A DNA stretch of 64,000 nucleotides from Pseudonocardiaceae bacterium (GTDB lineage: Bacteria; Actinomycetota; Actinomycetes; Mycobacteriales; Pseudonocardiaceae). This document shows positions 1 to 64,000 of the stretch, one piece after another. Under the pieces are notes generated by a model. The model made no database searches, was not told where the DNA came from, and saw nothing but the letters and a program-made list of their open reading frames with translations. The first letter of the stretch is position 1, and each line of letters begins with the position of its first letter. The translations under genes were made by a program, and so were the position numbers. The stretch covers positions 3,856-67,855 of the forward strand of contig DASTLT010000169.1 of the NCBI GenBank assembly GCA_035714625.1, given 5' to 3'.

Positions 1-77
1 CCGGTCAGCGCTCGCGGCCCGGGGTCGGGCGGGTCAGGAAGCGCCGTGTCGGCCGGGTCAGGAAGAAGGGCAGCTAG

Positions 78-2831
78 GTGTTTGGGCTGGGACGTCGAGG
101 TGGCCATAAGCTGCCCGGGGAGGCGGTGGCCCCCACCTACACCCCGTCGATCGCGCTGCGCTGTATCGACGGGCATCTGGTACGTACTGCGCACGAGGTC
201 TACGCCTGGTACCGGCTGGCGCCGCAGCGCTGGTCGTTTCGTTCCGATGCACAACGCCAGGACCTGATTCACGCCATCGCCGGCCAGTACGCCGAGTTGC
301 AGGGCCGGTGGCTGCATCTGCGGGTGACCACCCGGCCGTATCCGATCCGGATGTGGGCTGAGGCGCACGTGCGCAATGCGGTGAACCGGCTGCCCGACGT
401 GGACGAGGCGTTGTCCTTCGACGACTACCTGGTCGGTGAGCAGCAGCAGTTGCTGGGTCGGTCGATGGCCGAGAAGGAAGTCTATCTGGGGGTGCAGGTG
501 CAGACCCGCACCCTGGTCGACCGGGCGGTGGAGCGGGCCGCGCCGGTGCTGCGCCGGGTGTTCCCCAGCGCGGTGGACGCCGAACTGGTCGCCCTCGACG
601 CCGAGATCGAGCACCTGGACCAGGTGATCGGGACGGCCGGGTTGGAAGGCCGCCCGATCAGCGCGGAGGAGATGTCCTGGCTGATGCACCGGTCGTGCTC
701 GCTGGGCCTGCCCGCGCCGCGCAACCTGCCTGCCGCGCCCGGAGTGGGCTGGGAGCCGGAGGATTTGGCCAGCTTCACCGACGCCGCGGACTTTCACGCC
801 GAGCCCTATGCCCCCACACTGACCGTGCGCGGCCGTACCGGTTCCAATGCCGGGACCACCCGGCACCTGGCGGTGCTGACCGTGGGACAGATGCACGGGC
901 TGGCCATCCCGGAGATCGACGACCCCTGGGTGCAGCGTGCCGACCGGCTGCCCGCCGGAGTGGAGTGGTCGGCCCGGATTTACGTGCGCCGTCCCGAGGA
1001 TGTGGCCGGGGAACTGGCCCGGCAGATGAACAAGGTGCGCTCGCAGGTGCGCCACTACACCGACGAGCACGACCTGGAGCCACCCCAGTCGCTGGCCCGC
1101 CAGGCCGCCCGGGTGCTGGAGATCGACGACGAGATGACTTCCGGGTTCACCGCGCTGGCCACCCGGGTGCGCTCCTGGTGGCGGCTGAGCGTCGCGGGCC
1201 CCACCCAGAAGGATGCCCTGCGGCTGGCTCAGCAGTTGCTCGACCTGTACAAGCCCAAGGTCGCGATCGAGCACCCCGAGGCGCAGTACGCGCTGGCCCG
1301 GGAGTTCATCCCGGGCGAGCCGCTGTCCTCCGGGGCCTATCTGCGCCGGGGGTCGGTGGTCTGGGCGGCCTCTGCGGTGCCGACGGCCACCGCGGAGGTA
1401 GGGGACCGGCGCGGCATCCTGTTGGGCGAGACGTGCACCGCCACCCGTCGTCCGGTGGCCTGGGACCCCTGGATGGCGCAGGAGATCCGGGATTCCTCGG
1501 GCCTGACTGCATTGGTGGCCGGGCTCGGTGGTGGGAAGTCGTTCCTCGGTGGCGGGATTGTGTATAAGACGTTGCGGGCCGGGGCGTACTGGACCCTGCT
1601 GGATCCTTCGGGTCCGCTGACCAGGCTGTGTGAGTTACCTGAGTTGCGGCCCTATGCCCGGCCGATCAACCTGCTCAATGCCCAGCCGGGCATTCTCAAT
1701 CCTTACCGGGTGGTCGCTGAGCCGGAGCTGGTGCATTTTTTGGATGAGGAGGATCCGGAACGGGCCTGGCGGCGGGAGAAGGCGCTGACCGCAGCTACCC
1801 GGCGGCGGCTGGTGCTCGACGTGCTCACCGGGGTGCTGCCGTTTGAGGTGGCCCGGATGGCGCAGACCCGGATTGTGCTGTTGCGGGCGGTGCGGGCGGT
1901 GGGTGGGCGCCCCGATGCGCACCCCGGGCAAGTGTTCGAGATCTTGCGCCGGGATCCGTCCGAACATCACGAGCATGCCGTGGTGGTGGCCGACTTTCTC
2001 GACGAGATGCGGGAGCGGATGTCGTTGCTCATTCCCGACGAGGGGGCCGATCCCTATACCGAGGTGCGCGACGACCGGCTGACCGTGCTGACCATGACCG
2101 GGCTGAACCTGCCCAAGGACGGGGTGGGGCGCGAGCACTGGACCGATGCCGAGGCGCTGGGCATCGAGCTGTTGAACCTGGCCGCGTGGCTGACCCAGCG
2201 TTCGATCTATGAGCGGCCCCGGGATCAGCGCAAGGGGGTCTGGATCGACGAGGCGTTCTTCCTGTCCGAAGTGCCCACCGGCCGGGTACTGATGAACCGG
2301 TTCGCCCGCGACTCGCGGAAGTGGAATGTGCGGGTGCTGCTGTCGTCACAGATCCCGGCGGACTTCCTGAAGATCCAGGGCTTCGTGTCGCTGCTGGACT
2401 CGGTGTTTGTCGGGCGGCTGGACGACGGGCCCGCGCAGGCCGACGCGCTGCGGTTGCTCAAGGTGCCGGTCGACGCCGGCTATGAGCACGTAGTAGCCGC
2501 GTTGGGTCGCCGTCCCGGCGGGGACCGGCTGGCCACCGAACGGGACCGGGCTCCGCGGCAGTTCATCTTCGGTGACGGCGCGGGCGGGGTCGAGCGGATC
2601 CGGGTGGACTTCTCCGGCCCGCACCTGGAGCACCTGTGCGCCGTGCTGGACACCACCCCCGACGCCCAGCGCCGCAACATCCCGACCAGGCCGGAGGCCG
2701 CCACCCTCCAGCCCGATCGGGAGGCGGCCACCGGTCAGGTGCTGGGCCAGGGCGGCGCTGAGTTCGACCCGAAACTGAACGGGGAGCTGGAGGCGGCCGC
2801 GGACGAACCGACCGCCAGGGCGAACGCGTGA
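78..2831 (+). CDS. VirB4/TraC-like conjugation (type IV secretion-like) ATPase; the 'ATP-binding protein' of actinobacterial SCO6880-type transfer clusters
   Basis: 917-aa ORF. Walker A VAGLGGGKSF and Walker B-like KGVWIDEAFF. The GTG start directly follows a TAG (75-77) that closes a frame open from the window edge. The stop overlaps the next start (GTGA 2828-2831). The neighbours (membrane protein, C40 hydrolase) fit a conjugation module. Family call is from memory of the architecture. Confidence 0.6.
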   Translation: MFGLGRRGGHKLPGEAVAPTYTPSIALRCIDGHLVRTAHEVYAWYRLAPQRWSFRSDAQRQDLIHAIAGQYAELQGRWLHLRVTTRPYPIRMWAEAHVRNAVNRLPDVDEALSFDDYLVGEQQQLLGRSMAEKEVYLGVQVQTRTLVDRAVERAAPVLRRVFPSAVDAELVALDAEIEHLDQVIGTAGLEGRPISAEEMSWLMHRSCSLGLPAPRNLPAAPGVGWEPEDLASFTDAADFHAEPYAPTLTVRGRTGSNAGTTRHLAVLTVGQMHGLAIPEIDDPWVQRADRLPAGVEWSARIYVRRPEDVAGELARQMNKVRSQVRHYTDEHDLEPPQSLARQAARVLEIDDEMTSGFTALATRVRSWWRLSVAGPTQKDALRLAQQLLDLYKPKVAIEHPEAQYALAREFIPGEPLSSGAYLRRGSVVWAASAVPTATAEVGDRRGILLGETCTATRRPVAWDPWMAQEIRDSSGLTALVAGLGGGKSFLGGGIVYKTLRAGAYWTLLDPSGPLTRLCELPELRPYARPINLLNAQPGILNPYRVVAEPELVHFLDEEDPERAWRREKALTAATRRRLVLDVLTGVLPFEVARMAQTRIVLLRAVRAVGGRPDAHPGQVFEILRRDPSEHHEHAVVVADFLDEMRERMSLLIPDEGADPYTEVRDDRLTVLTMTGLNLPKDGVGREHWTDAEALGIELLNLAAWLTQRSIYERPRDQRKGVWIDEAFFLSEVPTGRVLMNRFARDSRKWNVRVLLSSQIPADFLKIQGFVSLLDSVFVGRLDDGPAQADALRLLKVPVDAGYEHVVAALGRRPGGDRLATERDRAPRQFIFGDGAGGVERIRVDFSGPHLEHLCAVLDTTPDAQRRNIPTRPEAATLQPDREAATGQVLGQGGAEFDPKLNGELEAAADEPTARANA

Positions 2832-4831
2832 TCATCCGGCTGGTGTTCGTCATGGTGCTCGCGCTGCTGGGGGTCCAGGCGCTGCTGGGCGTGCCCGCGT
2901 GGGCGCAGGTCCCCGGCGTGGAGGACTGCAAGGAGGCGCCTAACCCGGAACGGCCCGGAGCCGGCATGGTCGGCGCGCTGGATCCGACACCGCTGGAGGC
3001 AGGCGCGCCGGACAGCGTGTACCGGGAGGTCGGCTACGCCGGGCTGGTCTGGCACACCTACGACCTGGGCTGTGGCCCCTCGGGGGTGCGCAACCCGGAA
3101 GCGGTGATCGATACCTGGACCGGCAACCTGCTGTTCAACGTCGGCAAGGTGATCGTCGGCGCGGCCAACGGGCTGCACTACGCACTGGCCGACGGGGGCC
3201 TGCTCGCCCCACTGGACGACCTGATCGTCTCCGGTACCGCCGGGCTCTATGACAGCGTGTACGCGCCCTGGCTCGGGTTGGTCGCCGTGCTGCTGGCGAT
3301 CGTGATGTTCCGCTCGATCTGGCGGGGTGACCTGGCCACCGTCAGCAAGCGGGCGGCCTGGGCACTGGCCGGCATCTGGCTGGCCGCGGCGACCTACCTC
3401 ACGCCGATCTTGTACACCCAGGTGCTCGACGAGGTGCTGGTGAACGGCAGCAACCAGGTCCGGACCGGGTTCCTGCAGGAGGTCGGGATCGAGCAGCGCG
3501 ACGCGCTGCCGACCCTGCTGCACGACCAGATCGTCTACCGCAACTGGCTGCGCGGGGAGTTCGGCTCTCCGGACGGGCCACAGGCCCAGCAACTGGGCCG
3601 GGATCTGGTGCGCGCGCAGGCCTACACCAAACAGGAGATCGCCCAGGGCGCGGACGACCCGAGCTCGGGGGTGGAGGCCCGCAAGAAACAGGAGTACGAG
3701 ACCATCGCCACCCGCACCGGCAGCGCTTACGGCTACTTCCAGGGGGTGGACGGCAGCCGGATCGGGGTCGGGTTCCTGGCCGCACTGCAGTCGGGCATGT
3801 TCGCGCTGTTCCAGTTGCTCTCCCAGGCCGCATTGCTGCTGGCCCAGATCGTGTTGCGGGTGGTCGTGCTGCTGGGCCCGGTGATCGGCCTGGTCGCGAT
3901 CCTGTACCACGAGCTGCTACGCGGGATCGGCCGGGCGGTGGGCGCCGCGTTGCTCAACGTCATCGTGCTCTCGGCGTTGACCGCCCTGCACGCCCTGGTC
4001 CTGGTGTGGGTGTTCAACCCTGCCCACAGCATGTCGGTGCTGGCCCAGATGCTGCTCGCCGGGCTGATCACGCTGGTGATGTTGCTGGTGGCGCGTCCGG
4101 TCCGGCGGATGTGGCAGATGGTGCAGCTCTCGGTCGGCGCCGTGGGGGGCACGGTGCCCGCCGCTGCGCCGGGAGTGCTGGCCCGGTTGCGGCGACGCCC
4201 GGCGGGCGAGGAACCCACCGCCTCGGAGCGGTTCTGGGACGAGACCCGCGGGGGCGTTCCAGGTACGGCGGGTGACGCCGCCCCCGGCCGGCCTCGTCCG
4301 GAAGGGGGCGTCCCGGTGACGGCCACCGCGCAGCGGTTGGACCGCCCGGGCAGTGGGCCGTCCGTGGTCCCGGTGCCCGTTGCGCTTGACCCGGGCCGGC
4401 CAGGTACCGCCCCCTGGTCACGGCCGGGGCACGACGGCGCTGCGGCGCTGCCGGCCGGATCCGGGTCCGGGTCCGGGCCGGCTGGGCCGGCGTCGGCTGG
4501 GTCTGGGTCGGCTGGGTCTGGGTCGGCTGGGTCGTCAGGGTGGGGTGGGCACGGTTCCCGCCTGGATCCGGTGCCCGCACTGCCGGCCGAACACAGCTCC
4601 ACCGCCAGCGCCCGCAGCCGGTTGTCGGACGTGTCGCCGGTGGTCCAGACCACGAGTTGGGACCGGGTCGACGACGAGCCGGTGTACGTGCCGTCCCGGT
4701 CGGCGACACCGCCCGCAGAGCCGCGCCGGGCCGAGCTGGAGGAGGTCGCCGGCCGGCCGGTGTGGGTGGTGTACCGGCCCTCGGCCGGGCTCGAGGTCAA
4801 CGACGGTGACAGCGGCCGGGCCGCAGACTGA
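2828..4831 (+). CDS. polytopic integral membrane protein with a Pro/Gly/Ser-rich C-terminal tail (conjugation-module membrane component)
   Basis: 667-aa ORF translationally coupled to the ATPase. N-terminal signal-like segment MIIRLVFVMVLALLGVQALLGVPAWA and several long hydrophobic stretches. The C-terminal ~200 aa are low complexity (SGSGSGPAGPASAGSGSAGSGSAGSS). Confidence 0.55.
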   Translation: MIIRLVFVMVLALLGVQALLGVPAWAQVPGVEDCKEAPNPERPGAGMVGALDPTPLEAGAPDSVYREVGYAGLVWHTYDLGCGPSGVRNPEAVIDTWTGNLLFNVGKVIVGAANGLHYALADGGLLAPLDDLIVSGTAGLYDSVYAPWLGLVAVLLAIVMFRSIWRGDLATVSKRAAWALAGIWLAAATYLTPILYTQVLDEVLVNGSNQVRTGFLQEVGIEQRDALPTLLHDQIVYRNWLRGEFGSPDGPQAQQLGRDLVRAQAYTKQEIAQGADDPSSGVEARKKQEYETIATRTGSAYGYFQGVDGSRIGVGFLAALQSGMFALFQLLSQAALLLAQIVLRVVVLLGPVIGLVAILYHELLRGIGRAVGAALLNVIVLSALTALHALVLVWVFNPAHSMSVLAQMLLAGLITLVMLLVARPVRRMWQMVQLSVGAVGGTVPAAAPGVLARLRRRPAGEEPTASERFWDETRGGVPGTAGDAAPGRPRPEGGVPVTATAQRLDRPGSGPSVVPVPVALDPGRPGTAPWSRPGHDGAAALPAGSGSGSGPAGPASAGSGSAGSGSAGSSGWGGHGSRLDPVPALPAEHSSTASARSRLSDVSPVVQTTSWDRVDDEPVYVPSRSATPPAEPRRAELEEVAGRPVWVVYRPSAGLEVNDGDSGRAAD

Positions 4832-4849
4832 GCGGGGGAGGGCAGCGCA

Positions 4850-5422
4850 GTGCCGATCCGGACGCATCGTGGCCGCGCCGCAGTTTACCGCGCGATCTGG
4901 GGCTGGCCGGTGCGGTCGCCCAGGCACCTGGCGGCCCTGGTGCTGGTGCTTGCCACGGTCGCGGCCGGGTTGGCCCTGGTGCTGCCCGACGGGACCAGCA
5001 GCCCGACCACGGCGACGCCGCCGAGCAGCGCCCGGGTGAACCCGTTCGACCCCACCTCCCGCGCGGAGCTGCCCGGCGCCAGGCCAGACCTGTCCGCTTC
5101 CCGGCTCGGCGAGGCCCCGCACGAGGCACTGACCGTGGCGGAGGCCTGGGTGCGGGCGTTCCTGACCGTCCCCGAGGGCATCAGCTCGGTGCAGTGGGCC
5201 GAGCAGATGCGGCCCTACACCACCGCGGAGACCCTGCCCACCCTGCAGTCGGTCGACCCGGCGAACGTGCCGGACGCCCGGGTCATCGGCACCCCCCGCA
5301 CGGTCACCTTGGCCGCAGGCAAGGCCGAGGTGGACGTGCCCACCACGGCAGGGGTGGTGCGGCTGCTGCTGGTCCCCACGCCCGCCGGGTGGCGGGTGTC
5401 CAGCTTCGAGCAGGCGGGCTGA
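4850..5422 (+). CDS. membrane-anchored hypothetical protein (single N-terminal TM helix)
   Basis: 190-aa ORF in the same operon-like run. Hydrophobic segment LAALVLVLATVAAGLALVL followed by a Pro/Thr/Ser linker. No recognisable catalytic motif. Confidence 0.45.
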   Translation: MPIRTHRGRAAVYRAIWGWPVRSPRHLAALVLVLATVAAGLALVLPDGTSSPTTATPPSSARVNPFDPTSRAELPGARPDLSASRLGEAPHEALTVAEAWVRAFLTVPEGISSVQWAEQMRPYTTAETLPTLQSVDPANVPDARVIGTPRTVTLAAGKAEVDVPTTAGVVRLLLVPTPAGWRVSSFEQAG

Positions 5423-5425
5423 GCC

Positions 5426-6433
5426 ATGCGGCGATGGCTGGTCGCGTTGCTGGTGGTCGCTGCGTTCGGCAGTCTCATCGCGGTGGGCGCGATCGCCACT
5501 CTGCTCGGTGGGCTGACCAGCGGTGGGGCCATGGGAGCGCCCTGTGGTGTGGTGCTGGCCGCCGCCGATCCCCGCGAAGCGCCCCCGATGGTGGTCCGGG
5601 CCGGTGACCTGGATGCGGAGCAGCAACGCAACGCCGAGCTGATCATCGCGATCGGCAAGCAGCGCGGCCTGCCGCCCCGGGCCTGGCAGATCGCCATCCA
5701 GGCCGGGATGACCGAATCCCGGCTGCACAACCTGGACTACGGCGACCGTGACTCACTCGGCATCTTCCAGATGCGTCCCTCGCAGGGCTGGGGCACCCCC
5801 GCGCAGGTCACCGACCCCGTCTACCAGATCCACAAGTTCTACGACGTGCTGCTGGAGGTACCGGACTGGGAGACCCGCCGTCCCGGGGACTCCGCGCAGG
5901 CCGTCGAGCGGTCCGCCTTTCCCACCCGGTACCACCAGTGGGAAACCCTCGCCGTCGACCTGATCACCACCCGCGGCGGGGACATCGAAGCCTTCACCAA
6001 GGACTTCTGCCCCGAGGAACTGCCGGCCGTCCCGCCGTCCGAGGTCGCCGAGCGGGCCATCGCCTTCGCCCTCGATGAGATCGGCAAGCCCTACGTCTGG
6101 GGTGCCGAAGGCCCGCACGCCTACGACTGCTCGGGACTGATGATGCGGGCCTACGAGTCCGCCGGGGTCACGCTGCCCCGCACCTCCCGGGAGCAGTATT
6201 GGGCCGGTACCCAGTTGCCGGTGCGCGAGGCACAACCCGGGGATCTGCTGTTCTGGGGCTATGACACCGCCGACCCGGACAGCATTCACCACGTCGCGAT
6301 GTACCTGGGCAACGGGCAGATGGTCGAGGCGGCCAACCCCAGCGTGCCGCTGCGGCAACGGTCCGTGGGCTTCGATGAGGACGAGCTGATGCCGTTCGCC
6401 GTCCGGCCAGGAGTGCCGGACGTCAGCGCCTGA
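5426..6433 (+). CDS. secreted cell-wall hydrolase: N-terminal transglycosylase-like region + C-terminal NlpC/P60 (C40) peptidase
   Basis: 335 aa with an N-terminal TM/signal. NlpC/P60 signature GKPYVWGAEGPHAYDCSGLMMRAY ... IHHVAMYLGNGQMVEA. Its position after the VirB4-like ATPase is typical of Gram-positive conjugation modules. Confidence 0.8.
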   Translation: MRRWLVALLVVAAFGSLIAVGAIATLLGGLTSGGAMGAPCGVVLAAADPREAPPMVVRAGDLDAEQQRNAELIIAIGKQRGLPPRAWQIAIQAGMTESRLHNLDYGDRDSLGIFQMRPSQGWGTPAQVTDPVYQIHKFYDVLLEVPDWETRRPGDSAQAVERSAFPTRYHQWETLAVDLITTRGGDIEAFTKDFCPEELPAVPPSEVAERAIAFALDEIGKPYVWGAEGPHAYDCSGLMMRAYESAGVTLPRTSREQYWAGTQLPVREAQPGDLLFWGYDTADPDSIHHVAMYLGNGQMVEAANPSVPLRQRSVGFDEDELMPFAVRPGVPDVSA

Positions 6434-6448
6434 GTGCGGAGGTGAAAG

Positions 6449-6895
6449 GTGTACACGTCAGAACCGATCCCGCGGCCAACGGGACCACCCGCCTCGGCCA
6501 CCCCCCTGCGGGACTTTCTGTCGGATGTCACGCTCGGGGTCAACGAGGGCTACGTCGTGCTGCCGCGTTCGCTGGCCGAGTCGATGCCGCTGCCCTGGCA
6601 GCAACAGATGGCCCGGCTCATCGACGAGCTGCACCAGACCTACGGCGACCTGCCATGGCCGCTCTATCAGGTAGTGCCCAGCCGGACCGAGCGGCTGGTC
6701 GACCTAGACGAGGGCCAGCTCGCCGAGGCCGGGTATCTGCTGGAGATCGACGCGGCCGGTGAGCTGGTGTACCGCGACCGCCACGACGCGGTGGTACCCG
6801 ATCCGCAGTCCCGGGAGGTCCTGGTGTCCTGCCTGGACCCGATACCCCGCTGCCCCCCGCCGCCCGCGGGCCCCGGCCCCGCACCGCAACTCTGA
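6449..6895 (+). CDS. hypothetical protein
   Basis: 148-aa ORF with typical high-GC codon usage, 15 nt after the hydrolase gene. No motif recognised. Confidence 0.4.
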   Translation: MYTSEPIPRPTGPPASATPLRDFLSDVTLGVNEGYVVLPRSLAESMPLPWQQQMARLIDELHQTYGDLPWPLYQVVPSRTERLVDLDEGQLAEAGYLLEIDAAGELVYRDRHDAVVPDPQSREVLVSCLDPIPRCPPPPAGPGPAPQL

Positions 6896-6900
6896 GCCCG

Positions 6901-7575
6901 ATGCCCCATCCCGACCTCGCCGGGCACACCATCGGGGTGCTCGGCGGCACCGGCCCGCAAGGCCGGGGACTGGCCTACCGCTGGGCGGTGGCCGGGCTGC
7001 CGGTGGTGATCGGCTCGCGGGACGCCGACCGGGCCGGGCACGCCGCTGCCCAGTTGCGGGAGCGCAGCGGCTCGTCCCGGGTCCGCGGAGCGGACAACGC
7101 CCGTTGCGCCGCGGAGTCAGACCTGGTGCTCGTCGCGGTGCCCTTCGACGGCCACGCCTCGTTGCTCGGCTCCCTGCGGGACCCACTCATTGGCAAGATC
7201 GTGATCGACTGCGTGAACCCCCTCGGGTTCGATCAGCGTGGCCCACACGCCAAGCCCGTGCCGGAAGGCAGTGCTGCCGGACAGGCCGCCGCGCTGCTGC
7301 CCAGGTCCCGGGTCACCGCGGCGTTCCACCACGTCTCCGCGGTCCTGCTGGACGATCCCGAGATCACCACGGTGGACACCGACGTGCTGGTGCTGGGCGA
7401 TGACCGGGAAGCCACCGACCTGGTGCGAGCCCTGGCCGACGCCATCCCCGGCATCCGCGGGATCTACGGTGGACGGCTGCGCAACGCCGCCCAGGTGGAG
7501 GCCCTCACCGCCAACCTGATCGCGATCAACAAGCGCTACCGCACCCACGCCGGCCTCCGCATCACCAACCTCTAA
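6901..7575 (+). CDS. npdG: NADPH-dependent F420 reductase
   Basis: 224 aa. N-terminal Rossmann motif IGVLGGTGPQGRGLAYRWAVAGLPVVIGSRDADRA; the length is typical of the family. Confidence 0.75.
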   Translation: MPHPDLAGHTIGVLGGTGPQGRGLAYRWAVAGLPVVIGSRDADRAGHAAAQLRERSGSSRVRGADNARCAAESDLVLVAVPFDGHASLLGSLRDPLIGKIVIDCVNPLGFDQRGPHAKPVPEGSAAGQAAALLPRSRVTAAFHHVSAVLLDDPEITTVDTDVLVLGDDREATDLVRALADAIPGIRGIYGGRLRNAAQVEALTANLIAINKRYRTHAGLRITNL

Positions 7576-7582
7576 ATCCCGC

Positions 7583-7626
7583 GTGTCGGGTCTTCGTGCC
7601 CGCTGTGTCGGGTCTTCGTGCCCGCT
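7583..7626. repeat. perfect tandem direct repeat, 2 x 22 bp (GTGTCGGGTCTTCGTGCCCGCT), starting 7 nt after the npdG stop
   Basis: Read directly: 7583-7604 and 7605-7626 are identical. A related copy pair lies at 16395-16434. Confidence 0.9.
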
Positions 7627-7694
7627 GCGCAGGCTTCACCTGTACTCCCGGGCGCATGGGAGTGGTTGGCTCCTAGCGCCAAGAGGGCGCTAGC

Positions 7695-8105
7695 GTGTTG
7701 GCAGTGCGCGACCGGCTGCCCGACGAGGCCCCCCGCTGGACCGCCGCCGAACGGGAGTTGGCTCGGCAGGTGCTTCAAGGCCGCACGGTGGTGGTCAATG
7801 TGCGTCGTGGTGGACCCCACCGGCGCCTGGTGCCCTGGCTGATCGACCAGGGGCTGATCATCTACGTTGGCCACGCCGGGGCGCGGCACTCCTGGCCGGC
7901 TTCGGACTTCGCCAACCCGTTCCTCAGGCTGGCCCGCACCGACCGGGAGGCGATGGTGCTCCGCTACCGCGGATGGCTCGACAATCAGCCGGAACTGTTG
8001 GCCAAGATCCGGGACGGGGAGCTGACCGGCCGGGCGCTGGGCTGCTGGTGTGCGCCGCAGATCTGCCATGCCGACGTGCTCGCTGAGTACGCGGAGCACG
8101 AATGA
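7695..8105 (+). CDS. DUF4326 domain-containing protein
   Basis: 136 aa. The C-terminal motif GRALGCWCAPQICHADVL is characteristic of DUF4326. Confidence 0.65.
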   Translation: MLAVRDRLPDEAPRWTAAERELARQVLQGRTVVVNVRRGGPHRRLVPWLIDQGLIIYVGHAGARHSWPASDFANPFLRLARTDREAMVLRYRGWLDNQPELLAKIRDGELTGRALGCWCAPQICHADVLAEYAEHE

Positions 8106-8110
8106 GTGGG

Positions 8111-8977
8111 TCAGTGATAGGTGTGCTCCGGGCCGGGATAGCCGCCCGAGCGGACCTCCTCGGCGAAGTGGCTCGCGGCCTCCCGAAGCCCGTCGCCGAG
8201 CCCGGCGTAGGTCTTGACGAACTTCGGCAGGCGCCCACCGGGAATCCGGAAAGCCGCCATGTCCTGCCACACCATGACCTGGGCGTCGCAGTCCGGTCCG
8301 GCACCGATACCGATGGTGGGCACGGTGGTGGCTGCGGTGATCCGGGCGGCGAGCTCGGCGGGCACCACCTCCAAGACGATGGCGAATGCCCCCGCCGCTT
8401 CCAGGGACTTCGCATCCGCCACCAGCCGCTCGCCCTGCTCGCCGCGACCCTGCACCGAGTAACCGCCCAGGACGTGCACCGACTGCGGGGTGAGCCCGAG
8501 GTGGGCCATCACTGGCACGCCCGCCTCAGTCAGCGCCTCAACCTGGGGGACCACCCGCCGTCCCCCCTCCAGCTTCACGGCGTGCGCGCCGGACTCCTTG
8601 AAGAAACGCGCGGCGGTGTCCAGCGCCTGGATCGGCGAGGACTGGTAGGAGCCGAAGGGCAGGTCGGCCACGACGAGCGCCCGCCGGGCGCCGCGTACCA
8701 CGCCGCGTACCAGCGGCACCAGTTCGTCGACAGTCACCGGCACGGTTGTCTCGTAGCCGTAGACGACGTTGGCCGCGGAGTCGCCTACCAGCAGCACAGG
8801 GATGCCCGCGGCATCCAGCAGCGTCGCGGTGGAGTAGTCGTAGGCGGTGAGCATCGCCCACTTCTCCCCGCGGCGCTTGGCCGCGAGAAGGTCCTGAACC
8901 CGGACCCGTCTGACGTTCTGCAGCGGGTCGATTGGTCCACCGTACAAGGTGGGCTCGACAGCAACTGCGGTCATCAT
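8111..8977 (-). CDS. panB: 3-methyl-2-oxobutanoate hydroxymethyltransferase
   Basis: 288 aa. Conserved blocks [47 protein letters not shown]. Confidence 0.9.
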
Positions 8978-9117
8978 CGACCGTCCTCCCTCGAGGCCGG
9001 CCGTCCGTCGCCGGTCCCCGGGTCGTGCTGGATGGCTGGTACCTCAGAGCGTGGCACTGAATGTCGGTGCCCGGCATTACCGTGCGACGAGACTCACAGC
9101 TACATCCGGAGGAAGCC

Positions 9118-9301
9118 ATGACCACCGGTACCGATCCGCGGCCGCACCCCTCCGCCGTTCGTCGCCGACCAGCGCGCGATGCTCGCCGCCTGGCTGGACT
9201 ACCACCGGGCCACCCTGGAGATCAGGTGCGACTTCCTCGACCACCCTCGACTTCGCTCCCGGCGTGCAGGGACAGCCTGTCCCGGATCGCTTTTGGAATG
9301 A
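9118..9301 (+). pseudogene. remnant of a DinB-superfamily DUF664 gene (N-terminal ~45 codons only, frameshifted)
   Basis: SD GGAGGAAG then ATG 9118 (MTTGTDPRP...). After a frame change at about 9150, FVADQRAMLAAWLDYHRATLEIRC matches the conserved DUF664 N-terminus (..ML..WLDxHRATL..KC..). Similarity then stops, with a stop at 9299-9301. Confidence 0.3.
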
Positions 9302-9361
9302 CGACGCGACCACCAGGATCGACCGTAGTACGCATGTCATCATGACACCATTTTGCTGCCA

Positions 9362-11128
9362 TCACGGGCTGCCGTCCCCGGTGGGATCGCGCTCCCGCCA
9401 GCAGTTGGTGATCGGCAGCCGGCGGTCCCGGCCGAACGCCTTCAAGGTGATCTTCGTGCCGGGTGGGTACTGGCGGCGCTTGTACTCCGCCGCGTCCACC
9501 AACCGCACGATGCGCTCGACCAGCTCAGCGTCGAAACCAGCGGCTACCAGGTCGCCGAAGCCGCGGTCGCCCTCCACGTAGTCGTCCAGCACGTCGTCGA
9601 GCAGCAGGTAGTCGGGTAGCGAGTCGGTATCGAGCTGGCCAGGACGCAGTTCAGCGGAGGGGGGTTTGGTGATGGAGCTCGGTGGGATCGGCGGGGTTTC
9701 GCCGCGCTTCTCGGCCTCGGTGTTGCGCCATTGCGCCAGCGCCCACACCGCGGTCTTGGGCACGTCCTTGATCGGGGCGAAGCCACCGACCGCGTCCCCG
9801 TAGATCGTGGAGTAGCCCACCGCGAGCTCGGACTTGTTCCCGGTGGCAAGCACCAGGTGGCCGTGCTGGTTGGACAGCGCCATCAGGGTCACTCCTCGGC
9901 AGCGGGCCTGCACGTTCTCCTCGGCCAACCCAGACAGCCCGAGCTGGCGGACGAAAACCTCAACCAGCTCCGCGATCGGCTGCACCTGGAAGTGCAGCCC
10001 GGTGCGCTCGGCCAGGTCGGCGGCATCGGCGAGGGAGTGCGCGGAGGAATACGACGAGGGCATCGCCACCGCATGCACCGCGTCGGCGCCCAGCGCGTCC
10101 ACCGCCAGCGCGGCGCATACCGCCGAGTCGATGCCCCCGGACAGCCCGAGCACCACTGAGCGGAAGCCGTTCTTGCGGGCGTAGTCCCGCAGGCCACACA
10201 CCAGCGCGCCCCACACCTCGGCCTGGTCGGGCAGTGGTTCGCCCAACGGGGGCTCGGTCAACGCGGGAGCGGGCCGCGGTGGGTAGGGCGGCAGCGGGTC
10301 CTCGACCAGCACCACCCGGCGGACCTCCAGCCCGGCGAAATGACCCTCGGTTCGGGCCGACCCGCCGGGCAGATCCAGGTCGAGCACCGTGAGCTGCTCG
10401 GTGAACTGCGGTACCCGGGCCAGCAACTCGCCGCGGCGGCCGACCACCATCGAGTCGCCATCGAAGACCAGCTCATCCTGCCCGCCGACCAGGTTGGCGT
10501 AGGCCAGCGGCACGCCTGCCTCGGCGGCGCGGCGGGCCACCAGTGCGAACCGGATGTCGTCCTTCGCCCGCTCGTAGGGTGAGGCGTTGGGCGCGACCAC
10601 CAGGTCCACCCCGGCCTGCGCCAGCGCGGTGACCGGGCCGCCCTCTTGCCAGAGGTCCTCGCAGATCACCATCCCGATCTCCAGGCCGTGCAGCCGCAAC
10701 ACACTCAAAGTGGTGCCCGCCGCGAAATAGCGGCGCTCGTCGAACACCCCGTAGTTGGGCAGGTGATGCTTGAACTGGCGGGCCACCACGCGTCCGCCGA
10801 ACAGCACCGCGACCGCGTTGCGCGGGCCGTGCTGGTCGCGGTCCAGGTACCCGACGACGACGGTCAACGCCCCGCAGCCGTCCTCGACCAGCCGAGTGGC
10901 GAGCGTTTCCAGGGTGCGTACCGACGCGACGGTGAACGACTCGCGCAGCGCCAGGTCCTCCACCGGGTAGCCGGTCAGGGCCATCTCGCCGAACACCACC
11001 AGGTGGGCACCGGCCGCGGCCGCGTCACGACAGTACGCAGTGATCAACATCGCGTTGCCGTCGAGGCCACCCACGCAGGGGTTGACCTGGGCCAGGGCCA
11101 GACGGATCTGCGGCATGCCTCCTATCAT
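9362..11128 (-). CDS. nadE: NAD+ synthase (glutamine-hydrolysing), nitrilase domain + NAD synthetase domain
   Basis: 588 aa. CN-hydrolase N-terminal half (ICEDLW) and the PP-loop motif VVLGLSGGIDSAV in the C-terminal half. An alternative ATG lies 4 codons downstream (11116). Confidence 0.9.
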   Translation of the reverse strand: MIGGMPQIRLALAQVNPCVGGLDGNAMLITAYCRDAAAAGAHLVVFGEMALTGYPVEDLALRESFTVASVRTLETLATRLVEDGCGALTVVVGYLDRDQHGPRNAVAVLFGGRVVARQFKHHLPNYGVFDERRYFAAGTTLSVLRLHGLEIGMVICEDLWQEGGPVTALAQAGVDLVVAPNASPYERAKDDIRFALVARRAAEAGVPLAYANLVGGQDELVFDGDSMVVGRRGELLARVPQFTEQLTVLDLDLPGGSARTEGHFAGLEVRRVVLVEDPLPPYPPRPAPALTEPPLGEPLPDQAEVWGALVCGLRDYARKNGFRSVVLGLSGGIDSAVCAALAVDALGADAVHAVAMPSSYSSAHSLADAADLAERTGLHFQVQPIAELVEVFVRQLGLSGLAEENVQARCRGVTLMALSNQHGHLVLATGNKSELAVGYSTIYGDAVGGFAPIKDVPKTAVWALAQWRNTEAEKRGETPPIPPSSITKPPSAELRPGQLDTDSLPDYLLLDDVLDDYVEGDRGFGDLVAAGFDAELVERIVRLVDAAEYKRRQYPPGTKITLKAFGRDRRLPITNCWRERDPTGDGSP

Positions 11129-11136
11129 CCAGAAAA

Positions 11137-12795
11137 GTGCACGGTGGGGGTCTCACTAGACTCGGGCCGGTGCCCTTCTCCTCGCACCCCATCCGAGGTA
11201 CCACTGCCGCGCTGACCGCGCTCGTGCTGGCCGCGCTCGTGCTGGCCGGGTGTGCCCTCGACGCGGGAGGCGCCCCGCAGGTCCCGGTCGTCACCCCGGC
11301 CAGCCCGGGTGTCGGCGCACCGGACGGCGCTGCGGTGGGGCCGGTGCCGCCAGGACTCGATCGGTTCTACCGGCAGCGGCTGACCTGGGGTGGCTGCGGC
11401 GAGTTCGCCACCACCGACACCGATGCGACGGCCTTCGAGACTCCCGGGCTGCAGTGCACCCGGGTGGAGGTACCGCTGGACTACGCCAAACCGGAAGGGC
11501 GCACCGCGCGGCTCGGCGTGTTGCGCCGCCCGGCCGATGAGCCGGGGGTGCGGGTGGGGTCGCTGCTGCTGAACCCGGGGGGTCCGGGGGCCTCGGGGAT
11601 GAGCACGGCCGCCTCGCTGAGCAGTGCGGTGGCCGGCACCGAACTGGGCCGCCGGCTCGACCTGGTCGGGTTCGACCCCCGCGGGATCGGGGCCAGCGAG
11701 CCGAAGATCCTCTGCCGGACCACCCAGGAGCAGGACGCGGAACGGCTCGACCTCGACCTGGACACCTCACCGGCGGGTGTCGCGCAGACCGAGGCCGAGG
11801 ACAAGGCATATGCCGCGCTGTGCTCGAAGCGGGTGGGCAACGATGTGCTCGCCAACAGCGGAACCCGGGATGTGGCTCGGGACATGGACGTGCTGCGGGC
11901 CGCGCTCGGAGACGCCAAGCTCACCTATCTCGGCTACTCCTACGGCACCCGGATCGGCACCGAGTACGCCAAGCAGTTCCCCCGCAACGTGCGGGCCATG
12001 GTGCTCGACGGAGCACTGGATCCCGACGAGAGCCTGGTGGAAAGCCTGGTGAACCAGGGTGCGGGGTTTCAGAAGTCATTCAACGCATTCGTCGACTGGT
12101 GTGTCGGGCAGCCGTCCTGCTGGCTTGGCGGTACCCCCAAGGAGCAGGCCAGCAAGAAGTTCCAGGAGCAACTGCGGCCGCTGACCACCGCCGCGCTGCC
12201 GGTCGGGAACCGGAAGCTGTCCTACACCGACGCCACCACCGGTGCGATCCAGGCCCTGTACTCAGATCAGCTCTGGCCGCTGCTCAACAAGGGGCTCAGC
12301 GAGCTGGCGGCCGGTGATGGCACCTTGCTGCTGACCCTGGCCGACGTCTACTACCAACGCGACCCCCGCGGCTACTCCGGCAGTGAGGACGCCTTCGTCG
12401 CGATCCGCTGCCTGGACGATCCGCCGGTGACCGACCCGACGGTGATCCGGGAAGCCGACCGGCGCTACCGGGAGGTGGCGCCGTTCCTCGACGACGGCCA
12501 CCCGCCTTCGGCGGCCCGCGATGTCTGCGCCTTCTGGCCGGTGCCGCCGACCAGCCAGCCGGAGGTACCGAAGGTGCAGGGCTTGACGCCGGTGATGGTG
12601 ATCTCCACGACCGGTGACCCGGCCACGCCCTATCAGGCCGGTGTCGAACTGGCCCGCCAGCTTGGCGCCCAGTTGCTCAGCTTCCACGGCAATCAGCACA
12701 CCATCGCCCTGCAAGGGGTCAAGTGCGTGGACGACGCGGTGGCGAACTACCTGATCCGCCTTGAGCTGCCGAAGCGGCAGAACTGCTTTCCCTGA
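11137..12795 (+). CDS. secreted alpha/beta hydrolase, tripeptidyl aminopeptidase-like lipoprotein (CaeA/Hip1-like)
   Basis: 552 aa. Lipobox LVLAGC. Nucleophile elbow YLGYSYGT. C-terminal TAP-like domain. The exact start is uncertain (GTG 11137 lies only 8 nt from the divergent nadE start). Confidence 0.75.
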
Positions 12796-14284
12796 CCAGC
12801 AACAGCGCACCCATCGCACCGAGCAGGCAGATGACCGCGGTGCGGAGGAAGATCTCCTGGTACTGCGTGCGCAGCGCCGCGTCCAGGGCGAGCTGGTAGC
12901 TGGCGAGCTGCTGGGCGAAGACCTCGCGGCTGACGCCGAAGGGCAGCGGCGTGTCCAGTCCTGCGGTGAGCTCGCGGAAGCGGTGCAGCCCCCATGCCGA
13001 CAGGGCGGCCACCCCGACCAGCATGCCGGTCATCCGGGCCACCACCACCGCGGCGGAAGCCACGCCGTGCCGGTCGGCGGGGGTGGCCCGCAGCACCGCA
13101 GCGGACAGTGGCGCGATCACCAGGCCCAGGCCCAGGCCGGCCAAGGCCAGGTCGGTGTCCCACCGGGGCAGGGCCAGCACGCCGAGCGGGTAGCGGGCGG
13201 CCAGCACGTCCGCCGGCCAGCGGGCCACCTGCAGGAAGCCGGCGGCGGCCAGCAGCATGCCGGCCACCGCCGTGCCGGCCTCACCCACCCGGCCGGCCAG
13301 CAGTCCCCCGGCCAGCGCCCCCACCGGCAGCGCCACCAGGAACCGGGCCAGCAGCGCGGTCGCCGCAGCGCTGCCGGTGTCCAGCACGGTCCGCGCGTAG
13401 AGCTGGATGTCGATCAGGGTCACCATCAGGGCCGCACCGGCCACCGCGCTGACGGCCAGCGTGGCGAGGAACAGCCGCCACTGCACACCCGCCGGGTCGA
13501 GCAGCCGCGCCACCGCGCGCCGCTCCCACCACACGAACCCGATCCCGGCCAGGGCGGCCGCGCCCAGCACAGGCCATCCCCATGCGGGCAGCACCGCACG
13601 CCCGGGGTCCGGGTTGTACAGCCCCACCACCAGCAGCCCCAGCGTCACCGCGAGCAGGCCACCACCGACCAGGTCCAGCGGGACCCGGTTCCGCGGCCGG
13701 GTGCTACCGGGCACGGCCAGCCCCACCGCCGCTGCGGCGGCGAGCGCGAAGGGGACGTTCACCCAGAACACGCCGCGCCAGCCGGCCAGTGCGGCCACCG
13801 CAACCCCATACAGCGGGCCCAGCACGCTGCCCAGTTCCTGCGCGGCACCCAGCGCGCCCAGCGCGGTGGTCCGGCCGCGGCCCGGCCACAGGTCAGCGGC
13901 CAGCGCCATGGACACCGGCAGCAGCGCGCCCCCCGCGACGCCTTGCAGCACCCGCCCGGCGACCAGCATCGGCAGCGCCGCGGCGGCCGCGGTGACCGCC
14001 GAGCCCAGCGCGAACCCGACCAGGCAGGTCTGCAGCAGGACCCGGCGGCCGAAACGGTCGGCGGCCTGGCCCAGCAGCGGCATCGCCGCCACATAACCCA
14101 GCAGGAAACCGGTGACGATCGGGGTAGCCCGCTCCAAGTGGTTCAGCGGCACCCGCAGGTCGCGGATCATGTCGACCAGCAGGCTGACCACCACGTAGGC
14201 GTCCAGCGCCGCGAGCAGGGTGACCAGCCCACCCGTGCCCAGCGCCAGGTAGCGTCGCCGGCCCGGGGCAGCCATCGTGGTCAT
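12719..14284 (-). CDS. MFS transporter (P55/Rv1410c-like, DHA2-type, ~14 TM)
   Basis: 521 aa. MFS motif [13 protein letters not shown]. Lies immediately downstream of an LprG-like lipoprotein gene, as in the mycobacterial lprG-p55 operon. Confidence 0.8.
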
Positions 14285-14300
14285 CGCCGGCCGGCCGGTG

Positions 14301-14999
14301 CTAGCCGGGTGGGGTGATATCGACGGGAGCGTCGAAATCGGAGAACTGGAAGGTGAGCCCGCCGGTCGGGGTAGGGAAATGGGCCTGCACCAGCCGGAGG
14401 CCGTCGGTGGCGATCCACATCCGACCGGTGGAGTCCTGGCTCAGCCCGGGCACCAGCTTGCCGAGCGCGCGCCCGGAGAAGCTCGCCCGCACCCGGTAGC
14501 AGTCCACGCCGGTGACCTGCTCGCGGGCCTCGGTGGTGGCCGCGGCGCCCCCGGCAAGGACCGCGGCGATCCCCCGGTCCGGGTCCAGGATCACCGAGGG
14601 GTCGTACACCACGCCTGTCGTGGCCGCCGGCAACTCCTGGAAGCCACCGGTCGGCCCGCGCACGTAGAGCTTGTCCTTGATGATCACGAAGTCCAGCTCG
14701 ACGACCTGCCCGAGCTGGTCCACTGTCGCGGTGCCCTTCGCCGACCCCTGCCGGGTGAGCTGGCCCTCGGCAGCCTGGATCGGAAGCCCGGGCAACGCGC
14801 CCTGCACGGTGATGCCGACCCGGGTGGTGGTCACGGTCCGCATCGCCTGGGCGGAGTCGGCCAGCAGCCGGGCTCCGTCGGGCAGGGCCGGGGGGGCGTC
14901 CTGCGGTGCCTGCGGTGCCGGCGGTGCACCGCAGGACGCGAGCAGCGCGGTGGTCAGTGCGGCGAGCAAGGCCAGCAGGCGCAGGTGTCGGCGCGGCAT
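14301..14999 (-). CDS. lprG: LppX/LprAFG-family lipoprotein (LprG-like)
   Basis: Start moved to ATG 14999 ([23 protein letters not shown], lipobox LLASC). 232 aa, 16 nt upstream of the MFS gene. Confidence 0.75.
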
Positions 15000-15043
15000 G
15001 GGCGCATCGTAGAGGGCACGCCCTTGTCGTCTACCCTGCGCCC

Positions 15044-16387
15044 ATGGACCGTCAGCAGGAGTTCGTCCTGCGCACACTGGAGGAACGCGACATCCGGTTC
15101 GTCCGGTTGTGGTTCACCGACGTGCTGGGTTACCTCAAATCGGTGGCCGTCGCGCCCGCCGAGCTGGAGGGGGCCTTCGCTGACGGTATCGGTTTCGACG
15201 GCTCCGCCATCGAGGGTTTCGCCCGGGCCTACGAGTCCGACATGATCGCGAAGCCGGATCCTTCGACCTTCCAGGTCCTGCCGTGGGCGACGCCGAACGG
15301 CGAGCACTACTCGGCCCGGATGTTCTGTGACATCGCGATGCCGGACGGCTCGCCGTCCTGGGCCGACCCCCGGCATGTGCTGCGCCGCGGGCTGTCCAAG
15401 GCCGCGGAGGCCGGGTTCACCTGCTACGTGCACCCCGAGATCGAGTTCTACCTGCTGCGGGATCTGCCCTCCGACGGCTCGGAGCCCGAGCCCGCTGACA
15501 CCGGCGGGTACTTCGACCAGGCCAGCCACGACGCCGCGCCGCATTTCCGCCGGAACGCGATCGAGGCGCTGGAGCAGATGGGCATCTCGGTGGAGTTCAG
15601 CCACCATGAGGTTGCTCCCGGCCAGCAGGAGATCGACCTGCGCTACGCCGACGCGCTCACCATGGCCGACAACATCATGACCTTCCGGTACGTGGTGAAG
15701 GAGGTGGCCCTCACCCAGGGCGTGCGGGCGTCGTTCATGCCCAAGCCGTTCACCGACCGTCCGGGCTCCGCGATGCACACTCATATGAGCCTGTTCGAGG
15801 GCGACCGCAACGCCTTCTACGACGAGAGCGATCCCTATGAGCTCTCCGACATCGGCAAGACCTTCGTCGCCGGGGTGTTGCGGCACGCCAGGGAGATCAC
15901 CGCGGTGACCAATCAGTGGGTGAACTCCTACAAGCGGCTGATCACCGGCGGGGAGGCCCCGACCTCGGTGTGCTGGGGCCACGCCAACCGCTCGGCCCTG
16001 GTGCGGGTGCCGATGTACTCACCGGGCAGAGCCGCCAGCCGGCGGGTCGAAATCCGCACCCTGGACTCGGCATGCAACCCCTACCTGGCCTATGCGGTGA
16101 TCCTTGCCGCGGGCTTGTGCGGCGTCCAGGAGGGCTACGACCTGCCTCTCGCCGCCGAGGACGATGTGTGGCTGCTCTCCGAGCGGGAACGCCGGGCCGC
16201 CGGTTACGCCGCGCTGCCGCAGAACCTCTCCGAGGCATTGACCGAGATGGAGCACTCCGAGCTGGTCGCCGAGACGCTCGGCGAGCACGTGTTCGACTTC
16301 TTCCTGCGCAACAAGCGCAGCGAGTGGGACAACTACCGCCGCAACGTCACCCCCTACGAGCTCCGCACCTACCTCCCCGTCCTCTAG
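15044..16387 (+). CDS. glnA2: glutamine synthetase family protein (GlnA2-type GSI paralogue)
   Basis: Start moved to ATG 15044 (MDRQQEFVLRTLEERDIRFVRLWFTDVLG). 447 aa. GS motifs FDGSAIEGF, HHEVAPGQQEI, KPFTDRPGSAMHTHMS. Confidence 0.85.
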   Translation: MDRQQEFVLRTLEERDIRFVRLWFTDVLGYLKSVAVAPAELEGAFADGIGFDGSAIEGFARAYESDMIAKPDPSTFQVLPWATPNGEHYSARMFCDIAMPDGSPSWADPRHVLRRGLSKAAEAGFTCYVHPEIEFYLLRDLPSDGSEPEPADTGGYFDQASHDAAPHFRRNAIEALEQMGISVEFSHHEVAPGQQEIDLRYADALTMADNIMTFRYVVKEVALTQGVRASFMPKPFTDRPGSAMHTHMSLFEGDRNAFYDESDPYELSDIGKTFVAGVLRHAREITAVTNQWVNSYKRLITGGEAPTSVCWGHANRSALVRVPMYSPGRAASRRVEIRTLDSACNPYLAYAVILAAGLCGVQEGYDLPLAAEDDVWLLSERERRAAGYAALPQNLSEALTEMEHSELVAETLGEHVFDFFLRNKRSEWDNYRRNVTPYELRTYLPVL

Positions 16388-16394
16388 CCCCCGC

Positions 16395-16434
16395 GTGTCG
16401 GGTTCTCTTGCACGGTGTGTCGGTTTTCTCCCAC
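16395..16434. repeat. degenerate 2 x 22 bp tandem repeat of the GTGTCGG element, starting 7 nt after the glnA2 stop
   Basis: GTGTCGGGTTCTCTTGCACGGT followed by GTGTCGGTTTTCTCCCAC. It has the same 22-bp phase and the same CCCGC lead-in as the 7583-7626 pair. Confidence 0.7.
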
Positions 16435-16504
16435 CCCCTGTCAGGCTGCTGGGCAAAGCCGTTTTTCGGTCGACGTGCCCGGCCACCCGGCGCACCATCA
16501 GCGC

Positions 16505-17359
16505 ATGAAGGCTCGGCTGCACGCAGACATCGCCGGCTTCGCCGCCCTGGCCAGGCCCCTACTGGAGGCCGATCCGGTCCGGCACAGCATTGCGCTCACT
16601 GCCCTCGCCCTCCAGTTGCGGGCACCACAGGCCACCGCGGATCAGCCGGTGCTGCTGACCGCCCATCACGGTGCCGTGACGGCGGGCGCGGCGCTGTGCG
16701 TGATCCCCTACGACCTGATTGCCAGCGCCCTGCCCGCGACGGCGGCCCCCGCAGCGGCCGACCTGCTCGCTGTGGTGCACCCCTCATTGCGCGGCGCCGT
16801 GGGACCCAGAGCCGAGGCGGAGACATTCGCGGCAACCTGGTCGGCGCGCACCGGTGCCTTGGTGCGGGAGCGGATGGCGCAACAGCTTTTCGCCCTGCGC
16901 CGGCTGACACCGCCGGCCGGAGTACGGGGTACGGCGCGCCGGGCCGGTCCGGGCGACGTCGAACTGCTGACTCGGTGGTTGACTGACTTCGCCGCCGAGG
17001 CAACAGGAGGCCTGCGCGAGACAAGCGGCGTTGCGCGCCATATCCGGCGCAGCATGACCGCGGGTAATGCGGCACTGATGTGGGAGGCCGACGGTGATGC
17101 GGTGGCTTGGGCCTCGGTCAACCTCCCGGTTGCGGGAATGTCGCGAATCGGGCCGGTCTACACCCTGCCTGAGCACCGCGGGCACGGGTACGGCAGCGCG
17201 GTGACGGCGGCGGCCGCGGGGTGGGCCAGGCAGGCCGGTGCGCGGCATGTCGTGCTGCTCACCGACCTGGCAAACCCGGTGCCCAATGCGATCTATCCGC
17301 GGCTCGGTTTCCGTCCCGTGCACGACACCGTGCAGTTGGAGTTCACCCCAGCACCGTGA
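16505..17359 (+). CDS. GNAT family N-acetyltransferase
   Basis: Start moved to ATG 16505 (MKARLHADIAGF...). The C-terminal acetyl-CoA binding block is [45 protein letters not shown]. Confidence 0.65.
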   Translation: MKARLHADIAGFAALARPLLEADPVRHSIALTALALQLRAPQATADQPVLLTAHHGAVTAGAALCVIPYDLIASALPATAAPAAADLLAVVHPSLRGAVGPRAEAETFAATWSARTGALVRERMAQQLFALRRLTPPAGVRGTARRAGPGDVELLTRWLTDFAAEATGGLRETSGVARHIRRSMTAGNAALMWEADGDAVAWASVNLPVAGMSRIGPVYTLPEHRGHGYGSAVTAAAAGWARQAGARHVVLLTDLANPVPNAIYPRLGFRPVHDTVQLEFTPAP

Positions 17360-17404
17360 CCCGCATCCCCTCGTGCGGCGGCGACCACCGTAGGCTCGGC
17401 CCTC

Positions 17405-18955
17405 GTGGCGCGGGTGGTGGTGATCGGCGCCGGGGTGGGTGGCCTGTGTGTCGCCGTGCGGCTGGCCGCAGCCGGGCACCGGGTGACGGTCTGCGAGGCG
17501 GCTGATTCCGTCGGCGGCAAGCTGGGGGTGCTCGAGCGGGACGGCTTCCGTTTCGACACCGGACCCAGCCTGCTGACCTGGCCGGAGGTCTTCGCGGATA
17601 CCTTCGCAGCCGCCGGGGTCCGGCTCGACGACCACCTGCAGCTCGAACGCATCGACCCGGTGTTCCGCTACCGGTTCGCCGACGGCACCTGGCTCACAGT
17701 GCCCAACGGGCCTCCGGGGTGGGTGGCCGAGGCGCTCGGCGAGCAACTCGGTGGCACCGCCGCACGGGACTGGCGGGCATTCTGTCGACACGCCGAGACG
17801 ATCTGGCGCGTCGTGCGCGGACCGTTCCTGTCCGAGCCACTGCACGGGCCGCTTGACCTGTTGCGGCACAGCAGGCGGCTGCGGGATCTCCGCACGGTCG
17901 CACCGTGGCGCACCTTGCGGGGCACCGGTGCCCGGTTCCTGCGTGACCCGCGGCTACGCATCCTGCTGGACCGCTACGCCACCTACGCTGGCTCCGACCC
18001 GCGCCGCGCCCCGGCCGCGCTGGCCGTGGTGCCGTGGCTGGAGCAGGCCCACGGCGTCTGGTATATCCGCGGTGGCCTGCGCGGGCTGGCTGAGGCCCTC
18101 GCCGACCGGGCCACCGCGGCGGGGGCCCAGATCCGGCTCGGTGCTCGGGTCGCTGCGGTGCGCGCCGAGCGGGATCGGGTCGGTGGTGTGCAGTTGGACA
18201 GTGGCGAGCACCTGCACGCCGATGTCGTGGTGTGTAACGCCGACGCCAGCCGGTTATACGGCGAACTGCTCGACGCCCCCGCAGCGCGCGTCCCGCTGCG
18301 CAGACTGCGCAGGGCCACCCCATCGCTGTCCGGTTTCGTGCTGCTGCTCGGCGTGCGCGGACGCACGCCCGGCCGAGTGCATCACACCGTGCTCTTCCCC
18401 GCCGACTACGACGCCGAGTTCAACAGTATCTTCGGCACGGCCCGCCGGGACGGTGTCTTCGGCACGGCCCCCCGTGGCAGTCACTTGGGCACGGGCCGCC
18501 AGTGGCCGCGACCAGTGCCCGACCCCACCATTTACCTCGCCGTTCCCGATGACCCCGCAGTGGGCCCAGATGATCAGCACGAGGCGTGGTTCGTCCTGGT
18601 CAACGCCCCGCTGCAGGACCCCCAGCGGGGCATGGACTGGGACTGCGCCGAGCTCACCGAGCGCTACGCCGAGCGGGTGTTACACGTCCTGGCGCAGCGC
18701 GGCGTGGACGTCCAGGACCGGATCGTGTACCGGGGCATTCGCACCCCCGCTGACCTGCAACGCGACACCGGCGCCCCGGGTGGGGCGATCTATGGCACCT
18801 CGTCGAACGGTCTGGCAGCGGCATTCCTGCGTCCAGCGAACCGATCCCCGTTGCCGGGGCTGTTCCTGGTCGGCGGGTCCGCGCATCCGGGTGGGGGATT
18901 GCCGCTGGTGGCGCAGTCCGCGGCGATCGTGGCCCGGCTGGTCGGCCCGGCCTGA
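17405..18955 (+). CDS. phytoene desaturase (CrtI)-family FAD-dependent oxidoreductase
   Basis: 516 aa. N-terminal dinucleotide fold VVVIGAGVGGLCVAVRLAAAGHRVTVCEA. C-terminal LFLVGGSAHPGGGLPLV, typical of the CrtI family. Confidence 0.7.
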   Translation: MARVVVIGAGVGGLCVAVRLAAAGHRVTVCEAADSVGGKLGVLERDGFRFDTGPSLLTWPEVFADTFAAAGVRLDDHLQLERIDPVFRYRFADGTWLTVPNGPPGWVAEALGEQLGGTAARDWRAFCRHAETIWRVVRGPFLSEPLHGPLDLLRHSRRLRDLRTVAPWRTLRGTGARFLRDPRLRILLDRYATYAGSDPRRAPAALAVVPWLEQAHGVWYIRGGLRGLAEALADRATAAGAQIRLGARVAAVRAERDRVGGVQLDSGEHLHADVVVCNADASRLYGELLDAPAARVPLRRLRRATPSLSGFVLLLGVRGRTPGRVHHTVLFPADYDAEFNSIFGTARRDGVFGTAPRGSHLGTGRQWPRPVPDPTIYLAVPDDPAVGPDDQHEAWFVLVNAPLQDPQRGMDWDCAELTERYAERVLHVLAQRGVDVQDRIVYRGIRTPADLQRDTGAPGGAIYGTSSNGLAAAFLRPANRSPLPGLFLVGGSAHPGGGLPLVAQSAAIVARLVGPA

Positions 18956-18981
18956 GACCGGTCAGGCAGGGGCCTAATCTG

Positions 18982-19800
18982 GTGGAGGTGACCATCCGTC
19001 TGCTCCTGCTGCAACCCTCGGATGCCGATCCTCCCGAGCGCCTCGGCGACTGGCTCGCGAGCGCCGGGGCGGACCTCACGCTGTGCCGCCCGGCGACCGA
19101 GGGGCTTCCGGAGAGCCTGGACGGCTTTGCCGCAGTGGTCTGCCTGGGTGGTGCGATGGGCGCGAACGACGACGCCGACCACCCGTGGCTGGCCGGTCTG
19201 CGCCAGTTGCTGGCGGTCGCGGTCGCAGCGCGGCTGCCGGTCCTCGGCGTGTGCCTGGGCGGGCAACTGCTGGCCGCAGCCACCGGTGGCGCCGTCCGGC
19301 GCGGGATCGACGGCCCGGAGGTGGGCACCCTGCTCGTCGCCAAGCGAGATGCCGCCGCGCGCGATCCGCTGTTCGCCGAGCTGCCGCTGACTCCGGTCGT
19401 GATCCAGTTCCACTATGACGAGATCCACCGGCTGCCGCCGGGGGCCACCCTGCTCGCCTCATCACCGTGCACCCCACCCCACCCGTGCTACCCGAACCAG
19501 GCGTTCCGGGTGGGCCGGACCGGTTACGGTCTGCAGTTTCATATTGAGACCAGCCCCGCCACGGTGCTGTCCTGGGCCCGCCGTGACCAGGGCGCCGCCG
19601 CTGTGATCCGGCCCGGCCAACTCGACCCGGAGCACCTGGAGCAGGTGCACGCGGAACTGGCGGAGATATGGCGGCCGATAGCAGCCCGGTTCGTCGCGCT
19701 GGCCGCAGGTGAGCTGGCCCCGGCCTCGAACCCAGCGTTGGGCTCAGCGGACAGTCCGGGGGGCCGTACGGTACTCCCACTGCATGGCCGCGAGGGCTGA
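18982..19800 (+). CDS. type 1 glutamine amidotransferase
   Basis: 272 aa. Catalytic elbow VLGVCLGGQLLA and downstream QFHIE (His/Glu) motif. Confidence 0.7.
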   Translation: MEVTIRLLLLQPSDADPPERLGDWLASAGADLTLCRPATEGLPESLDGFAAVVCLGGAMGANDDADHPWLAGLRQLLAVAVAARLPVLGVCLGGQLLAAATGGAVRRGIDGPEVGTLLVAKRDAAARDPLFAELPLTPVVIQFHYDEIHRLPPGATLLASSPCTPPHPCYPNQAFRVGRTGYGLQFHIETSPATVLSWARRDQGAAAVIRPGQLDPEHLEQVHAELAEIWRPIAARFVALAAGELAPASNPALGSADSPGGRTVLPLHGREG

Positions 19801-19819
19801 GACCACTAGCGTCTGACCT

Positions 19820-22800
19820 GTGGCGAGTGATCACAAGCGCCCTCCGCTGTCTCCGGCGCGCCTGGGGCTGACCGATGAGGGTGCCGCGGACCGGCTGGCC
19901 CGGCTCGGCTGGTGGCAGGACGGGCAGGTCCGGGATGACGCGGTGGAGGCGGTGTGGGCGCTGGCCCGGGCACCCGACCCCAACCTGGCGTTACGCACCC
20001 TGGGCCGGCTGGCCGCCACAGCCGGTGCCGGGTGGGCCGAGCTGGATGCAGCATTGTGCCAGGATCCCGGGTTGCGGGGCCGGTTGCTCGCGGTGCTTGG
20101 CTCATCCACCGCGTTGGGTGACCACCTGGCCGCCGAGCCGCAGCGCTGGCGAGGGCTGGTCGGTGCCGAGGCGGCTCACCCCGGCTGGGCGGAGCGAGCC
20201 GTGGCGCGGCTGCTCAGCGCCGTCGGCGCCGATCCCGCCGCGCCGCCGCCGGGTGCCGAGGGGGGGACCCGGGCGGCGCTGACCGACACCGCGGCCCAGC
20301 GGGTGCTGCGGGCCACCTACCGCGACCTGATCACCGAGCTGGCGGCCGCCGATCTGGGGGCGGTGGTGGAACCGGAGTTGCCGATCGTCCCCTTCGAGCA
20401 GGTCGCCGCAGCGCTCGCCGAACTGGCCGCGGGGGCGTTGCGCGCCGCGCTGGCCGTCGCAGTGACCGAGGTGGCCGGACCGGAAGCGGTGCCACCCCGG
20501 CTTGCCGTGATCGGGATGGGCAAGTGCGGTGGGGGGGAGCTCAACTACGTCTCCGACGTCGATGTGATCTTCGTGGGTGGGTCCGAGGAGGAGCTGGCCG
20601 CGGCCACCAAGCTGGCGGCGGCGACAATGCGGGTGGCCGGTGCGGCGTGCTTCGAGGTCGACGCGGCGCTGCGCCCGGAGGGCAAGGCCGGTGCCCTGGT
20701 GCGCACCCTCGAAGGGCATCTTTCCTACTACCGCCGCTGGGCCAGGACCTGGGAGTTCCAGGCCCTGCTCAAGGCCCGCCCGGTGGCCGGCGACGCCGGG
20801 CTCGGGGCCCGTTACCTGCAGGCCGTCGCGCCGCTGGTGTGGAGCGCGGCGGACCGGGAGAACTTCGTGCCGGAGGTTCAGGAGATGCGCCGGCGGGTCG
20901 TCGACCACGTCCCAGCCAACCTGGTGGACCGGGAGCTCAAACTGGGTCACGGCAGCCTGCGGGACGTGGAGTTCGCCGTGCAGTTGCTGCAACTGGTGCA
21001 TGGCCGCGCGGACTCCTCGCTGCGGGTCGCCTCCACCGTGGCGGCGCTGGCCGCGCTGGGTGCCGGCGGGTACGTCGGCCGTGACGACGCCGCCAACCTG
21101 GCCGCCTCCTACCGCTTCCTGCGCCTGCTGGAGCACCGCTTGCAACTGCAGAAACTGCGCCGCACCCACCTGCTTCCCGCCGAGAATGACACCGCGGGGC
21201 AGCGCTGGCTGGCCCGCGCCGCAGGGATACGCCCGGATGGGCGCCATGACGTGGTCGGGGTGCTGCGGGCCGAGTACACTCGCCACGCGCACCGGGCCCG
21301 CCGGTTGCATCAAAAGCTGTTCTACCGGCCGCTGCTGGAGGCGGTGGCCCGGGTCCCCACCGAGGTGTACCGGCTTTCGGAGTCCGCAGCGCGGGCTCGG
21401 CTGGTCGCTTTGGGCTATGCCTCCCCACAGGGCGCGCTGGGGCACCTTCGGGCGCTGACCCACGGGGTGTCCCGGCGGGCGGCGATCCAGTCCGCGCTGT
21501 TGCCGGTGCTGCTGGAGTTCCTCGCCGACACCCCCGACCCGGATGGCGGGCTGGCCGCCTACCGCCGGGTGTCCGAGGCCCTTAAGGACACCCCGGGGTA
21601 CCTGCGGCTGCTGCGTGACGAGGGGGCGGTGGCACAGCGGCTGATGACCCTGCTCGGCACCGCCCGCATGGTTCCCGACCTGCTGGTCCGGGCGCCGGAG
21701 GTGCTGCAGTTGCTCGCCGACCGGCACGAGTTGGCCGGCCGCGACCCCGCTGACGTGGCGGCATCACTGCGGGCCACCGTGGCCCGGCACCGGGAGCCGG
21801 TGGCGGCGGTGGCCGCGGCCCGCGCGCTGCGCCGCCACGAGCTGCTCCGGATCGCCTGCGCCGACCTGCTCGGCCTGCTGGATGTGGACGCGGTGTGCGC
21901 CGCGCTGTCATCGGTGTGGACCGCCGTGCTCGCCGCCGGGCTGGACGCCGCGCTGCGCACCGAGGTTGAGCGCAGGCAGGCCGCGCCAGCCCGGATCGCG
22001 GTGATCGGGGTGGGCCGGCTCGGGGGTGCCGAGCTGGGCTACGGCTCGGACGCCGACGTGCTGTTCGTCTGCGAGCCCACCGCCGGAGCCGACGAGACCG
22101 AGGCGGTGCGGTTCGCGTCCGCAGTCGCCGAGTCGGTGCGGGCGCTGCTCGGCTCACCCAGCCAGGACCCGCCCCTGGTGATCGACACCGGGTTGCGTCC
22201 GGAGGGCCGTTCGGGTCCGCTGGTGCGTACCCTGGCGTCCTACCAGGCCTACTACAGTCAGTGGGCGCAGACCTGGGAGGCGCAAGCGCTGCTGCGGGCC
22301 AGGCCGGGGGCCGGTGACGCGGCGTTGGGGGAGCGGTTCGCCGCGGCCATCGACCCGGTGCGCTACCCCGCGGGCGGGCTGAGCCCGCAGCGGGCCACCG
22401 AGATCCGGCGGATGAAGGCCCGGGTCGACTCCGAGCGACTGCCCCGGGGTGCCGACCCGGCCACCCACACCAAGCTTGGCCGCGGCGGGCTGGCCGATGT
22501 GGAGTGGACCATCCAGCTCCTACAGTTGCAGCACGCGCACCAGGTGCCCGCCCTGCGCACCCCGTCCACCAGCGCCGCCCTGTCGGCCGCCGCCGAGGCC
22601 GGCCTGCTCAAGCGATCCGAAGCCGAAGCCCTGCTGGCCGCATGGAGGTTCGTTACCAGGACGCGCAACGCGCTCACCCTGGTCCGCGGCAAGCAGGTTG
22701 ACCAGTTGCCCAGCTCCGGGCGGGAGCTGGCGGCGGTGGCCCGCGTGCTGGGCCACTCCGCGGACGACGACCCCGGCAAGGTCGTCGACGAGTACCGCCG

Positions 22801-22849
22801 CATCACCCGCCGCGCCCGCGCCGTCGTGGAGCGCTCCTTCGGCACCTGA
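19820..22849 (+). CDS. glnE: bifunctional glutamine synthetase adenylyltransferase / adenylyl-removing enzyme
   Basis: 1009 aa. Two nucleotidyltransferase halves, each with G(M/R)(G/L)(K/G)xGGxELxYxSDxDVxFV (IGMGKCGGGELNYVSDVDVIFV and IGVGRLGGAELGYGSDADVLFV). Conserved synteny with glnA and glnA2. Confidence 0.9.
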   Translation: MASDHKRPPLSPARLGLTDEGAADRLARLGWWQDGQVRDDAVEAVWALARAPDPNLALRTLGRLAATAGAGWAELDAALCQDPGLRGRLLAVLGSSTALGDHLAAEPQRWRGLVGAEAAHPGWAERAVARLLSAVGADPAAPPPGAEGGTRAALTDTAAQRVLRATYRDLITELAAADLGAVVEPELPIVPFEQVAAALAELAAGALRAALAVAVTEVAGPEAVPPRLAVIGMGKCGGGELNYVSDVDVIFVGGSEEELAAATKLAAATMRVAGAACFEVDAALRPEGKAGALVRTLEGHLSYYRRWARTWEFQALLKARPVAGDAGLGARYLQAVAPLVWSAADRENFVPEVQEMRRRVVDHVPANLVDRELKLGHGSLRDVEFAVQLLQLVHGRADSSLRVASTVAALAALGAGGYVGRDDAANLAASYRFLRLLEHRLQLQKLRRTHLLPAENDTAGQRWLARAAGIRPDGRHDVVGVLRAEYTRHAHRARRLHQKLFYRPLLEAVARVPTEVYRLSESAARARLVALGYASPQGALGHLRALTHGVSRRAAIQSALLPVLLEFLADTPDPDGGLAAYRRVSEALKDTPGYLRLLRDEGAVAQRLMTLLGTARMVPDLLVRAPEVLQLLADRHELAGRDPADVAASLRATVARHREPVAAVAAARALRRHELLRIACADLLGLLDVDAVCAALSSVWTAVLAAGLDAALRTEVERRQAAPARIAVIGVGRLGGAELGYGSDADVLFVCEPTAGADETEAVRFASAVAESVRALLGSPSQDPPLVIDTGLRPEGRSGPLVRTLASYQAYYSQWAQTWEAQALLRARPGAGDAALGERFAAAIDPVRYPAGGLSPQRATEIRRMKARVDSERLPRGADPATHTKLGRGGLADVEWTIQLLQLQHAHQVPALRTPSTSAALSAAAEAGLLKRSEAEALLAAWRFVTRTRNALTLVRGKQVDQLPSSGRELAAVARVLGHSADDDPGKVVDEYRRITRRARAVVERSFGT

Positions 22850-22859
22850 CCGTCACGGA

Positions 22860-23603
22860 TCATACTACGAGTGCGTTAGCCAACCAGCCTCGACGAGCAC
22901 CGCATCCGCGGGGCGATTCCCGGTTCCGCGGCTGCCTGTCTCGGCACTGAGACAAACCCCCGAGCGCTATCCGGGCAGGCCGGCCCGGCGGGCCATGCCC
23001 CGCAATTCCTGATCCGCCGGGGAACCCCGCCGCGAGTGCCCCAGTAGCGCGGCGGGCAGGGCGGCACCCGGTTCGGGGGCCCGATGCCAGCGGGCTGTGG
23101 ACTGGCCCAGATCGGTGGGTGGCAGCGGTACCCAGCAGCTCGGCCCCCGGTAGCTGATCGCGGGGCCAGGCCGCCATCGCCGGCAGCAGCCCGGCGCCGG
23201 AGGCCACCAAGACCAGCCAGCGGTCCGCGCCCAGCGCCACGACCGGCCCGGCCACCGGGGCCGTGTCCAGCGCGAGCAGTACCGCCGCGGCCAGTGGGGT
23301 GGGTAGCTCCACGGCGTCTACGCCGTGCCCGCAGACCAGCAGGACGCCATAGCGGCGGTGGCTCCAGGTGGCATGTGCCTGCTCCCAGGTTGTGATCGGC
23401 TGATCTGGCCAGCGCTCGTCGAGCGGACCCAACCCGGTCGCGTCGCTGCTGCCGTGGCGGCCGCACCAGCGGCCTGCGGTGTCGGCGGGATAGGTCCCGG
23501 CCACGATCGGCCAACCCCGGGTGACTGCCCCGACCGCGGTCTCCCGCAGCAGCGCCTGCACATCCGGCAGACGCCCGGCGCGTGATGGTGATGGTGATGA
23601 CAT
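22860..23603 (-). CDS. bifunctional DNA primase/polymerase (Prim-Pol) N-terminal-domain-like protein
   Basis: 247-aa ORF. The N-terminal 150 aa (GWPIVAG...YGVLLVCGHGVDAVELP...GPVVALGADRWLVLV) resemble small actinomycete Prim-Pol-like proteins. The C-terminal ~90 aa are Arg/Gly/Pro-rich and may be degenerate. Confidence 0.4.
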   Translation of the reverse strand: MSSPSPSRAGRLPDVQALLRETAVGAVTRGWPIVAGTYPADTAGRWCGRHGSSDATGLGPLDERWPDQPITTWEQAHATWSHRRYGVLLVCGHGVDAVELPTPLAAAVLLALDTAPVAGPVVALGADRWLVLVASGAGLLPAMAAWPRDQLPGAELLGTAATHRSGPVHSPLASGPRTGCRPARRATGALAAGFPGGSGIAGHGPPGRPARIALGGLSQCRDRQPRNRESPRGCGARRGWLANALVV

Positions 23604-23889
23604 CGCTCACACTCCCCTCTGCGCGCGGCAGATAGCACTGCTGCCCACGCTTGACACCCGCCGCGCACCGGTGCGGACCGCGGCCTGGCCTGGAGTGGCC
23701 CAGGCGCCGGGCGGCCACGCACCCCGTTGCTAAACGGACCCACAGTGACGACTATCGCGACAGTCAAGACATCAAGACGCGATTGAGTCACAAGGGAGGC
23801 GCAGAGCATCACTCCCTCTGCCCCACGGCGGTGGAAGGTGTCGCAGACTGTCGTCATCGAGGCACGATCGGTCCTGGTGGGAGGTCACG

Positions 23890-25113
23890 GTGCAGGACGA
23901 GCTGAGCGCGCCCGCCGTGCCGGCGTCGGTGGGCCAGCGGGTGGCCCGGCAACGCCGGCTGTGCGGGCTGACTCAGGCCCAGCTCGCCGCCCGGGCCGCG
24001 GTGGAAGTGAGCCTGCTCGGGCAGGTCGAGCGGGGGCTCGCGCTGGCCTCCCCGGCGCTGGTCGCCGCCGTCGCTCGCGCGCTGGGGGTCGAGGTGGCCA
24101 GCGTGTACGGCCAGCCCTATCCGCCGCCGATCACCGACCCGGACGCCGATCACGCCGGGATCCCCGCGCTGCGCGCCGCGCTGGGCCACGAGCAGGACCC
24201 CGACCCCGACTGCCCGCCGAGCACCCCGACTGAGCTGCGGGCCCGCCTCGACGCCTGCGAGCAGCACCGGGCCGCTGGCTGCTACCGGCAGCTGACCATC
24301 GCGTTACCGGAGGTGCTGGCGCGCGCCTACGCGCTCGCCCACCAGGCCCGCGACGCCGGTGCGGCGAAGACGGCGTGGGCGTTGGTCACCGACGCCTGCC
24401 TGCTCGCCTTGGCCGCCGCCTACCGGTTCGGCTATCTCGACCTGGCCCTGCTGTGCGGGCAGCACGCCCGGCCCGCAGCCGGGCAGGCAGCAGATCCGCT
24501 GCGCGTCGCGCTCTGTGACTACCAGCGAGCCGGGCTGCGCCGCTACCGCGGCGACTACTATGGCGCCCTGCTGGCGCTGGAGCGGGCCCACCTGCGGCTA
24601 GCCGAGCAGACCAGTCCCGCTGCGGATGCGCTGCGGGTGGCGCTGCACCTGCGGGAAGCGATCATCCACGCCCGCCTCGGCACCCCCACTAGGGCCCACC
24701 AGCACCTCGACCGGGCCGCCGACCTGCTCGCCCGCGGGTTGCCGCCCAGCCCCCGCTACGGCATTGCCGCCACGGCGACCACCCTCGACATCCACCACGT
24801 GGCCGTCGCCGTCGAGCTGGACGACCCGGACACCGCGCTGGCCCGCGCCGAGCAGATCAAGATCCCGACCGGGGAGTCCGCCGCCGTGGTCGGCCGGTAC
24901 TGGATCGACCTCGCCCGCGCCCATACCCTGCGCGCCGACCCCACCCCGGCCCTGCACGCGCTGCACCAGGCCCGCCACACCGCCCCGCAACTGGCCCGCT
25001 ATCACTCCCAGGTGCACCAGATCGTGCACCTGCTCACCGAGACCGCCCGCCGCGACCCGGACACCCTGCCCGGATTCGCCCGCTGGGCCGGCCTGACCCC
25101 CGGCTCCCCCTGA
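23890..25113 (+). CDS. XRE-family transcriptional regulator (N-terminal HTH + C-terminal helical-repeat/TPR-like domain)
   Basis: 407 aa. HTH VGQRVARQRRLCGLTQAQLAARAAVEVSLLGQVERG. SD GGGAGG precedes GTG 23890. A paralogue lies immediately downstream. Confidence 0.7.
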   Translation: MQDELSAPAVPASVGQRVARQRRLCGLTQAQLAARAAVEVSLLGQVERGLALASPALVAAVARALGVEVASVYGQPYPPPITDPDADHAGIPALRAALGHEQDPDPDCPPSTPTELRARLDACEQHRAAGCYRQLTIALPEVLARAYALAHQARDAGAAKTAWALVTDACLLALAAAYRFGYLDLALLCGQHARPAAGQAADPLRVALCDYQRAGLRRYRGDYYGALLALERAHLRLAEQTSPAADALRVALHLREAIIHARLGTPTRAHQHLDRAADLLARGLPPSPRYGIAATATTLDIHHVAVAVELDDPDTALARAEQIKIPTGESAAVVGRYWIDLARAHTLRADPTPALHALHQARHTAPQLARYHSQVHQIVHLLTETARRDPDTLPGFARWAGLTPGSP

Positions 25114-25134
25114 CCCCACGTTGGAGGCGCACCC

Positions 25135-26429
25135 ATGTGCGGCAACGCCAACAGCAACGCCAACGGCAACGGCAACGGCACTGAGACCGCCCCACCCGGA
25201 TCGGTCGGCCACCGGCTGGCCCGCGCCCGCAAGCTGGCCGGGCTCACCCAACACCAGCTCGCCGCCCGCGCCCACGTCAGCAAGAGCCTGATCTCCCAAG
25301 TCGAACGCGGTGTGGTGCCCGCCTCCCCGGCATTCACCGCCGCCGTGGCCCGCGGGCTGGGCCTGGAGCCTCAGGCCCTGACCGGCGAACCCTACGGCCC
25401 GCCGATCACTGACCCAAGGCGGAGCATGCCGGGATCCCCGCCCTGCGCGCTGCCCTGGACAACGACGAAGACCCCGATCTCGAGGGCTTCCCGCTGACCC
25501 CCGCCGACCTGCGCACCCGCCTCGATACCTGCCAGGCCCAGCGGCAGAAGGCCCAGTACTCCCTGGTCATCGCTGCACTGCCGGACCTGCTCAATCACGT
25601 CTACGCCCTGGTGGCCGGCGCCCGACCCGGCAACGCAGCCGACACCGCATGGGCCCTGCTCGACGACGCCTACGAACTCGCCCAGGTCGTCTGTCTGCGG
25701 TTCGGCTACTACGACCTGGGAGCACTGGCCGCCCGGTGCGGGCGCGACGCCGCCACCAAGGCCGGAGACCCCGTGCGCGCCGCCGTGGCGGCCTTCCGCT
25801 ACACCGGCGCGCGGCTGCGCCGCGGTGATCACGCGGGTGTACTCCGAGCCCTCGACCGTGCTCACGGTCTGATCGAGAGCGAGCACTCACCCACCGCCGA
25901 CGCCGTACGAACCGTCGTGCACCTGCGCCAGGCGCGGGTCCAGGCCCGGCTGGGGGCACGGGATCGGGCCGATGAGCACGTCGGCGAGGCACGTCGGCTG
26001 CTGGTCAGCGGCATACCCACCCGCCCCTACTACAGCGTGAACGCGACACCGGCCAACATCGAAATGCACCACGTCGAAGTGCCCGTCGAACTCGCCGACG
26101 GCACCACCGCCGTCAGCCGAGCCGAACAGGTCCAGTTCCTCCCCGATACTCATGCCACCATCGCCGGCCACCACTGGGTCAACGTCGCCCGCGCCTGGAC
26201 CCTGCACGGTGATCGCGCCAAGGCCCTCGCCGCGCTGCAGGAGGCCCGCCGGATCGCCCCCCAGCAGACTCGCTACCACCCCAGCGTGCACGAAACCGTG
26301 CACCTGCTCGCCGAGCACGGCCGCCGCGCCACCGACTCCCTCGCTGGCTTCGCCCGCTGGGCCGGCATCACCCTTGAGGCCCGGTGTCCGCACCGTGATG
26401 GAGTCCCAACCGAGCGCGGTGCCTTGTGA
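25135..26429 (+). pseudogene. XRE-family regulator paralogue interrupted by a -1 frameshift
   Basis: Frame 1 (25135-~25418) gives HTH ...GLTQHQLAARAHVSKSLISQVERG...EPYGPPITDP. The alignment to the upstream paralogue (ITDPDADHAGIPALRAAL) continues only in the next frame as EHAGIPALRAALDNDEDPD... from about 25421 to the stop at 26429. Confidence 0.6.
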
Positions 26430-26519
26430 AACTCTTGCGAGTCGCACCGGTGACCGATTGACCAGATTTAGCACTCACTCAGCTACTGTCAGTCTGTATT
26501 GATGCCTGGGGGCCGTGTG

Positions 26520-26732
26520 ACTGCTTCCACCGATCGAGGCGCATTCTGGGCCGGGACGCAGCCGGGCTCGCTGAGCACGTGGCCGAACAGCTGCGGATCT
26601 GGCACCGGGAACACCACGACGGCGCCGCCCGCAGTATCCGCGTCTACCCGGCCGGGCACGCCCGACGACCAGCTCCCCGGAGGGCGTGTCATCGAGAAGA
26701 CGCATAGCCGCCTCGCGATCTCCTGGCCGATG
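26520..26732 (+). pseudogene. relic 3-prime end (~70 codons) of a second FxLD-system methyltransferase, frameshifted and without its stop
   Basis: Two frames together read RRILGRDAAGLAEHVAEQLRIWHREHHDGAARSIRVYPAG / TPDDQLPGGRVIEKTHSRLAISWP. This aligns with the C-terminus of the intact enzyme (FRIYGHGPGGERLAEEYVDLIQAWDRDHRGGSGARITVYPADTPNSQLPEGRVIDKKHTRVVISWP*). Confidence 0.55.
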
Positions 26733-26813
26733 TCAAGTTCTACAAAGACCATCCCACCCCTACTCGGTGGATGCCTTTGCATTCCGAACCCAACCCACTG
26801 GAGAGTAACCCCG

Positions 26814-28040
26814 TTGAGCACACTCCGAGACAGGAACGTCAGCGCTGCTGACGGCACCACCCGTGAGAAGATGGTCCGCGAACTGCGTGAGCTGGGGGCG
26901 ATCCACAGCGACTCGGTCGCGGCTGCCGTCAGCACGGTGCCGCGGCACCTGTTCGCTCCTGGTGAGCCGCTGGACACGGTGTACGCCGCCACCCGTTCCA
27001 TCGTCACCAAGAGGAACGAGCACGGCGCGGCGATCAGTTCGCTGTCCGAGTCGCACATTCAGGCGACCATGCTGGAACAGGCCCAGATCGAACCTGGCAT
27101 GCGGGTTCTGGAGATCGGAACGGGCGGCTACAACGCGGCGTTGATCGCCGAACTTGTCGGCGAGTCAGGCCAGGTGACCTCCGTCGACATCGACCCCGAC
27201 ATTGTCGATCGAGCCCGGAGCTGCCTGGCTGCGGCGGGTTACGACCAGGTCAACGTGGTGTTGGCCGATGCCGAGCACGGCGTGCCGGACCGCGCTCCGT
27301 TCGACCGGGTCATCGTGACCGCCGCGGCGTGGGACATCCCACCGGCGTGGACTGACCAGTTGGCCGGGGACGGGCGAATCGTCGTCCCGCTCCGGATGCG
27401 CGGATTGACCCGCTCGGTGAGCTTGGAGCGCGGAGAACACCACTTGGTGAGCCGAGACTACAAGCTCTGCGGGTTCGTGCCGATGCAAGGCGCCAGCGCC
27501 CACAGCGAGCGGGTAATCCCCCTCGATGAGGGGAAGGTCACGCTGCAGATCGACGGAGACCAGCCGGTTGATTCGGACCGTTTGCGGGATGCATTGTTCA
27601 GTCCACGAGTCGAGCGTCGGGTGTGCACATTTAGAGCCGGCGAACCTCTCCACGACCTGGACATGTGGGTTATCACCGTTGTGGACGATTTCGGCCTGCT
27701 GAAAGCGACAGAGGAAGCGATCGACAGCGAACTGGTTAGCAAAACCACACGCCTAGGTGGCAGAGCAGTCATAGCAGGTGGGAGTTTCGCGTACCGGGCA
27801 TTCCCGCAACCAATAGACGGCAGTCGTACGAAGTTCCAATTCCGCATCTATGGGCATGGTCCGGGCGGTGAACGCCTCGCCGAGGAATACGTGGACCTGA
27901 TCCAGGCGTGGGATCGGGACCACCGAGGTGGTTCGGGTGCACGGATAACGGTGTACCCGGCGGATACGCCCAATAGTCAGCTTCCCGAAGGTCGGGTCAT
28001 CGACAAGAAGCACACGCGAGTCGTCATCTCCTGGCCCTGA
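26814..28040 (+). CDS. protein-L-isoaspartate O-methyltransferase-like enzyme of the FxLD lanthipeptide system (LanS-type)
   Basis: PIMT fold: VSTVPRHLFAP, SAM motif VLEIGTGGYNAALIAELVG, VTSVDID. It also has the ~190-aa C-terminal extension typical of 'methyltransferase, FxLD system'. Proposed TTG start at 26814, 8 nt after GGAGAG (alternative ATG 26871). The 513-aa ORF-track version includes the upstream relic. Confidence 0.8.
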   Translation: MSTLRDRNVSAADGTTREKMVRELRELGAIHSDSVAAAVSTVPRHLFAPGEPLDTVYAATRSIVTKRNEHGAAISSLSESHIQATMLEQAQIEPGMRVLEIGTGGYNAALIAELVGESGQVTSVDIDPDIVDRARSCLAAAGYDQVNVVLADAEHGVPDRAPFDRVIVTAAAWDIPPAWTDQLAGDGRIVVPLRMRGLTRSVSLERGEHHLVSRDYKLCGFVPMQGASAHSERVIPLDEGKVTLQIDGDQPVDSDRLRDALFSPRVERRVCTFRAGEPLHDLDMWVITVVDDFGLLKATEEAIDSELVSKTTRLGGRAVIAGGSFAYRAFPQPIDGSRTKFQFRIYGHGPGGERLAEEYVDLIQAWDRDHRGGSGARITVYPADTPNSQLPEGRVIDKKHTRVVISWP

Positions 28041-28104
28041 CAGCAGGATATCCAGGACCGAAAGCCCATAAGGCTCTCGGGTAACGCACGGGAAGGAGGA
28101 GTAC

Positions 28105-28275
28105 GTGACAGTTCAGGTGGATCAGATGGCGGTCGGAGTGGGCGATGCACAGTTCGATCTCGATGTTAGTATCGTCGAGTCCGGCCCTGTCATCAACGAT
28201 CTGATGCGTTTGACCGACGATGGCTGCGGAACCACGTGTGAGAGCGCCTGTACCGCCCAAAGCGGTTGTGGTTAG
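28105..28275 (+). CDS. FxLD-family class I lanthipeptide precursor (LanA), 56 aa
   Basis: Not in the ORF track (<60 aa). SD GGAAGGAGGA (28091-28100) then GTG 28105. Translation VTVQVDQMAVGVGDAQFDLDVSIVESGPVINDLMRLTDDGCGTTCESACTAQSGCG*. It has an FDLD leader box and a C-terminal 20 aa with 4 Cys and 6 Ser/Thr. It sits between the methyltransferase and LanB. Confidence 0.8.
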   Translation: MTVQVDQMAVGVGDAQFDLDVSIVESGPVINDLMRLTDDGCGTTCESACTAQSGCG

Positions 28276-28293
28276 CCCGGTCTGCTTTGACGC

Positions 28294-31200
28294 ATGTCCG
28301 TGGTCGTGGTGGCGGGGGCGTCACGTCTTCGCCACCACGCTGGTCCGAGTCCTGTGGGGGCGCGGTTGTACCGGTTTGTGGATGCGGCTGTGGTGCGGGC
28401 AGCGGTCTGCCTGCCTGGCGCGGTTCCGCCCTGGCCGGACTTGACCGGTGACACCGAAGAGCATGTGACGCAGTGGTGTCGCTGGCTGCAGCAGGTCTGG
28501 GCGACGGCGGGTTTCGCGGCGAGCGTTGAGGTCGCCAGCCCGACCCTGGCTCGCCGCATCTGGGAGATGTGCGACGGATATCGTCTGCCGACACGCCAAG
28601 TTCGGCGCGTGACGATTTCGGTCATCCGGTATCTGCTGCGAATGACAAGCCGTGCGACACCGTTCGGCTTGTTCTCCGGTGTGGCGCCGGTCGGGCTCGG
28701 GTCCGCACCCAAGATTTGGTTCGGTGAGAACCATCGCGCTGTCGCGCGGATCGATGCTGGATGGCTCGATGGGGTGATTACGCGCCTGGAGAACAGCCGC
28801 GAGCTGTGGCATCGGTTGCTGGTGGTGCGGAACAACCTCGCGTTCGTCCGCGACGGACGGCTGGTGGTGGGGTGCCAGCAGCAGGCTGGCGCAGCACGCG
28901 GGGCCGAGTCAGCGGAGGTATCGGTTCGCTACACCGAGGCCGTTCGGATTGTCCTGCAGGCCGCTGCGGCCCCTATTCGTCTGGGTGAGTTGGCCGGCAA
29001 GCTGGCGGCGGAGTTCCCGGACAGACCGGACGTCGTGATCAACGGGATGCTGGCCGGGTTGGTGGCGCAGCGCATGTTGGTCACCAACCTCCGCCCGCCG
29101 ATGACGGCCATCGATCCGCTGGCCCATGTCGTCAATGCGCTGGCCGCGGTGGGGGCCGACGCGGTGCCCGAGGTGGTCGGCCTGCTGAACGAGCTGCACG
29201 ACATCCACGCCGATCTGGCACGGCATAACGCCGCCTCACCCACCCAGGCCCGTAACCTCCGAGCGCGCGCCTTTCGCGGAATGGCGACGATCGTCACCGC
29301 TGAACGACCGGTCGCGGTGGACCTCCGGCTCGATGGCGGGTTGGTCCTGCCGCCCGCGGTGGTGCGGGAGGCTGAGAACACCGCAGCGGCGCTGGTCAGG
29401 CTGACCCCGCACCCGTTCGGCCCCCCGCGCTGGCAGGAGTACCATCGGCGGTTCTGCGAACGATATGGACTCGGTGCCCTGGTCGGCGTCCACGATTTGC
29501 TCGACGTCGACAGTGGACTCGGGTTTCCCGCCGGCTACCGCGATTCACGCCTGAACCACCCAGCCACCCCCGGTCTGACCGAGCGTGATGTGGCCCTGTT
29601 GGCGTTGGCGCAAAACGCCGCACTGCGGCAGCAAACGGATGTCGTGCTCGATGACACTATGATCGCCAACCTCTCGGCTGGGGCCGTTGACAAGATCCAG
29701 CCGCAGCCGCACACCGAGCTCCGGTGCCGCATCTACGCGCCCAGCACTGAGGCGCTCAGTCGGGGTGAATTCCAGCTCGCGATCACCGGGGTATCCCGCG
29801 CGGCCGGCACCACAACCGGGCGGTTTCTCGACCTTCTCGACGCTGCCGACCGAGACCGCATGTTCCACGCCTACGCCGCGCTTCCCACCGTCAGCGAGGA
29901 TGCCGTGCGGGTACAGGTATCCGGGCCTGCCCTGTACCCGCGTGCCGACAACATCGCCCGCTGCCCCGCCGTGCTGCCACACCTGCTGTCGCTGGCCGAA
30001 CACCATTCCGGCAACACCGGCATCATCCCATTGGACGACCTCGCGGTGAGCGCCGACAGCGAACGCCTCTACTTGATTTCGCTTTCCCGCCAGCGACCAG
30101 TGGAACCGACTGTGCTCAGCGCGGTGGAACTCACCAACCACGCCCATCCGCTCCTGCGGTTCCTGGTCGAGATCGCCACCGCTCGTACCGCGGCGTGCGT
30201 CCCCTTCACCTGGGGCGAGGCTGGGCGATTGCCATTCCTGCCGAGAATTCGCTACCGGCGTTCGATCTTGTGCCCGGCCATGTGGACGCTGACCGCGACC
30301 GACCTTCCGGGAGCAGCCGCGACGTGGCAGGAGTGGGTGGACAGCCTGGTCGCATGGCGAGACCAGTGCCGTGTTCCGGCCTCGGTCTACCTCGGCGATG
30401 GCGATCGGCGGATTCGCCTGGACTTGGCCGAACCCGCCCACCTCACCGTGCTGCGTACTGACCTGGAGCGCAACGGTCACGCCACGGTGCGCGAGGCGCC
30501 GGATGCCAGCGCGTTGGGATGGATCGACGGGCGTGCCCACGACATCGTTATTCCGCTCGCCGCCGCCCAGCCTGCTGCTCCGGGCCCGGCGCGATTGGAC
30601 CGCGTGCTCAGCCGCGAGCACGGGCATCTCCCTGGCAGCAGCGAGTGGCTCTACGTCAAGCTGTACGGGCACCCGGACCGGCAGACCGCCATCCTCACCA
30701 CGCACCTGTCCACCCTGCTGTCCACATGGGACAATGAACCTGACTGGTGGTTCCTGCGCTACCACGACCCCGAGAAGCATCTCCGCCTGCGCATCCGTCT
30801 CCGAGATGCTGGCGACTTCGGACCGGTCGCCGCGCGGATCGCCGAGTGGACAGCCGGGCTACGACGGCTCGGCCTCGTGGGCCAGGTGCAGTGGGACACC
30901 TACTACCCGGAGACCGGACGCTTCGGCAGGGACGCGGCGATGGCCGCGGCAGAGTCGGTGTTCGCCGCCGATTCGGCCGCGGTGATCGCCCAACTGCAAG
31001 CGACCAATCACCGTGGCCCGCACCCGCACGCCGTCATCGCCGCGAGCATGGTCGACCTGGCCATCACCGTCACCGGCAGTATCAGCAATGGGATGCGCTG
31101 GCTAATCAGCCACCTCCGCACGCCCTCCATCCCGGCCCCGCCCCGCGAGGTCCATCACCAAGCAATCCGCCTGGCCAATCCGCACAACGACTGGGCCGCA

Positions 31201-31446
31201 CTCCGGGCGATACCCGGCGGCGACGACATCGCGGCGTCGTGGACGCTACGGCGCACTGCGCTTGCCCGGTATCGCGACGCGCTCGCCACCGAGGACCAGT
31301 TCCCCCCGGACGCAGTGCTAGCGGATCTGCTGCACCTGCATCACGCCCGCATGTCAGGAATCTCCACGGACACCGAGTGGGCCTGCCGCCGCCTGGCCCG
31401 GGCCGCCGCCCTGAGCTGGACCGCGCGAACCCAAGGAGCCCCGTGA
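28294..31446 (+). CDS. class I lanthipeptide dehydratase LanB (full length: glutamylation + elimination domains)
   Basis: 1050 aa. N-terminal YRFVDAAVVRAAV...ASPTLARRI, typical of Lant_dehydr_N. C-terminal SpaB_C-type blocks WLYVKLYGHPDRQ, WWFLRYHDPEKHLRLRIRL, YYPETGRFG, LLHLHHARMSG. Confidence 0.9.
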   Translation: MSVVVVAGASRLRHHAGPSPVGARLYRFVDAAVVRAAVCLPGAVPPWPDLTGDTEEHVTQWCRWLQQVWATAGFAASVEVASPTLARRIWEMCDGYRLPTRQVRRVTISVIRYLLRMTSRATPFGLFSGVAPVGLGSAPKIWFGENHRAVARIDAGWLDGVITRLENSRELWHRLLVVRNNLAFVRDGRLVVGCQQQAGAARGAESAEVSVRYTEAVRIVLQAAAAPIRLGELAGKLAAEFPDRPDVVINGMLAGLVAQRMLVTNLRPPMTAIDPLAHVVNALAAVGADAVPEVVGLLNELHDIHADLARHNAASPTQARNLRARAFRGMATIVTAERPVAVDLRLDGGLVLPPAVVREAENTAAALVRLTPHPFGPPRWQEYHRRFCERYGLGALVGVHDLLDVDSGLGFPAGYRDSRLNHPATPGLTERDVALLALAQNAALRQQTDVVLDDTMIANLSAGAVDKIQPQPHTELRCRIYAPSTEALSRGEFQLAITGVSRAAGTTTGRFLDLLDAADRDRMFHAYAALPTVSEDAVRVQVSGPALYPRADNIARCPAVLPHLLSLAEHHSGNTGIIPLDDLAVSADSERLYLISLSRQRPVEPTVLSAVELTNHAHPLLRFLVEIATARTAACVPFTWGEAGRLPFLPRIRYRRSILCPAMWTLTATDLPGAAATWQEWVDSLVAWRDQCRVPASVYLGDGDRRIRLDLAEPAHLTVLRTDLERNGHATVREAPDASALGWIDGRAHDIVIPLAAAQPAAPGPARLDRVLSREHGHLPGSSEWLYVKLYGHPDRQTAILTTHLSTLLSTWDNEPDWWFLRYHDPEKHLRLRIRLRDAGDFGPVAARIAEWTAGLRRLGLVGQVQWDTYYPETGRFGRDAAMAAAESVFAADSAAVIAQLQATNHRGPHPHAVIAASMVDLAITVTGSISNGMRWLISHLRTPSIPAPPREVHHQAIRLANPHNDWAALRAIPGGDDIAASWTLRRTALARYRDALATEDQFPPDAVLADLLHLHHARMSGISTDTEWACRRLARAAALSWTARTQGAP

Positions 31447-32690
31447 GTCGACTCATTCCGGACGCGTTGGCCATGGCCACCGCGATCGCCTCCCGCTTGG
31501 CCGACCCGCACGCGGTCGGCACGCCCGGTGCTGTTGCAGGGGGCCGAGGTCGCCGTCGTCCCCAATCGCTGGCCGGCGGCGCAGCGGGTATCGCCCTGCT
31601 GCACATCGAACGCGCCTACACCGGCCACGGCGACTGGAACACGGCCCACGCCTGGCTGACTGCCGCCGTCCGCGACGAGTTGAGCGTCGGCCCCAACGCT
31701 GGCCTGTACTTCGGCGCGCCGACCCTGGCGTTCGTCACCAACGCCGCCGCCAACCAGCCCGGCAAGTACGAGCGAGCGCTCGCCCAACTCGACGCGAGCA
31801 CCGTTATCGTGACCCGACGCCGTCTCGACCGAGCCCATGCCCGCATCGACCGTGGCGAGCGGCCCCTGATGGCCGAGTTCGACGTCATCCGAGGCCTGAC
31901 CGGCTTCGGCGTCTACCACCTGCGGCGCCACCCGGACGATGACATCACGCGAGCCGTACTGTCCTACCTCGTCCGGCTGACCGAACCGCTTCCGGGCAGC
32001 ACCGACGGTCTACCGGGCTGGTGGACCGACGTTTCTCTGAACGGCGAGCCTTCACCGGACCTTCCCGGCGGTCACGGCAACTTCGGCATGTCGCACGGCA
32101 TCGCCGCCCCGCTGGCGTTGCTGTCGCTCGCCATGCTGCGGGGCGTCGTCGTGGAGGGACACACCGACGCCATCGCCCGGATCTGCGCCTGGCTGGACGC
32201 ATGGCAACAGGAGCACCCATCCGGTCCATGGTGGCCTGGGTACATCACCCTCGAACATGTCCACAAAGGACGTGTCGAGAACTCCAGCCAGCAATGCCCG
32301 TCGTGGTGCTACGGCACGCCCGGTGTTGCCCGCGCCCAACAACTCGCCGGTCTGGCTAGCGGCGATTTCGCACGGCAACGCACCGCCGAGGCGGCCATGC
32401 TCGGCTGCCTTCGCGATCCTGACCAACTCGACCGCCTCCCCGAAACGGGCCTGTGCCACGGCATGGCCGGCCTGTTCCAGACCGCTTGGCGGATGGCTGC
32501 CGACGCCAGCACACCCGACATCGCGGCTGAGTTGCCGGGGCTGGCGACAAGGCTGCTCGCCAGGTTCCGTGCGGCACCCGAGGAGGTGGAGTTCCTCGAC
32601 GGGCACGCGGGCGTGGCTCTCGCCCTGCACACCGCTGGAACCGACACCGCCCCGCTCACGCACTGGGACGCGTGCTTGCTTCTCGCCTAA
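31443..32690 (+). CDS. lanthionine synthetase C-family cyclase LanC
   Basis: GTG 31443 overlaps the LanB stop (GTGA). 415 aa. Motifs GAAGIALL, GHGNFGMSHGIAAPLALL, CPSWCYGTPGVA, GLCHGMAGL (Zn ligands Cys/Cys/His). The 647-aa ORF-track version is an out-of-frame upstream extension. Confidence 0.9.
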   Translation: MSRLIPDALAMATAIASRLADPHAVGTPGAVAGGRGRRRPQSLAGGAAGIALLHIERAYTGHGDWNTAHAWLTAAVRDELSVGPNAGLYFGAPTLAFVTNAAANQPGKYERALAQLDASTVIVTRRRLDRAHARIDRGERPLMAEFDVIRGLTGFGVYHLRRHPDDDITRAVLSYLVRLTEPLPGSTDGLPGWWTDVSLNGEPSPDLPGGHGNFGMSHGIAAPLALLSLAMLRGVVVEGHTDAIARICAWLDAWQQEHPSGPWWPGYITLEHVHKGRVENSSQQCPSWCYGTPGVARAQQLAGLASGDFARQRTAEAAMLGCLRDPDQLDRLPETGLCHGMAGLFQTAWRMAADASTPDIAAELPGLATRLLARFRAAPEEVEFLDGHAGVALALHTAGTDTAPLTHWDACLLLA

Positions 32691-32711
32691 CCACGAAGGA
32701 ACTCCACCAGC

Positions 32712-33602
32712 ATGAACGATGACCTCGATCCGCACCCCGCGCAGCATTCCTGGCGTCAGGTGTTCATCCACTTCCACGACTACGCCGTTGCCGAACACAT
32801 CAGCAGCGTCCACATCGGTCTGGAACTGGCCAGCGCCGAGACGGCCAGGCAGATCTCGTCGTGGTTCTTCACGCGCAAGAACCCGTGCTGGCGACTGCGT
32901 TTCCGGCCAGCGCGTGACAGCGCCGAACAGAATGGGGCGTTCGTCCATCAGCGACTCGACAGGTTGCAAGCCGCCGGCCACATTGCGAACTGGGTCGAGA
33001 CCCTCTACGAACCAGAGACCTACGCCTTCGGCGGCGCGGAAGGTATGACCCTGGCTCACCGCCTCTTCCACGCCGACAGCCGACACATCCTCGCCTACCT
33101 CGCCAACCAAGGCGCGAACACGTCCGGCGGCCGCGGCGACCAACGGCGCGAGCTGTCCGTGCTGCTGTGCAGCATCCTGATGCGCAGCGCGAGACAAGAC
33201 TGGTACGAACAGGCAGACATCTGGGCACGCGTCGCCGAGTTCCGGCCCCATCCACCCGGCACGCCCTCCGGCTCGCTGAGCCGCCTGGAATCCGGCGTCC
33301 GGCGGCTGATGACCGTGGACACGAGCCCCGCCAGCCCTCTCCTGCAGGAACGCGGATCGAGGGCCTTTCTCTCCGAGTGGGCCGCGGCCTTCGCCGACGC
33401 AGGCCAGACCCTGGGCGAGCTTGCCCGCAACGGCACGTTGCGCCGGGGTCTGCGCGCCGTCCTCGCGCACCACATCATCTTCCACTGGAACCGGCTCGGT
33501 CTGCCATCCACTACGCAAAGCCTGCTCGCTTACACCGCCAAGGCGGTCGTCCTGGGCAGTGATGAGAGTGGCGCGGTCCCCGGCACCACCGAGGTCTGCT
33601 GA
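32712..33602 (+). CDS. stand-alone LanB C-terminal-like (SpaB_C / 'thiopeptide-type bacteriocin biosynthesis') domain protein
   Basis: 296 aa. WRQVFIHFHD..., SSWFFTRKNPCWRLRFRP, LYEPETYAFGG and LAHHIIFHWNRLGL parallel the elimination-domain blocks of the adjacent LanB. Confidence 0.75.
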   Translation: MNDDLDPHPAQHSWRQVFIHFHDYAVAEHISSVHIGLELASAETARQISSWFFTRKNPCWRLRFRPARDSAEQNGAFVHQRLDRLQAAGHIANWVETLYEPETYAFGGAEGMTLAHRLFHADSRHILAYLANQGANTSGGRGDQRRELSVLLCSILMRSARQDWYEQADIWARVAEFRPHPPGTPSGSLSRLESGVRRLMTVDTSPASPLLQERGSRAFLSEWAAAFADAGQTLGELARNGTLRRGLRAVLAHHIIFHWNRLGLPSTTQSLLAYTAKAVVLGSDESGAVPGTTEVC

Positions 33603-33705
33603 AGTATCAGGAATGACCACCACTGTCAGCGACGCTTTCGTGGTCTTCGCCGACGAGCTGGGCCTCACGCTGACCGGCGAGCTGTGAGCGGTGAGGAGTG
33701 ACGGG

Positions 33706-34812
33706 ATGGACGCCACCGGGCCGTTGGCTCGCCGCTTTCCGCTCGTCGCCCGCCTACGCCCGGCCTGCACTCCTCTCCCCCAGCGCGTGGCGGACCTGTG
33801 CGACCGAGCCCGGAAGGCCGAACGGGACAGCGACCTGGCAGCCGCAGCCGCCGTCCACAACCTGGCAGCGCTCGTTGCCTCGGACTGCGGCCTACCCAAC
33901 CTGGCCCGACAGTGGTGTCACCGCCAAGCGAACCTGTACCTGCGCGCCTGTCCCCTGAGCGCTCAGGCAGCGCGTCACGCCCTCGAACCGCTGATCAACC
34001 TTGCCCGTCTGCACATCCGCGACGGCCAGGGCGAGCGCGCCTTCGACCTCGTCGACGCCCTCTACACCGCTGTCTGCGCCCGCACCCATGCCACCATCGA
34101 CGGCGTGGAGATACCCGCTCACCTCATCCATTCCCGGGAGGCACATCAGGAAGTCCGCCGCTGGCTGTGGGCGGTCCTGCTGGCCACCGGTGCCCGCGCT
34201 CTCGCCACCGCCGGACACTGGCAGGAAGCCTGCGCCTGCCTGCGCGACCACAAGGGCATCGGCCGCCGCATGCTCGACGGCCGCCAAGTCGCGGTCATTG
34301 CCCACGCCACGTCCGGGGACACCGAAGAGGCCCTCGCCCTTCTGGACGGCACCGAGCACGGAGAGCCATGGGAGAACGCGGTCACTGCCTGCCTCACCAT
34401 GCAATGCCGCAGCGGCTCGGGCACCGCGAGCCTGGAGCCCCTCCTGGACCACTACCGCGTGCTCGGCACCCCGGCACCTGGCGTGGCGGTCTTTCACACC
34501 CGCCTGGGCCTGTCCTTCCTCGACGCCATCGGCATCCCCGGCAACCCCCTCGCACACCGGATCGCCACCGACCTGATCGGCTATACCACCGCTGCGCAAG
34601 ACGGATACGCCGCCCGTGACCTCCTCGCCCACAGCGGCTGCAACCACCTCCTCACCGACACCCAAACACACGAACTGACCGGCCTGGTCGAAGCATGCGC
34701 GCTCGGACGCGGCACGTTCCCCGCGACGCTGCTGGCGGCTCTCACGACCGCGCTGGCCAGCGTTGACGAGGTCATCGCGCGCACGGTAGCGGGCAAGAGA
34801 AGGGCATACTGA
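33706..34812 (+). CDS. hypothetical all-helical (TPR-like repeat) protein co-oriented with the lanthipeptide genes
   Basis: ATG 33706 lies 7 nt after GAGGAG (the ORF-track GTG 33691 is less likely). 368 aa, Ala/Leu/His-rich with a repeating helical character. No catalytic motif recognised. Confidence 0.5.
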   Translation: MDATGPLARRFPLVARLRPACTPLPQRVADLCDRARKAERDSDLAAAAAVHNLAALVASDCGLPNLARQWCHRQANLYLRACPLSAQAARHALEPLINLARLHIRDGQGERAFDLVDALYTAVCARTHATIDGVEIPAHLIHSREAHQEVRRWLWAVLLATGARALATAGHWQEACACLRDHKGIGRRMLDGRQVAVIAHATSGDTEEALALLDGTEHGEPWENAVTACLTMQCRSGSGTASLEPLLDHYRVLGTPAPGVAVFHTRLGLSFLDAIGIPGNPLAHRIATDLIGYTTAAQDGYAARDLLAHSGCNHLLTDTQTHELTGLVEACALGRGTFPATLLAALTTALASVDEVIARTVAGKRRAY

Positions 34813-35006
34813 CGTTCCCTGAACGAACAGCCATCCTCGCCGGTCGGGCTCACGTAGGGCGTGCACTATGGGGCTCCGGGCCGCCGTGTCGCATCCCGGC
34901 ACGGCTCGTAAGGCGTGGGCGCGGTGTCGACGAAGGCTTTGGACGGATCGAACGGATCGAGCAGCTCCCGAGGACCGGGCGAAAGCATTCTTTAGCGAAC
35001 GGCCGG

Positions 35007-35597
35007 GTGTGGTCGCTTGCCGCGAATCGAGATCACATCATGGCTGCCTGCGGTGATGGCCAGGTGCGGGTGTGGTCGTTACGCGATGAAAGGGGACCAC
35101 TCACCTTCAACGACGACCAGGAGCGTACGTGGTCGGTGACCGCACCCCAGGCCCAGTATCTCGCCGCCAGTACCGGCGACGGGCATGTTCGGTTATGGGA
35201 TCTGGTTTCTGGAGAGATGCTGTGGGAGCGTGATGCCGACGCGGGCCGGGTGCGATCTGTAGTTGATCCACCCGGCACTCGATTGGCTGTCGGCTCAGGC
35301 ACCGGCGACATCTACGTACGCGACGTTGTCGTCGGCAGGTTCACGGCCCACCTTCCCGACCATAGGGGCCGCGTGCTGATGCTGGGTTTCCCTGCCAACC
35401 CCGACCGGCTGATTTCCGCGGCTGCGGACGGTACAGCGAGGATCTGGTCGCTGAGCGAGCAGCGCCAGATCGCCGAGGTGCGGATCGACGCCTCGCTGCA
35501 CTGCGCAGCATACGACCCGACGACTGGCCGTCTGCTCGCGGCCAGCGCCGCCGGTCTCGCCATGGTGACCGTCGACCTCCCCTGTCCGGGACAGTGA
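35007..35597 (+). CDS. WD40-repeat protein fragment (about 4-5 blades; probably a truncated remnant)
   Basis: Repeats ending GDGQVRVWSL, GDGHVRLWDL, GTGDIYVRDV, ADGTARIWSL. Too short for a 7-bladed propeller. It contains TTA Leu codons and no convincing start or SD. Its stop overlaps the next start (GTGA). Confidence 0.55.
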   Translation: MWSLAANRDHIMAACGDGQVRVWSLRDERGPLTFNDDQERTWSVTAPQAQYLAASTGDGHVRLWDLVSGEMLWERDADAGRVRSVVDPPGTRLAVGSGTGDIYVRDVVVGRFTAHLPDHRGRVLMLGFPANPDRLISAAADGTARIWSLSEQRQIAEVRIDASLHCAAYDPTTGRLLAASAAGLAMVTVDLPCPGQ

Positions 35598-36799
35598 AGG
35601 AACTACTAAATATGCCCAAGGCAGCTCACGAGGAGCCACTAGCCGACGCACCGCCAATTCTTAGCAATGTGCCCGGATCATTCGCCTGGGGTGTTTTCCA
35701 CCAGCGGCATCCCGCCCTGGTGAAGCAGATACGCGACGCCTTCCCCTACCCTCCCGCCCAGGATAACGCGGTCGCCCGTCTCGGCAGGAGTCCTCGGCGG
35801 GACTGATCGCACCACTGGGTCGGCACGCGCATGATCATGAGGCGTGGGATGACTGGGGTCGGGACTACTTCGGTCAGCGGTGGATCGATGTTCCCTTTCT
35901 ATGGGCGGAGAGCTATTTCTACCGCAGGCTCCTCGACGCCACCGGATTCTTCGAACCTGGTCCGTGGGCCGGTATCGACCCTTTCGCACCGTTCAAGAAT
36001 GCCGAACTGGGTGACGCCTCGCTCGATACCGAGCTCGCGGTGCTGGACGACGTGCTGTCGCTGCCCGCGACCGAGCAAGCGTCCGGATTGCTGCACGCAT
36101 CGCTGTGGGGCAACCGCGCGGACCTGGGGTTCAGGATCTCGGCTGGAGCGACCGCAGGACCTGATGAGGTGACCGGCCTCGTGGCCGATGACCGCGCGCT
36201 GCTGTGGTCGATGCTAACCAGCCGGTCACTGCGGAGATCTGCCTGGTGGCCGACAATGCCGGGCGCGAACTGCTCTCTGACCTGGTTCTCATCGACCACC
36301 TGTTGTCGGGCGGCCACGCGGACACGGCGACGCTGCACATCAAGCCCCACCCGTACTACATCTCCGACGCGACCACTGCAGACCTGATCGCGTGCTTGTG
36401 CCGACTCGCCTGCGCCCCAGCGCGGCTCGCCAAGGTAGGCAAACGGTTGTGGCAAGCCATCCAGACCGGGCAGCTCGTCGTACAGACCCATGCCTTCTTT
36501 TGCGCGCCGTTGTCGTATCATTATATGCCGGCTGATCTCGCTGCGCGGTTTAGCTCGGCATCGCTCACGGTCATGAAGGGCGACCTGAACTACCGGCGGT
36601 TCGTCGGCGACTGCCAGTGGCCGGCGACGACACCTTTCGGCTCCTTGGCCCGTTACTTTCCCAGGCCGGTCGCCGCGCTGCGCACGCTGAACCCGACGTC
36701 GTCGTCGGCATCGACGTGCCGGTGCGGTCGGCGTTGGACGCCACTGGCGAGCAATGGCGAACGAACGGCACCCGCGCCCTGATTCAGGTGCGACCATAG
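35594..36799 (+). pseudogene. DUF89 / ARMT1-like damage-control phosphatase gene with at least three -1 frameshifts
   Basis: Homology runs through three reading frames with one return: SFAWGVFHQRHPALVKQIRDAFPYPP (35594 frame); ESSAGLIAPL...WIDVPFLWAESYFYRRLLDATGFF...LHASLWGNRADLG (shift ~35782); ICLVADNAGRELLSDLVLIDHLL...MKGDLNYRRFVGD (shift ~36200); DVVVGIDVPVRSALDATGEQWRTNGTRALIQVRP* (shift ~36693). Confidence 0.65.
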
Positions 36800-36982
36800 G
36801 AATCCCGGGTCGGCGCCGACCGATGCCAAGTGATTGTGGTGATCTGTCTGGGACGGGAGACCACCATGATCCGCGATGGGGGCAGATGCGATGGACGATA
36901 CCAGCCGCGATAACGTCACGTCCCAAGACGGGGCCGGGATCTGTCCGATCCCGGTGCCCACAAACGGGAGGAAGGCAGCCGG

Positions 36983-37714
36983 ATGGCGGTGGATGGAGTG
37001 CACGGTGCAGGGGCGTTCAGCCAGGCGACCGGCCGCATTGCCGGGGAGGAAGCGGGCCCGGACAAGCCCCGCTACCGGCAGTTTCAGCATGACCTGATCG
37101 CCCCGCACTGCGGCCGATCGGTGCTGGAGGTCGGTGCTGGCCTGGGCGAGTTCGCCGAGCAGTTGACCGACCTGGATCGGCTCGTGGTGACCGACGTGGA
37201 CCCCGAGGCGGTGGCGGTGATGCGACGGCGGTTCGCCGGACGGCCCGAGGTGCAGGTGCGCCAGCTCAACCTCGAGTCGGGTCTGGAACTTGACGAGCCG
37301 GTCGACACCGTGGTCACCATCAACACCCTGGAGCACATCGAGGACGACGTCGCGGCACTGCGCTCGCTGGCCCGGCTCGTCGTGCCCGGCGGCACCATCG
37401 TGCTGTGGGTCCCCGGTTACCAGCAACTCTATGGCGACTTTGACCGTAAGGTCGGCCACGTCCGCCGTTACACCCCGGCCACGCTGACCGCGAGCTTCCA
37501 GGCAGCAGGGTTGGTGCCCACCCTGGTCAAGCCGGTCAACCTGCTCGGGGGCATCGCCTGGTGGGCAGCCGTGCGCCGGAGCGGCACCGGATCACCCAAC
37601 CCTCGTCTGGTCGCCGTCTACGATCGCGTGCTCGTCCCGATGACCCGCGCGCTGGAGCGCCTGGTCCGGGTCCCCTTCGGCCAGTCCATCCTCGGGGTGG
37701 CACGGTGCTCGTGA
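36983..37714 (+). CDS. class I SAM-dependent methyltransferase
   Basis: 243 aa. SD GGGAGGAAGG precedes the ATG. Motif I VLEVGAGLGEFAEQL, acidic loop VVTDVD, motif TINTLEHIEDD. Confidence 0.75.
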   Translation: MAVDGVHGAGAFSQATGRIAGEEAGPDKPRYRQFQHDLIAPHCGRSVLEVGAGLGEFAEQLTDLDRLVVTDVDPEAVAVMRRRFAGRPEVQVRQLNLESGLELDEPVDTVVTINTLEHIEDDVAALRSLARLVVPGGTIVLWVPGYQQLYGDFDRKVGHVRRYTPATLTASFQAAGLVPTLVKPVNLLGGIAWWAAVRRSGTGSPNPRLVAVYDRVLVPMTRALERLVRVPFGQSILGVARCS

Positions 37715-37753
37715 GTGGCATTCGGTGCTCCCGCACCGAATGCCACTCACGAG
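37708..37753. terminator. perfect 21-bp stem / 4-nt loop hairpin between the convergent methyltransferase and glnA genes
   Basis: CTCGTGAGTGGCATTCGGTGC-TCCC-GCACCGAATGCCACTCACGAG. It overlaps the methyltransferase stop (37712-37714) and has no U-tract on either side. Confidence 0.6.
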
Positions 37754-37786
37754 GCGCAGCCCATGACGTCGTAGTAGCGGGGCCTA

Positions 37787-39229
37787 TCAGACGTCGTAGT
37801 AGAGGGCGAACTCGAAGGGGTGCGGGCGCAGCCGCAGCGGGTCAATCTCATTCTCCCGCTTGAGGGCGATCCAGGTCTCGATCACGTCCGAGGTGAAGAC
37901 GCCGCCCTCGAGCAGGTAGTCGTGGTCGGCCTCCAAGCGGTTGATCACCGCGTCCAGGCTCGATGGCACCTGGGCGACGTTGCTGGCCTCCTCGGGTGGC
38001 AGCTCGTAGAGGTCCTTGTCGATCGGAGCGGGGGGCTCGTAGGCGTTCTTGATCCCGTCCAGCCCGGCCATCATCATCGCGGAGAAGGCCAGGTAGGGGT
38101 TGCCTGACGAATCCGGGCAGCGGAACTCGATGCGCTTGGCCTTCGGGTTGTTCCCGGTGATCGGGATCCGGATGCAGGCCGAGCGGTTGCGCTGCGAGTA
38201 CACCAGGTTCACCGGTGCCTCGAACCCGGGTACCAGTCGGTGGTAGGAGTTCACCGTCGGGTTGGTGAACGCCAGCAGCGACGGCGCGTGGTGCAGGATG
38301 CCGCCGATATAGTGCCGGCCGATGTCGGAGAGCCCGGCATACCCGGACTCGTCGTGGAACAGTGGCGCCCCGTCGGCCCACAGCGACTGGTGGGTGTGCA
38401 TGCCGGAGCCGTTGTCCCCGAACAGCGGTTTGGGCATGAAGGTCACGGTGCGACCGTCCGCCCACGCGGTGCTCTTGACGATGTACTTGTATAGCTGCAG
38501 ATCGTCGGCTGCATGCAGCAGGGTGTTGTACTTGTAGTTGATCTCTGCCTGTCCGGCGGTGCCCACCTCATGGTGCGCCTTCTCCACGGTGAAGCCGCAA
38601 CTGATGAGGTTCGTGACGATCCGGTTGCGCAGGTCGGCGAAGTGGTCGGTCGGAGGCACCGGGAAGTAGCCACTCTTGTAGTTGACCTTGTAGCCCTTGT
38701 TGCCGCCCTCCTCGTCGGCTCCGGTGTTCCACCAGCCCGCCACCGAGTCGATCTCGTGGAACGCGGCGTTGGGTGTGGTGTCGAAGCGCACCGAGTCGAA
38801 CATGTAGAACTCGGCCTCGGGGCCGAAGTACGCGGTATCGGCAATCCCGGTGGAGGCCAGGAACTCCTCGGCCTTGCGGGCTACGTTGCGTGGATCGCGA
38901 CTGTAGGGCTCCCGGGTGAACGGGTCGTGCACGAAGAAGTTCAGGTTCAACGTCTTCTGCGCCCGGAAGGGGTCGATACGGGCTGTTGCGGGGTCGGGCA
39001 GCAGCAGCATGTCCGACTCGTGGATCGACTGGAACCCGCGCACCGACGAGCCGTCGAAGGCCAGGCCCTCCTCGATGACGTCTGCGTCGAAGTAGGCGGC
39101 CGGGACCGTGAAATGCTGCATGACGCCCGGCAGGTCGCAGAAGCGGACGTCGATGAACTCGACGCCCTCATCGGCGATGAAGCGCAGGACCTCATCGGAG
39201 TTGGTGAACACCCTCGTTCGCTCCTTCAT
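37787..39229 (-). CDS. glnA: glutamine synthetase type I
   Basis: 480 aa. [58 protein letters not shown], and the adenylylation-site region NLYELPPEE. Confidence 0.92.
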
Positions 39230-39290
39230 GCGCAGGGACGGTGGACCGGGGTGATCGGTCCGCTCAATGCGGCGAACCTAAGAGGGCGGT

Positions 39291-39328
39291 GTTGCCCGAC
39301 CGTCACCCCGGAGTTTCACCAAGGTTAC
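39291..39328 (-). promoter_or_regulatory. GlnR box (a1-b1-a2-b2) upstream of glnA
   Basis: On the glnA strand: GTAAC-cttggt-GAAAC-tccggg-GTGAC-ggtcgg-GCAAC, 62-99 nt upstream of the ATG. It matches the actinobacterial GlnR consensus gTnAc-n6-GaAAc-n6-GtnAC-n6-GAAAC with one mismatch. Confidence 0.6.
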
Positions 39329-39375
39329 GAGGGTGGCGGTGAGCAAGGCTAGCCCCTCACTCATACCCTGGTCGG

Positions 39376-39822
39376 GTGAGCAGATGGACACAGACGTGGC
39401 TGTCCGGTACCCACAGGCACCCAGAGGACGGTGACCCGCAGGACTACCCCGGGCAGCGCCTCGGTCTCCCCGAGAGCGGACCGGGCTCGGCTGCAGGCTT
39501 CGGCCCCCGGATCGTCGCCATTATGATCGATTGGCTGCCCTGCTCGGTGGCTGCCCAGCTCTTCACTGCGAACCCGGCATTCTCCGCGCTGGCCCTGTTC
39601 GCTGCTTGGACTGCGGTCTCGGTCGCCCTGATAGGGCGCAGCCCAGGCCACGCCGCCATGGGCCTGCGGGTGGCGCGGCCGGATGGACGCGCGGCCGGCT
39701 TCGGCCCAGCGATCATCCGCACCGTGCTGCTGTGCCTGGTAATCCCGCCGGTGGTGTACAACGCCGACGGCCGCGGCCTGCACGACCTGGCGGCCGACAC
39801 TATCGTGCTGCGCACCCGCTGA
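39376..39822 (+). CDS. RDD family membrane protein
   Basis: 148 aa. Hydrophobic segments flanked by the RDD-type region (IVAIMIDWLP...). Conserved position next to glnA in actinomycetes. Confidence 0.6.
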   Translation: MSRWTQTWLSGTHRHPEDGDPQDYPGQRLGLPESGPGSAAGFGPRIVAIMIDWLPCSVAAQLFTANPAFSALALFAAWTAVSVALIGRSPGHAAMGLRVARPDGRAAGFGPAIIRTVLLCLVIPPVVYNADGRGLHDLAADTIVLRTR

Positions 39823-39834
39823 CCTCGGAATTCG

Positions 39835-40605
39835 TCAGCGCCGGCGCACCGCGCGCTGCACGTTGCGCATCTTGGTGCCCTGCTTGGCACCTTGTGGTAT
39901 GGGGCCTTTAGGCATTGCGGCACTGCGGGTGCTCAGCACGGCCAGCTTGCTCTCCAGCACGTCGATCTGCGCAGCACTGATGTTGCGCGGCAGCTTGGCG
40001 AGGTGCCGCGCCAGCTTGGCCAGCGGCACCTGGCCCTCACTGTCGCCCACCGTGAGGTCGTAGATCGGGGTCTGCCCGACCAGCCGGGACACCCGCTTCT
40101 TCTCCTGCGCGAGCAACGGCTTGAGCCGATGCGGGGCGCCCTCTGCGACCAGCACGATCCCGGGACGCCCGATCACCCGGTGCACGGCGTCCAACTGGGT
40201 GGTGCCCACCACGGCCGGGGCCACCTTCCACCGGCCGCGCAGGTTCTCCAGTGCCCAGGCCGCAGCACCGGGCTGCCCCTCGGCCTTGGCGAAGACGTTG
40301 CGCTGGACCCGCCGCCCGAAGACCATAACTGCGGCCAGCACCCCCAAGGTGATCCCGACCGGAAGGAACACCCACTCCTGCCCGACCAGCAACCCCAGCA
40401 CGAACACCCCCGCCGTGACGATCAGTAAGGTTCCGATCATCCACGGCAGCAGGGCCCGGTCCTCGCGGCGCTGCACCTGGAACGCCTCGAAAAGCTGTGC
40501 CCGACGCTGTTTAGCCGCAGCCCGACGAGCCTGCTTCGCGGTCTTGGCCGCTTCCTTGTCCTTGGGCTTCGGCCCGGGCTTCGGTGAGACTGGCTTCGGC
40601 GGCAT
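39835..40605 (-). CDS. DUF4191 domain-containing membrane protein (Rv2219-like)
   Basis: 256 aa. Lys/Pro-rich N-terminus, two TM helices, conserved C-terminal domain. Syntenic position between glnA and lipA. Confidence 0.7.
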   Translation of the reverse strand: MPPKPVSPKPGPKPKDKEAAKTAKQARRAAAKQRRAQLFEAFQVQRREDRALLPWMIGTLLIVTAGVFVLGLLVGQEWVFLPVGITLGVLAAVMVFGRRVQRNVFAKAEGQPGAAAWALENLRGRWKVAPAVVGTTQLDAVHRVIGRPGIVLVAEGAPHRLKPLLAQEKKRVSRLVGQTPIYDLTVGDSEGQVPLAKLARHLAKLPRNISAAQIDVLESKLAVLSTRSAAMPKGPIPQGAKQGTKMRNVQRAVRRR

Positions 40606-40652
40606 ACCACCAGGATACGACCGAACGGGTTGTCGGTGCCGCCGACCACAGT

Positions 40653-40702
40653 GTCACCGGGACAGCCAGGTCACCGGGACAGCCAGGTCACCGGGACAGC
40701 AG
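40653..40702. repeat. tandem repeat, 2.9 x 17 bp (GTCACCGGGACAGCCAG); the third copy is the 3-prime end and stop of lipA
   Basis: Copies at 40653-40669, 40670-40686 and 40687-40702 (the last lacks one base). The lipA stop TCA is at 40688-40690. Confidence 0.85.
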
Positions 40703-41713
40703 ACTGGACGCCTCCTGCGCGGCCGGTCCGGCTTGAGCGAGGTGAGCCAGGTGCTCGGGTACCTGGTCGCCGCGGTGCGCCATGGCCTGGGCGTAGAGCC
40801 GCCCGGCTCGGTAGGACGAGCGCACCAGCGGTCCGGCCATCACCGCGGCAAAACCGATCCACTCGCCGGCCCGGGCATGCTCGACGAACTCCTGCGGCCG
40901 GATCCAGCGTGCCACCGGGTGATGGCGCACCGAGGGCCGCAGGTACTGGGTGATGGTGAGAATCTCGCAGCCCGCGGCGTGCAGGTCGGCCATCGCGGCC
41001 CGGACCTCGTCGGGCTCCTCGCCCAGGCCCAGGATGAGGTTGGACTTGGTGACCAGACCGGCGTCACGTGCCTGGCGCAGCACATCCAGCGAGCGCTGGT
41101 AGCCGAAGGCCGGCCGGATCCGCTTGAAGATCCGGGGCACCGTCTCCAGGTTGTGCGCGAGCACCTCGGGTGCCGCGTCGAAGACCTCGGTGAGCTGCTC
41201 GGGACGGGCCCCGAAATCCGGGATGAGCAGCTCCACGCCGGTGTCCGGGTTCAGCGCGTGGATCTGCCGGACGGTCTCGGCGTAGAGCCAAGCGCCACCA
41301 TCGGGCAGGTCATCGCGGGCCACCCCGGTGACCGTCGAGTAGCGCAGCCCCATGGCTTGGACCGACTGGGCGACCCGGCGCGGCTCGTCCCGGTCGAGAG
41401 GCACCGGCCGTCCGGTGTCGATCTGGCAGAAGTCGCAGCGCCGGGTGCACTGGTCGCCCCCGATGAGAAAGGTGGCCTCGCGGTCCTCCCAGCACTCGTA
41501 GATGTTGGGACAGCCCGCCTGCTCGCAGACGGTGTGCAGTCCCTTGCCCTGCACCAGCCCCTTGAGCTCGCGAAATGCCGGCCCCATCGTCGCCCGGGTG
41601 CGAATCCAGGACGGCTTGCGCTCGATAGGGGTCTGGCTGTTGCGGACCTCCAGCCGCAACAGCTTGCGATCACCGGCCGCCGGGAGCTCAGCGCTGCGGG
41701 GTGCGACACTCAC
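40688..41713 (-). CDS. lipA: lipoyl synthase
   Basis: Start moved to GTG 41713 ([37 protein letters not shown]). Radical-SAM CTRRCDFC and N-terminal [12 protein letters not shown] cluster motifs. Confidence 0.9.
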
Positions 41714-41723
41714 CGGGCCAAGC

Positions 41724-42656
41724 CTACGCGGGGTCCGGCGGCACGCCGGTGAGCTCTGCGGTGCGCTCCCAGAGCAGGCGCGCGGTCCGCTCGTCCTGCG
41801 CGGCACGGCTGGTGGTGGCCACTCCGGGTGCGCCGCGGGTGCCGCGGAGCCCGGTCGGGCCATAGAACCCGCCGCTGCACACCCCGGCTACGGTAGCGGC
41901 GTAGAGCTGGGGCAGCGCACCCTGCTTGACCCCCTGGGAGACCAGCTTGTAGCCCCAGCTCACCATCGGGGCGAGTGGCCCCAGCCGATACATCCGGGCC
42001 ATGTTCGACGCCAACTCGGTGTCGACGACCCCGGGATGGGCGGCCACGGCCAGCAGGTCCCGCCCGGCCGCCCTGGCCCGCCGGTCAAGCTCGAAGCTGA
42101 ACAACAGGTTCGCCAGCTTCGAGGCGCTGTAGGCGGTGACCGGGTTGTACCGGCGGTGCTCGAAGTTCAGATCATCGAGAGCCAGCCCGCCGAGGCGGTG
42201 CATGATGCTCGACACCGTGACCACCCGGGCACCGGGAGTCAGCGCGGGCGCGAGCAGCCAGGTCAGCGCGGCCGGCCCCAGGTGGTTGGTGCCGATCTGC
42301 AACTCGAAGCCGTCGACGGTGCGCCGCCGCGGGGTGGCCATCACCCCAGCGTTGTTGATCAGCACGTCCAGCCGGTCCCCGGTGCGAGACCGGACCTCCT
42401 CGGCGGCTTTGCGCACCGAGGCGAGGTCGGCCAGGTCCAGCAGCACCAGCGTGGCGTCCGCCCCGGTGGCCGACCTGAGCTGCGCCAGCGCCGCCTGCCC
42501 ACGCTTGGGGTCCCGGCAGGCGATCAGCACGGTCGCCCCCCGCCCAGCGAGCACCGTTGCGGTCTGCTGGCCGAGACCTGAGGTGGCTCCGGTGACCAGG
42601 ACGGTCCGGCCGGTCTGATCGGGGATGTCGGCGATGCTCCAACGGCTCACCGGCAC
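41724..42656 (-). CDS. SDR family oxidoreductase
   Basis: 310 aa. [22 protein letters not shown], and the YSASKLAN catalytic motif. Confidence 0.8.
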
Positions 42657-42706
42657 TGCATATCACGGGGCGGTGTCGACTCGAAGAGCCCCCACCGCTT
42701 GTCGGG

Positions 42707-43486
42707 TCAGGTTCCGGTGATCGCCGGATCCAGGTCCAGTTGCACACCTGGCGGCGAGACCCCGGCCGGTGTCGCTGACCCGCCAATCCGGGGAAGCTCG
42801 TCGAGCATGACCGGCAACCTGCCTTCGAGGGCGTCGAGAACGGCCTCGCGCACCGCTGGCTGCACCTGGGCCACCGAGACCGGGCGGCCCAGCTCCGCGG
42901 TCAGCGAGGTCACCGCGGCGTCGGGGATGCCGCACGGCACGATCCGGTCGAAGGCGGTGAGGTCGGGCTGGCAGTTGAGCGCGAACCCGTGCATGGTCAC
43001 CCCCCGGCCGACTCGGATTCCGATCGCCGCGATCTTGCGTTCCGGCCGGCCGGTGGTCTGGTCGGCGGCAAGCCACACCCCGGAACGGCCGGAGATCCGA
43101 CCGGTGGCCAGGCCCAGGTCGGCGCAGACGGCGATGAGGGCCTGTTCGAGGCGCCGCACGTAGTCGACGACATCGACCGGCTGGGCGAGCTGGATCACCG
43201 GGTAACCGACGAGCTGCCCCGGCCCATGCCAGGTAATCTTGCCACCGCGGTCGACGTCGATCACCGGGGTACCGTCGGTGGGCCGCTCGCCCGGTGCGGT
43301 CCGTTTACCAGCGGTGTACACCGAATGGTGTTCCAGCAGCAGCAGCACGTCACGTCCGGTGCCGTCGGCGCGGGCGGCCGCCAGCCTGCGCTGCAGCTCC
43401 CAGGCCTCGGTGTAGTCGATGGTGCCGAGATGGCGGACCCGGACCGGCTCGGCGGCGGCCCGGCAGGACTGGCTGGCGACGGTCAC
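42707..43486 (-). CDS. lipB: lipoyl(octanoyl) transferase
   Basis: 259 aa. [39 protein letters not shown]. Confidence 0.88.
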
Positions 43487-43541
43487 GGGAGCAGGCTACG
43501 CCGCCACGGTGCGCATGGGGGCAGGCTACGCCGCCACGGTG
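43487..43541. repeat. 30-bp-spaced direct duplication of the oxidoreductase-stop / lipB-start junction
   Basis: GGGRGCAGGCTACGCCGCCACGGTG occurs at 43487-43511 and 43517-43541. Each copy carries a CTA (stop on the minus strand). Confidence 0.85.
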
Positions 43542-44782
43542 GCCACGCCGAGCGCCGTGAGTACCGCCCGGGCCGCTCGCTGCCCGCTGGCCAGCGCACC
43601 CTGGATTGACGGGGTGGCCCGGTGGTCACCCGTGACGAACAGGCCGTCCCCGAGTGCGGTGCCCCGGCGCAGCAGATCCGGGGTCGGCGGGGTGAACGAG
43701 CACAGCGCCTGCGGTACCGCCGCAGTCCCCAGGTGCTCCCAGCGCGCCGTGTTGGTCCGGTAGACCGCGCCGGCCATCCGCCGCACCTCCGGCTCGCTGG
43801 GCGCACCCGACCCGGGCACACCCAGCACGGTTGAGCAGACCAGGTGCCGGTGGTCGGGGGAGTAGGACCGGGCCACGGCGGTCAGCACACTGGTGTTCAC
43901 CAGCGGGCTGCCGGTCCCGTCCAGGTGGATCAGCGGCAGCCGGCTGGGGGGGCGCTCGCAGACGTGATAATAGGTCGTCAGCCCGCGCATCAGCGGCACG
44001 TCCAGCCCGGGCAGGAGGGCCCTGGCCGCGGGAGGATCGGTGGCTACCACCACGGCCCGGGTAGTGATCTCGCCGTCGGCGGTGCGAACCCGGCCCGGAG
44101 CCACCCCGAGCACCGTCTGTCCGCAGCGCACCGTCCCGGCGGTCAGCCGCGCCGCGATCTGGGTCGGCAGGGCCGCCATCCCGCGCGAGGGCAGCGCGGC
44201 GGCCCCGCGCGCCAGGCTGCGCCACACCAGGGTGAAGTATCGCGCTGAGGTCACCAGTTCCCGCTCCCCGAAAATCCCGGCCAGCAGTGGTCGCAGGAAC
44301 TGCTCGGTGGCCGGGCCGTCCAGCCCGGCGGCGGCCAGCTCGGCTGCGGTGCTGCGCTCCGCCCCGGCGAGCAGCCACCGTACGTCGCCCGCCGCCGCGC
44401 GGATCGTCAGCCGCAGCAGCGCCAGCTTGGCCGCTGGGGACAGCAGGTTGTCCAGCGCGGTGCGCCAGGCCTGCTTGCGGGCTCGCCGTGGGTCGAGCAG
44501 GCGGTGCAGCTTCCCGTCGGTACCGCGGACCGCGACGCCGGGGGCGAACGACCGCAGATCCAGCGCCGCCAGATCCAGCTCCCGGCGCAGCGCGGGATAG
44601 CTGGTGTTGAGCACCTGAAATCCTCGGTCAAGCAGGAAGCCGTCCACAGTGTCGGTGGCCACCCGGCCACCGACCCCCGGCCCGGCCTCCAGCACGGTGA
44701 CTGCCAGCCCGGCGCTCTGCAGGTGGCGAGCGGCGGTCAGTCCGGCCAGCCCGGCTCCCACAATGGCAACGTCGGTGTCCAT
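43526..44782 (-). CDS. NAD(P)/FAD-dependent oxidoreductase (amine oxidase / protoporphyrinogen oxidase-like fold)
   Basis: 418 aa. DVAIVGAGLAGLTAARHLQSAGLAVTVLEA dinucleotide motif. C-terminal LFVTGDH. Confidence 0.7.
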   Translation of the reverse strand: MDTDVAIVGAGLAGLTAARHLQSAGLAVTVLEAGPGVGGRVATDTVDGFLLDRGFQVLNTSYPALRRELDLAALDLRSFAPGVAVRGTDGKLHRLLDPRRARKQAWRTALDNLLSPAAKLALLRLTIRAAAGDVRWLLAGAERSTAAELAAAGLDGPATEQFLRPLLAGIFGERELVTSARYFTLVWRSLARGAAALPSRGMAALPTQIAARLTAGTVRCGQTVLGVAPGRVRTADGEITTRAVVVATDPPAARALLPGLDVPLMRGLTTYYHVCERPPSRLPLIHLDGTGSPLVNTSVLTAVARSYSPDHRHLVCSTVLGVPGSGAPSEPEVRRMAGAVYRTNTARWEHLGTAAVPQALCSFTPPTPDLLRRGTALGDGLFVTGDHRATPSIQGALASGQRAARAVLTALGVATVAA

Positions 44783-44807
44783 AGCCTTAACTCCCGCCCT
44801 GCTTCCA

Positions 44808-44847
44808 CGCGCTACTCCAGCGCTGCGTCAGCGCGTTACTCCAGCGC
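44808..44847. repeat. duplicated gene 3-prime end: CGCG(C/T)TACTCCAGCGC x 2, 24 bp apart
   Basis: Copies at 44808-44823 and 44832-44847. The second contains the real TAA stop of the epimerase-family gene; the first carries TAG. Confidence 0.8.
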
Positions 44848-45726
44848 GGCGACCAGCGCCGCCATGACGGTCCGGTGGTGGAACGAGTAACCATGCTTGC
44901 TCAGCACCCCGGGCACGGCGCGCTGGCCGGTCAGCACCATCTCGTCGACGAGTTCGGCGCCGCGTACCAGCCGCAGCGCGAAACCGGGCACCACCAGCAG
45001 GGTAGGCCGGTGCATCACCTCGCCCACCGCCTGGGTGAACTCGGCGTTGGTCACGGGTTCCGGGCCGGTGAGGTTGACCGGGCCGGACGCCGCTTCGTGC
45101 TCGAGTACGAAGCGGATCGCGCCCACCTCGTCGTCGAGTGAGATCCACGGCATGTACTGGCGCCCACTGCCCAACCGACCGCCCAGCCCGAGGGCGAACA
45201 ACGGTTTGAGCTGACCCAGCAACCCGCCGGACGGGGAGATCACCAGACCGGTGCGCGCCCGCACGACCCGCACCCCGGCCCGCTCGGCGGGCCGCGTGGC
45301 GGCCTCCCATTCGCGGCAGATCTCGGCGATGAACCCTGAACCGGTCGGGGCATGCTCGTCGACCTCGCGCTCCCCGGTGTCGCCGTAGTAGCCCACCCCG
45401 GAGGCGTTGACCAGCACCGGCACCCGGTGCTCGGCCGCCGCCGCCGCGAGCACCTCGGTGGGACCGATCCGGCTGTCCCGGATCGCCTGTTTGTGCTCCC
45501 CAGACCAGCGTCGGTCAGCCATTGGCGAGCCGCACAGGTTCACCACCGCATCCGCGCCGTCGAGAGCGCCCGCAGCCATGGTCCCCGCCGAGGGATCCCA
45601 GCCGCGCTCGTCCGGAGCCGAAGGGCGCCTGCGGACCAGCCGGAGCACCTCATGACCGGCCTGGCGCAGTACCGGGACCAGCGCCGTACCGATCAGACCC
45701 GACGACCCCGCGACCACCACTCGCAT
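44836..45726 (-). CDS. TIGR01777-family (YfcH/DUF1731) NAD-dependent epimerase-like protein (Rv2216-like)
   Basis: 296 aa. MRVVVAGSSGLIGTALV Rossmann start and a DUF1731-like C-terminus. Syntenic with lipB. Confidence 0.75.
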   Translation of the reverse strand: MRVVVAGSSGLIGTALVPVLRQAGHEVLRLVRRRPSAPDERGWDPSAGTMAAGALDGADAVVNLCGSPMADRRWSGEHKQAIRDSRIGPTEVLAAAAAEHRVPVLVNASGVGYYGDTGEREVDEHAPTGSGFIAEICREWEAATRPAERAGVRVVRARTGLVISPSGGLLGQLKPLFALGLGGRLGSGRQYMPWISLDDEVGAIRFVLEHEAASGPVNLTGPEPVTNAEFTQAVGEVMHRPTLLVVPGFALRLVRGAELVDEMVLTGQRAVPGVLSKHGYSFHHRTVMAALVAALE

Positions 45727-45816
45727 GCCGCGATCCTGTCTGCTCAGCGCAGCCGGCGCGACCCAGGATCGGACACTGGACCGGGCTGTCTCCCCGTCAG
45801 CCGCTCTGATCTGGGT

Positions 45817-47109
45817 TCAGGCATGATGCTGGCCTTGCGGCGGCAGGAAGTCGAGGACGTCCTTGCCGAGGTAAGGCCTCAGCACGTCGGGGACCCGCAC
45901 CCGGCCGTCTGGCATCTGGCCGTGCTCGATGATTGCGGCCCAGAGCCGCGGCGTGGCGAGGCCGGAGCCATTGAGCGTGTATACCGGTCGAGTGCCACTC
46001 TCGGTGCGAACCCGGATGTTGCTGCGGCGGGCTTGGAAGTCGGTGAAGTTGCCGACCGAGGACACCTCCAGCCAGCGGTCCACCCCGGGCGAGTACACCT
46101 CCAGGTCATAGATGCGTGCGGAGGAGAACGTAAGATCCCCGGTGGCGAGGTCGACGACGCGGTAAGGAAGCTGCAGTTGCTGGAGGGTGCGTTCGGCGTC
46201 GGCCAGCAGTTCCTCGAACTCCTGCTCGACGGTGTCCGGCAAGCACAGCCGTACCAGCTCCACCTTGTGAAACTCGTGTAGCCGCTGCATCCCCCGAGTA
46301 TCCTTGCCGGCACTGCCCGCTTCGCGCCGAAAGCAGGATGTGTAGGTCATGTAGCGGCGCGGGAGGTCGTCTTGGTGGAGAATCTCGTCCCGGTGCAGCG
46401 CAGTGAGTGGTACTTCACCAGTCGGCACAGCCCAGAAATCGTCAAGGGTGGTGGCATAGGCGTCGTCGGCGAACTTCGGGAGATGTCCCGTTCCTACCAT
46501 GATCGGTTGCCGGACCAGGTGCGGAACCACCAGCTCCTCGTAGGTGGGCCGGTGCAGGTCCAGACCGAACGACACGAGTGCCCGCAGCAGTTGGGCACCG
46601 TCACCGCGAAGGACCGCGAACCCCGAGCCGCTGAGCTTGGCCGCGCGCTCCGGATCGAAGATGCCGAGGTCACCGGCCACCTCCCAGTGCGGTCGCGCGG
46701 CTGACCGTGGGATAGCTTCCGGCCCACCGTGACGTACCACAACGTTCGCCGACTCGTCATCACCGATCGGCGCCTGGGGGTCGGGCAGGTTTGGCAGCTC
46801 CAGGAGCAGGCTCATGGATGCCTCCTCGGCCTGCCGGTACTCCTCCTCCAACTCCGCGATGTGTCCCTTGAGTTCGGCCAGCTTCGCCCGGAGGACATCG
46901 GCAGCCGGATCCTTGGCAGCGACGAGACGTCCCATCTCCTTCGAACGCTGGTTCATCTGCGACCGTCGCTCGTCGAGCTTCGTTCGGACCTGGCGACGGC
47001 GTACCACTGAGTCTCGTGCGAGGTACACCTTCGCTGGATCGAGGCCCTTCGTCGCCAGACGCTTGGCGACGTCATCGGTGTGGTCCAAGATCAGGTCGAG
47101 GTCGAGCAC
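45817..47109 (-). CDS. serS: serine--tRNA ligase
   Basis: 430 aa. Coiled-coil N-terminal arm. Class II motifs FRREAGSAGKDTRGMQRLHEFHKVE and TLNGSGLATPRLWAAIIE. GTG start with GGAG 5 nt upstream. Confidence 0.88.
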   Translation of the reverse strand: MLDLDLILDHTDDVAKRLATKGLDPAKVYLARDSVVRRRQVRTKLDERRSQMNQRSKEMGRLVAAKDPAADVLRAKLAELKGHIAELEEEYRQAEEASMSLLLELPNLPDPQAPIGDDESANVVVRHGGPEAIPRSAARPHWEVAGDLGIFDPERAAKLSGSGFAVLRGDGAQLLRALVSFGLDLHRPTYEELVVPHLVRQPIMVGTGHLPKFADDAYATTLDDFWAVPTGEVPLTALHRDEILHQDDLPRRYMTYTSCFRREAGSAGKDTRGMQRLHEFHKVELVRLCLPDTVEQEFEELLADAERTLQQLQLPYRVVDLATGDLTFSSARIYDLEVYSPGVDRWLEVSSVGNFTDFQARRSNIRVRTESGTRPVYTLNGSGLATPRLWAAIIEHGQMPDGRVRVPDVLRPYLGKDVLDFLPPQGQHHA

Positions 47110-47428
47110 GCTTTCTCCGTAAGTTCGTTGTCCGGACTCGAGACGATCCGACGAGTCCGGGGCCTGGGGCAGCGCTCAGCCTACGCCCAGCGGGAGGCCG
47201 GAGACACGCAGGTATGAGGTCATACGAAGAACGCATGACCCACCGGATAGATTACTTCCGGTGCAACTGGCGGATTCCGGCGAGGTCATAACCGTCAATG
47301 AGACGAGTCGTGCAGAGTATGTCGGGAGCAAGGGCTGCGTCGTCAGGAACCCACGGGTCAGTGTCCTACCGCTAACCGAGGACCGAGGTCGGAGGGGGTC
47401 CGTTTCGCAGCAGGTGTGGGACTCGTGT

Positions 47429-49258
47429 TTAGAGCCCAAGGTCAGCTTCGAAGGCGGCTCCGGTGAGGCGCTCGGAGATGGTGGTGAGGAACCGGGCGGC
47501 GTCGGCGCCGTCCACCAGTCGGTGGTCATAGGACAGCGCCAGGTAGATGATCGAGCGGATCGCGATACTGTCCCCATCCGGACCGGAGAGCACCGCGGGA
47601 CGCTTGACCACGGTGCCGGTGCCGAGGATCCCGACCTGCGGTTGCAGGATGATCGGGGTGTCGAACAGCGCTCCGCGCGAGCCGGTGTTGCTGATCGTGA
47701 AGGTCCCCCCGCTCATCTCATCCGGAGTGATCTTGTTCGATCTGGTCCGCTCGGCGAGATCGGCGATCCGGCGGGCCAATCCGGCGATGTTCAGGTCGCC
47801 CGCGTCGTGGATCACCGGTACCAGCAGCCCGCGCTCGGTGTCGACCGCGATGCCCAGATGCTCGGCACCGTGGTAGATGACCTCGCCCTTCTCGGTATTG
47901 ATCGAGGCGTTGACTTTCGGATGCTGCTTCAACGCCTCGACGGTGGCCTTGGCGAAGAACGGCAGGAAGGACAGCTTGACGCCCTCCCGGGCCTGGAAAG
48001 CCTGCTTCGCCCGATCACGCAACGCCGCGAGATGGGTGATGTCGGCCTCGACCACGGTGGTGAGCTGGGCGGAGATCTGCAGTGACTCCACCATCCGCTT
48101 GGCGATCACACTGCGCATCCGGGACAGCTTCTCAGTCTTCCCGCGCAGCTCCGAGACGGCGACCGGTGGCCTGGCCGCGGATGGCCGCTCGGGGGGTGCC
48201 TGGGCTGCAGAGGTCTGCTCAGCGGGCTGCGGCTTGTGCTGCTCGACGGCAGCCAGGACGTCCTGCTTACGGATCCGGCCGCCAACGCCGGTGCCCTGCA
48301 CGCTCGACAGGTCAACACCGTGCTCCGCGGCGAGCTTGCGTACCAGCGGCGTGACGTACGGAGCACCGCCAGCCCCGTCATGGTCGGCGGCGGGAACCGG
48401 GGCGGATTCCCTCGCCGGCGCACGCCGCGCGGCCGGTGCGCTCTGCGCCGGGGGCACTGACTGTCGCGGTGGCTCCGGTTCTGCGGACGGCTCCGGTTGT
48501 GCGGCCGGCTCGGGCCGTGCGTCCTGCTCAGCCTGAGTGGCGGGCTGGGGTTCGGCGGGCTGGTGGCGGGGGGCAGGGGCACTGCTGACATCGCCGACGG
48601 TGGCGAGCTGGGCGCCGACCTCGACGGTGTCGTCCTCGGGGACCAGAATCTCCAGCACCGTGCCGGACACCGGAGAGGGGATCTCGGTGTCCACCTTGTC
48701 GGTCGACACCTCCAGCAGCGGCTCGTCCTGCTGCACGGGGTCACCGACCCGCTTGAGCCAGCGGGTCACCGTGCCCTCGGTCACGCTCTCACCGAGCGCG
48801 GGCATCCGGATCGGCGTACCGGATCCGCTGGCACCAGCACCATCGGATCCGGGGCCACCCGAGCCAGGGTCGGATGCTCCCACACCGTTGGGGGTGGGCG
48901 CGGCGGTCGGTTCGGGCTCAGGTGGTGCGAAACGGGTCGGCTCAGGCTTGAACTGCTGTGGCTGGCGCGCGGCCACCGTCTCGGGTAGTTGCCAGCCGGA
49001 GTCCGGGCGGGGGACCCGGCTGGAGTCAGCGATCACCGCGAGCTGCGCGCCGACCTGGACCGTCTCGTCCTCGGCGACCACGATCCGCTGCAATATCCCG
49101 GCCGCAGGCGAGGGGATCTCGGTGTCCACCTTGTCGGTCGACACCTCAACCAGCGGTTCATCCAGCTCGACGGAATCACCCTCCTGCTTGAGCCAGCGGG
49201 TCACCGTTCCCTCGGTGACGCTCTCGCCGAGCGCAGGCATCTCCACGGCGTACGCCAT
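47429..49258 (-). CDS. sucB: dihydrolipoamide acyl(succinyl/acetyl)transferase E2 with two lipoyl domains
   Basis: 609 aa. Two [18 protein letters not shown]...[14 protein letters not shown] lipoyl domains, a PSBD ([16 protein letters not shown]) and a catalytic domain with DHRLVDG. Confidence 0.9.
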
Positions 49259-49301
49259 CTGTTGCCTCGACTCCTCGTCCTTCTTGCGGTCTTTCCTTCG
49301 A

Positions 49302-50687
49302 TCAGCCGTGCACGTGCAGCGGCTTGCCGGCCAGCGCGAGATGGGCCTCGCCGAGGGCCTCGTTCTGCGTGGGATGGGCGTGCACCAAAGCGGCGACGTC
49401 CTCGGGGTACGCTTCCCAGTTGAAGATCAACTGTGCCTCGCCGACCAGCTCGCCGACCCGGGCTCCGACCATGTGCAGTCCCACCACCGGGCCGCCCTTC
49501 GCCCGCACCAGTTTGATCGCGCCCTTCGTCTGCAGGATCAGGCTCTTGCCGTTCCCGGCCAGGTCGTAGGTGATCGTCTCAATCTCGGGATAGCGCTCCT
49601 TGGCCTGCGACTCGGTGAGCCCGACCGAAGCGATCTCCGGCTCACAGTAGGTCACTCGCGGGATGCCGTCCTCGTCGACCGGGTTCGGGTTCAGCCCGGC
49701 GATCTCCTCGGCGAGGAAGATGCCCTGCGCGAACCCGCGGTGCGCCAGTTGCAGCCCAGGCACGATATCACCGAGCGCATACACCCCAGGCAGGTTGGTG
49801 CGCAGCCGCTGGTCGGTGAGCACGAAGCCGCGCTCCATCCGCACTCCCGCCTCGTGGTAGCCGGCGTCGGCGGTGTTCGGGCCGCGCCCCACGGCGACCA
49901 ACAGCAGGTCGGCGTCGAACTGCTCACCGGACTCCAGGCTCACCGTGACGCCCGTGGCGGACTGCTCAGCACCGGTGAACCGCACCCCGGTCTTGAACGT
50001 GATGCCGCGGCGGCGGAAAGCCCGCTCCAGTTGCTTGGAGGAGAAGTCGTCCTCGGCCGGGACGAGCCGGGGCAGCGCCTCGATGACGATGACCTCGGCC
50101 CCGAAGGAGCGCCACACGCTGGCGAACTCGACACCGATCACCCCCCCGCCCAGCACCACCACCCGCTCCGGCACATAGTCCAGGTGCAGCGCCTGGTCGC
50201 TGGTGATGACCCGGCCCCCGATCTCCAGCCCGGGCAGGGACCTGGCGTAAGACCCGGTGGCCAGCACGACAGCGTGCCCGGAGTAATGCTGACCGTCGAC
50301 CTCGACAGCACCCGGCGCGACGAAGCGTCCGTTGCCCTCGACATAGGTGATCCCCCGGGATGACACCAGCCCCTGCAGGCCCTTGTACATCCGCGCGACC
50401 ACGCCGTCCTTGTACTTGTTCACCCCACCCATATCGACGCCTTCGAGCGCGGTTTTCACGCCGAACTGGTGAGCGTCGCGGGCGGCGTCGGCCACCTCCG
50501 CGGCATGCAGCAGCGCCTTGGTCGGGATGCAACCGCGGTGCAGGCAGGTGCCGCCCAGCTTGTCCTTCTCCACCAGGACCACGGACAAGCCAAGCTGCGC
50601 GCCCCGCAGGGCGCAGGCGTAACCGCCCGAGCCGCCACCCAGAATCACCAGGTCAGCAGGGCCGGGGGTGGCCGGGGTGTCGGTCAC
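49302..50687 (-). CDS. lpdA: dihydrolipoyl dehydrogenase
   Basis: Start moved to GTG 50687 (7 nt after GAGGAG): [23 protein letters not shown]. Redox-active [13 protein letters not shown]. 461 aa. Confidence 0.9.
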
Positions 50688-50780
50688 TGAGAAGCTCCTC
50701 AAGCAGATGTCGGTACCGTGGCGCTGCCCGTCGCAGGCGGGCGCCCCAGCCATCTTGTCACCACGCCTCGCGCTCTTGCG

Positions 50781-51242
50781 ATGTGGGCGCGGAGGTGCTG
50801 GCGCCCAGAAAGGGTGGGCAGAAATCCCCTGAACGGGTGCGTTGTGCTGGCAGGATTGCGGGAAGTACCGGCGAAGGCGAGGAGGTGGCTGGGGGTGGGC
50901 CTGTTCGATCGGCTCCGGCGTCGCGGGCGGCCAGGGACGAGGCACGCGGCGTCCACAGCGGACATCGACCATCTCGAGCAGTGGGCTGGCGCCCGGCGAG
51001 GAGTGGAGGCATACGTCGAGCCCCGCACCACGGTCACCGATATCACCGTGGTGCTGGTCGCGCACGACGGGGAGTGGACCCGGCGCCGGGTGGGCAGCGG
51101 CGCGGACGCGCAGCGGCTGGGCAGGCGGTTAGGCATCCCGGTCTACGACGTAGCCAAGATCGGTTACCCGCAGCGGATGCGGGACTACACCGCCCGGCAG
51201 CGCATCCTGCGGGAGCGCGAACAGGGCGCGGACAGCCCGTAA
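50781..51242 (+). CDS. conserved hypothetical protein (start uncertain)
   Basis: Good coding character in the C-terminal two-thirds (DIDHLEQWAGARRGVEAYVEPRTTVTDITVVLVAHDGEWTRRRVG...GIPVYDV...GYPQRMRDY). Candidate starts are ATG 50781 and GTG 50844. Confidence 0.4.
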   Translation: MWARRCWRPERVGRNPLNGCVVLAGLREVPAKARRWLGVGLFDRLRRRGRPGTRHAASTADIDHLEQWAGARRGVEAYVEPRTTVTDITVVLVAHDGEWTRRRVGSGADAQRLGRRLGIPVYDVAKIGYPQRMRDYTARQRILREREQGADSP

Positions 51243-51274
51243 CCCGGTGCCGCGTCAGCCCGGTGCCGCGTCCG
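51243..51274. repeat. 16-bp tandem duplication CCCGGTGCCGCGTC(AG/CG) in the gap before the pepA stop
   Basis: Copies at 51243-51258 and 51259-51274. The first copy carries a TCAGCC resembling the true pepA end TCAGCC at 51276. Confidence 0.75.
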
Positions 51275-51275
51275 G

Positions 51276-52784
51276 TCAGCCGTGCTCGGCGATGTCGGTA
51301 AGCACGGCGGCTAACGTGCGCACCGGCACTCCGGTACCACCCTTGCCGGTGTAGCCCCACGGCGAGCCAGTGTTGTAGGCCGGGCCCGCCACATCCAGGT
51401 GCGCCCAGGCGACACCATCGGGGACGAACTCGGAAAGGAACACCCCGGCGGCGAGCATCCCGCCCCAGCGATGGCTCATCACATTGGCGATGTCGGCGAG
51501 CTTGGAGTCCAGGTCGGACCGCAGGTGATCGGGCAGCGGCATGGCCCACCCGTTCTCCCCGACCGTTTGGGAGATGGCGGTGACCCGGTCCCGGAACTCC
51601 GGAGTGCCCATGATTCCCGGGGTGCGGGTGCCCAGGGCGACCATTTGCGCGCCGGTCAGCGTGGCGGTGTCGATAATGTAGTCTGGGTTATCCTGGGCTG
51701 CGCGGACCAGCGCGTCGGCCAGCACCAGCCGTCCCTCGGCATCGGTGTTGAGCACCTCGACCGTGGTGCCGCCGTACATCGTGAGCACGTCCCCTGGCCG
51801 GTAGGCGGTGCCCGAGGGCATGTTCTCGGCCATCGGCACGGTGGCGATCACCTCGAGTGGCAGCTCGAGCCGGGCGGCCAGCACGGTGGTGACGACCACG
51901 GCAGCCGCCCCCGCCATGTCCATCGTCATCTCCTCCATCTTCGCCGCCGGTTTGATCGAGATCCCGCCGGTGTCGAAGGTGATCCCCTTGCCGACCAGGG
52001 CCACCTTCGCTCTCGACTCGGCCGGGAGGTAATGCAGCCGGACCAGCCGCGGTGGCCGCGACGATCCGCTGCCGACCCCGACGATGCCGCCGTAGCCCTC
52101 GCGGTGCAGTGCCCGCTCGTCGAGTACCTCGGTGCGCAGCCCAGCCTGCTCGGCCAGCGTCACCGCCCGCTCGGCGAAGGACGCCGGATAGAGGTCATTG
52201 GGTGGGGTGTTCACCAGGTCCCGGGCGGTCAGCACGGCGTCGGCCACCGCCGCGGCTCTGGCCAGCTCTTGTTCCGCCGTGGCCGTGCCGGTCGAGGGCA
52301 CCGCCAGATCCATCTGCCCGAGCGGTCCCTCCCCGTTCTGCGACCGGTAGGCGGTGAAGGCATACCCTCCCAGGGCTGCCCCCTCCGCCGCTGCGGCCAG
52401 ATCGATCCGGGACAGCGTGGTGACCGCCCTGGCCGTGCCGGTCAGCGCGCGGGCCGCGGCTCCCGCGGCCCGGCGCACCTGCTCGCCGGTGGGCTGGCCC
52501 TCGACCGCACCGAGACCGGTGGCAACCAGCAGCGGAGCCGCCACGGCGCCGCGGGTTGGTACCTTGACCACCTCATCGGACTTGCCCCGGGCGCCCAGCA
52601 CGGCGAGCAGGTCGGCGAGCCCGCCGTCGAACGCCGCGGCCACGTCGTCGGCCCCGTCCGCCAGCTTGGCCCGCCCTTCACTTGCTACGGTGCCCACCAC
52701 GAGGGCATCGACTTCGGCGGCGGTCACCGCGGCGTCGGTGAGGCGCAAGGTCGGGCTGGTCACAGTCGTCTCCTCGCCGATCAA
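51276..52784 (-). CDS. pepA: leucyl aminopeptidase (M17)
   Basis: 502 aa. Signature [14 protein letters not shown] and [11 protein letters not shown]. Confidence 0.9.
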
Positions 52785-52908
52785 GCCAGGTGCTTGCGGG
52801 TGCTTGCGATGCTAACCACGCGGGTTCGGCCCGCCCGGGCCGGGCTGGTTGTCCAGGCGGGTGGCCGCGGCACCGGCCGGGTCGGGGAGGCAGTAGCGTC
52901 CCGGAACC

Positions 52909-54009
52909 GTGAGCACACACCTGCGCCGCGGGCCCCTGCATGACGCCCACATCGAACTCGGCGCCACCCTGGGGCCGTTCGGTGGCTGGGAGATGCCGAT
53001 CCAGTACGCCGGGGCGGGCGTCCTCACCGAACACACCGTAGTCCGCGAAGCGGTCGGCGTGTTCGATGTCACCCACCTGGGTAAGGTCACCGTCACAGGT
53101 CCGGGGGCGGCGGAGTTCGTCAACTCCTGCCTCACCGCCGACCTCAGCCGGATCGGGCCGGGGCAGGCCCAGTACACGCTGTGCTGTGCCGAGGACGGGG
53201 GCGTGCTGGACGACCTGATCACCTACCTGGTCGGCCCGGACGAGGTGTTCTGCGTGCCGAACGCCGCGAACACCGGGGAGGTCGGTCGCCGGCTGGCTGC
53301 CGCGGCACCCCTCGGGGTGGCCGTGACCAACCGGCACGACGAGTACGCCGTGCTCGCCGTGCAGGGACCCCGGTCGCCCGACGTGCTCGCTGCGCTCGGC
53401 CTGCCGACCGGGATGGATTACATGGCCTTCACCGACGCGCAGTACGCCGGCCTACCGGTGCGGGTGGGTCGCAGCGGCTATACCGGTGAGCGTGGCTACG
53501 AGCTGCTGTCGACCTGGGCCGATGCGCCGGCCTGGTGGGAAGCACTGCTCGCCGCCGCCGCCCCGCTGGGCGGTCGCGCCTGCGGGCTCGGTGCCCGTGA
53601 CACGCTGCGCACCGAGATGGGCTACCCGCTGCACGGCCAGGACCTCGGACCGGACATCACCCCACTGCAGGGTGGTGCCTCCTGGGCGGTCGGCTGGGAC
53701 AAGCCGGTGTTCTGGGGGCGGGCGGCCCTGCTCGCCGAGCGCGAGCGCGGCCCGGTCCGGCGGCTGCGCGGGCTGCGCGCCACCGGACGCGGGGTGCCCC
53801 GGCCGCACATGCCGGTCCGCGACCGGCAAGGGGTGGTGCTGGGCGAGACCACCTCGGGCACCTTCTCCCCCACCCTGCGCACCGGCATCGCACTGGCCCT
53901 GCTCGCCACCACGGTGCGGGTGGGAGACACCGTCGAGGTGGACGTCCGGGGCCGGGCGCTGCCCTGCGAGGTGGTCAAGACCCCCTTCGTGCCTTCCCGG
54001 GTGCGCTAG
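52909..54009 (+). CDS. gcvT: glycine cleavage system aminomethyltransferase (T protein)
   Basis: 366 aa. [40 protein letters not shown]. Confidence 0.9.
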
Positions 54010-54019
54010 CGCACCCGGG
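53996..54019. terminator. perfect 11-bp inverted repeat centred on the gcvT stop codon
   Basis: CCCGGGTGCGC-TA-GCGCACCCGGG. It lies between the convergent gcvT and galK genes and has no U-tract. Confidence 0.4.
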
Positions 54020-54036
54020 AAGCGGGGAGATGCGCG

Positions 54037-55173
54037 TCATAGCTCGCATCGCCACTCCTGGGGCACGGGGTAGCCGTGGCGGGTGGCTGCGCGGCGCACG
54101 GCGTCGGTCACCGTGGTGCTCGCTGCCCGCTCCACCAGCGCCAGCGCCGAGCCCCCGAATCCACCGCCGGTCATCCGGGCACCCAGCGCCCCGGCGGCGC
54201 GGGCGGCATCCACCGCACAGTCCAGCTCGGGACTGGACACCTCGTAGTCGTCCCGCAGGGAGGCGTGCGAGGCGTCCAGCAGTGGGCCGATCTCGCGGAT
54301 CCGGCCCACCGTCAGCAGCCGCACCACCTCCCGCACCCGGGCGATCTCGCTGACCACGTGCCGGGCCCGGCGGCGCAGCAGCGGGTCGGCCAGGCCGTCC
54401 ACGTCGCCGGCTTCCCGCAACGTGGGTACCCCCAGCGCGGCGGCGGCCTGCTCCGCGCTGCGCCGTCGCGCGGCGTACTGCCCCTCGACCAGGTGGTGCC
54501 GTACCCGGGTGTCGATCACCAGCAGGGCCAGCCCTGCCCCGGTCAGATCCAGCGGTACCTGCTGTGTCGTCCCATCCCGGCAGTCCAGCAGCAGGGCGTG
54601 GCCGGGAAGGCAGCACAGCGACGCGAGCTGGTCCATCCCGCCGGCTGGAACGCCGACGATCTCGTTCTCGGCGCGGCGGCAGGCCGCGGCCAGCACCGCC
54701 CGCCCAGTGTCGCTGCCGGCCAGGCCGAGCCCGCAGAGCGCATCCACGGCCAAGGCGACGGCGCACTCCAGCGCCGCGGAGGAGGCCAGCCCGGCGCCGG
54801 GCGGGACCGACTCGCCGACCAGGAGGTCGAGCCCACCGGCGGGCTGGCCCAGCGCCCACACCACCCCGGCCGGATAGCCGGCCCATCCCGGTGGGTGGCC
54901 CGGCCGCACCTCGTGGCGCAAGCCTTCCCACGATCGGGCCCCGGAGAGCCGGGAACGCAGCCGCAGCAGGCCGTCGTCGCGGGCTGCGGCGGCCACCTCG
55001 GTGCACCGCGGCAGCGCCACCGGCAGGCACAGCCCCCCCGCGTAGTCCACGTGCTCACCGATCAGGTTCACCCGGCCCGGCGCGGACCACAGCCCGCCGG
55101 GGGCCCGGGCGAATGCGGCGCGAAACGCCGCTGCGGTGCTCGGCTCAGCCACCCCACCCCACCTCGCTGACAC
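54037..55173 (-). CDS. galK: galactokinase
   Basis: 378 aa. GRVNLIGEHVDY, PPGAGLASSAALE, TGGGFGGS. An alternative GTG start at 55152 would give an 8-nt overlap with galT. Confidence 0.88.
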   Translation of the reverse strand: MSARWGGVAEPSTAAAFRAAFARAPGGLWSAPGRVNLIGEHVDYAGGLCLPVALPRCTEVAAAARDDGLLRLRSRLSGARSWEGLRHEVRPGHPPGWAGYPAGVVWALGQPAGGLDLLVGESVPPGAGLASSAALECAVALAVDALCGLGLAGSDTGRAVLAAACRRAENEIVGVPAGGMDQLASLCCLPGHALLLDCRDGTTQQVPLDLTGAGLALLVIDTRVRHHLVEGQYAARRRSAEQAAAALGVPTLREAGDVDGLADPLLRRRARHVVSEIARVREVVRLLTVGRIREIGPLLDASHASLRDDYEVSSPELDCAVDAARAAGALGARMTGGGFGGSALALVERAASTTVTDAVRRAATRHGYPVPQEWRCEL

Positions 55174-56320
55174 CGCCCGCCTCCTGCTGGGCCAGCTCGG
55201 GTAGCTGCAGTTCCTGGAAGCGCCGGGCGATCCGTTCGGGCGTGGTGTCGTTGAGCCAGGCCCCCATTCCGGACTCCGACCCGGCCAGATACTTCAGCTT
55301 CCCCGCGGCCCGGCGGACCGAGAACAGTTGCAGGTGCAGCCGGATGAGCTCGCGGCCCGAGCCGACCGGGGCCTGATGCCAGCCCGCGACGTAGGGCACC
55401 GGCCCGGGGTCGCCCTGGTCGGCGAAGAAAGCGTCCACCCGCCGCAGCAGCGCCGGGTAGAGGGTGGCCAGCTCGCCGCGCTCGGCGGGGTCCAGGGCCG
55501 CGAAATCGGGCACCGCCCGGTGCGGCACCAGGTGCAGCTCCACCGGCCACCGGGCGGCGGCTGGTACGTACGCGGTCCACGCCGTGCCCTGGTGCACCAC
55601 CCGGGTGCCGGCCCGCACCTCAGCGGCGAGCAGGTCGGCCAGCAGGTCGCGGCCAGTGCGCTCGCGGTGCGCGGCGGCCTGGGCGAGCAGTCGCCGGGTG
55701 CGCGGCGGCAGGAAGGGGTAGCCGTAGATCTGGCCGTGCGGGTGGGGCAGGGTCACCCCGGTCTCCGCGCCGCGATTCTCGAAGCAGAACACCTGCGCGA
55801 TGCCGTCCACCCTGGAAAGCGCCCTGGTCCGGTCCGCCCACGCCGTGATCACCGTCGCGGCCCGGCGCGGGGTGAGCCCGGCGAACGAGGCGTCGTGCGC
55901 GCTGGTGAAGCAGACCACCTCGCAGCGGCCGGTGGCGGGCTGCTGCGGCCAGAGTGGATCGCCGTCCACCAGGTCGGGTACCGGTCCGGCAACCGGCCCG
56001 AACGAGGGGAACCGGTTGTCGAACACGACGACGTCGTAATCGCCAGCCGGGATCTCGGTCGCGGCGCCGTCCCGGCTGGGGCACAGCGGGCAGTCCGCGG
56101 TCTCGGGCAGGTGGGTGCGGTCCATCCGGTGCCCCGCGAACGTGATCCACTCGTCGGTGAGCAGGTCGAGACGCAGGGTGGGCTGTGCGGTCCGCGGGGG
56201 TAGCTCACGGGTGTCCGGACGGGCTCGGGTGGCCGTCCCGGAGAGGTAGGGCTCGCGGTCGTCGTAGTAGGTCAACTCGCGCCCGTCCGCCAGCCGAGTG
56301 CGGGTGATCCGCACCGGCAT
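55145..56320 (-). CDS. galT: galactose-1-phosphate uridylyltransferase
   Basis: Start set at ATG 56320 ([21 protein letters not shown]); an alternative ATG lies at 56380. Motifs CPLCPS (Zn), FCFENRG, and the active-site [11 protein letters not shown]. Confidence 0.85.
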
Positions 56321-56410
56321 GCGCTGCTCGCTGACCTGGCCGTCCAGGCCGGAGCCGGGAGTACTGGGACGTCCTACCATTTCGGCCCCCGACGGGTTAC
56401 CGTCCAGTGT

Positions 56411-57514
56411 ATGAGTGCCGCGCCCCAGTTCACCCGCCTGTCGCACCCGTCCCCGGCGACCCCGCAGCGGCGGGCGGAGATTCTGGCCGCACCGGGCTTC
56501 GGTGTCCACTTCACCGACCATATGGTGGACGTCCGCTGGACCGCCGGGCGGGGCTGGCACGACCCCGAGATCGGCCCGTACCGCCCGCTCGTGATGGACC
56601 CGGCGGTCATGGTGCTGCATTACGGGCAAGCGATCTTCGAAGGTCTCAAGGCCTACCGGCAACCGGATGGCAGCGTGGCCTCATTCCGCCCGTTGGCCAA
56701 CGCCGCCCGGTTCCGCGCCTCGGCGCGCCGGCTGGCCATGCCGGAGCTGCCAGACGAGCTGTTCCTCGGCTCGCTGCGGGAGTTGGTGCGCACCGACGTC
56801 GAGTGGGTGCCGGCGGCCGACGGTGAAGAGTCACTGTACCTGCGGCCGTTCCTGTTCGCCACCCAGGTGGGCCTCGGGGTGCGTCCGGCCGCGACCTACC
56901 GGTACCTGGTCATCGCCTCCCCGGCTGGCTCTTACTTCCCCGGTGGGCTCCAGCCGGTCAGCGTGTGGTTGTCCACCGAGTACGTCCGGGCAGCTCCCGG
57001 CGGCACCGGGGCGGCCAAGTTCGCCGGAAACTACGCCGCCTCCCTGCTGGCCCAGCGCCAGGCCGCCGACAAGGGCTGTGACCAGGTCGTGTGGCTGGAC
57101 GCGGTGGAGCGGCGCTGGGTGGAGGAGATGGGCGGGATGAACCTCTTCTTCGTCTTCGGTGAGGGTGACCAGGCCCGGCTGGTGACCCCGGAGCTCACCG
57201 GCACGCTGTTGCCCGGCATCACCCGCGACTCCCTGCTCACGCTGGCCCGGGACCACGGGCTGGGCGTCGAGCAGCGCCGAATCTCCACCGAGGAGTGGGA
57301 GAAGGGCGTGCAGACCGGGGATATCTCGGAGGTGTTCGCCTGCGGCACCGCAGCAGTGATCACCCCGATCGGCCGGGTGGTCTACTCCGGGGGAGAGTTC
57401 CCCATCGGCAGCGGTGAGCCTGGGCCGGTCACTAGCCAACTGCGTGCCGCACTCACCGCGATCCAGCGCGGCGCCGCACCCGACTCGCACGGCTGGATGG
57501 TCCCGCTCACCTGA
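56411..57514 (+). CDS. ilvE: branched-chain amino acid aminotransferase
   Basis: 367 aa. [29 protein letters not shown], and [10 protein letters not shown], typical of class IV aminotransferases. Confidence 0.9.
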
Positions 57515-57524
57515 ACCGCGGTCC

Positions 57525-58274
57525 CTACCCGACGGCGCAGGCGACAAGCACCACGGTGGTCGCCAGCTCGCTGGCCGCGCCCAGCACGTCCCCGGTGACC
57601 CCGCCGAAACGCCGCCGGGTGTGCGCGGACAGCGCCGCCACCACCAGGGCGGCCAGGCCGACCGCGAGCATCCCCTGCCAGGCCCGCCCGGGCACCGCCC
57701 ACAGCCCGCAGGCCAACAGGGCCAGCGTCCAGGCCACCGGGACGGCGGTGGGCTGGCTACCTGCCACCAGGGCACCCAAGCCCTCGGCGCGGGCCGGGGG
57801 CACGCCGGTTCGGGCGCACCAGCCGAAGGCGACCCGCCCGGCGGTCACCGCCAGCCCCACGGCGAGCAGCCGGCCGGTCTCGGCCAGCGTCGCCAGCGCC
57901 GCCACCTGAGCCGTGAGCACCAGCACCAGGGCCACCACCGCGAACGGCCCAGCCGCCCCGTCCCGCATCACCATCAGCGCCTGCTGCGGCCCGCCGTAAC
58001 AACCCAGCCCGTCAGCGGTGTCGGCCAGCCCATCCAGGTGCATCCCCCTGGTGAGCCCGGCCAACATCGCCACCACGGCCAGCCCGGACAGCAGCGGGGG
58101 AGTGCCCAGCGCGGACCACCCGGCCAGCGCCCCGAGGGCCAGCAGACCCAGCCCGACGCCGACTACCGGAGCCCAGTGCAACGCCCGGCCGGCCAGGGCC
58201 CGATCCACCTGGACGGGGGCCCGCGCCGGCAGCACGGTCAGCCAGGACACCGCCAGCGCGAGCCCGCGGCTCAC
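57525..58274 (-). CDS. cobS: adenosylcobinamide-GDP ribazoletransferase
   Basis: 249-aa polytopic membrane protein. [11 protein letters not shown] and [10 protein letters not shown] motifs. 4-nt overlap with cobT. Confidence 0.85.
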
Positions 58275-59404
58275 CGCGCGGGCACCGGCTCACCCGCGGG
58301 TCCGGAGACACCAGCGTCACCGAAGGTGGCCATCTCGGCGAGCACCCGGGCAGCCATCTGCAGCAACGGCAGCGCGGCCACGGCCCCGGATCCTTCTCCG
58401 AGACGCATCCCCAGGTCCAGCACCGGTTCCAGTTCCAGGTGTTCCAGCACCAAGGCGTGCGCCGGCTCCACCGAGCGGTGCCCGGCCACCCACCAGGCCC
58501 GAGCGCCCGGAGCGAACTCCTCGGCGAGCATCGCCGCTGCCCCGACCACCACGCCGTCGAGGACCACCGGGGTGCGCCGGACGGCGGCCTGCGCCAGGAA
58601 CCCAGCCATCGCCGCGAAGTCAGCCCCCCCTGCAGTGCGCAGCAACGCGACCGGATCGTCGACGACCGGGCGGGCGCGGCGCAACGCGTCACGGATCGCC
58701 GCCGTCTTGCGCATCCAGCCCGCGTCATCGATGCCGCTGCCCCGGCCCACCACCGCCACCGGTTCCGCCCCGGTCAGCGCCGCGACCAGCACGGCGGCCG
58801 GGGTGGTGTTGCCGATGCCCATGTCGCCGACGATGAGCAGATCCGCGCCGCGGTCAACCTCTTCGTCGGCGATCGCCACGCCGGCCGCCAGCGCCTGCGC
58901 CACCTCCTGCTGGGTCAGCGCATCCTCGCGGTCGATCACACCGCTGCTGCGACGGATCTTGTGCCGGGTGACCAACGGCGGTATCTCCGGTCCGGCGACA
59001 CCCGCGGGGTCCACGGCCCAGTCCACCGCCAGATCCACCACCCGCACTGCGGCCCCGGCCGCTGCGGCGAGCACGTTCACCGCCGCCCCGCTGGCCAGGA
59101 AGTTGCCCACCATCTGGCGGGTGACCTCGCTCGGGTAGGCGGAGACCCCGCGCGCAGTGATCCCATGGTCTCCGGCGAACACCACCACCTGGGGCCGGGC
59201 GAACGGGCGCGGTGGGCAGGTCCCCTGGCATGCAGCGACCCACACGCCCAGCTCCTCCAGCCGGCCCAGCGCGCCCACCGGCTTGGTGAGCTGCTCGTGC
59301 CGGGCCACCGCCTCCCGATGGGCCTGCTGGTCGGGCGGAGTGACCGGGGGGAACTCCACGACGCTCCTCGGGTACTGGGTGCTTGCCGGGCTGGCTGCGT
59401 CCAT
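58271..59404 (-). CDS. cobT: nicotinate-nucleotide--dimethylbenzimidazole phosphoribosyltransferase
   Basis: Start moved to ATG 59404 (MDAASPAS...). [35 protein letters not shown]. Confidence 0.88.
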
Positions 59405-59438
59405 CCTGCCTGGTCCGATGCCATCCTGCCGGGACGGC

Positions 59439-59963
59439 TCACCGCAGCCGCAGCGGCAGCCCCGCCACCAGCAGCAGCACCTGCTCGCACACTGCGGCCA
59501 GAGCGGCGTTGAGCGCGCCCAGCTCGTCGCGGAACAGCCGCCCGGCGCAGGTGGTGGGTACCACACCCAGTCCTACCTCTGCGCTGACCAGCACCAGCCG
59601 GGCCGGACAGGACACCACCGCAGCCACCAGCTCAGCACAGCGGACCCGGCAGGCCGCAACAGCGTCACCGCCTCCTGCCCAGGCCCCGGCGTCGTCCAGC
59701 TCACCGGCCAACCAGGTCGCCACGTCGTCGACCAGCACCGGAACCGGGCCGGCGGCCCGCAGTGCCGCGGGCAGATCGCATGGCTCGACGGTCCGCCAGC
59801 CCGGCGGCCTGCGGGCGATGTGCGCCGCGATCCGCGCCTCCCAGTCGGCGTCCCCGGGCACCCGCCGGGCGGTCGCCAGGTAGTCCACCCGCACCGCGCC
59901 GAGCAGACCCTCCGCATACCCGGACTTACCCGAGCGCGCCCCGCCGAGCACCAGCGTCCGCAC
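59439..59963 (-). CDS. cobU: bifunctional adenosylcobinamide kinase / adenosylcobinamide-phosphate guanylyltransferase
   Basis: 174 aa with the P-loop [15 protein letters not shown]. Confidence 0.85.
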
Positions 59964-60043
59964 CTGACCTCCCGCCGCCTGGCTGACCCGCTGACGCTAC
60001 CGTCAGGAGCCGACCTCGACGACGGCGGCAGACGGAGCACTCG

Positions 60044-60247
60044 ATGGCCTTGCGGTGGCGCTACGAGAACCCGGACCGGGACGAGGTGACCGGCCCGCAG
60101 CTCACCTTCGAAGACCAGGCCGACGCCGAGGAGTGGCTCGGCCGGGAGTGGCGGAACCTGCTCGACGGTGGGGTGGCTGCGGTCACCCTGCTCGATGGCG
60201 CGGAGGAGGTCTACGGCCCGATGAGCCTGCACCCGACGGATGGCTAG
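60044..60247 (+). CDS. small acidic hypothetical protein
   Basis: 67-aa ORF with good codon usage (MALRWRYENPDRDEVTGPQLTFEDQADAEEWLGREWRNLLDGG...). No motif recognised. Confidence 0.45.
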   Translation: MALRWRYENPDRDEVTGPQLTFEDQADAEEWLGREWRNLLDGGVAAVTLLDGAEEVYGPMSLHPTDG

Positions 60248-60249
60248 CC

Positions 60250-60283
60250 GACCGGGGTGACTGGGGGACCGGGGTGACTAGGG
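60250..60283. repeat. 17-bp tandem duplication (GACCGGGGTGACTGGGG / GACCGGGGTGACTAGGG) at the 3-prime end of the DUF3043 gene
   Basis: Copies at 60250-60266 and 60267-60283. The second holds the real stop (CTA 60278-60280); the first reads CTG at the same position. A degenerate third copy follows inside the CDS. Confidence 0.8.
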
Positions 60284-60916
60284 GACCAGGTCGCCGCGAC
60301 GCACCCGCGGTTTGGGCATCCGCAGCCTGCGCAGTTGGGTTGCCCTGGTCAGCGCGTAAAATCCCAGGCCGAGCGCGGACATCGAGGCGTCGGGAAACCG
60401 TTCGCGGACCTGCCGGTGGATGCTCCGGCCGAGCAGCACCCCCTCGGCGAGCATGGTCAGCAACATCGCCATCGACAGCAGCGACACGTACTGCTGGATC
60501 ACTGGGGACGGCACCAGGATCACCAGGACCACCAGCAGCGCCAGCGGCATGAACAGCCCGGCGACGTTGCGCCGGGAGTCCACCAGGTCCCGCACGTAGG
60601 CCTTCACCGGGCCGCGATCCCGGGGCAGCAGGTACTTCTCGTCCCCAGCCATCATCCGCTCGCGGCGCACCGCAGCCGCCTGCCGCCGCTCATCCTTGGA
60701 CCCCCGCATCCGGCGCAGCGCCTCACGCTGGGTCTTCGGTGGGGAGGGCGCGGGGCCCCGCTTGCGGGCCTCGGCTTCCCGGCGGCTGGGCGTCGGCCTG
60801 CCCTTACCGGGGGTTCGGGAGCGGTGCGGGGAATCCTGGGGAGGCGCCGAGTCGGCCGCCTGCTCCAGCGCGGAGTCAGCGGCTCCGGGGCCGGGCTTGC
60901 CGCGCAGGAACCTCAC
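60278..60916 (-). CDS. DUF3043 domain-containing membrane protein (Rv2206-like)
   Basis: Start moved to GTG 60916. 212 aa. Basic N-terminus (TPGKGRPTPSRREAEARKRG), conserved YLLPRDRGPVKAYVRDLVDSRRN and two TM helices. The 562-aa ORF-track version is an antisense extension over the glycerate kinase gene. Confidence 0.7.
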   Translation of the reverse strand: MRFLRGKPGPGAADSALEQAADSAPPQDSPHRSRTPGKGRPTPSRREAEARKRGPAPSPPKTQREALRRMRGSKDERRQAAAVRRERMMAGDEKYLLPRDRGPVKAYVRDLVDSRRNVAGLFMPLALLVVLVILVPSPVIQQYVSLLSMAMLLTMLAEGVLLGRSIHRQVRERFPDASMSALGLGFYALTRATQLRRLRMPKPRVRRGDLVP

Positions 60917-60962
60917 GGCGACCAGCCTAGGACAACCGAATGGGGGCGTAGCGTCGGCGGGC

Positions 60963-62078
60963 GTGCGCGTGCTGATCGCCCCGGACTGTTTCGGCGGGAC
61001 CCTGACCGCGGTGCAAGCGGCCGAGGCCATCGGCAGGGGCTGGCAGCGCGCAGCTCCCGGCGATGAGCTGGTGCTGCGCCCGCTGGCCGACGGTGGTCCT
61101 GGTTTTGTGGCAGTGCTGCACGCCGCGCTGGGCGGGACCGTGCACACCAGCCAGGTCACCGGTCCGGTGGGTGAGCCGGTGTTGGCGCACTGGTTGGACC
61201 ACGAGCGGACCGGATATGTGGAAAGCGCCCAGGCCTGTGGCCTGCACCTGGTGCCACCGGAGCGCCGGGACGCCCGCACCGCGACCAGCCGCGGGGTGGG
61301 GGAGTTGCTCGCCGAGGTACGTGCCGGCGGGCTGCAGAAGGCCGTGGTGGGCCTGGGTGGCTCGGCCAGCTCGGATGGAGGAGCGGGTGCGTTAGCCGCG
61401 CTCGGTGCGGTGGCGGTGGACGCCGAGGGCCAGCCGCTGCCGGACGGGGGTGCCGCGTTGGTCCGGTGCGCGCGGCTGGCCGGGCGGGCCGAGCTGGCCG
61501 GCCTCCGGCTGGTCGCCGCTGCCGACGTCACCAACCCGTTGCTGGGCCCCCACGGTGCGGCCCACGTGTTCGGCCCGCAGAAGGGCGCCGGGCCGGACCA
61601 GGTGCACGAGCTGGAGGTGGCGCTGGCCCGTTGGGCCGACGTGCTGGAGGCGGCCACCGGGCGGGCGGTCCGAGAGGTGCCCGCCGCTGGTGCGGCCGGT
61701 GGCCTCGGGGCGGCGCTGCTCGCGCTGGGTGCCGAGCGGATCTCCGGCGCCCAGTTGATCGCCGCCTGCACCGGGCTGGACACCGCGCTGGACGCGGCTG
61801 AGCTGGTGGTCACCGGTGAGGGCAGCTTCGACTGGCAGTCGCTGCGCGGCAAGCTGATCACCGCCCTCGCCGAGGGCGCCGCCGGGCGCGGGCTGGCCTG
61901 CATCGTGCTGGCCGGGCAGGTGTCGGTCGGTCGGCGGGAAGCGGCCGCAGTCGGGGTGGCCGCCATGTACGCGGCCGCCGAGCTGGCCGGCTCGGTGGCG
62001 GCCGCACTCGCCGACCCGGTGGGGACCCTGGAAGCAGTCGCTGAGCAAGCCGCTCGCCAGTGGGGTGGCGGCCGGTGA
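60963..62078 (+). CDS. glxK: glycerate kinase
   Basis: Start moved to GTG 60963 (VRVLIAPDCFGGTLTAVQAAEAI). 371 aa. VVTGEGSFDWQSLRGK motif. Confidence 0.85.
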   Translation: MRVLIAPDCFGGTLTAVQAAEAIGRGWQRAAPGDELVLRPLADGGPGFVAVLHAALGGTVHTSQVTGPVGEPVLAHWLDHERTGYVESAQACGLHLVPPERRDARTATSRGVGELLAEVRAGGLQKAVVGLGGSASSDGGAGALAALGAVAVDAEGQPLPDGGAALVRCARLAGRAELAGLRLVAAADVTNPLLGPHGAAHVFGPQKGAGPDQVHELEVALARWADVLEAATGRAVREVPAAGAAGGLGAALLALGAERISGAQLIAACTGLDTALDAAELVVTGEGSFDWQSLRGKLITALAEGAAGRGLACIVLAGQVSVGRREAAAVGVAAMYAAAELAGSVAAALADPVGTLEAVAEQAARQWGGGR

Positions 62079-62229
62079 GGAGGCTACGGGGGGGGCGTCC
62101 ACTGACGCGGGTCCGACATCGAGATTTCTCGTGTGTCACTATGGACCTACGGGAATCACCCGTCGGTCGCGGGTGTTGCCCTGGTGCAACGTGGTCATCC
62201 GTGCCGAGCGCAGATCCCCAGGGAGAGTC

Positions 62230-62592
62230 ATGACTGTCGAGAACATCGCCGACACCGAGGTGCCGACGCACGGTGTTGAGCTGACCGAGGCGGCTGCCGC
62301 CAAGGCGAAGGCGCTGCTCGAACAAGAAGGCCGATCCGATATGCACCTGCGCATCGCGGTGCAGCCGGGTGGCTGCGCGGGCCTGCGCTACCAGCTTTTC
62401 TTCGATGAGCGCACGCTCGACGGTGATGCGAAGCGGGACTTCAACGGCCTCGCGGTGGTGGTGGACCGGATGAGCGGCCCCTACCTGCAGGGGGCCGTGA
62501 TCGATTTCGTGGACACCATCGAGAAGCAGGGCTTCACCATCGATAACCCCAACGCTGGTGGCTCCTGCGCCTGTGGGGACTCGTTCAACTAG
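62230..62592 (+). CDS. erpA: iron-sulfur cluster insertion protein (HesB/IscA/ErpA family)
   Basis: Start moved to ATG 62230 (SD GGGAGAG). 120 aa. C-terminal CxC motif GSCACGDSF. Confidence 0.85.
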   Translation: MTVENIADTEVPTHGVELTEAAAAKAKALLEQEGRSDMHLRIAVQPGGCAGLRYQLFFDERTLDGDAKRDFNGLAVVVDRMSGPYLQGAVIDFVDTIEKQGFTIDNPNAGGSCACGDSFN

Positions 62593-62608
62593 GGTCCTCT
62601 TCAACTAG
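62580..62608. repeat. duplicated erpA 3-prime end including the stop: CTCGTTCAACTAG ... CTC-TTCAACTAG
   Basis: Copies at 62580-62592 (true end, TAG 62590-62592) and 62597-62608. Confidence 0.8.
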
Positions 62609-62634
62609 CTTCGTGGGCTGCGACTCCCGCGCGC

Positions 62635-62668
62635 CTCTAGAGCTGGACGGGCCCTAGAGCTGGACGGG
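62635..62668. repeat. 17-bp tandem duplication of the asnB 3-prime end including the stop (CTAGAGCTGGACGGG x 2)
   Basis: Identical 15-mers at 62637-62651 and 62654-62668. The second is the real asnB terminus (P V Q L stop on the minus strand). Confidence 0.85.
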
Positions 62669-64000
62669 ATAGTGCGGTTCTGGGACCTTCGGGGCGATCC
62701 GCTGCTCCACGAAGATGCCGTGCCAGAGCATGAACACGAGCACCGCCCAGATCCGCCGGCTGTGGTCCAGCGGGCCTGTGCGGTGCTCGTCGAGCATCCC
62801 GCGCACCATCTCCAGGTCGAGTAACTGCCCGGTACCGGACTCCTCGATGATGCTGCGCGCCCAGTCGTACAGATCTTCCCGTAGCCAGTGCCGGATCGGC
62901 ACCGGGAAGCCCAGCTTGCGGCGGTTCAACACGTGCCGGGGCACGATGTCGCGCAGCGCCCGGCGCAGGGCGTGCTTGGTGGTCTCCCGGGTGACCTTCT
63001 CCTCGAGCGGGATGGTGGCGGCCACCCGGAACACCTCGGGATCCAGGAACGGAACCCGCAGCTCCAGCGAGTTCGCCATGGTCATCTTGTCCGCCTTGAC
63101 CAGGATGTCGCCGCGCAGCCAGGTGAACAGGTCGACGTGCTGCATCCGGGTCACCGGATCCCAGCCGGCCGAGGCGGCATAGGCCGCTGCGGTGAGGTCG
63201 GCGTGCGAGACGGTGGGATCGTACTCGCGGAGCACTGCACGCAGTTGGTCGTCGCGGAAGATACGGGCATTGCCGTAGTAGCGCTGTTCCAGCGGCAGTG
63301 CGCCCCGGCGTAGCAGGTCCTTGCCCCGAACCCCGTCCGGGATGCGGGCCGAGATCCGGCCCAGCAGGCGGCGCAGCCCACCGGGAACCCGCTCGAACGC
63401 GGCCAGTGACAGGGGTTCCCGGTAGATCGTGTAACCGCCGAAGAGCTCGTCGGCGCCCTCCCCGGAGAGCACCACCTTGACGTGTTCCCTGGCCTCCCGG
63501 GCGATGAACCACAATGGCACGAGGGCGGGGTCGGCCACCGGGTCGTCGAGATACCAGACGATGAGTGGCAGCGCCTCGGCCAGTTCGGCGGCCGAGACGG
63601 TACGGATCACATGACGGACCCCGATCGCGGCTGCCGACTCCGCGGCCACGTCCACCTCGGAGTAACCTGCCCGCTCGAATCCGGTGGTAAAGGTGATCAG
63701 ATCCGGGTTGTGCTCCCTGGCCAGCGCGGCGATGGCGGTGGAGTCGATTCCGCCGGACAAGAAGGCGCCGACGGTGACGTCAGCCCGCATGTGCTTCGCC
63801 ACCGAGTCCCGCATGACCGCGGTGATCTGGTCATGCAGGGCCCGCGATTCGGCCCCGGAGCGGACCGGGACCGGCTGGAAATCCGGGTGGAAGTAACGCT
63901 CGGTGTGCAGCTTGCCACCGGGGTGCACGGTGAAGGAGGTGCCGGACTCGATACGGGTGATCCCGGTGTGCAGGGAGGCAGGTTCAGGCACGTATTGCAA
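62654..64000 (-). CDS. asnB: asparagine synthase (glutamine-hydrolysing), C-terminal ~448 codons; the N-terminus lies beyond the window
   Basis: PP-loop FLSGGIDSTAIAALA, GEGADELFGGY, LRVPFLD. The ORF is open to the window edge. Confidence 0.88.
   Translation of the reverse strand: MQYVPEPASLHTGITRIESGTSFTVHPGGKLHTERYFHPDFQPVPVRSGAESRALHDQITAVMRDSVAKHMRADVTVGAFLSGGIDSTAIAALAREHNPDLITFTTGFERAGYSEVDVAAESAAAIGVRHVIRTVSAAELAEALPLIVWYLDDPVADPALVPLWFIAREAREHVKVVLSGEGADELFGGYTIYREPLSLAAFERVPGGLRRLLGRISARIPDGVRGKDLLRRGALPLEQRYYGNARIFRDDQLRAVLREYDPTVSHADLTAAAYAASAGWDPVTRMQHVDLFTWLRGDILVKADKMTMANSLELRVPFLDPEVFRVAATIPLEEKVTRETTKHALRRALRDIVPRHVLNRRKLGFPVPIRHWLREDLYDWARSIIEESGTGQLLDLEMVRGMLDEHRTGPLDHSRRIWAVLVFMLWHGIFVEQRIAPKVPEPHYPVQL

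What the first reader, a model, noticed from the sequence alone, without database searches (positions are those of the whole stretch)
26814..33602. Intact class I lanthipeptide cluster with a PIMT-like O-methyltransferase (lanS-lanA-lanB-lanC plus an extra domain protein)
Five co-directional, tightly packed genes (gaps of 64, 18, -4 and 21 nt). The PIMT-like methyltransferase has the long C-terminal extension of the 'methyltransferase, FxLD system' family. The precursor follows. LanB is 1050 aa and has both glutamylation and elimination domains. LanC has all Zn-ligand motifs (SHGIAAP, WCYGTPG, CHGMAG). A stand-alone SpaB_C-like protein comes last. Established knowledge: LanB dehydrates Ser/Thr via glutamyl-tRNA and LanC forms thioether rings. 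As I recall from the Streptomyces olivaceus Olv system, the LanS-type methyltransferase esterifies an Asp so that it rearranges through a succinimide to isoaspartate, a backbone beta-amino acid. All catalytic genes here look intact although neighbouring genes are decaying, which argues for selection on the product. The family is described; this core, the extra domain protein and the genomic context are what may be new.
Basis: partly seen in the sequence, partly recalled or inferred. Interest (0 to 1): 0.8.

Follow-up and report, generated by a model that had tools for sequence, protein, structure and literature searches.

The report
Coi-type (lanthiphage) class I lanthipeptide cluster
This is an intact six-gene lanthipeptide cluster of an already described and very common actinobacterial family (the S. 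coelicolor "coi" / "lanthiphage" type), so it is a new member of that family and not a new kind of system.

Summary
Five co-directional genes lie at the stated coordinates with the stated gaps. They are an FxLD-system PIMT-like methyltransferase, an FxLD precursor, a full-length LanB, a LanC and a stand-alone Lant_dehydr_C protein.

Three points need correcting.
1. The cluster has a sixth conserved gene (33706-34812) encoding a TPR-like protein. It follows the stand-alone domain gene in about 50 of 80 related loci.
2. The "extra domain protein" is not new. It carries the published signature of a syn-type Thr-glutamyl lyase: Lys for Tyr, Ala for NisB Arg826, Ile for the catalytic His. The resident LanB keeps the canonical residues. 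This makes the cluster coi-type (S. coelicolor CoiSA/CoiH), not olv-type.
3. The core TDDGCGTTCESAC fits the lanthiphage motif TXDXCXXXCXXXC. Its closest cultured relative is the Thermobifida cellulosilytica cluster, whose 24-residue predicted core differs from the window's at one position (the window's also ends in an extra Gly). That cluster is listed as a "Defensive" lanthiphage in Shomar et al. 2024.

The host is a Pseudonocardiaceae MAG. The cluster sits in a ~15 kb lower-GC island that splits glnE from glnA. All six genes show dN/dS of 0.07-0.39. A 65-codon stub of a second, different lanS lies just upstream.

Verdict: new member of a known kind; modest interest.

The parts
26540..26729 (+). 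lanS' stub. It is a remnant of the 3' end of a second, different FxLD methyltransferase gene, covering about residues 344-408 with one frameshift and no stop codon. It runs in frame into lanS.
   Evidence: tblastn of LanS against 26430-26813 gives two pieces in frames +3 and +1. The reconstructed peptide is 65-67% identical to LanS C-termini of Actinomadura loci L050/L061/L070, but only 49% identical to the resident LanS.
26814..28040 (+). lanSA / lphE. PIMT-like O-methyltransferase of the FxLD system, 408 aa: PCMT domain at residues 17-226 plus a C-terminal extension.
   Evidence: TIGR04364 at 553.8 bits (cut-off 320) and PF01135 at 143.7 bits. TTG start with GGAGAG 8 nt upstream. dN/dS 0.26.
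28105..28275 (+). lanA. FxLD precursor peptide, 56 aa: leader with FDLD, core ...LTDDGCGTTCESACTAQSGCG.
   Evidence: TIGR04363 at 63.7 bits (cut-off 30). Sequence. Core motifs TxDGC and TXDXCXXXCXXXC are present. 89% identical to the L007 precursor and 78% to the L012 precursor. dN/dS 0.07-0.08 against L007 and L012 (0.21 against L006).
28294..31446 (+). lanB / lphB. Full-length dehydratase with a glutamylation domain and a canonical (anti-type) glutamate-elimination domain.
   Evidence: PF04738 at 732 bits and PF14028 at 163 bits. Y823, R831, R833, E873, R876 and H1014 are conserved, as in 41 paired clusters.
31443..32690 (+). lanC / lphC. Lanthionine cyclase with intact Zn-ligand motifs.
   Evidence: PF05147 at 130.7 bits over 4-349 of 350 profile positions. 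SHGIAAP, WCYGTPG and CHGMAG are in the translation.
32712..33602 (+). lphD. Stand-alone additional glutamyl-lyase-fold protein with the syn-lyase residue signature (K56, R61, R63, E102, A105, I256).
   Evidence: PF14028 at 96 bits and TIGR03891 at 196 bits. The AF2 model (pLDDT 85) matches the MibB, MadB and NisB elimination domains.
33706..34812 (+). Sixth cluster gene, in the lphF/coiH position. All-alpha TPR-like protein of unknown function (368 aa from the ATG at 33706; 373 aa from the GTG at 33691).
   Evidence: It follows lphD in about 50 of 80 related loci. The family has 735 members, mostly unnamed. The AF2 model has pLDDT 91.5 and is all helices. PDB matches are only weak, and the best-ranked are mostly TPR-type or related helical-repeat proteins. 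11 of 30 homologs hit TPR_7 and 10 of 30 hit TPR_19. dN/dS 0.27-0.39.

Best explanation
This is a coi-type, 'lanthiphage'-family class I lanthipeptide gene cluster in a Pseudonocardiaceae genome.

Proposed pathway:
1. LanB binds the FxLD leader and glutamylates Ser/Thr of the core using Glu-tRNA.
2. LanB's own C-terminal domain removes glutamate by anti-elimination at most sites, giving Dha or (Z)-Dhb.
3. The stand-alone lyase LphD removes glutamate by syn-elimination at one or more Thr, giving (E)-Dhb.
4. LanC adds the four Cys to the dehydro residues. [quoted passage not shown]
5. The LanSA methyltransferase then methylates Asp39 of the T37-D-D39-G-C41 ring. The ester collapses to an aspartimide, which can hydrolyse mainly to isoaspartate.
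6. The TPR-like sixth protein has an unknown accessory role.

There is no protease or exporter gene in the island. The product most likely stays in the cell and, like tested relatives, interferes with phage transcription.

Shown here: gene content, family assignments, active-site signatures, synteny and purifying selection.
Inferred by homology: every chemical step, the site of LphD action and the anti-phage role.
For: - Family assignments are above curated cut-offs.
- LphD versus LanB C-domain residues: in 41 paired clusters LanB has Y/R/R/E/R/H. At the same columns LphD has K56 (38/41), R61 (41/41), R63, E102, A105 (36/41; the rest V, L or gap) and I256 (I or L in 40/41). The mapping to NisB R784, R786, E823 and R826 and to the MibB Tyr comes from the profile alignment. 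This is the syn-lyase signature described for CoiSA(ED) and SptBb. That paper lists 'additional stand-alone GL' proteins in clusters with a full-length LanB (PMC9486935).
- The LphD model has the elimination-domain fold.
- The gene order LanS-LanA-LanB-LanC-LphD-(TPR-like) recurs in about 50 of 80 loci across Pseudonocardiaceae, Thermobifida, Streptomyces, Actinomadura and Amycolatopsis.
- The core fits TxDGC and TXDXCXXXCXXXC.
- Locus L012 (T. cellulosilytica NZ_KQ950182.1) has the same synteny, 74% LanC identity and the core DLMRLTDDGCGTTCESACPAQSGC. It is listed as 'lanthiphage', 'Clade 5', 'Defensive'. Five family members were shown to confer phage resistance.
- OlvSA chemistry is summarised.
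- dN/dS is 0.07-0.39 for all six genes.
- No ABC transporter or protease was found among the island genes tested.
Against: - No chemistry or phenotype can be tested here.
- PADLOC found no known defence system among 10 neighbouring genes, so the defence-island context is absent. It is present for only about 27% of lanthiphages.
- The Thr that CoiSA(ED) acts on (CoiA1 T57, 14 residues after the TxDGC Thr) has no exact counterpart. The window has Thr at +13, and the closest relatives L012, L006 and L016 have Pro there. The site of LphD action therefore cannot be transferred.
- The core has four Cys where CoiA1 has three, so the ring topology is uncertain.
- I could not align directly to the CoiSA, SptBb or CoiH sequences because they were not retrievable.
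- Clade membership of LanC is inferred through an ortholog, not from a tree.
Confidence: 0.8

Rival explanations
1. Olv-type reading. The product is an ordinary isoAsp-containing lanthipeptide made by LanB, LanC and LanSA alone. The extra Lant_dehydr_C protein is redundant or inactive.
For: LanB, LanC and LanSA are all present and intact. OlvA maturation needs only these three enzymes. LanB retains all canonical elimination residues.
Against: LphD is conserved in the same position in 80 loci, with invariant K56, R63, E102 and A105, and has dN/dS of 0.32-0.39. In the coi system CoiB alone stalls at one dehydration, and the extra lyase is required.
Confidence: 0.08
2. LphD catalyses chemistry other than glutamate elimination, for example a cycloaddition-like or other tailoring step, as in the homologous thiopeptide pyridine synthases.
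For: The model also matches the pyridine synthases PbtD and TbtD and TsrL. Walker 2020 raised this possibility. [quoted passage not shown]
Against: The best structural matches are LanB elimination domains (MibB, MadB and NisB, TM 0.60-0.70 against 0.49-0.59 for the cyclases). The glutamate-binding Arg pair and Glu are retained. The homologous CoiSA(ED) domain was shown experimentally to eliminate glutamate.
Confidence: 0.06
3. The product is a secreted antibiotic or morphogen, as for classical lantibiotics or SapT, and not an intracellular anti-phage agent.
For: Many lanthipeptides are secreted antimicrobials. SapT also uses a syn-lyase and is morphogenetic. No defence genes were found nearby.
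Against: No transporter, protease or immunity gene was found in the island. Relatives in the same cyclase clade are classed as defensive, and tested members act intracellularly without secreted activity.
Confidence: 0.12
4. The cluster is a silent relic on its way to decay, like its neighbours.
For: It sits in a lower-GC island beside a lanS stub, a split HTH paralog and a WD40 fragment. The S. coelicolor homolog is tightly repressed.
Against: All six ORFs are full length against their profiles. dN/dS is below 0.4, and about 0.07 for the precursor. The sequence is identical in three independent assemblies.
Confidence: 0.04

Closest known systems
coi cluster of Streptomyces coelicolor A3(2) (CoiA1, CoiB, CoiC, CoiSA, CoiH), also called lanthiphage_Sco
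   Same: - An FxLD precursor with a TxDGC core.
- A full-length LanB with canonical lyase residues, and a LanC.
- A PIMT-type methyltransferase.
- An additional lyase with the syn-type signature (Lys for Tyr, no Arg826 equivalent, no catalytic His).
- A following protein of unknown function described as TPR-like.
- No protease or transporter.
   Different: - Here the lyase and the methyltransferase are separate genes, with the methyltransferase upstream of the precursor. In coi they are fused as GL-MT after coiC.
- There is one precursor gene here, against two in coi.
- The core has four Cys and a C-terminal SGCG tail.
- There is no Thr at the spacing of CoiA1 T57.
- No conservon was seen nearby.
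olv cluster of Streptomyces olivaceus NRRL B-3009 (OlvA, OlvB, OlvC, OlvSA)
   Same: A LanSA methyltransferase acting on the Asp of a TxDGC ring after LanB and LanC, giving aspartimide and then isoAsp. The leader and core are FxLD-type.
   Different: olv has no additional lyase and no CoiH-like gene. Its MeLan and Lan stereochemistry is canonical (dl/ll).
Lanthiphage family (Shomar et al. 2024, bioRxiv 10.1101/2024.06.26.600839), in particular the Thermobifida cellulosilytica TB100 cluster (NZ_KQ950182.1; cyclase 'Clade 5', 'Defensive')
   Same: - The same six-gene order.
- Protein identities of 63-78% to the window.
- Predicted core DLMRLTDDGCGTTCESACPAQSGC against the window's DLMRLTDDGCGTTCESACTAQSGCG.
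- The motif TXDXCXXXCXXXC.
- LphB, C, D and E, plus an LphF-like gene.
   Different: - Different host family and different chromosomal site.
- The window has Thr instead of Pro at core position +13 and one extra C-terminal Gly.
- This particular cluster and this clade-5 relative were not themselves tested against phages.
SapT split dehydratase SptBa/SptBb
   Same: It has a stand-alone glutamyl lyase of the syn type, which gives (E)-Dhb and d-allo-l-MeLan.
   Different: In SapT the lyase is the only one, because LanB is split. Here it is additional to a complete LanB.
Thiopeptide pyridine synthases (TbtD, PbtD) and the TsrL/TsrE entry (PDB 7cww)
   Same: The same Lant_dehydr_C fold (Foldseek E-values 1e-6 to 1e-4).
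   Different: They catalyse a formal [4+2] cycloaddition in thiopeptide clusters. Nothing in this cluster suggests azoles or a thiopeptide.

Membership tests
FxLD / LanSA class I lanthipeptides ('lanthimiditides') | Precursor of the FxLD family (TIGR04363) with the conserved TxDGC core motif | tested here: met
   63.7 bits against a cut-off of 30. FDLD is in the leader and T37-D-D-G-C41 is in the core. The motif is described.
FxLD / LanSA class I lanthipeptides ('lanthimiditides') | PIMT-like methyltransferase of the FxLD-system family, not housekeeping Pcm | tested here: met
   TIGR04364 at 553.8 bits (cut-off 320). All Pcm equivalog models are below their cut-offs.
FxLD / LanSA class I lanthipeptides ('lanthimiditides') | Full-length LanB and LanC with catalytic motifs | tested here: met
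   Pfam full-length matches. Zn-ligand motifs. Lyase residues.
FxLD / LanSA class I lanthipeptides ('lanthimiditides') | Asp methylation leading to aspartimide or isoAsp in the cyclised peptide | not testable with these tools
   This needs MS/NMR of the product or an in vitro SAM assay.
coi-type clusters (additional syn-glutamyl lyase) | A second PF14028 protein or domain alongside a complete LanB | tested here: met
   It is conserved in 80 loci.
coi-type clusters (additional syn-glutamyl lyase) | syn-lyase residue signature: Lys where anti-lyases have Tyr; Arg pair and Glu kept; NisB Arg826 replaced by a hydrophobic residue; catalytic His absent | tested here: met
   K56, R61, R63, E102, A105 and I256, compared with Y823, R831, R833, E873, R876 and H1014 in LanB. 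The criteria come from PMC9486935. The mapping is through NisB, MibB and the resident LanB, not through a direct alignment to CoiSA or SptBb.
coi-type clusters (additional syn-glutamyl lyase) | CoiH/LphF-like accessory protein | tested here: inconclusive
   A conserved TPR-like protein occupies the equivalent position and fits the published description. The CoiH sequence itself could not be retrieved for comparison.
coi-type clusters (additional syn-glutamyl lyase) | d-allo-l-MeLan in the product | not testable with these tools
   This needs chiral GC-MS or Marfey analysis.
Lanthiphages (Shomar et al. 2024) | LphB and LphC plus accessory LphD and LphE (and LphF) | tested here: met
.
Lanthiphages (Shomar et al. 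2024) | Core peptide motif of the family (TXDXCXXXCXXXC, variants 2/6/8) | tested here: met
   TDDGCGTTCESAC.
Lanthiphages (Shomar et al. 2024) | Cyclase falls in the 'defensive' LanC clade | tested here: inconclusive
   No tree was built. The syntenic ortholog L012 (74% LanC identity) is listed as lanthiphage, Clade 5, Defensive.
Lanthiphages (Shomar et al. 2024) | Co-localisation with known defence systems (a statistical enrichment of about 27%, not an obligatory feature) | tested here: not met
   PADLOC gave only domain-level HTH and methyltransferase hits in 10 neighbours.
Lanthiphages (Shomar et al. 2024) | Confers phage resistance | not testable with these tools
   This needs expression and plaque assays.

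The most novel reading that the evidence does not exclude
In this four-Cys clade the stand-alone lyase may act on a different Thr from the one in CoiA1. The CoiA1 T57-equivalent position is not conserved: it is Ala in the window and Pro at the neighbouring position in the nearest relatives. A possible target is Thr37 of the Asp-bearing ring or Thr44. [quoted passage not shown] That would link the two accessory enzymes chemically. In addition, the lanS' stub and the tandem LanS-LanA modules in relatives suggest that methyltransferase-precursor pairs are exchanged as cassettes on a constant LanB-LanC-LphD-LphF chassis.
Probability: 0.2. Interest if true: 0.5.

Novelty: new member of a known kind. 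Interest (0 to 1): 0.3.

Why it matters
The finding adds a Pseudonocardiaceae example, at most about 82% identical to any relative found, to a family with more than 2000 members. That family's chemistry (isoAsp/aspartimide, d-allo-l-MeLan) and biology (anti-phage) are under active study.

Its practical value is limited but real:
- It is a split-gene version, with separate lyase and methyltransferase. That would make it easier to dissect the two accessory activities than in the fused CoiSA.
- Its core lacks the Thr on which the coi lyase acts, so it could show how lyase site-selectivity is set.

It does not open a new question by itself.

Tried and rejected
- A direct phmmer search of LphD against PDB sequences found nothing. 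A profile search was needed.
- The original Olv paper (PMC6812601) is not held, so Olv facts are taken from the 2026 review and from the Sarksian paper.
- I suspected a second full cluster upstream because of ORFs of similar sizes (408, 1009 and 407 aa at 17751-25113). Pfam shows these are an unannotated ORF, GlnE and an HTH regulator, so the idea was rejected.
- Promoter and terminator scans were no better than shuffles.
- There are no tRNA genes in the window that could mark an integration site.
- PADLOC found no defence system in 10 neighbours.
- I searched the window for further remnants of LanB, LanC or LphD, or of an Actinomadura-type cluster, downstream of the cluster. None was found.
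- None of the 80 related loci shares the glnE/glnA/Prim-Pol flanks.
- A Foldseek search of the TPR-like model against viral structures was uninformative.

Full report
**1. Observation**

The window is high-GC DNA (65-75% G+C).
- lanS, 26814-28040. It has a TTG start with GGAGAG 8 nt upstream.
- lanA, 28105-28275.
- lanB, 28294-31446.
- lanC, 31443-32690, overlapping lanB by GTGA.
- A stand-alone Lant_dehydr_C gene, 32712-33602.

Curated HMMs confirm each assignment:
- LanS matches TIGR04364 'methyltransferase, FxLD system' at 553.8 bits (cut-off 320) over essentially the whole profile. Every housekeeping Pcm model stays under its cut-off.
- The 56-aa peptide matches TIGR04363 at 63.7 bits (cut-off 30).
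- LanB has full-length Lant_dehydr_N (732 bits) and Lant_dehydr_C (163 bits) matches.
- The last protein matches Lant_dehydr_C and TIGR03891.

Three independent metagenome assemblies encode identical full-length products. This answers the 'frameshifts on resequencing' caveat as far as sequence data can.

**2. Source and setting**

The identical stand-alone protein is annotated from a Pseudonocardiaceae MAG. The nearest relatives are also Pseudonocardia or Pseudonocardiaceae MAGs.

The flanks form a run of housekeeping genes:
- Upstream: panB, nadE, a glnA2-like gene and glnE (19820-22849).
- Downstream: glnA (37787-39229, minus strand), an RDD gene, DUF4191, lipA, lipB and an E2 acyltransferase.

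From my own knowledge, this order resembles the conserved glnA2-glnE-glnA1-lipA-lipB block of actinobacteria.

The lanthipeptide genes lie in a ~15 kb stretch of lower G+C (65-68% against 70-75%) that separates glnE from glnA. This stretch also contains:
- a Prim-Pol gene (22860-23603, minus strand);
- an HTH regulator (23890-25113) and a split paralog of it (25135-25497 plus 25413-26429);
- a 196-aa WD40 fragment (35007-35597);
- an ORF without family matches (35919-36926, minus strand);
- a small SAM methyltransferase (36983-37714).

None of 80 related loci shares these flanks. No tRNA gene is present. PADLOC finds no known defence system in ten neighbours.

**3. A sixth gene**

The ORF at 33706-34812 lies 88-103 nt after lphD and has no Pfam match itself. 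A homolog follows LphD directly in about 50 of the 80 related loci.

- Its family has 735 detectable members, almost all annotated as hypothetical proteins.
- Its AlphaFold model is confident (pLDDT 91.5) and entirely helical.
- PDB matches are only weak (E >= 0.01). The best-ranked are mostly TPR-type or related helical-repeat proteins, such as NlpI, phage phi105 Rap and Pex5.
- A third of its homologs hit TPR Pfam models.

[quoted passage not shown] Loci with the order LanA-LanB-LanC-LphD-LanS-X (L026, L045, L060, L080) reproduce the coi gene order. I could not compare it with the CoiH sequence itself.

**4. What the 'extra domain protein' is**

Walker et al. 2020 already noted class I clusters with a full-length LanB plus an extra elimination-domain protein, often fused to PIMT.

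Sarksian and van der Donk 2022 (PMC9486935) showed the following for the fused domain in S. coelicolor CoiSA:
- It is a second Thr-glutamyl lyase that gives d-allo-l-MeLan, presumably through syn-elimination to (E)-Dhb.
- Such syn-lyases have a Lys where anti-lyases have Tyr.
- They keep the Arg pair (NisB R784 and R786) and the Glu (E823).
- They replace NisB R826 with a hydrophobic residue and lack the catalytic His.
- They also occur as 'additional stand-alone GL' proteins next to full-length LanBs.

I tested this signature in three ways:
- The profile-to-PDB alignment maps LphD K56 to the MibB Tyr, R61 and R63 to NisB R784 and R786, E102 to E823 and A105 to R826.
- In 30 homologs K56, R63, E102 and A105 are invariant.
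- In a joint alignment of 41 clusters, the LanB C-domains carry Y/R/R/E/R/H. The LphD proteins from the same clusters carry K/R/R/E/A/(I or L) at the same columns.

The window's LanB keeps all canonical residues (Y823, R831, R833, E873, R876, H1014). The LphD model (pLDDT 85) superposes best on the elimination domains of MibB, MadB and NisB, and then on the thiopeptide pyridine synthases.

LphD is therefore a stand-alone member of the syn-lyase group, and the cluster is coi-type, not olv-type.

**5. The precursor**

The sequence is VTVQVDQMAVGVGDAQFDLDVSIVESGPVINDLMRLTDDGCGTTCESACTAQSGCG.

- It has the FDLD leader motif.
- It has the TxDGC motif, in which the Asp before Gly is the methylation site in OlvA.
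- It has the lanthiphage motif TXDXCXXXCXXXC.

Near-identical cores occur in Pseudonocardia MAG L007 (…CESACTVQSGC), Thermobifida cellulosilytica L012 (…CESACPAQSGC), L006 and L016. The core is therefore not new.

Compared with CoiA1 (T43, C47, T50, C51, C55, T57), the first five positions are matched by T37, C41, T44, C45 and C49. There is no Thr at +14: the window has Thr at +13, and the closest relatives have Pro there. There is also a fourth Cys (C55).

Ring A (T37-C41, enclosing D39-G40) and a T44-C49 ring can be proposed by analogy. The partners of C45 and C55, and the residue on which LphD acts, cannot be derived from sequence.

**6. Family membership and likely role**

Shomar et al. 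2024 define 'lanthiphages' as follows:
- They comprise more than 2000 actinobacterial class I clusters.
- They carry LphB, LphC, LphD (PF14028), LphE (PF01135) or a fused LphDE, and LphF.
- They share the core motif above.
- They rarely have ABC transporters.
- They are enriched in defence islands.

Native expression in S. coelicolor, and heterologous expression of four more clusters, protected against phages. The effect was intracellular, acted on phage transcription, and was escaped by mutations in a phage GNAT.

Their supplementary tables list the cyclase of NZ_KQ950182.1 as 'lanthiphage', 'Clade 5', 'Defensive'. That record is my locus L012, which has the same six-gene order and 63-78% protein identity to the window. 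Its core is listed as DLMRLTDDGCGTTCESACPAQSGC. One tested cluster, Lanthiphage_Sc3, is also clade 5 with core variant 2.

The window's cluster therefore belongs to this family by gene content, motif and orthology. Its own anti-phage activity is an inference.

**7. Selection and decay**

Nei-Gojobori estimates against L007 and L012 give the following dN/dS values:

| Gene | dN/dS |
|---|---|
| LanS | 0.26 |
| LanA | 0.07-0.08 |
| LanB | 0.24-0.29 |
| LanC | 0.19-0.30 |
| LphD | 0.36-0.39 |
| Sixth gene | 0.27-0.39 |

Directly upstream (26540-26729) lies a 65-codon, frameshifted stub of another lanS. It resembles Actinomadura-type LanS (65-67% identity) more than the resident LanS (49%). Relatives show similar arrangements:
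- tandem extra LanS-LanA modules (L010, L016, and L017 with four);
- truncated stubs (L008, L016);
- a Thermobifida cluster listed with two different cores.

The simplest reading is that an earlier methyltransferase-precursor module, or an earlier cluster, was lost or overwritten here.

**8. Verdict**

It is wrong about the closest model, about what might be new and about the extent of the cluster.
- The cluster is a new member of a well-populated, recently characterised family.
- Residual interest lies in the split lyase/methyltransferase arrangement, the non-conserved lyase target site in this four-Cys core, and the evidence for modular turnover of methyltransferase-precursor pairs.

Noticed in passing
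window 26540-26729: A frameshifted 65-codon stub of a second lanS. It is closer to Actinomadura-type LanS (65-67% identity) than to the resident gene (49%). It lacks a stop codon and reads in frame into lanS, giving a 513-codon ORF from 26499.
   Followed up: yes
L010, L016, L017, L008, L006 (related loci): Relatives carry tandem extra LanS-LanA modules (four in L017) or truncated LanS or LanB stubs upstream of the complete cluster. In L006 the LanS gene is split by a ~2.4 kb insert. This suggests that methyltransferase-precursor pairs turn over as cassettes.
   Followed up: partly
window 22850-37780: A ~15 kb lower-GC island separates glnE (19820-22849) from glnA (37787-39229, minus strand) within a run of housekeeping genes (panB, nadE, glnA2-like gene, glnE, glnA, lipA, lipB, E2 acyltransferase). 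It starts with a Prim-Pol gene (22860-23603, minus strand). No tRNA gene or flanking repeat was identified.
   Followed up: partly
window 23890-26429: There are two paralogous HTH regulators, each with a helical C-terminal domain, in tandem. The second is split into a 120-aa HTH ORF (25135-25497) and a 272-aa ORF in another frame (25413/25611-26429). Homologs sit upstream of LanS in Actinomadura loci L052 and L070 and in L015.
   Followed up: partly
window 33706-34812 (alignment A2): The TPR-like sixth protein family has many invariant polar residues (for example C21, C71, H147, C229 and D191-G-R-Q194). This is more than expected for a pure scaffold, so an enzymatic or metal-binding role is conceivable.
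   Followed up: no
window 35007-35597 and 36983-37714: There is a 196-aa WD40-repeat fragment without an N-terminal domain, which is a likely gene remnant. There is also a 243-aa SAM methyltransferase with a domain-level PADLOC hit to mad2 (44.6 bits). Neither is conserved next to related clusters.
   Followed up: partly
window 78-6433: An AAA_10 (VirB4/TraC-like) ATPase of 917 aa and an NlpC/P60 hydrolase lie at the left end of the window. These are conjugative-element-like genes.
   Followed up: no

What the first reader, a model, noticed from the sequence alone, without database searches (positions are those of the whole stretch)
28105..28275. Unlisted 56-codon FxLD-type lanthipeptide precursor gene between the methyltransferase and LanB
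Seen in sequence: a strong SD (GGAAGGAGGA, 28091-28100) precedes GTG 28105. The frame reads VTVQVDQMAVGVGDAQFDLDVSIVESGPVINDLMRLTDDGCGTTCESACTAQSGCG and stops at TAG 28273-28275. It is below the 60-aa cut-off of the ORF track, so it would be missed. Established knowledge: FDLD is the class I leader box (FNLD in nisin; the FxLD family in actinomycetes). The last 20 residues carry 4 Cys and 6 Ser/Thr, enough for up to four (methyl)lanthionine rings. Inference: the core starts near TDDGCG. The Asp-Asp-Gly just before the first Cys is a highly succinimide-prone context, making it a plausible target for the adjacent PIMT-like methyltransferase. I cannot tell whether this exact core matches a characterised compound.
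Basis: partly seen in the sequence, partly recalled or inferred. Interest (0 to 1): 0.85.

Follow-up and report, generated by a model that had tools for sequence, protein, structure and literature searches.

The report
Lanthivirin-type FxLD lanthipeptide precursor gene
The small gene is real and encodes the precursor peptide of a very common actinomycete class I lanthipeptide cluster (the olv/coi "lanthiphage/lanthivirin" family, reported to defend against phages), so it is a correct but ordinary find that public annotation already names.

Summary
The 56-codon ORF at 28105-28275 (+) is exactly as described and is a genuine gene. It scores 63.7 bits against NCBIfam TIGR04363 "FxLD family lanthipeptide" (cut-off 30). 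It has 46 database relatives, and substitutions against close relatives are mostly synonymous and at third codon positions. JGI and NCBI records already name the identical protein "FxLD family lanthipeptide".

It lies in an intact six-gene cassette: PIMT-like methyltransferase (LanSA), lanA, lanB, lanC, a stand-alone second glutamyl lyase, and a LanH/CoiH-type protein. This order is conserved in most of 77 related actinomycete loci.

The peptide carries the family motif TxDxCxxxCxxxC and the Thr-Asp-Asp-Gly-Cys A-ring. It is 48% identical to the characterised CoiA1 of Streptomyces coelicolor.

The extra lyase has the syn-eliminating signature (Lys/Ala/Ile where LanB has Tyr/Arg/His; 54/54 orthologs). 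The last gene keeps the four residues essential in CoiH.

The predicted product is polycyclic, with isoAsp or aspartimide at D39, a sulfoxide on the A-ring and probably one unusual ring stereocentre. The reported family function is anti-phage.

I also found a conserved lanA-lanB stem-loop and a LanB start that is probably mis-called.

The parts
28091..28100 (+). Shine-Dalgarno-like GGAAGGAGGA, 4 nt upstream of the lanA start
   Evidence: Read directly.
28105..28275 (+). lanA: 56-codon FxLD-family class I lanthipeptide precursor (GTG start, TAG stop)
   Evidence: Translation. TIGR04363 63.7 bits against cut-off 30. 46 homologs. Purifying selection. 48% identical to CoiA1.
28153..28164 (+). FDLD leader box (F17-D20)
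   Evidence: The motif is conserved in the alignment: F/W-D/E-L-D.
28159..28188 (+). Nearly invariant LDVSIVESGP segment (L19-P28), either leader recognition element or part of the product
   Evidence: Invariant or >=90% conserved columns L19 D20 S22 I23 V24 E25 S26 G27 P28. Its role is inferred.
28213..28227 (+). A-ring T37-D38-D39-G40-C41: predicted MeLan ring, D39 the predicted methylation/isoAsp site, thioether the predicted sulfoxidation site
   Evidence: Sequence. T37, C41 and G42 are invariant and D38, D39 >=90% conserved. Modification sites by homology to OlvA/CoiA1.
28213..28272 (+). Ring-forming region TDDGCGTTCESACTAQSGCG with the TxDxCxxxCxxxC motif plus a fourth Cys (C55)
   Evidence: Motif from Shomar et al.. 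The four-Cys form is present in 86 of 88 related precursors.
28305..28339 (+). 16-bp GC-rich stem-loop between lanA and lanB (no U-tract): proposed attenuator or mRNA 3'-stabiliser
   Evidence: Fold -50.6 kcal/mol for 28270-28370, z = -2.47. A comparable hairpin in 68 of 70 related loci. Median -35 against -20.6 kcal/mol for same-length LanB coding controls, p about 1e-25. Function is inferred.
26814..28040 (+). LanSA: PIMT-like O-methyltransferase of the FxLD system (408 aa)
   Evidence: TIGR04364 562.5 bits against cut-off 320, and PF01135. Gene call of 408 aa.
28366..31446 (+). LanB: full-length class I dehydratase (glutamylation domain plus anti-type lyase domain). Start most likely TTG 28366, not ATG 28294
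   Evidence: PF04738 732 bits and PF14028 163 bits. Best solved relative MibB 5EHK, E 3e-96. Lyase motif Y/R/H. Conserved start before YRFVDAAVV.
31443..32690 (+). LanC cyclase (415 aa), overlapping the lanB stop by 4 nt
   Evidence: PF05147 128.6 bits. SHG, WCYG and CHG motifs visible in the alignment to a solved LanC-like protein; NisC also hit.
32712..33602 (+). Stand-alone second glutamyl lyase (LphD / syn-GL type, 296 aa)
   Evidence: PF14028 / TIGR03891. K56, A105 and I256 where LanB has Tyr, Arg and His; 54/54 orthologs. Criteria from PMC9486935.
33706..34812 (+). LanH / CoiH / LvnF-type protein (368 aa), predicted MeLan sulfoxide-forming enzyme
   Evidence: No Pfam, NCBIfam or PADLOC hit. 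738 unnamed homologs. Invariant D60, N98, R101, L333 match CoiH essential D59, N97, R100, L332. Always follows the GL gene.

Best explanation
The ORF is the structural gene (lanA) of an intact class I lanthipeptide cassette of the olv/coi 'lanthiphage/lanthivirin' family. It belongs to the architectural variant in which the methyltransferase and the second glutamyl lyase are separate genes.

Proposed pathway:
1. [Inferred] lanA is translated from GTG 28105. The conserved stem-loop at 28305-28339 attenuates read-through or stabilises the short transcript, so that precursor exceeds enzymes.
2. [Family knowledge] LanB recognises the FDLD leader and glutamylates Ser/Thr with Glu-tRNA(Glu). Its own Tyr/Arg/His lyase domain eliminates glutamate in anti fashion.
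3. [Signature shown here, chemistry by homology to CoiSA/SptBb] The stand-alone Lys/Ala/Ile lyase eliminates at one C-terminal site in syn fashion. If that site is a Thr, this gives a d-allo-l-MeLan.
4. [Rings A and B by alignment to CoiA1; the other two inferred] LanC closes T37->C41 (A-ring) and T44->C49. It probably closes two more rings that use C45 and C55 with S47 and S53 (or T50).
5. [Homology] LanSA methylates D39 of the cyclised peptide. The ester collapses onto the G40 amide to give an aspartimide, which stays or opens to isoAsp.
6. [Homology] LanH oxidises the A-ring thioether to a sulfoxide.

No protease, transporter or immunity gene is present. The product most likely acts inside the producer, and anti-phage defence is the function reported for this family.
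For: - Identity of the peptide: TIGR04363 63.7 bits against cut-off 30; homolog alignment; purifying selection; 48% gapless identity to CoiA1 from the FDLD box to the third Cys (CoiA1 sequence); motif TxDxCxxxCxxxC.
- Cassette: MT, LanB, LanC, GL. Full-length colinear orthologs of all six genes in the same order in most of 77 loci from Pseudonocardiaceae, Thermobifida, Frankia, Microbispora, Amycolatopsis, Streptomyces and other genera.
- Syn-GL signature: 54/54 stand-alone GLs have Lys, Ala/Val and no His at the base position, where all 54 LanB lyase domains have Tyr, Arg and His, using the criteria.
- LanH: invariant D60/N98/R101/L333 against CoiH D59/N97/R100/L332. [quoted passage not shown]
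- LanC catalytic motifs are present.
- MT chemistry and order of action.
- Anti-phage activity of five clusters of the family.
- No transporter or protease in the flanks, as reported for coi and related clusters.
- Hairpin conservation.
Against: - Nothing here shows expression. No sigma-70-like promoter was found in 26000-35500, which is a weak negative for an actinomycete.
- The hairpin has no U-tract, so termination is not demonstrated.
- The C-terminal tail (TAQSGCG, with a fourth Cys) differs from both characterised peptides. The number and topology of the C-terminal rings and the syn-GL target residue are therefore guesses. If the target is S53 there is no E/Z isomer.
- No PADLOC defence gene lies next to the cluster.
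- LanC was not placed in the published 'defensive clade' tree.
- I did not have the CoiH sequence, so LanH membership rests on matching essential residues and synteny.
- The mature natural products of this family have not been structurally resolved, even in S. coelicolor.
Confidence: 0.88

Rival explanations
1. The ORF is a chance open frame in GC-rich DNA, and the MT-LanB spacer is non-coding.
For: ORFs of this size are abundant on all six frames of this 70.6% GC window. The ORF's own GC3 (0.63) is lower than that of its neighbours (0.75-0.83).
Against: A family HMM hit at twice the cut-off. 46 homologs with an invariant Cys/Thr skeleton. Excess of synonymous and third-position changes. The same gene at the same position in 77 loci.
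Confidence: 0.01
2. It is an olv-type precursor. Only LanB, LanC and the methyltransferase act on it, and the downstream lyase-domain and 368-aa genes are inactive or serve another substrate. The product would then have ordinary stereochemistry, isoAsp and no sulfoxide.
For: The best-characterised relative, OlvA, needs only B, C and SA. The residue aligned near CoiA1's syn-GL target is not clearly a Thr here (S53 or T50). A Ser would give no E/Z isomer.
Against: GL and LanH are intact, full-length and translationally close-packed after lanC. Their diagnostic or essential residues are invariant. olv-type clusters lack the syn-GL. The peptide also lacks the Cys that forms OlvA's extra N-terminal Lan: by the gapless alignment to CoiA1, R35 occupies the position where CoiA1 has Asn40 in place of OlvA's Cys.
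Confidence: 0.06
3. The product is a conventional secreted lanthipeptide (antibiotic or morphogen) and not an intracellular anti-phage agent. Protease and exporter are encoded elsewhere.
For: Most characterised class I lanthipeptides are secreted antimicrobials. Remote proteases are known for RiPPs. No known defence system was detected beside this cluster. The anti-phage evidence comes from Streptomyces clusters, not from this core variant or genus.
Against: No transporter, immunity or protease gene in or near the cassette. The core has no nisin- or mersacidin-type lipid II motif (against the motifs quoted). All five clusters of the family that were tested gave phage protection. All MIBiG-characterised lanthipeptide BGCs fall outside this clade.
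Confidence: 0.15
4. The cassette is a silent or decaying horizontally acquired island and makes no product in this organism.
For: The GC content of the cassette (57-70%) is below the window mean. It is surrounded by gene fragments: a Prim-Pol fragment, WD40 and ARMT1 pieces, an MT C-terminal remnant at 26571-26729, and a split HTH/TPR paralog. The native product was also hard to detect in S. coelicolor hosts.
Against: All six genes are full-length without frameshifts relative to orthologs, with catalytic residues kept. lanA itself is under purifying selection.
Confidence: 0.1

Closest known systems
CoiA1 and the coi cluster of Streptomyces coelicolor A3(2) (lanthiphage_Sco / lanthivirin)
   Same: - FDLD leader, then the SxxE segment, then L-T-D-D-G-C-G-(S/T)-T-C-x-S-x-C, aligned without gaps at 48% identity.
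- Full-length LanB plus LanC plus PIMT-type MT plus a second syn-type lyase plus LanH.
- No protease or transporter.
   Different: - In coi the lyase is fused to the N-terminus of the MT (CoiSA). Here the two are separate genes on either side of lanA-B-C.
- coi has three precursors. This window has one.
- The CoiA1 tail is ATNVA, with 3 Cys and 3 rings. Here the tail is TAQSGCG with a fourth Cys.
OlvA and the olv cluster of Streptomyces olivaceus NRRL B-3009 (Acedo et al. 2019, as summarised in PMC13001092)
   Same: Class I FxLD precursor with a MeLan A-ring containing the conserved Asp followed by Gly. A stand-alone LanSA methyltransferase acts after cyclisation to give aspartimide and then isoAsp.
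   Different: - olv has no second lyase and belongs to a clade whose BGCs encode no CoiH homolog.
- OlvA has an extra N-terminal Lan whose Cys is absent here.
- Different ring stereochemistry is expected.
Stand-alone syn-glutamyl lyases such as SptBb of the SapT pathway
   Same: Lys in place of the anti-GL Tyr, a hydrophobic residue in place of NisB Arg826, loss of the His base, and retained Arg-x-Arg and Glu.
   Different: SptBb is the only lyase of a split LanB. Here the lyase is additional to a complete LanB, which is the third category listed in PMC9486935.
Nisin-type class I lantibiotic precursors (FNLD leader)
   Same: F-x-L-D leader box and LanB/LanC maturation (for the motif).
   Different: No lipid II-binding motif. 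No LanT, LanP or LanFEG genes. Extra MT, GL and LanH tailoring. A different reported biological role.

Membership tests
FxLD family lanthipeptide (NCBIfam TIGR04363) | Score above the curated cut-off of the family HMM | tested here: met
   63.7 bits against 30; residues 16-50 cover profile positions 2-36 of 37.
FxLD family lanthipeptide (NCBIfam TIGR04363) | Adjacent FxLD-system methyltransferase (TIGR04364) and LanB/LanC | tested here: met
   TIGR04364 562.5 bits against 320. PF04738, PF14028 and PF05147 in the next two genes.
Lanthiphage / lanthivirin class I BGC family (Shomar et al.) | LphB (LanB-like) and LphC (LanC-like) core enzymes | tested here: met
Lanthiphage / lanthivirin class I BGC family (Shomar et al.) | Accessory LphE (PF01135), LphD (PF14028) and LphF (conserved hypothetical) | tested here: met
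   PF01135 in 26814-28040 and PF14028 alone in 32712-33602. A family-less 368-aa protein with CoiH-essential residues. Definitions.
Lanthiphage / lanthivirin class I BGC family (Shomar et al.) | Core motif TxDxCxxxCxxxC (present in 57% of predicted core peptides) | tested here: met
   T37-D-D39-G-C41-GTT-C45-ESA-C49 (motif).
Lanthiphage / lanthivirin class I BGC family (Shomar et al.) | LanC falls in the 'defensive clade' of the cyclase phylogeny; assignment to one of 10 clades, 7 types and 9 core variants | not testable with these tools
   The tree, figures and supplementary tables are not held. Close relatives (Thermobifida, Actinokineospora, Nocardiopsis) are listed as CoiA1 orthologs in PMC9486935 Table S8.
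Lanthiphage / lanthivirin class I BGC family (Shomar et al.) | Enrichment next to known defence systems (a statistical property: 26.6% of clade members) | tested here: not met
   No PADLOC defence-system hit among 10 flanking or cluster proteins beyond generic HTH and methyltransferase similarities. This is not a requirement for membership.
Lanthiphage / lanthivirin class I BGC family (Shomar et al.) | Confers phage resistance | not testable with these tools
   Experimental. Shown for five Streptomyces clusters only.
coi-like BGC (van der Donk lab definition) | Second, syn-type glutamyl lyase in addition to a full-length LanB | tested here: met
   K56/A105/I256 against Y/R/H; 54/54. The stand-alone form is explicitly included.
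coi-like BGC (van der Donk lab definition) | Lyase fused to the methyltransferase (CoiSA architecture) | tested here: not met
   MT (408 aa) and GL (296 aa) are separate genes about 4.7 kb apart. This is the known stand-alone variant.
LanH / CoiH / LvnF sulfoxide-forming enzymes | Essential pocket residues Asp59, Asn97, Arg100, Leu332 (CoiH numbering) | tested here: met
   D60, N98, R101 and L333 are invariant in 27 diverse homologs, with identical spacing and an offset of +1.
LanH / CoiH / LvnF sulfoxide-forming enzymes | [quoted passage not shown] | tested here: met
   T37-D-D-G-C41. Requirement described. Synteny.
olv-like BGC | No syn-GL and no LanH; precursor with an extra N-terminal Ser...Cys Lan ring | tested here: not met
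   GL and LanH are present. R35 occupies the position of the OlvA Cys / CoiA1 Asn40.

The most novel reading that the evidence does not exclude
The conserved fourth Cys (C55), together with the conserved Ser/Thr at positions 47 and 53, gives a tetracyclic product. Its three C-terminal thioether rings would interlock (for example T44->C49, S47->C55, S53->C45) in a topology not seen in mCoiA1 (three rings) or mOlvA (the extra ring is N-terminal). The product would also combine isoAsp or aspartimide with an A-ring sulfoxide. This would be a structurally undescribed lanthivirin scaffold shared by most stand-alone-GL clusters (86 of 88 precursors examined).
Probability: 0.35. Interest if true: 0.4.

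Novelty: new member of a known kind. Interest (0 to 1): 0.25.

Why it matters
The call is correct, and it identifies a complete, apparently functional lanthivirin-type cassette in an uncultured Pseudonocardiaceae genome.

The family is of current interest for three reasons: reported anti-phage activity, an unusual d-allo-l-MeLan stereocentre, and a possibly cofactor-independent sulfoxide-forming enzyme. No mature natural product of the family has been structurally resolved.

This particular member adds little, however. More than 2000 such clusters are catalogued, and they are the most abundant class I lanthipeptide families in Actinobacteria. The gene is already named in public annotation.

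Its modest value lies in two things. It is an example of the four-Cys core with separate MT and GL genes, whose ring topology is uncharacterised. And the family-wide lanA-lanB stem-loop and the corrected LanB start are useful for refactoring or expression work.

Tried and rejected
- PDB sequence searches with the peptide and with the stand-alone GL found nothing. OlvA (6PQF) is too short or too modified to be found this way.
- The first LanB C-terminal query was out of frame. NisB aligned only to residue 873, so I mapped the lyase residues through the Pfam-type motifs (RY...RLR, ExxR(Y/F)G, HxH..R). The NisB sequence context behind the numbering is from my own memory. The test itself compares LanB with GL inside this data set.
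- Rfam found no family in 27900-28500.
- The promoter and terminator consensus scan gave no promoter and no canonical terminator at lanA.
- There are no tRNA genes in the window and no second lanA copy.
- PADLOC gave no neighbouring defence system.
- Acedo et al. 2019 (PMC6812601) is not held, and PMC12359204 does not mention OlvA. I therefore could not obtain the OlvA sequence or its exact ring map.
- The lanthiphage type, clade and core-variant numbers could not be assigned, because the figures and supplementary tables are not held.
- I considered a conventional lipid II-binding lantibiotic and rejected it as the main reading (no motif, no transport or immunity genes).
- I considered chance as an explanation for the hairpin in GC-rich DNA and rejected it after the coding-segment control.
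Full report
**Observation.** GGAAGGAGGA lies at 28091-28100 and GTG at 28105. The 56 codons read VTVQVDQMAVGVGDAQFDLDVSIVESGPVINDLMRLTDDGCGTTCESACTAQSGCG, and TAG is at 28273-28275. The last 20 residues hold four Cys and six Ser/Thr. In a window of 70.6% GC, open frames of this size are everywhere, so the frame by itself proves nothing.

Independent evidence decides the matter:
- The NCBIfam model TIGR04363 'FxLD family lanthipeptide' scores 63.7 bits against a curated cut-off of 30.
- A search of 5.8 billion proteins returns 46 relatives. In the 29-sequence alignment that includes 27 of them, V24, T37, C41, G42, T44, C45, A48, C49 and C55 are invariant, and the segment LDVSIVESGP is nearly invariant.
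- Against the four closest genomic relatives, nucleotide differences fall mainly at third codon positions (for L001: 19 against 4 and 3). Synonymous codon changes outnumber nonsynonymous ones. The amino-acid changes lie mostly in the N-terminal leader and the last residues of the tail.
- The start position is conserved and is an ATG in Thermobifida.

The gene is real. It is not unknown to public annotation. The identical protein is named 'FxLD family lantipeptide' by JGI and 'FxLD family lanthipeptide' by NCBI for a Pseudonocardiaceae MAG. It is also a called gene on a public contig colinear with the window. The window most probably derives from that MAG's 70,430-bp contig.

**Surroundings.** The peptide gene is the second gene of a compact, same-strand cassette:
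- a PIMT-like methyltransferase, 26814-28040 (TIGR04364 'methyltransferase, FxLD system', 562 bits against 320);
- lanA;
- a full-length LanB (Lant_dehydr_N 732 bits plus Lant_dehydr_C);
- LanC, 31443-32690, overlapping the lanB stop by 4 nt;
- a stand-alone Lant_dehydr_C protein, 32712-33602;
- a 368-aa protein, 33706-34812, that matches no Pfam, NCBIfam or PADLOC model.

One scan of 185,579 species-representative genomes returned 77 loci encoding relatives of the peptide. tblastn with the six window proteins shows the same six genes, full-length and in the same order, in nearly every locus long enough to show them. These loci come from Pseudonocardiaceae, Thermobifida, Haloechinothrix, Frankia, Microbispora, Amycolatopsis, Saccharomonospora, Promicromonospora, Streptomyces, Nocardiopsis, Micromonospora and other genera. 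The cassette is therefore a conserved, widespread unit, and the copy in the window is intact.

- Walker et al. (PMC7268733) found that the four largest class I precursor families in Actinobacteria have a conserved core Asp and a PF01135 methyltransferase, often together with stand-alone LanB-elimination-domain proteins.
- Acedo et al., as summarised in PMC13001092, showed that OlvSA methylates that Asp only after OlvB and OlvC have acted. The ester becomes an aspartimide, which hydrolyses to 70-80% isoAsp. The residue lies in a solvent-exposed loop formed by the first MeLan ring.
- Sarksian and van der Donk (PMC9486935) compared olv with the coi cluster of S. coelicolor. There a second glutamyl lyase, fused to the methyltransferase, performs syn elimination and yields a d-allo-l-MeLan. 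They state that such syn-lyases also occur as additional stand-alone proteins beside a full-length LanB.
- Shomar et al. (bioRxiv 10.1101/2024.06.26.600839) defined more than 2000 such clusters as 'lanthiphages', later called 'lanthivirins'. The genes are LphB, LphC, LphD (PF14028), LphE (PF01135) and LphF (hypothetical), and the core motif is TxDxCxxxCxxxC. They showed phage protection for the native S. coelicolor cluster and for four heterologously expressed Streptomyces clusters.
- Chen et al. (bioRxiv 10.64898/2026.08.26.747419) showed that CoiH (LanH/LvnF) oxidises the A-ring methyllanthionine to a sulfoxide. [quoted passage not shown]

**Tests of membership done here.**
- *Core motif.* The window peptide contains T37-D-D39-G-C41-GTT-C45-ESA-C49. 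This is the TxDxCxxxCxxxC motif with a Thr-Asp-Asp-Gly-Cys A-ring.
- *Similarity to CoiA1.* The CoiA1 sequence comes from the SI of PMC9011353, with the leader confirmed. The window peptide aligns to it without gaps over 46 residues at 48% identity, from before the FDLD box to the third Cys.
- *Syn-lyase signature.* I aligned the stand-alone lyase with the lyase domain of the window's own LanB and with 53 orthologs of each. All 54 stand-alone proteins have Lys where all 54 LanB domains have Tyr, with the Lys five residues before the Arg-x-Arg pair, as for K46/R51/R53 of CoiSA. They have Ala or Val where LanB has the Arg equivalent to NisB R826, and Ile, Leu, Val or Thr where LanB has the catalytic His. 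The Arg-x-Arg pair and the Glu are kept in both. This is the published syn-GL signature.
- *LanH.* The 368-aa protein has 738 unnamed homologs. In an alignment of 27 diverse ones, D60, N98, R101 and L333 are invariant. These are the four CoiH-essential residues with identical spacing and an offset of one.
- *LanC.* It keeps the SHG, WCYG and CHG motifs.
- *Prior listing.* Several close relatives of the window peptide (Thermobifida halotolerans, Actinokineospora spheciospongiae, Nocardiopsis metallicus) already appear in the published list of CoiA1 orthologs.
- *Exclusions.* The fused CoiSA architecture is not met, because MT and GL are separate genes. The olv definition is not met, because a syn-GL and a LanH are present and the OlvA-specific Cys is absent. 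The cluster belongs to the already described 'stand-alone GL' variant of coi-like clusters.

**Mechanism.** The steps are marked by the kind of support each has.
- *Shown in the sequence:* a strong SD and a conserved start; an FDLD leader; intact enzymes with diagnostic residues.
- *From homology to characterised orthologs:* LanB glutamylates Ser/Thr and eliminates in anti fashion. The stand-alone lyase eliminates in syn fashion at one C-terminal site. LanC forms the T37-C41 A-ring and the T44-C49 ring, which correspond to CoiA1 T42-C46 and T49-C54. The methyltransferase methylates the second Asp of the A-ring (D39, followed by G40) after cyclisation, giving aspartimide and then isoAsp. LanH oxidises the A-ring sulfur.
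- *Inferred only:* the fate of C45 and C55. The tail after the third Cys (TAQSGCG) differs from CoiA1 (ATNVA). Among the 88 precursor ORFs recovered (87 from the related loci plus the window's own), 86 have a fourth Cys preceded by a Ser or Thr one or two residues earlier. Ser/Thr47 is also conserved. Four rings are therefore likely, possibly S47-C55 and S53-C45, but the topology has not been characterised. If the syn-GL target is S53 rather than a Thr, no E/Z isomer arises.

No protease, transporter or immunity gene is present, as reported for coi-type clusters. This fits an intracellular role. The reported family function is anti-phage, with altered phage transcription and escape mutations in a phage GNAT. 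I rate that function as likely for this member but untested.

**An added feature.** A 16-bp stem-loop (28305-28339) lies 30 nt after the lanA stop. Its sequence varies between genera, but a comparable hairpin lies between lanA and lanB in 68 of 70 related loci. It is far more stable than same-length LanB coding segments from the same loci: median -35 against -20.6 kcal/mol, Mann-Whitney p about 1e-25, with 0.6% of controls reaching the observed median. It has no U-tract and was not picked up by the terminator scan. My inference is that it acts as an attenuator or a 3'-end stabiliser that sets the precursor-to-enzyme ratio, as is usual for lanthipeptide operons.

The hairpin also bears on the LanB start. 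In all relatives examined, a TTG, ATG or GTG codon precedes the conserved YRFVDAAVV, with an SD-like GGAG 6-10 nt upstream. LanB therefore most likely starts at TTG 28366, and the public call at ATG 28294 reads through the hairpin.

**Context.** The cassette lies between glnE (19820-22849) and glnA (37787-39229). It is accompanied by a Prim-Pol fragment, HTH-TPR regulator genes, WD40 and ARMT1 fragments and a methyltransferase. Its GC content is below the window mean: lanA 57%, MT 64%, LanB 68%, against 70.6%. None of the 77 related loci shares the glnE/glnA flanks. This suggests the cassette moves as a unit. No tRNA gene and no recognised defence system lies beside it.

**Verdict.** The finding is a new member of a well-catalogued and very abundant family, and public annotation already names it, so the interest is low to moderate. 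The residual novelty is the uncharacterised ring topology of the four-Cys core that dominates the stand-alone-GL clusters.

Noticed in passing
window 26571-26729 (+): A 53-aa stretch, in frame with and just upstream of the methyltransferase gene, is 41.5% identical to the C-terminus (residues 363-408) of that same methyltransferase (tblastn E 3e-7). It looks like the remnant of a second MT copy, and it explains why the longest ORF starts at TTG 26499. Related MAG loci carry tandem MT-lanA pairs (L005, L006, L011, L012, L014, L020).
   Followed up: partly
window 28294-28365 (+): The public gene call starts LanB at ATG 28294, inside or ahead of the conserved lanA-lanB hairpin. Relatives have a conserved TTG/ATG/GTG start before YRFVDAAVV, so LanB most likely starts at TTG 28366, 24 codons shorter.
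   Followed up: yes
window 23890-25113, 25135-25497 and 25611-26429 (+): The 120-aa HTH gene and the 272-aa TPR/NsdA-like gene just upstream of the cassette are paralogs (61% and 47% identity) of the two halves of the fused 407-aa HTH-TPR ORF next to them. This is a duplicated regulator, one copy of which is split. Similar HTH-TPR genes flank the cassette in L004, L007 and L021.
   Followed up: partly
window ~22860-37700: The cassette and its neighbours lie between glnE and glnA. The neighbours are a Prim-Pol fragment at 22860-23603 (-), a WD40 fragment at 35007-35597, an ARMT1-like fragment at 36204-36782 and a methyltransferase at 36983-37714. From about 26000 to 40000 the GC content is lower (63-71% per kb) than the 72-76% of the region upstream. 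None of the 77 related loci shares these flanks. This suggests an acquired island.
   Followed up: partly
L012 6867-7133: In a Pseudonocardiaceae MAG, a second lanA copy carries an in-frame stop in the core where the other precursors have the second Cys (…TDDGCGQT*ESACNSC). It is a pseudogenised precursor beside an intact one.
   Followed up: no
L009 (2.1-kb contig) and L064 (40-kb contig): Two loci carrying this actinomycete-type cassette are labelled as non-actinobacterial MAGs: Pseudomonas sp. and Candidatus Baltobacteraceae. Shomar et al. found the family only in Actinobacteria. These are either binning contaminants or rare transfers. L064 also lacks the lanA-lanB hairpin, with an 8-nt spacer.
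   Followed up: no
window 28105-28275: lanA has markedly lower GC (57%) and GC3 (0.63) than every neighbouring gene (GC3 0.75-0.93).
   Followed up: no

What the first reader, a model, noticed from the sequence alone, without database searches (positions are those of the whole stretch)
32712..33602. Second, stand-alone elimination-type (SpaB_C / thiopeptide-type) domain although LanB already carries its own
Seen in sequence: the 1050-aa LanB has a well-formed C-terminal elimination domain (WWFLRYHDPEKHLRLRIRL, YYPETGRFG, HLHHARMSG). Even so, a separate 296-aa protein with the same block structure (WFFTRKNPCWRLRFRP, YEPETYAFGG, HHIIFHWNRLG) follows lanC by 21 nt. Established knowledge: stand-alone SpaB_C proteins normally complement split (N-terminal-only) LanBs, or act as [4+2] cycloaddition enzymes in thiopeptide/pyritide pathways. 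Inference: there is no YcaO, no split LanB and only two Ser in the core. Its role is therefore unclear; it could be a substrate-specific glutamate eliminase, a leader-binding or scaffold subunit, or a repurposed catalyst.
Basis: partly seen in the sequence, partly recalled or inferred. Interest (0 to 1): 0.6.

Follow-up and report, generated by a model that had tools for sequence, protein, structure and literature searches.

The report
Second glutamate lyase sets lanthipeptide stereochemistry
The extra 296-residue "elimination domain" gene after lanC is real, but it is an ordinary member of an already described enzyme family, the syn-type glutamyl lyases, which work beside a complete LanB to give one thioether ring an unusual stereochemistry in the anti-phage "lanthivirin" lanthipeptide clusters of actinomycetes.

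Summary
A 296-aa Lant_dehydr_C/TIGR03891 protein (32712-33602) starts 21 nt after lanC, and the 1050-aa LanB keeps an intact elimination domain of its own.

The function is not unknown. The protein carries the residue signature that Sarksian and van der Donk (2022) use to define syn-glutamyl lyases (SptBb, the CoiSA lyase domain):
- Lys56 where NisB has Tyr776
- Arg61/Arg63 kept (NisB Arg784/786)
- Glu102 kept
- Ala105 in place of Arg826
- Ile256 in place of the His961 base

These motifs line up without gaps with CoiSA K46/R51/R53/E89.

The cluster is methyltransferase, FxLD precursor, LanB, LanC, lyase, CoiH-like gene. That is the published coi / lanthiphage (LphE-A-B-C-D-F) layout. All 20 related loci sampled keep LanC immediately before the lyase, and 19 also show a full-length LanB.

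In a tree the extra lyases form one clade apart from LanB C-domains. Stand-alone forms are the commonest (119 of 135 representatives).

The most likely role is syn-elimination of selected glutamyl-Thr residues to (E)-Dhb, which gives D-allo-L-methyllanthionine. It is a new member of a known kind and of low interest.

Side observations: the genome holds at least seven such clusters, and some LanBs have degenerate lyase domains.

The parts
26499..28040 (+). FxLD-system protein-isoaspartate-type O-methyltransferase (LanS_A / LphE). It has no fused lyase domain. The true start is probably near 26814.
   Evidence: TIGR04364 E 5.1e-169 over residues 121-512; PF01135 E 1.4e-41. Homologues align only from about residue 90-120 onward. 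The first ~105 codons look non-coding.
28105..28275 (+). FxLD-type class I lanthipeptide precursor (LanA). It has an FDLD leader motif and the core ...TDDGCGTTCESACTAQSGCG.
   Evidence: TIGR04363 E 1.1e-17; translation. The core fits the lanthiphage motif TxDxCxxxCxxxC (bioRxiv 10.1101/2024.06.26.600839).
28294..31446 (+). Full-length LanB dehydratase: a glutamylation domain plus a canonical (anti-type) elimination domain.
   Evidence: PF04738 E 6.9e-220 and PF14028 E 1.7e-47. Y823, R831, R833, E873, R876 and H1014 align with NisB Y776, R784, R786, E823, R826 and H961.
31443..32690 (+). LanC cyclase; its start overlaps the LanB stop by 4 nt.
   Evidence: PF05147 E 2.7e-37; sequence at the junction.
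32712..33602 (+). Stand-alone syn-type glutamyl lyase (LphD; equivalent to the CoiSA lyase domain). This is the finding.
   Evidence: PF14028 and TIGR03891 hits. K56, R61, R63, E102, A105 and I256 form the signature. The AF2 model (pLDDT 87.4) best matches the elimination domains of MibB, MadB and NisB. It sits in the clade of extra lyases, apart from LanB C-domains.
33691..34812 (+). LanH / CoiH / LphF-like protein, the family reported to oxidise the A-ring methyllanthionine to a sulfoxide. The probable start is ATG 33706.
   Evidence: No Pfam or NCBIfam hit. D65, N103, R106 and L338 match the CoiH-essential D59, N97, R100 and L332 at a constant +6 offset. A homologue follows the lyase, directly or after the methyltransferase domain or gene, in 10 of 20 related loci. 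It is homologous to the C-terminal halves of lyase fusion proteins, E 4e-44.

Best explanation
The 296-aa protein is a stand-alone syn-glutamyl lyase of the SptBb / CoiSA(ED) family (LphD in the lanthiphage nomenclature). The proposed pathway, all inferred by homology, is as follows. The N-terminal domain of LanB glutamylates Ser/Thr of the FxLD precursor using Glu-tRNA(Glu). The canonical C-terminal lyase of LanB removes glutamate from some residues by anti-elimination, giving Dha or (Z)-Dhb. The stand-alone lyase removes glutamate from one or more particular glutamyl-Thr residues by net syn-elimination, giving (E)-Dhb. Lys56 is the likely base, Arg61/Arg63 hold the glutamyl gamma-carboxylate, and the Arg/His of anti-lyases are absent. 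LanC then adds Cys to both alkene isomers, so the product contains a D-allo-L-methyllanthionine ring alongside DL/LL rings. The methyltransferase modifies the conserved Asp of the TDDGC ring, and the downstream CoiH-like protein probably oxidises that ring's thioether. By family membership the whole cluster is a coi-type 'lanthivirin/lanthiphage' cluster, a family reported to defend actinomycetes against phages. Shown here: domain identity, residue signature, fold, synteny and phylogenetic placement. Inferred: the chemistry, which Thr is the target (by position, most likely the Thr of ...ACTAQ..., corresponding to CoiA1 Thr57) and the anti-phage role.
For: (1) Family hits: PF14028 E 4.1e-27 and TIGR03891 E 8.7e-58.
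(2) The residue signature matches the published definition of syn-lyases (PMC9486935 section 9 and SI Fig. S1): a Lys at the anti-lyase Tyr, a hydrophobic residue at NisB Arg826, no His base, and the Arg pair and Glu kept. Here these are K56, A105, I256, R61/R63 and E102. The mapping comes from the NisB alignment, MAFFT and a profile-versus-MibB alignment.
(3) The published CoiSA(ED) mutagenesis primers decode to FLRK46-HPWW-R51-L-R53-YRP and YEP-E89-ETAF. P0001 reads FTRK56-NPCW-R61-L-R63-FRP and YEP-E102-TYAF, which is gapless. The CoiSA motif LRAVIAHHGIFHFNRLGLP compares with P0001 LRAVLAHHIIFHWNRLGLP.
(4) R55, K56, R63, E102 and A105 are invariant in 40 of 40 homologues and R61 is kept in at least 90%. 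The signature is kept in the lyases of the 20 family loci and in three of the four other copies in this genome; the C26 copy has Gly at A105. Position 256 is never His.
(5) LanB's own lyase keeps all six NisB key residues, so two different lyases coexist, as in coi.
(6) Synteny of MT-LanA-LanB-LanC-lyase(-LanH) holds in all 20 sampled family loci. 35 of 151 family genomes have a homologue at E<=1e-25.
(7) In the tree the extra lyases form one clade (SH-aLRT 100) separate from LanB C-domains, with MT-fused (CoiSA-type) and stand-alone forms interleaved.
(8) The AF2 model (pLDDT 87.4, pTM 0.86) best matches the MibB/MadB/NisB elimination domains.
(9) Experiments in the literature show that the isolated CoiSA lyase domain works in trans with CoiB/CoiC, that K46A accumulates glutamylated peptide, and that D-allo-L-MeLan depends on it (PMC9011353, PMC9486935). 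SptBb makes (E)-Dhb by NMR (PMC9890492).
Against: No experiment exists on this protein or on any naturally stand-alone member that I could find. Only the excised CoiSA domain and the split-system SptBb have been tested. Identity to MT-fused relatives is only about 42-49%. I could not retrieve the S. coelicolor CoiSA sequence for a full-length alignment, so that comparison rests on primers and an OCR-read supplementary alignment. The R51A, R53A and E89A mutants of CoiSA(ED) were only mildly impaired, so conservation of those residues says little about mechanism. Which Thr is the target here, and whether LanC accepts an (E)-Dhb, are unknown.
Confidence: 0.85

Rival explanations
1. It is a second, substrate-position-specific lyase with ordinary anti stereochemistry. 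It only helps LanB finish eliminations that LanB's own domain handles poorly, giving (Z)-Dhb or Dha, and has no stereochemical consequence.
For: CoiB alone completes only one of three eliminations, so a helper role exists in any case. The fold and the gamma-carboxylate Arg pair are shared with anti-lyases.
Against: The two residues needed for anti-elimination in NisB (Arg826, His961) are replaced by Ala105 and Ile256, and this holds across the family apart from one Gly. The Lys that marks syn-lyases is invariant. In the family members tested, the product stereochemistry does change.
Confidence: 0.07
2. It is a non-catalytic subunit, either a leader- or peptide-binding scaffold or a partner that positions the peptide for the methyltransferase or the CoiH-like enzyme.
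For: It is frequently fused to the methyltransferase or to the CoiH-like protein, as a docking module might be. The anti-lyase catalytic Arg and His are missing.
Against: The putative active-site residues K56, R63 and E102 are invariant and R61 is nearly so, which a scaffold would not require. CoiSA(ED)-K46A accumulates glutamylated intermediates, so the homologous domain is catalytic. In paralogous clusters where LanB's lyase residues are degenerate, this protein is the only plausible lyase.
Confidence: 0.04
3. It is a repurposed catalyst of the pyridine-synthase kind ([4+2] aza-cyclase, as TbtD/PbtD/TclM), or carries out some other new chemistry on the dehydrated peptide.
For: The same superfamily and fold: TbtD, PbtD and related cyclases are hit by Foldseek at E 1e-6 to 1e-3. 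The core has two Ser that could in principle become two Dha.
Against: LanB elimination domains are the better structural matches (E about 1e-8). There is no YcaO or azoline-forming machinery on the contig. The precursor is a typical FxLD lanthipeptide whose Cys pattern is used for thioether rings. The sequence groups with the tested glutamyl lyases.
Confidence: 0.02

Closest known systems
CoiSA elimination domain, CoiSA(ED), of the coi cluster, Streptomyces coelicolor A3(2) (Sarksian et al. 2022, PMC9011353; Sarksian & van der Donk 2022, PMC9486935)
   Same: It is an extra lyase beside a full-length, catalytically intact LanB in an FxLD, methyltransferase-containing class I cluster that also has a CoiH-like gene. 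The motifs are the same: FxRK...WRLR, YEPE..AFGG and LRAV.AHH.IFH.NRLGLP, with K/R/R/E at equivalent, gaplessly aligned positions. The excised CoiSA domain is active on its own in trans.
   Different: Here the lyase is a separate gene after lanC, not the N-terminal domain of the methyltransferase, and the methyltransferase gene lies upstream of the precursor. Identity to MT-fused relatives is only about 42-49%. This protein is untested.
Stand-alone extra glutamyl lyases of coi-like clusters (category 3 in PMC9486935; LphD of the lanthiphage/lanthivirin clusters, Shomar et al., bioRxiv 10.1101/2024.06.26.600839)
   Same: Exactly this architecture: a PF14028-only protein plus full-length LanB, LanC, a PF01135 methyltransferase and the hypothetical protein LphF/LanH, with the core motif TxDxCxxxCxxxC.
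   Different: None in kind. In the papers read here this category was described bioinformatically only.
SptBb, the split-LanB glutamyl lyase of SapT biosynthesis (PMC9011353, PMC9890492)
   Same: The same active-site constellation (Lys, no His, hydrophobic residue at the Arg826 position). It was shown by NMR to make (E)-Dhb.
   Different: SptBb is the only lyase of a split LanB system, whereas here a second, canonical lyase is present in LanB. SptBb belongs to a different group of the published sequence-similarity network (group 10 versus group 2).
NisB / MibB / MadB C-terminal elimination domains (PDB 4WD9, 6M7Y, 5EHK, 9G04)
   Same: The same fold (Foldseek E about 1e-8, TM 0.6-0.7 on the query), the same gamma-carboxylate Arg pair and the same conserved Glu.
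   Different: The Arg826 and His961 equivalents are lacking and Lys replaces Tyr776. Sequence similarity is so low that phmmer finds no PDB hit, and the family profile reaches only E 0.006.

Membership tests
Lant_dehydr_C / thiopeptide-type bacteriocin biosynthesis domain (PF14028, TIGR03891) | Score above the curated cut-off over the whole domain | tested here: met
   PF14028 96.4 bits (cut-off 24.4), profile 1-253/255. TIGR03891 196.3 bits (cut-off 48.45), 1-263/263.
Lant_dehydr_C / thiopeptide-type bacteriocin biosynthesis domain (PF14028, TIGR03891) | Fold of the LanB elimination domain | tested here: met
   AF2 model pLDDT 87.4, pTM 0.86. Top Foldseek PDB hits are MibB, MadB and NisB at E 1e-8 to 5e-7, TMq 0.61-0.70.
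syn-glutamyl lyase (SptBb / CoiSA(ED) type) | Conserved Lys at the position of the anti-lyase Tyr (NisB Y776; CoiSA K46) | tested here: met
   K56 in FTRK. It aligns with the Tyr of MibB and gaplessly with CoiSA FLRK46 decoded from the published primers. It is invariant in 40 of 40 homologues and in every extra-lyase copy examined.
syn-glutamyl lyase (SptBb / CoiSA(ED) type) | Hydrophobic residue (Ala/Leu) in place of NisB Arg826 | tested here: met
   A105 in YEPETYAFGG versus YDQEVERYGG (NisB) and YYPETGRFG (own LanB).
syn-glutamyl lyase (SptBb / CoiSA(ED) type) | No His at the position of the NisB His961 base | tested here: met
   I256. The position is Ile or Leu in all family copies examined.
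syn-glutamyl lyase (SptBb / CoiSA(ED) type) | Arg pair for the glutamyl gamma-carboxylate (NisB R784/R786; CoiSA R51/R53) and conserved Glu (NisB E823; CoiSA E89) retained | tested here: met
   R61, R63 and E102.
syn-glutamyl lyase (SptBb / CoiSA(ED) type) | Encoded in a class I lanthipeptide cluster with a glutamyl-transferase (LanB N-domain) and LanC | tested here: met
   The gene order is MT-LanA-LanB-LanC-lyase here, and all 20 relatives keep LanC directly upstream of the lyase.
syn-glutamyl lyase (SptBb / CoiSA(ED) type) | Groups with tested or MT-fused syn-lyases rather than with LanB C-domains | tested here: met
   One clade of 139 extra lyases (SH-aLRT 100, branch 1.95) excludes the 7 LanB C-domains of this genome, and MT-fused forms are interleaved. 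The true CoiSA and SptBb sequences could not be included.
syn-glutamyl lyase (SptBb / CoiSA(ED) type) | Catalyses net syn-elimination of glutamyl-Thr to (E)-Dhb, leading to D-allo-L-MeLan | not testable with these tools
   This needs co-expression, MS, chiral amino-acid analysis and NMR.
canonical anti-glutamyl lyase (NisB-type) | Catalytic Arg826 and His961 equivalents present | tested here: not met
   A105 and I256 occupy these positions. LanB in the same cluster does meet the test (R876, H1014).
pyridine synthase / [4+2] aza-cyclase (TbtD, PbtD, TclM) | Thiopeptide or pyritide context: YcaO/azoline machinery, a split LanB and a Ser/Cys-rich thiopeptide core | tested here: not met
   No PF02624 on the contig. 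LanB is full length. The precursor is TIGR04363 FxLD lanthipeptide. The cyclases are weaker Foldseek hits than the LanBs.
lanthiphage / lanthivirin (coi-like) class I lanthipeptide cluster | LphB, LphC, LphD (PF14028), LphE (PF01135), LphF and the core motif TxDxCxxxCxxxC | tested here: met
   All six components are present. The core TDDGCGTTCESAC fits the motif.
lanthiphage / lanthivirin (coi-like) class I lanthipeptide cluster | Confers anti-phage defence | not testable with these tools
   This needs phage challenge of an expressing laboratory Streptomyces strain.
LanH / CoiH (for the downstream 373-aa ORF) | Residues essential in CoiH (D59, N97, R100, L332), and a position downstream of the lyase in coi-like clusters | tested here: met
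   D65, N103, R106 and L338 sit at a constant +6 offset. Homologues of 32-66% identity lie downstream of the lyase, directly or after the methyltransferase, in 10 of 20 loci. The CoiH sequence itself was not available for alignment.

The most novel reading that the evidence does not exclude
The stereochemistry-setting lyase may be an exchangeable module that physically partners with the CoiH-like oxidase. Lyase-LanH fusion proteins exist. In this cluster the lyase's nearest relatives (56-59% identity, loci L021-L024) come from different clusters than those of the LanH, methyltransferase and precursor (61-67%, loci L040 and L035-L038, where the lyase is only 40-42% identical). Together with at least seven paralogous clusters in one 4.6-Mb genome, which show three lyase regimes (no extra lyase; two intact lyases; dead LanB lyase plus syn-lyase), this would point to rapid combinatorial diversification of ring stereochemistry, perhaps driven by phage pressure.
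Probability: 0.25. Interest if true: 0.45.

Novelty: new member of a known kind. Interest (0 to 1): 0.15.

Why it matters
For annotation, these proteins are still named 'thiopeptide-type bacteriocin biosynthesis protein' in public records. They can instead be called syn-glutamyl lyases from a five-residue signature, which predicts a D-allo-L-methyllanthionine ring in the product. For this window it means the cluster is a complete coi-type lanthivirin cluster, not a puzzling hybrid. No open question becomes newly testable, because the kind of enzyme, its chemistry and this gene arrangement have all been published. A naturally stand-alone member has apparently not yet been assayed, so this or a close relative would be a convenient small enzyme for structural work on syn-elimination.

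Tried and rejected
(1) I tried to fetch the S. coelicolor coi locus by a degenerate DNA pattern for the CoiA1 leader (NANTIKGxAHSP) in genome contigs. There were no matches.

(2) The search for related loci with the CoiSA-like fusion protein P0201 returned only its own source, Streptomyces boluensis. No full-length alignment to the tested CoiSA was therefore possible. I used the published mutagenesis primers and the OCR text of SI Fig. S1 instead.

(3) phmmer of the protein against PDB sequences gave no hit even at E<=1. The family profile was needed.

(4) The supplement of PMC9011353 holds no searchable text for CoiSA or SptBb.

(5) 'Functional split' was rejected for this cluster, because LanB keeps all six NisB key residues. 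It does seem to apply to paralogous clusters on contigs C173 and C30.

(6) A thiopeptide or pyritide reading was rejected: there is no YcaO on the contig and the precursor is of the FxLD type.

(7) MAFFT first placed K56 against the Lys of LanB's 'PEK'. The HMM alignment to MibB, the paper's own alignment and the gapless match to CoiSA favour the Tyr position. The three-residue deletion makes this the one alignment-dependent point.

Full report
**Observation.** The ORF at 32712-33602 (+) encodes 296 residues. It has an ATG start with an AAGGA box about 9 nt upstream, and it begins 21 nt after the lanC stop at 32690. It matches Pfam Lant_dehydr_C (PF14028) at E 4.1e-27 over the whole profile, and NCBIfam TIGR03891 at E 8.7e-58.

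The upstream 1050-aa LanB (28294-31446) carries a full Lant_dehydr_N domain (E 6.9e-220) and its own Lant_dehydr_C domain (E 1.7e-47).

**Surroundings.** The genes on the + strand run as follows:
- an FxLD-system isoaspartyl-type O-methyltransferase (26499-28040; TIGR04364 E 5e-169, with no lyase domain fused)
- an FxLD precursor (28105-28275; TIGR04363 E 1e-17; core ...TDDGCGTTCESACTAQSGCG)
- LanB
- LanC (31443-32690)
- the 296-aa protein
- a 373-aa ORF with no Pfam or NCBIfam hit (33691-34812)

The block sits between glnE and glnA. No YcaO lies on this contig.

**What the literature already says.**
- Walker et al. 2020 (PMC7268733) noted class I clusters with a full-length LanB plus an additional elimination-domain homologue, often fused to a PCMT methyltransferase.
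- Sarksian et al. 2022 (PMC9011353) and Sarksian & van der Donk 2022 (PMC9486935) showed that these extra domains are a distinct class of glutamyl lyase. SptBb and the lyase domain of CoiSA lack the His base and the Arg826-type Arg of NisB-like (anti) lyases. They carry a conserved Lys (CoiSA K46) where anti-lyases have Tyr, and they are required for D-allo-L-methyllanthionine.
- SptBb produces (E)-Dhb, shown by NMR (PMC9890492).
[quoted passage not shown] The window shows the third setting.
- Shomar et al. (bioRxiv 10.1101/2024.06.26.600839) name the same components LphB, LphC, LphD (PF14028), LphE (PF01135), LphDE (fusion) and LphF (hypothetical). They show that clusters of this family defend Streptomyces against phages.
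- A 2026 preprint (10.64898/2026.08.26.747419) shows that CoiH (= LphF) oxidises the A-ring methyllanthionine to a sulfoxide.

**Residue-level test.** Aligning LanB's C-domain to NisB gives these equivalences: Y823 = Y776, R831/R833 = R784/R786, E873 = E823, R876 = R826 and H1014 = H961. LanB is therefore a complete canonical dehydratase, and this is not a functional split.

In the 296-aa protein the corresponding positions are K56, R61/R63, E102, A105 and I256. A profile of 40 homologues aligned to MibB places K56 on the Tyr and A105 on the Arg.

The CoiSA(ED) mutagenesis primers in the supplement of PMC9486935 decode to F-L-R-K46-H-P-W-W-R51-L-R53-Y-R-P and Y-E-P-E89-E-T-A-F. The window protein reads F-T-R-K56-N-P-C-W-R61-L-R63-F-R-P and Y-E-P-E102-T-Y-A-F. 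This is a gapless correspondence. The C-terminal motif is also nearly the same: LRAVIAHHGIFHFNRLGLP in CoiSA (OCR of SI Fig. S1) against LRAVLAHHIIFHWNRLGLP here.

K56, R63, E102 and A105 are invariant in 40 of 40 homologues, and R61 is kept in at least 90% of them. The signature is kept in the lyases of the 20 family loci and in three of the four other copies in this genome. The copy on contig C26 has Gly at the A105 position. Position 256 is never His.

**Fold.** An AlphaFold2 model built on 40 sequences has pLDDT 87.4 and pTM 0.86. Its best PDB matches are the elimination domains of MibB, MadB and NisB (E 1e-8 to 5e-7, TM 0.61-0.70 on the query). Thiopeptide [4+2] cyclases (TbtD, PbtD and others) are weaker hits.

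**Distribution and context.** An exhaustive HMMER search found 1175 representatives at E<=1e-3 and 217 at E<=1e-30. Of the 135 best representatives that could be classified:
- 119 are stand-alone
- 11 are fused to the methyltransferase (the CoiSA architecture)
- 5 are fused to a homologue of the downstream 373-aa ORF

In a maximum-likelihood tree all extra lyases form one clade (SH-aLRT 100). They are separated by a long branch from the seven LanB C-domains of this genome, and fused and stand-alone forms are interleaved. The stand-alone form is thus the common one, not an oddity.

In the window's taxonomic family, 35 of 151 genomes (22 of 60 genera) have a homologue at E<=1e-25. In all 20 loci fetched around such homologues, LanC lies directly upstream of the lyase. 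A full-length LanB lies upstream in all 19 loci where sequence was available. The methyltransferase and precursor complete the same order as here.

**The downstream ORF.** The 373-aa protein has D65, N103, R106 and L338, and CoiH needs D59, N97, R100 and L332. The offset is a constant +6, or +1 if translation starts at ATG 33706. Homologues of 32-66% identity lie downstream of the lyase, directly or after the methyltransferase domain or gene, in 10 of the 20 loci. The protein aligns end to end with the C-terminal halves of lyase fusion proteins (E 4e-44 and 1e-32). It is therefore a LanH/CoiH/LphF family member, and the cluster is a complete coi-type (lanthivirin) cluster.

**Mechanism (inferred).**
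1. LanB glutamylates the Ser/Thr residues of the core.
2. LanB's own lyase performs anti-elimination at some sites.
3. The stand-alone lyase performs syn-elimination at one or more glutamyl-Thr residues to give (E)-Dhb. Lys56 is the likely base.
4. LanC cyclises both isomers, giving a D-allo-L-MeLan ring among DL/LL rings.

In CoiA1 the D-allo-L ring derives from Thr57, in the C-terminal overlapping rings. By position, the Thr of ...ACTAQ... is the most likely counterpart here, but this is a guess.

**Rivals.** Three alternatives were considered: a merely auxiliary anti-lyase, a non-catalytic scaffold, and a [4+2]-type catalyst. The residue signature, the invariant Lys, the published K46A result, the absence of thiopeptide machinery and the structural ranking all disfavour them.

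**Limits.** I could not obtain the CoiSA or SptBb sequences for a full alignment or for the tree. The alignment of K56 to the Tyr depends on how a three-residue deletion is placed. No naturally stand-alone member appears to have been assayed.

**Verdict.** This is a correct observation of an ordinary, already explained feature. It is a new, untested member of the syn-glutamyl lyase family in its most common (stand-alone) form. An earlier follow-up in this scan had already assigned the neighbouring precursor gene of this cluster to the lanthivirin family.

Noticed in passing
Genome contigs C169 (window), C231+C119, C196, C173, C30(+C205), C26, C148: This 4.59-Mb genome (322 contigs, so binning caveats apply) holds FxLD/lanthivirin-type LanB+LanC clusters on at least seven contig groups, with seven distinct FxLD precursors found. 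Extra syn-type lyases occur on five groups, and C148 has none. The 2024 lanthiphage preprint reports zero to six per genome.
   Followed up: partly
Genome contigs C173, C30, C196; family loci L030, L031, L032, L037: Some full-length LanBs that sit next to a syn-lyase have degenerate elimination domains. The NisB R784/R786 pair is replaced (V/A and C/F), and E823 or R826 is often lost as well, while His961 is kept. C196 has lost only the Arg pair. These look like 'hidden' functional splits, unlike the window's LanB, which keeps all six residues.
   Followed up: partly
Genome contigs C231 (38326-42945) and C119 (162-1286): The closest paralogous cluster (MT 68%, LanA 61%, LanB 66-73%, LanC 74% identity) is decayed. 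LanB is in two frames, LanC lacks about 65 residues, and the lyase is reduced to a 31-residue remnant (..YEPETYAFG) fused in frame to the LanC remnant. C231 also holds a second precursor and methyltransferase fragments near 33956-34738.
   Followed up: partly
Proteins P0128, P0133, P0151, P0222, P0229; loci L023, L025, L029, L033, L037: Fusion proteins joining the syn-lyase to a LanH/CoiH-like domain exist (34% identity to the window's 373-aa ORF over its full length, E 4e-44). In several family loci the two lie in one open frame. I did not see this fusion mentioned in the papers read.
   Followed up: partly
window 26499-34812 versus loci L021-L024 and L035-L040: The relationships are mosaic. 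The lyase is closest (56-59%) to clusters whose LanH is only 37-39% identical or absent. The LanH (61-66%) is closest to clusters whose lyase is only 40-42% identical, and in L040 the methyltransferase (63%) and precursor (67%) are closest too. This suggests module exchange between clusters.
   Followed up: no
window 26499-26813: The first ~105 codons of the 513-codon methyltransferase ORF have no homology to any related methyltransferase and translate to low-complexity sequence. The real start is probably near TTG 26814 or later.
   Followed up: partly
window 23890-26429: There are two tandem paralogous HTH + TPR-like regulators. The second copy (about 25189-26429) is read in two frames, with a shift near 25413-25440, so it is either frameshifted or mis-assembled.
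   Followed up: no
window 19820-39229: The whole lanthipeptide block, together with a Prim-Pol-like gene and a WD40 fragment, lies between glnE (19820-22849) and glnA (37787-39229, minus strand). GC content is somewhat lower here (0.65-0.69) than in the flanks (0.72-0.75).
   Followed up: no
Representatives (e.g. P0098, P0129, P0144): 52 of 119 stand-alone lyase representatives carry an N-terminal extension of more than 40 residues ahead of the domain. The window's protein lacks this extension, and its function is unknown.
   Followed up: no
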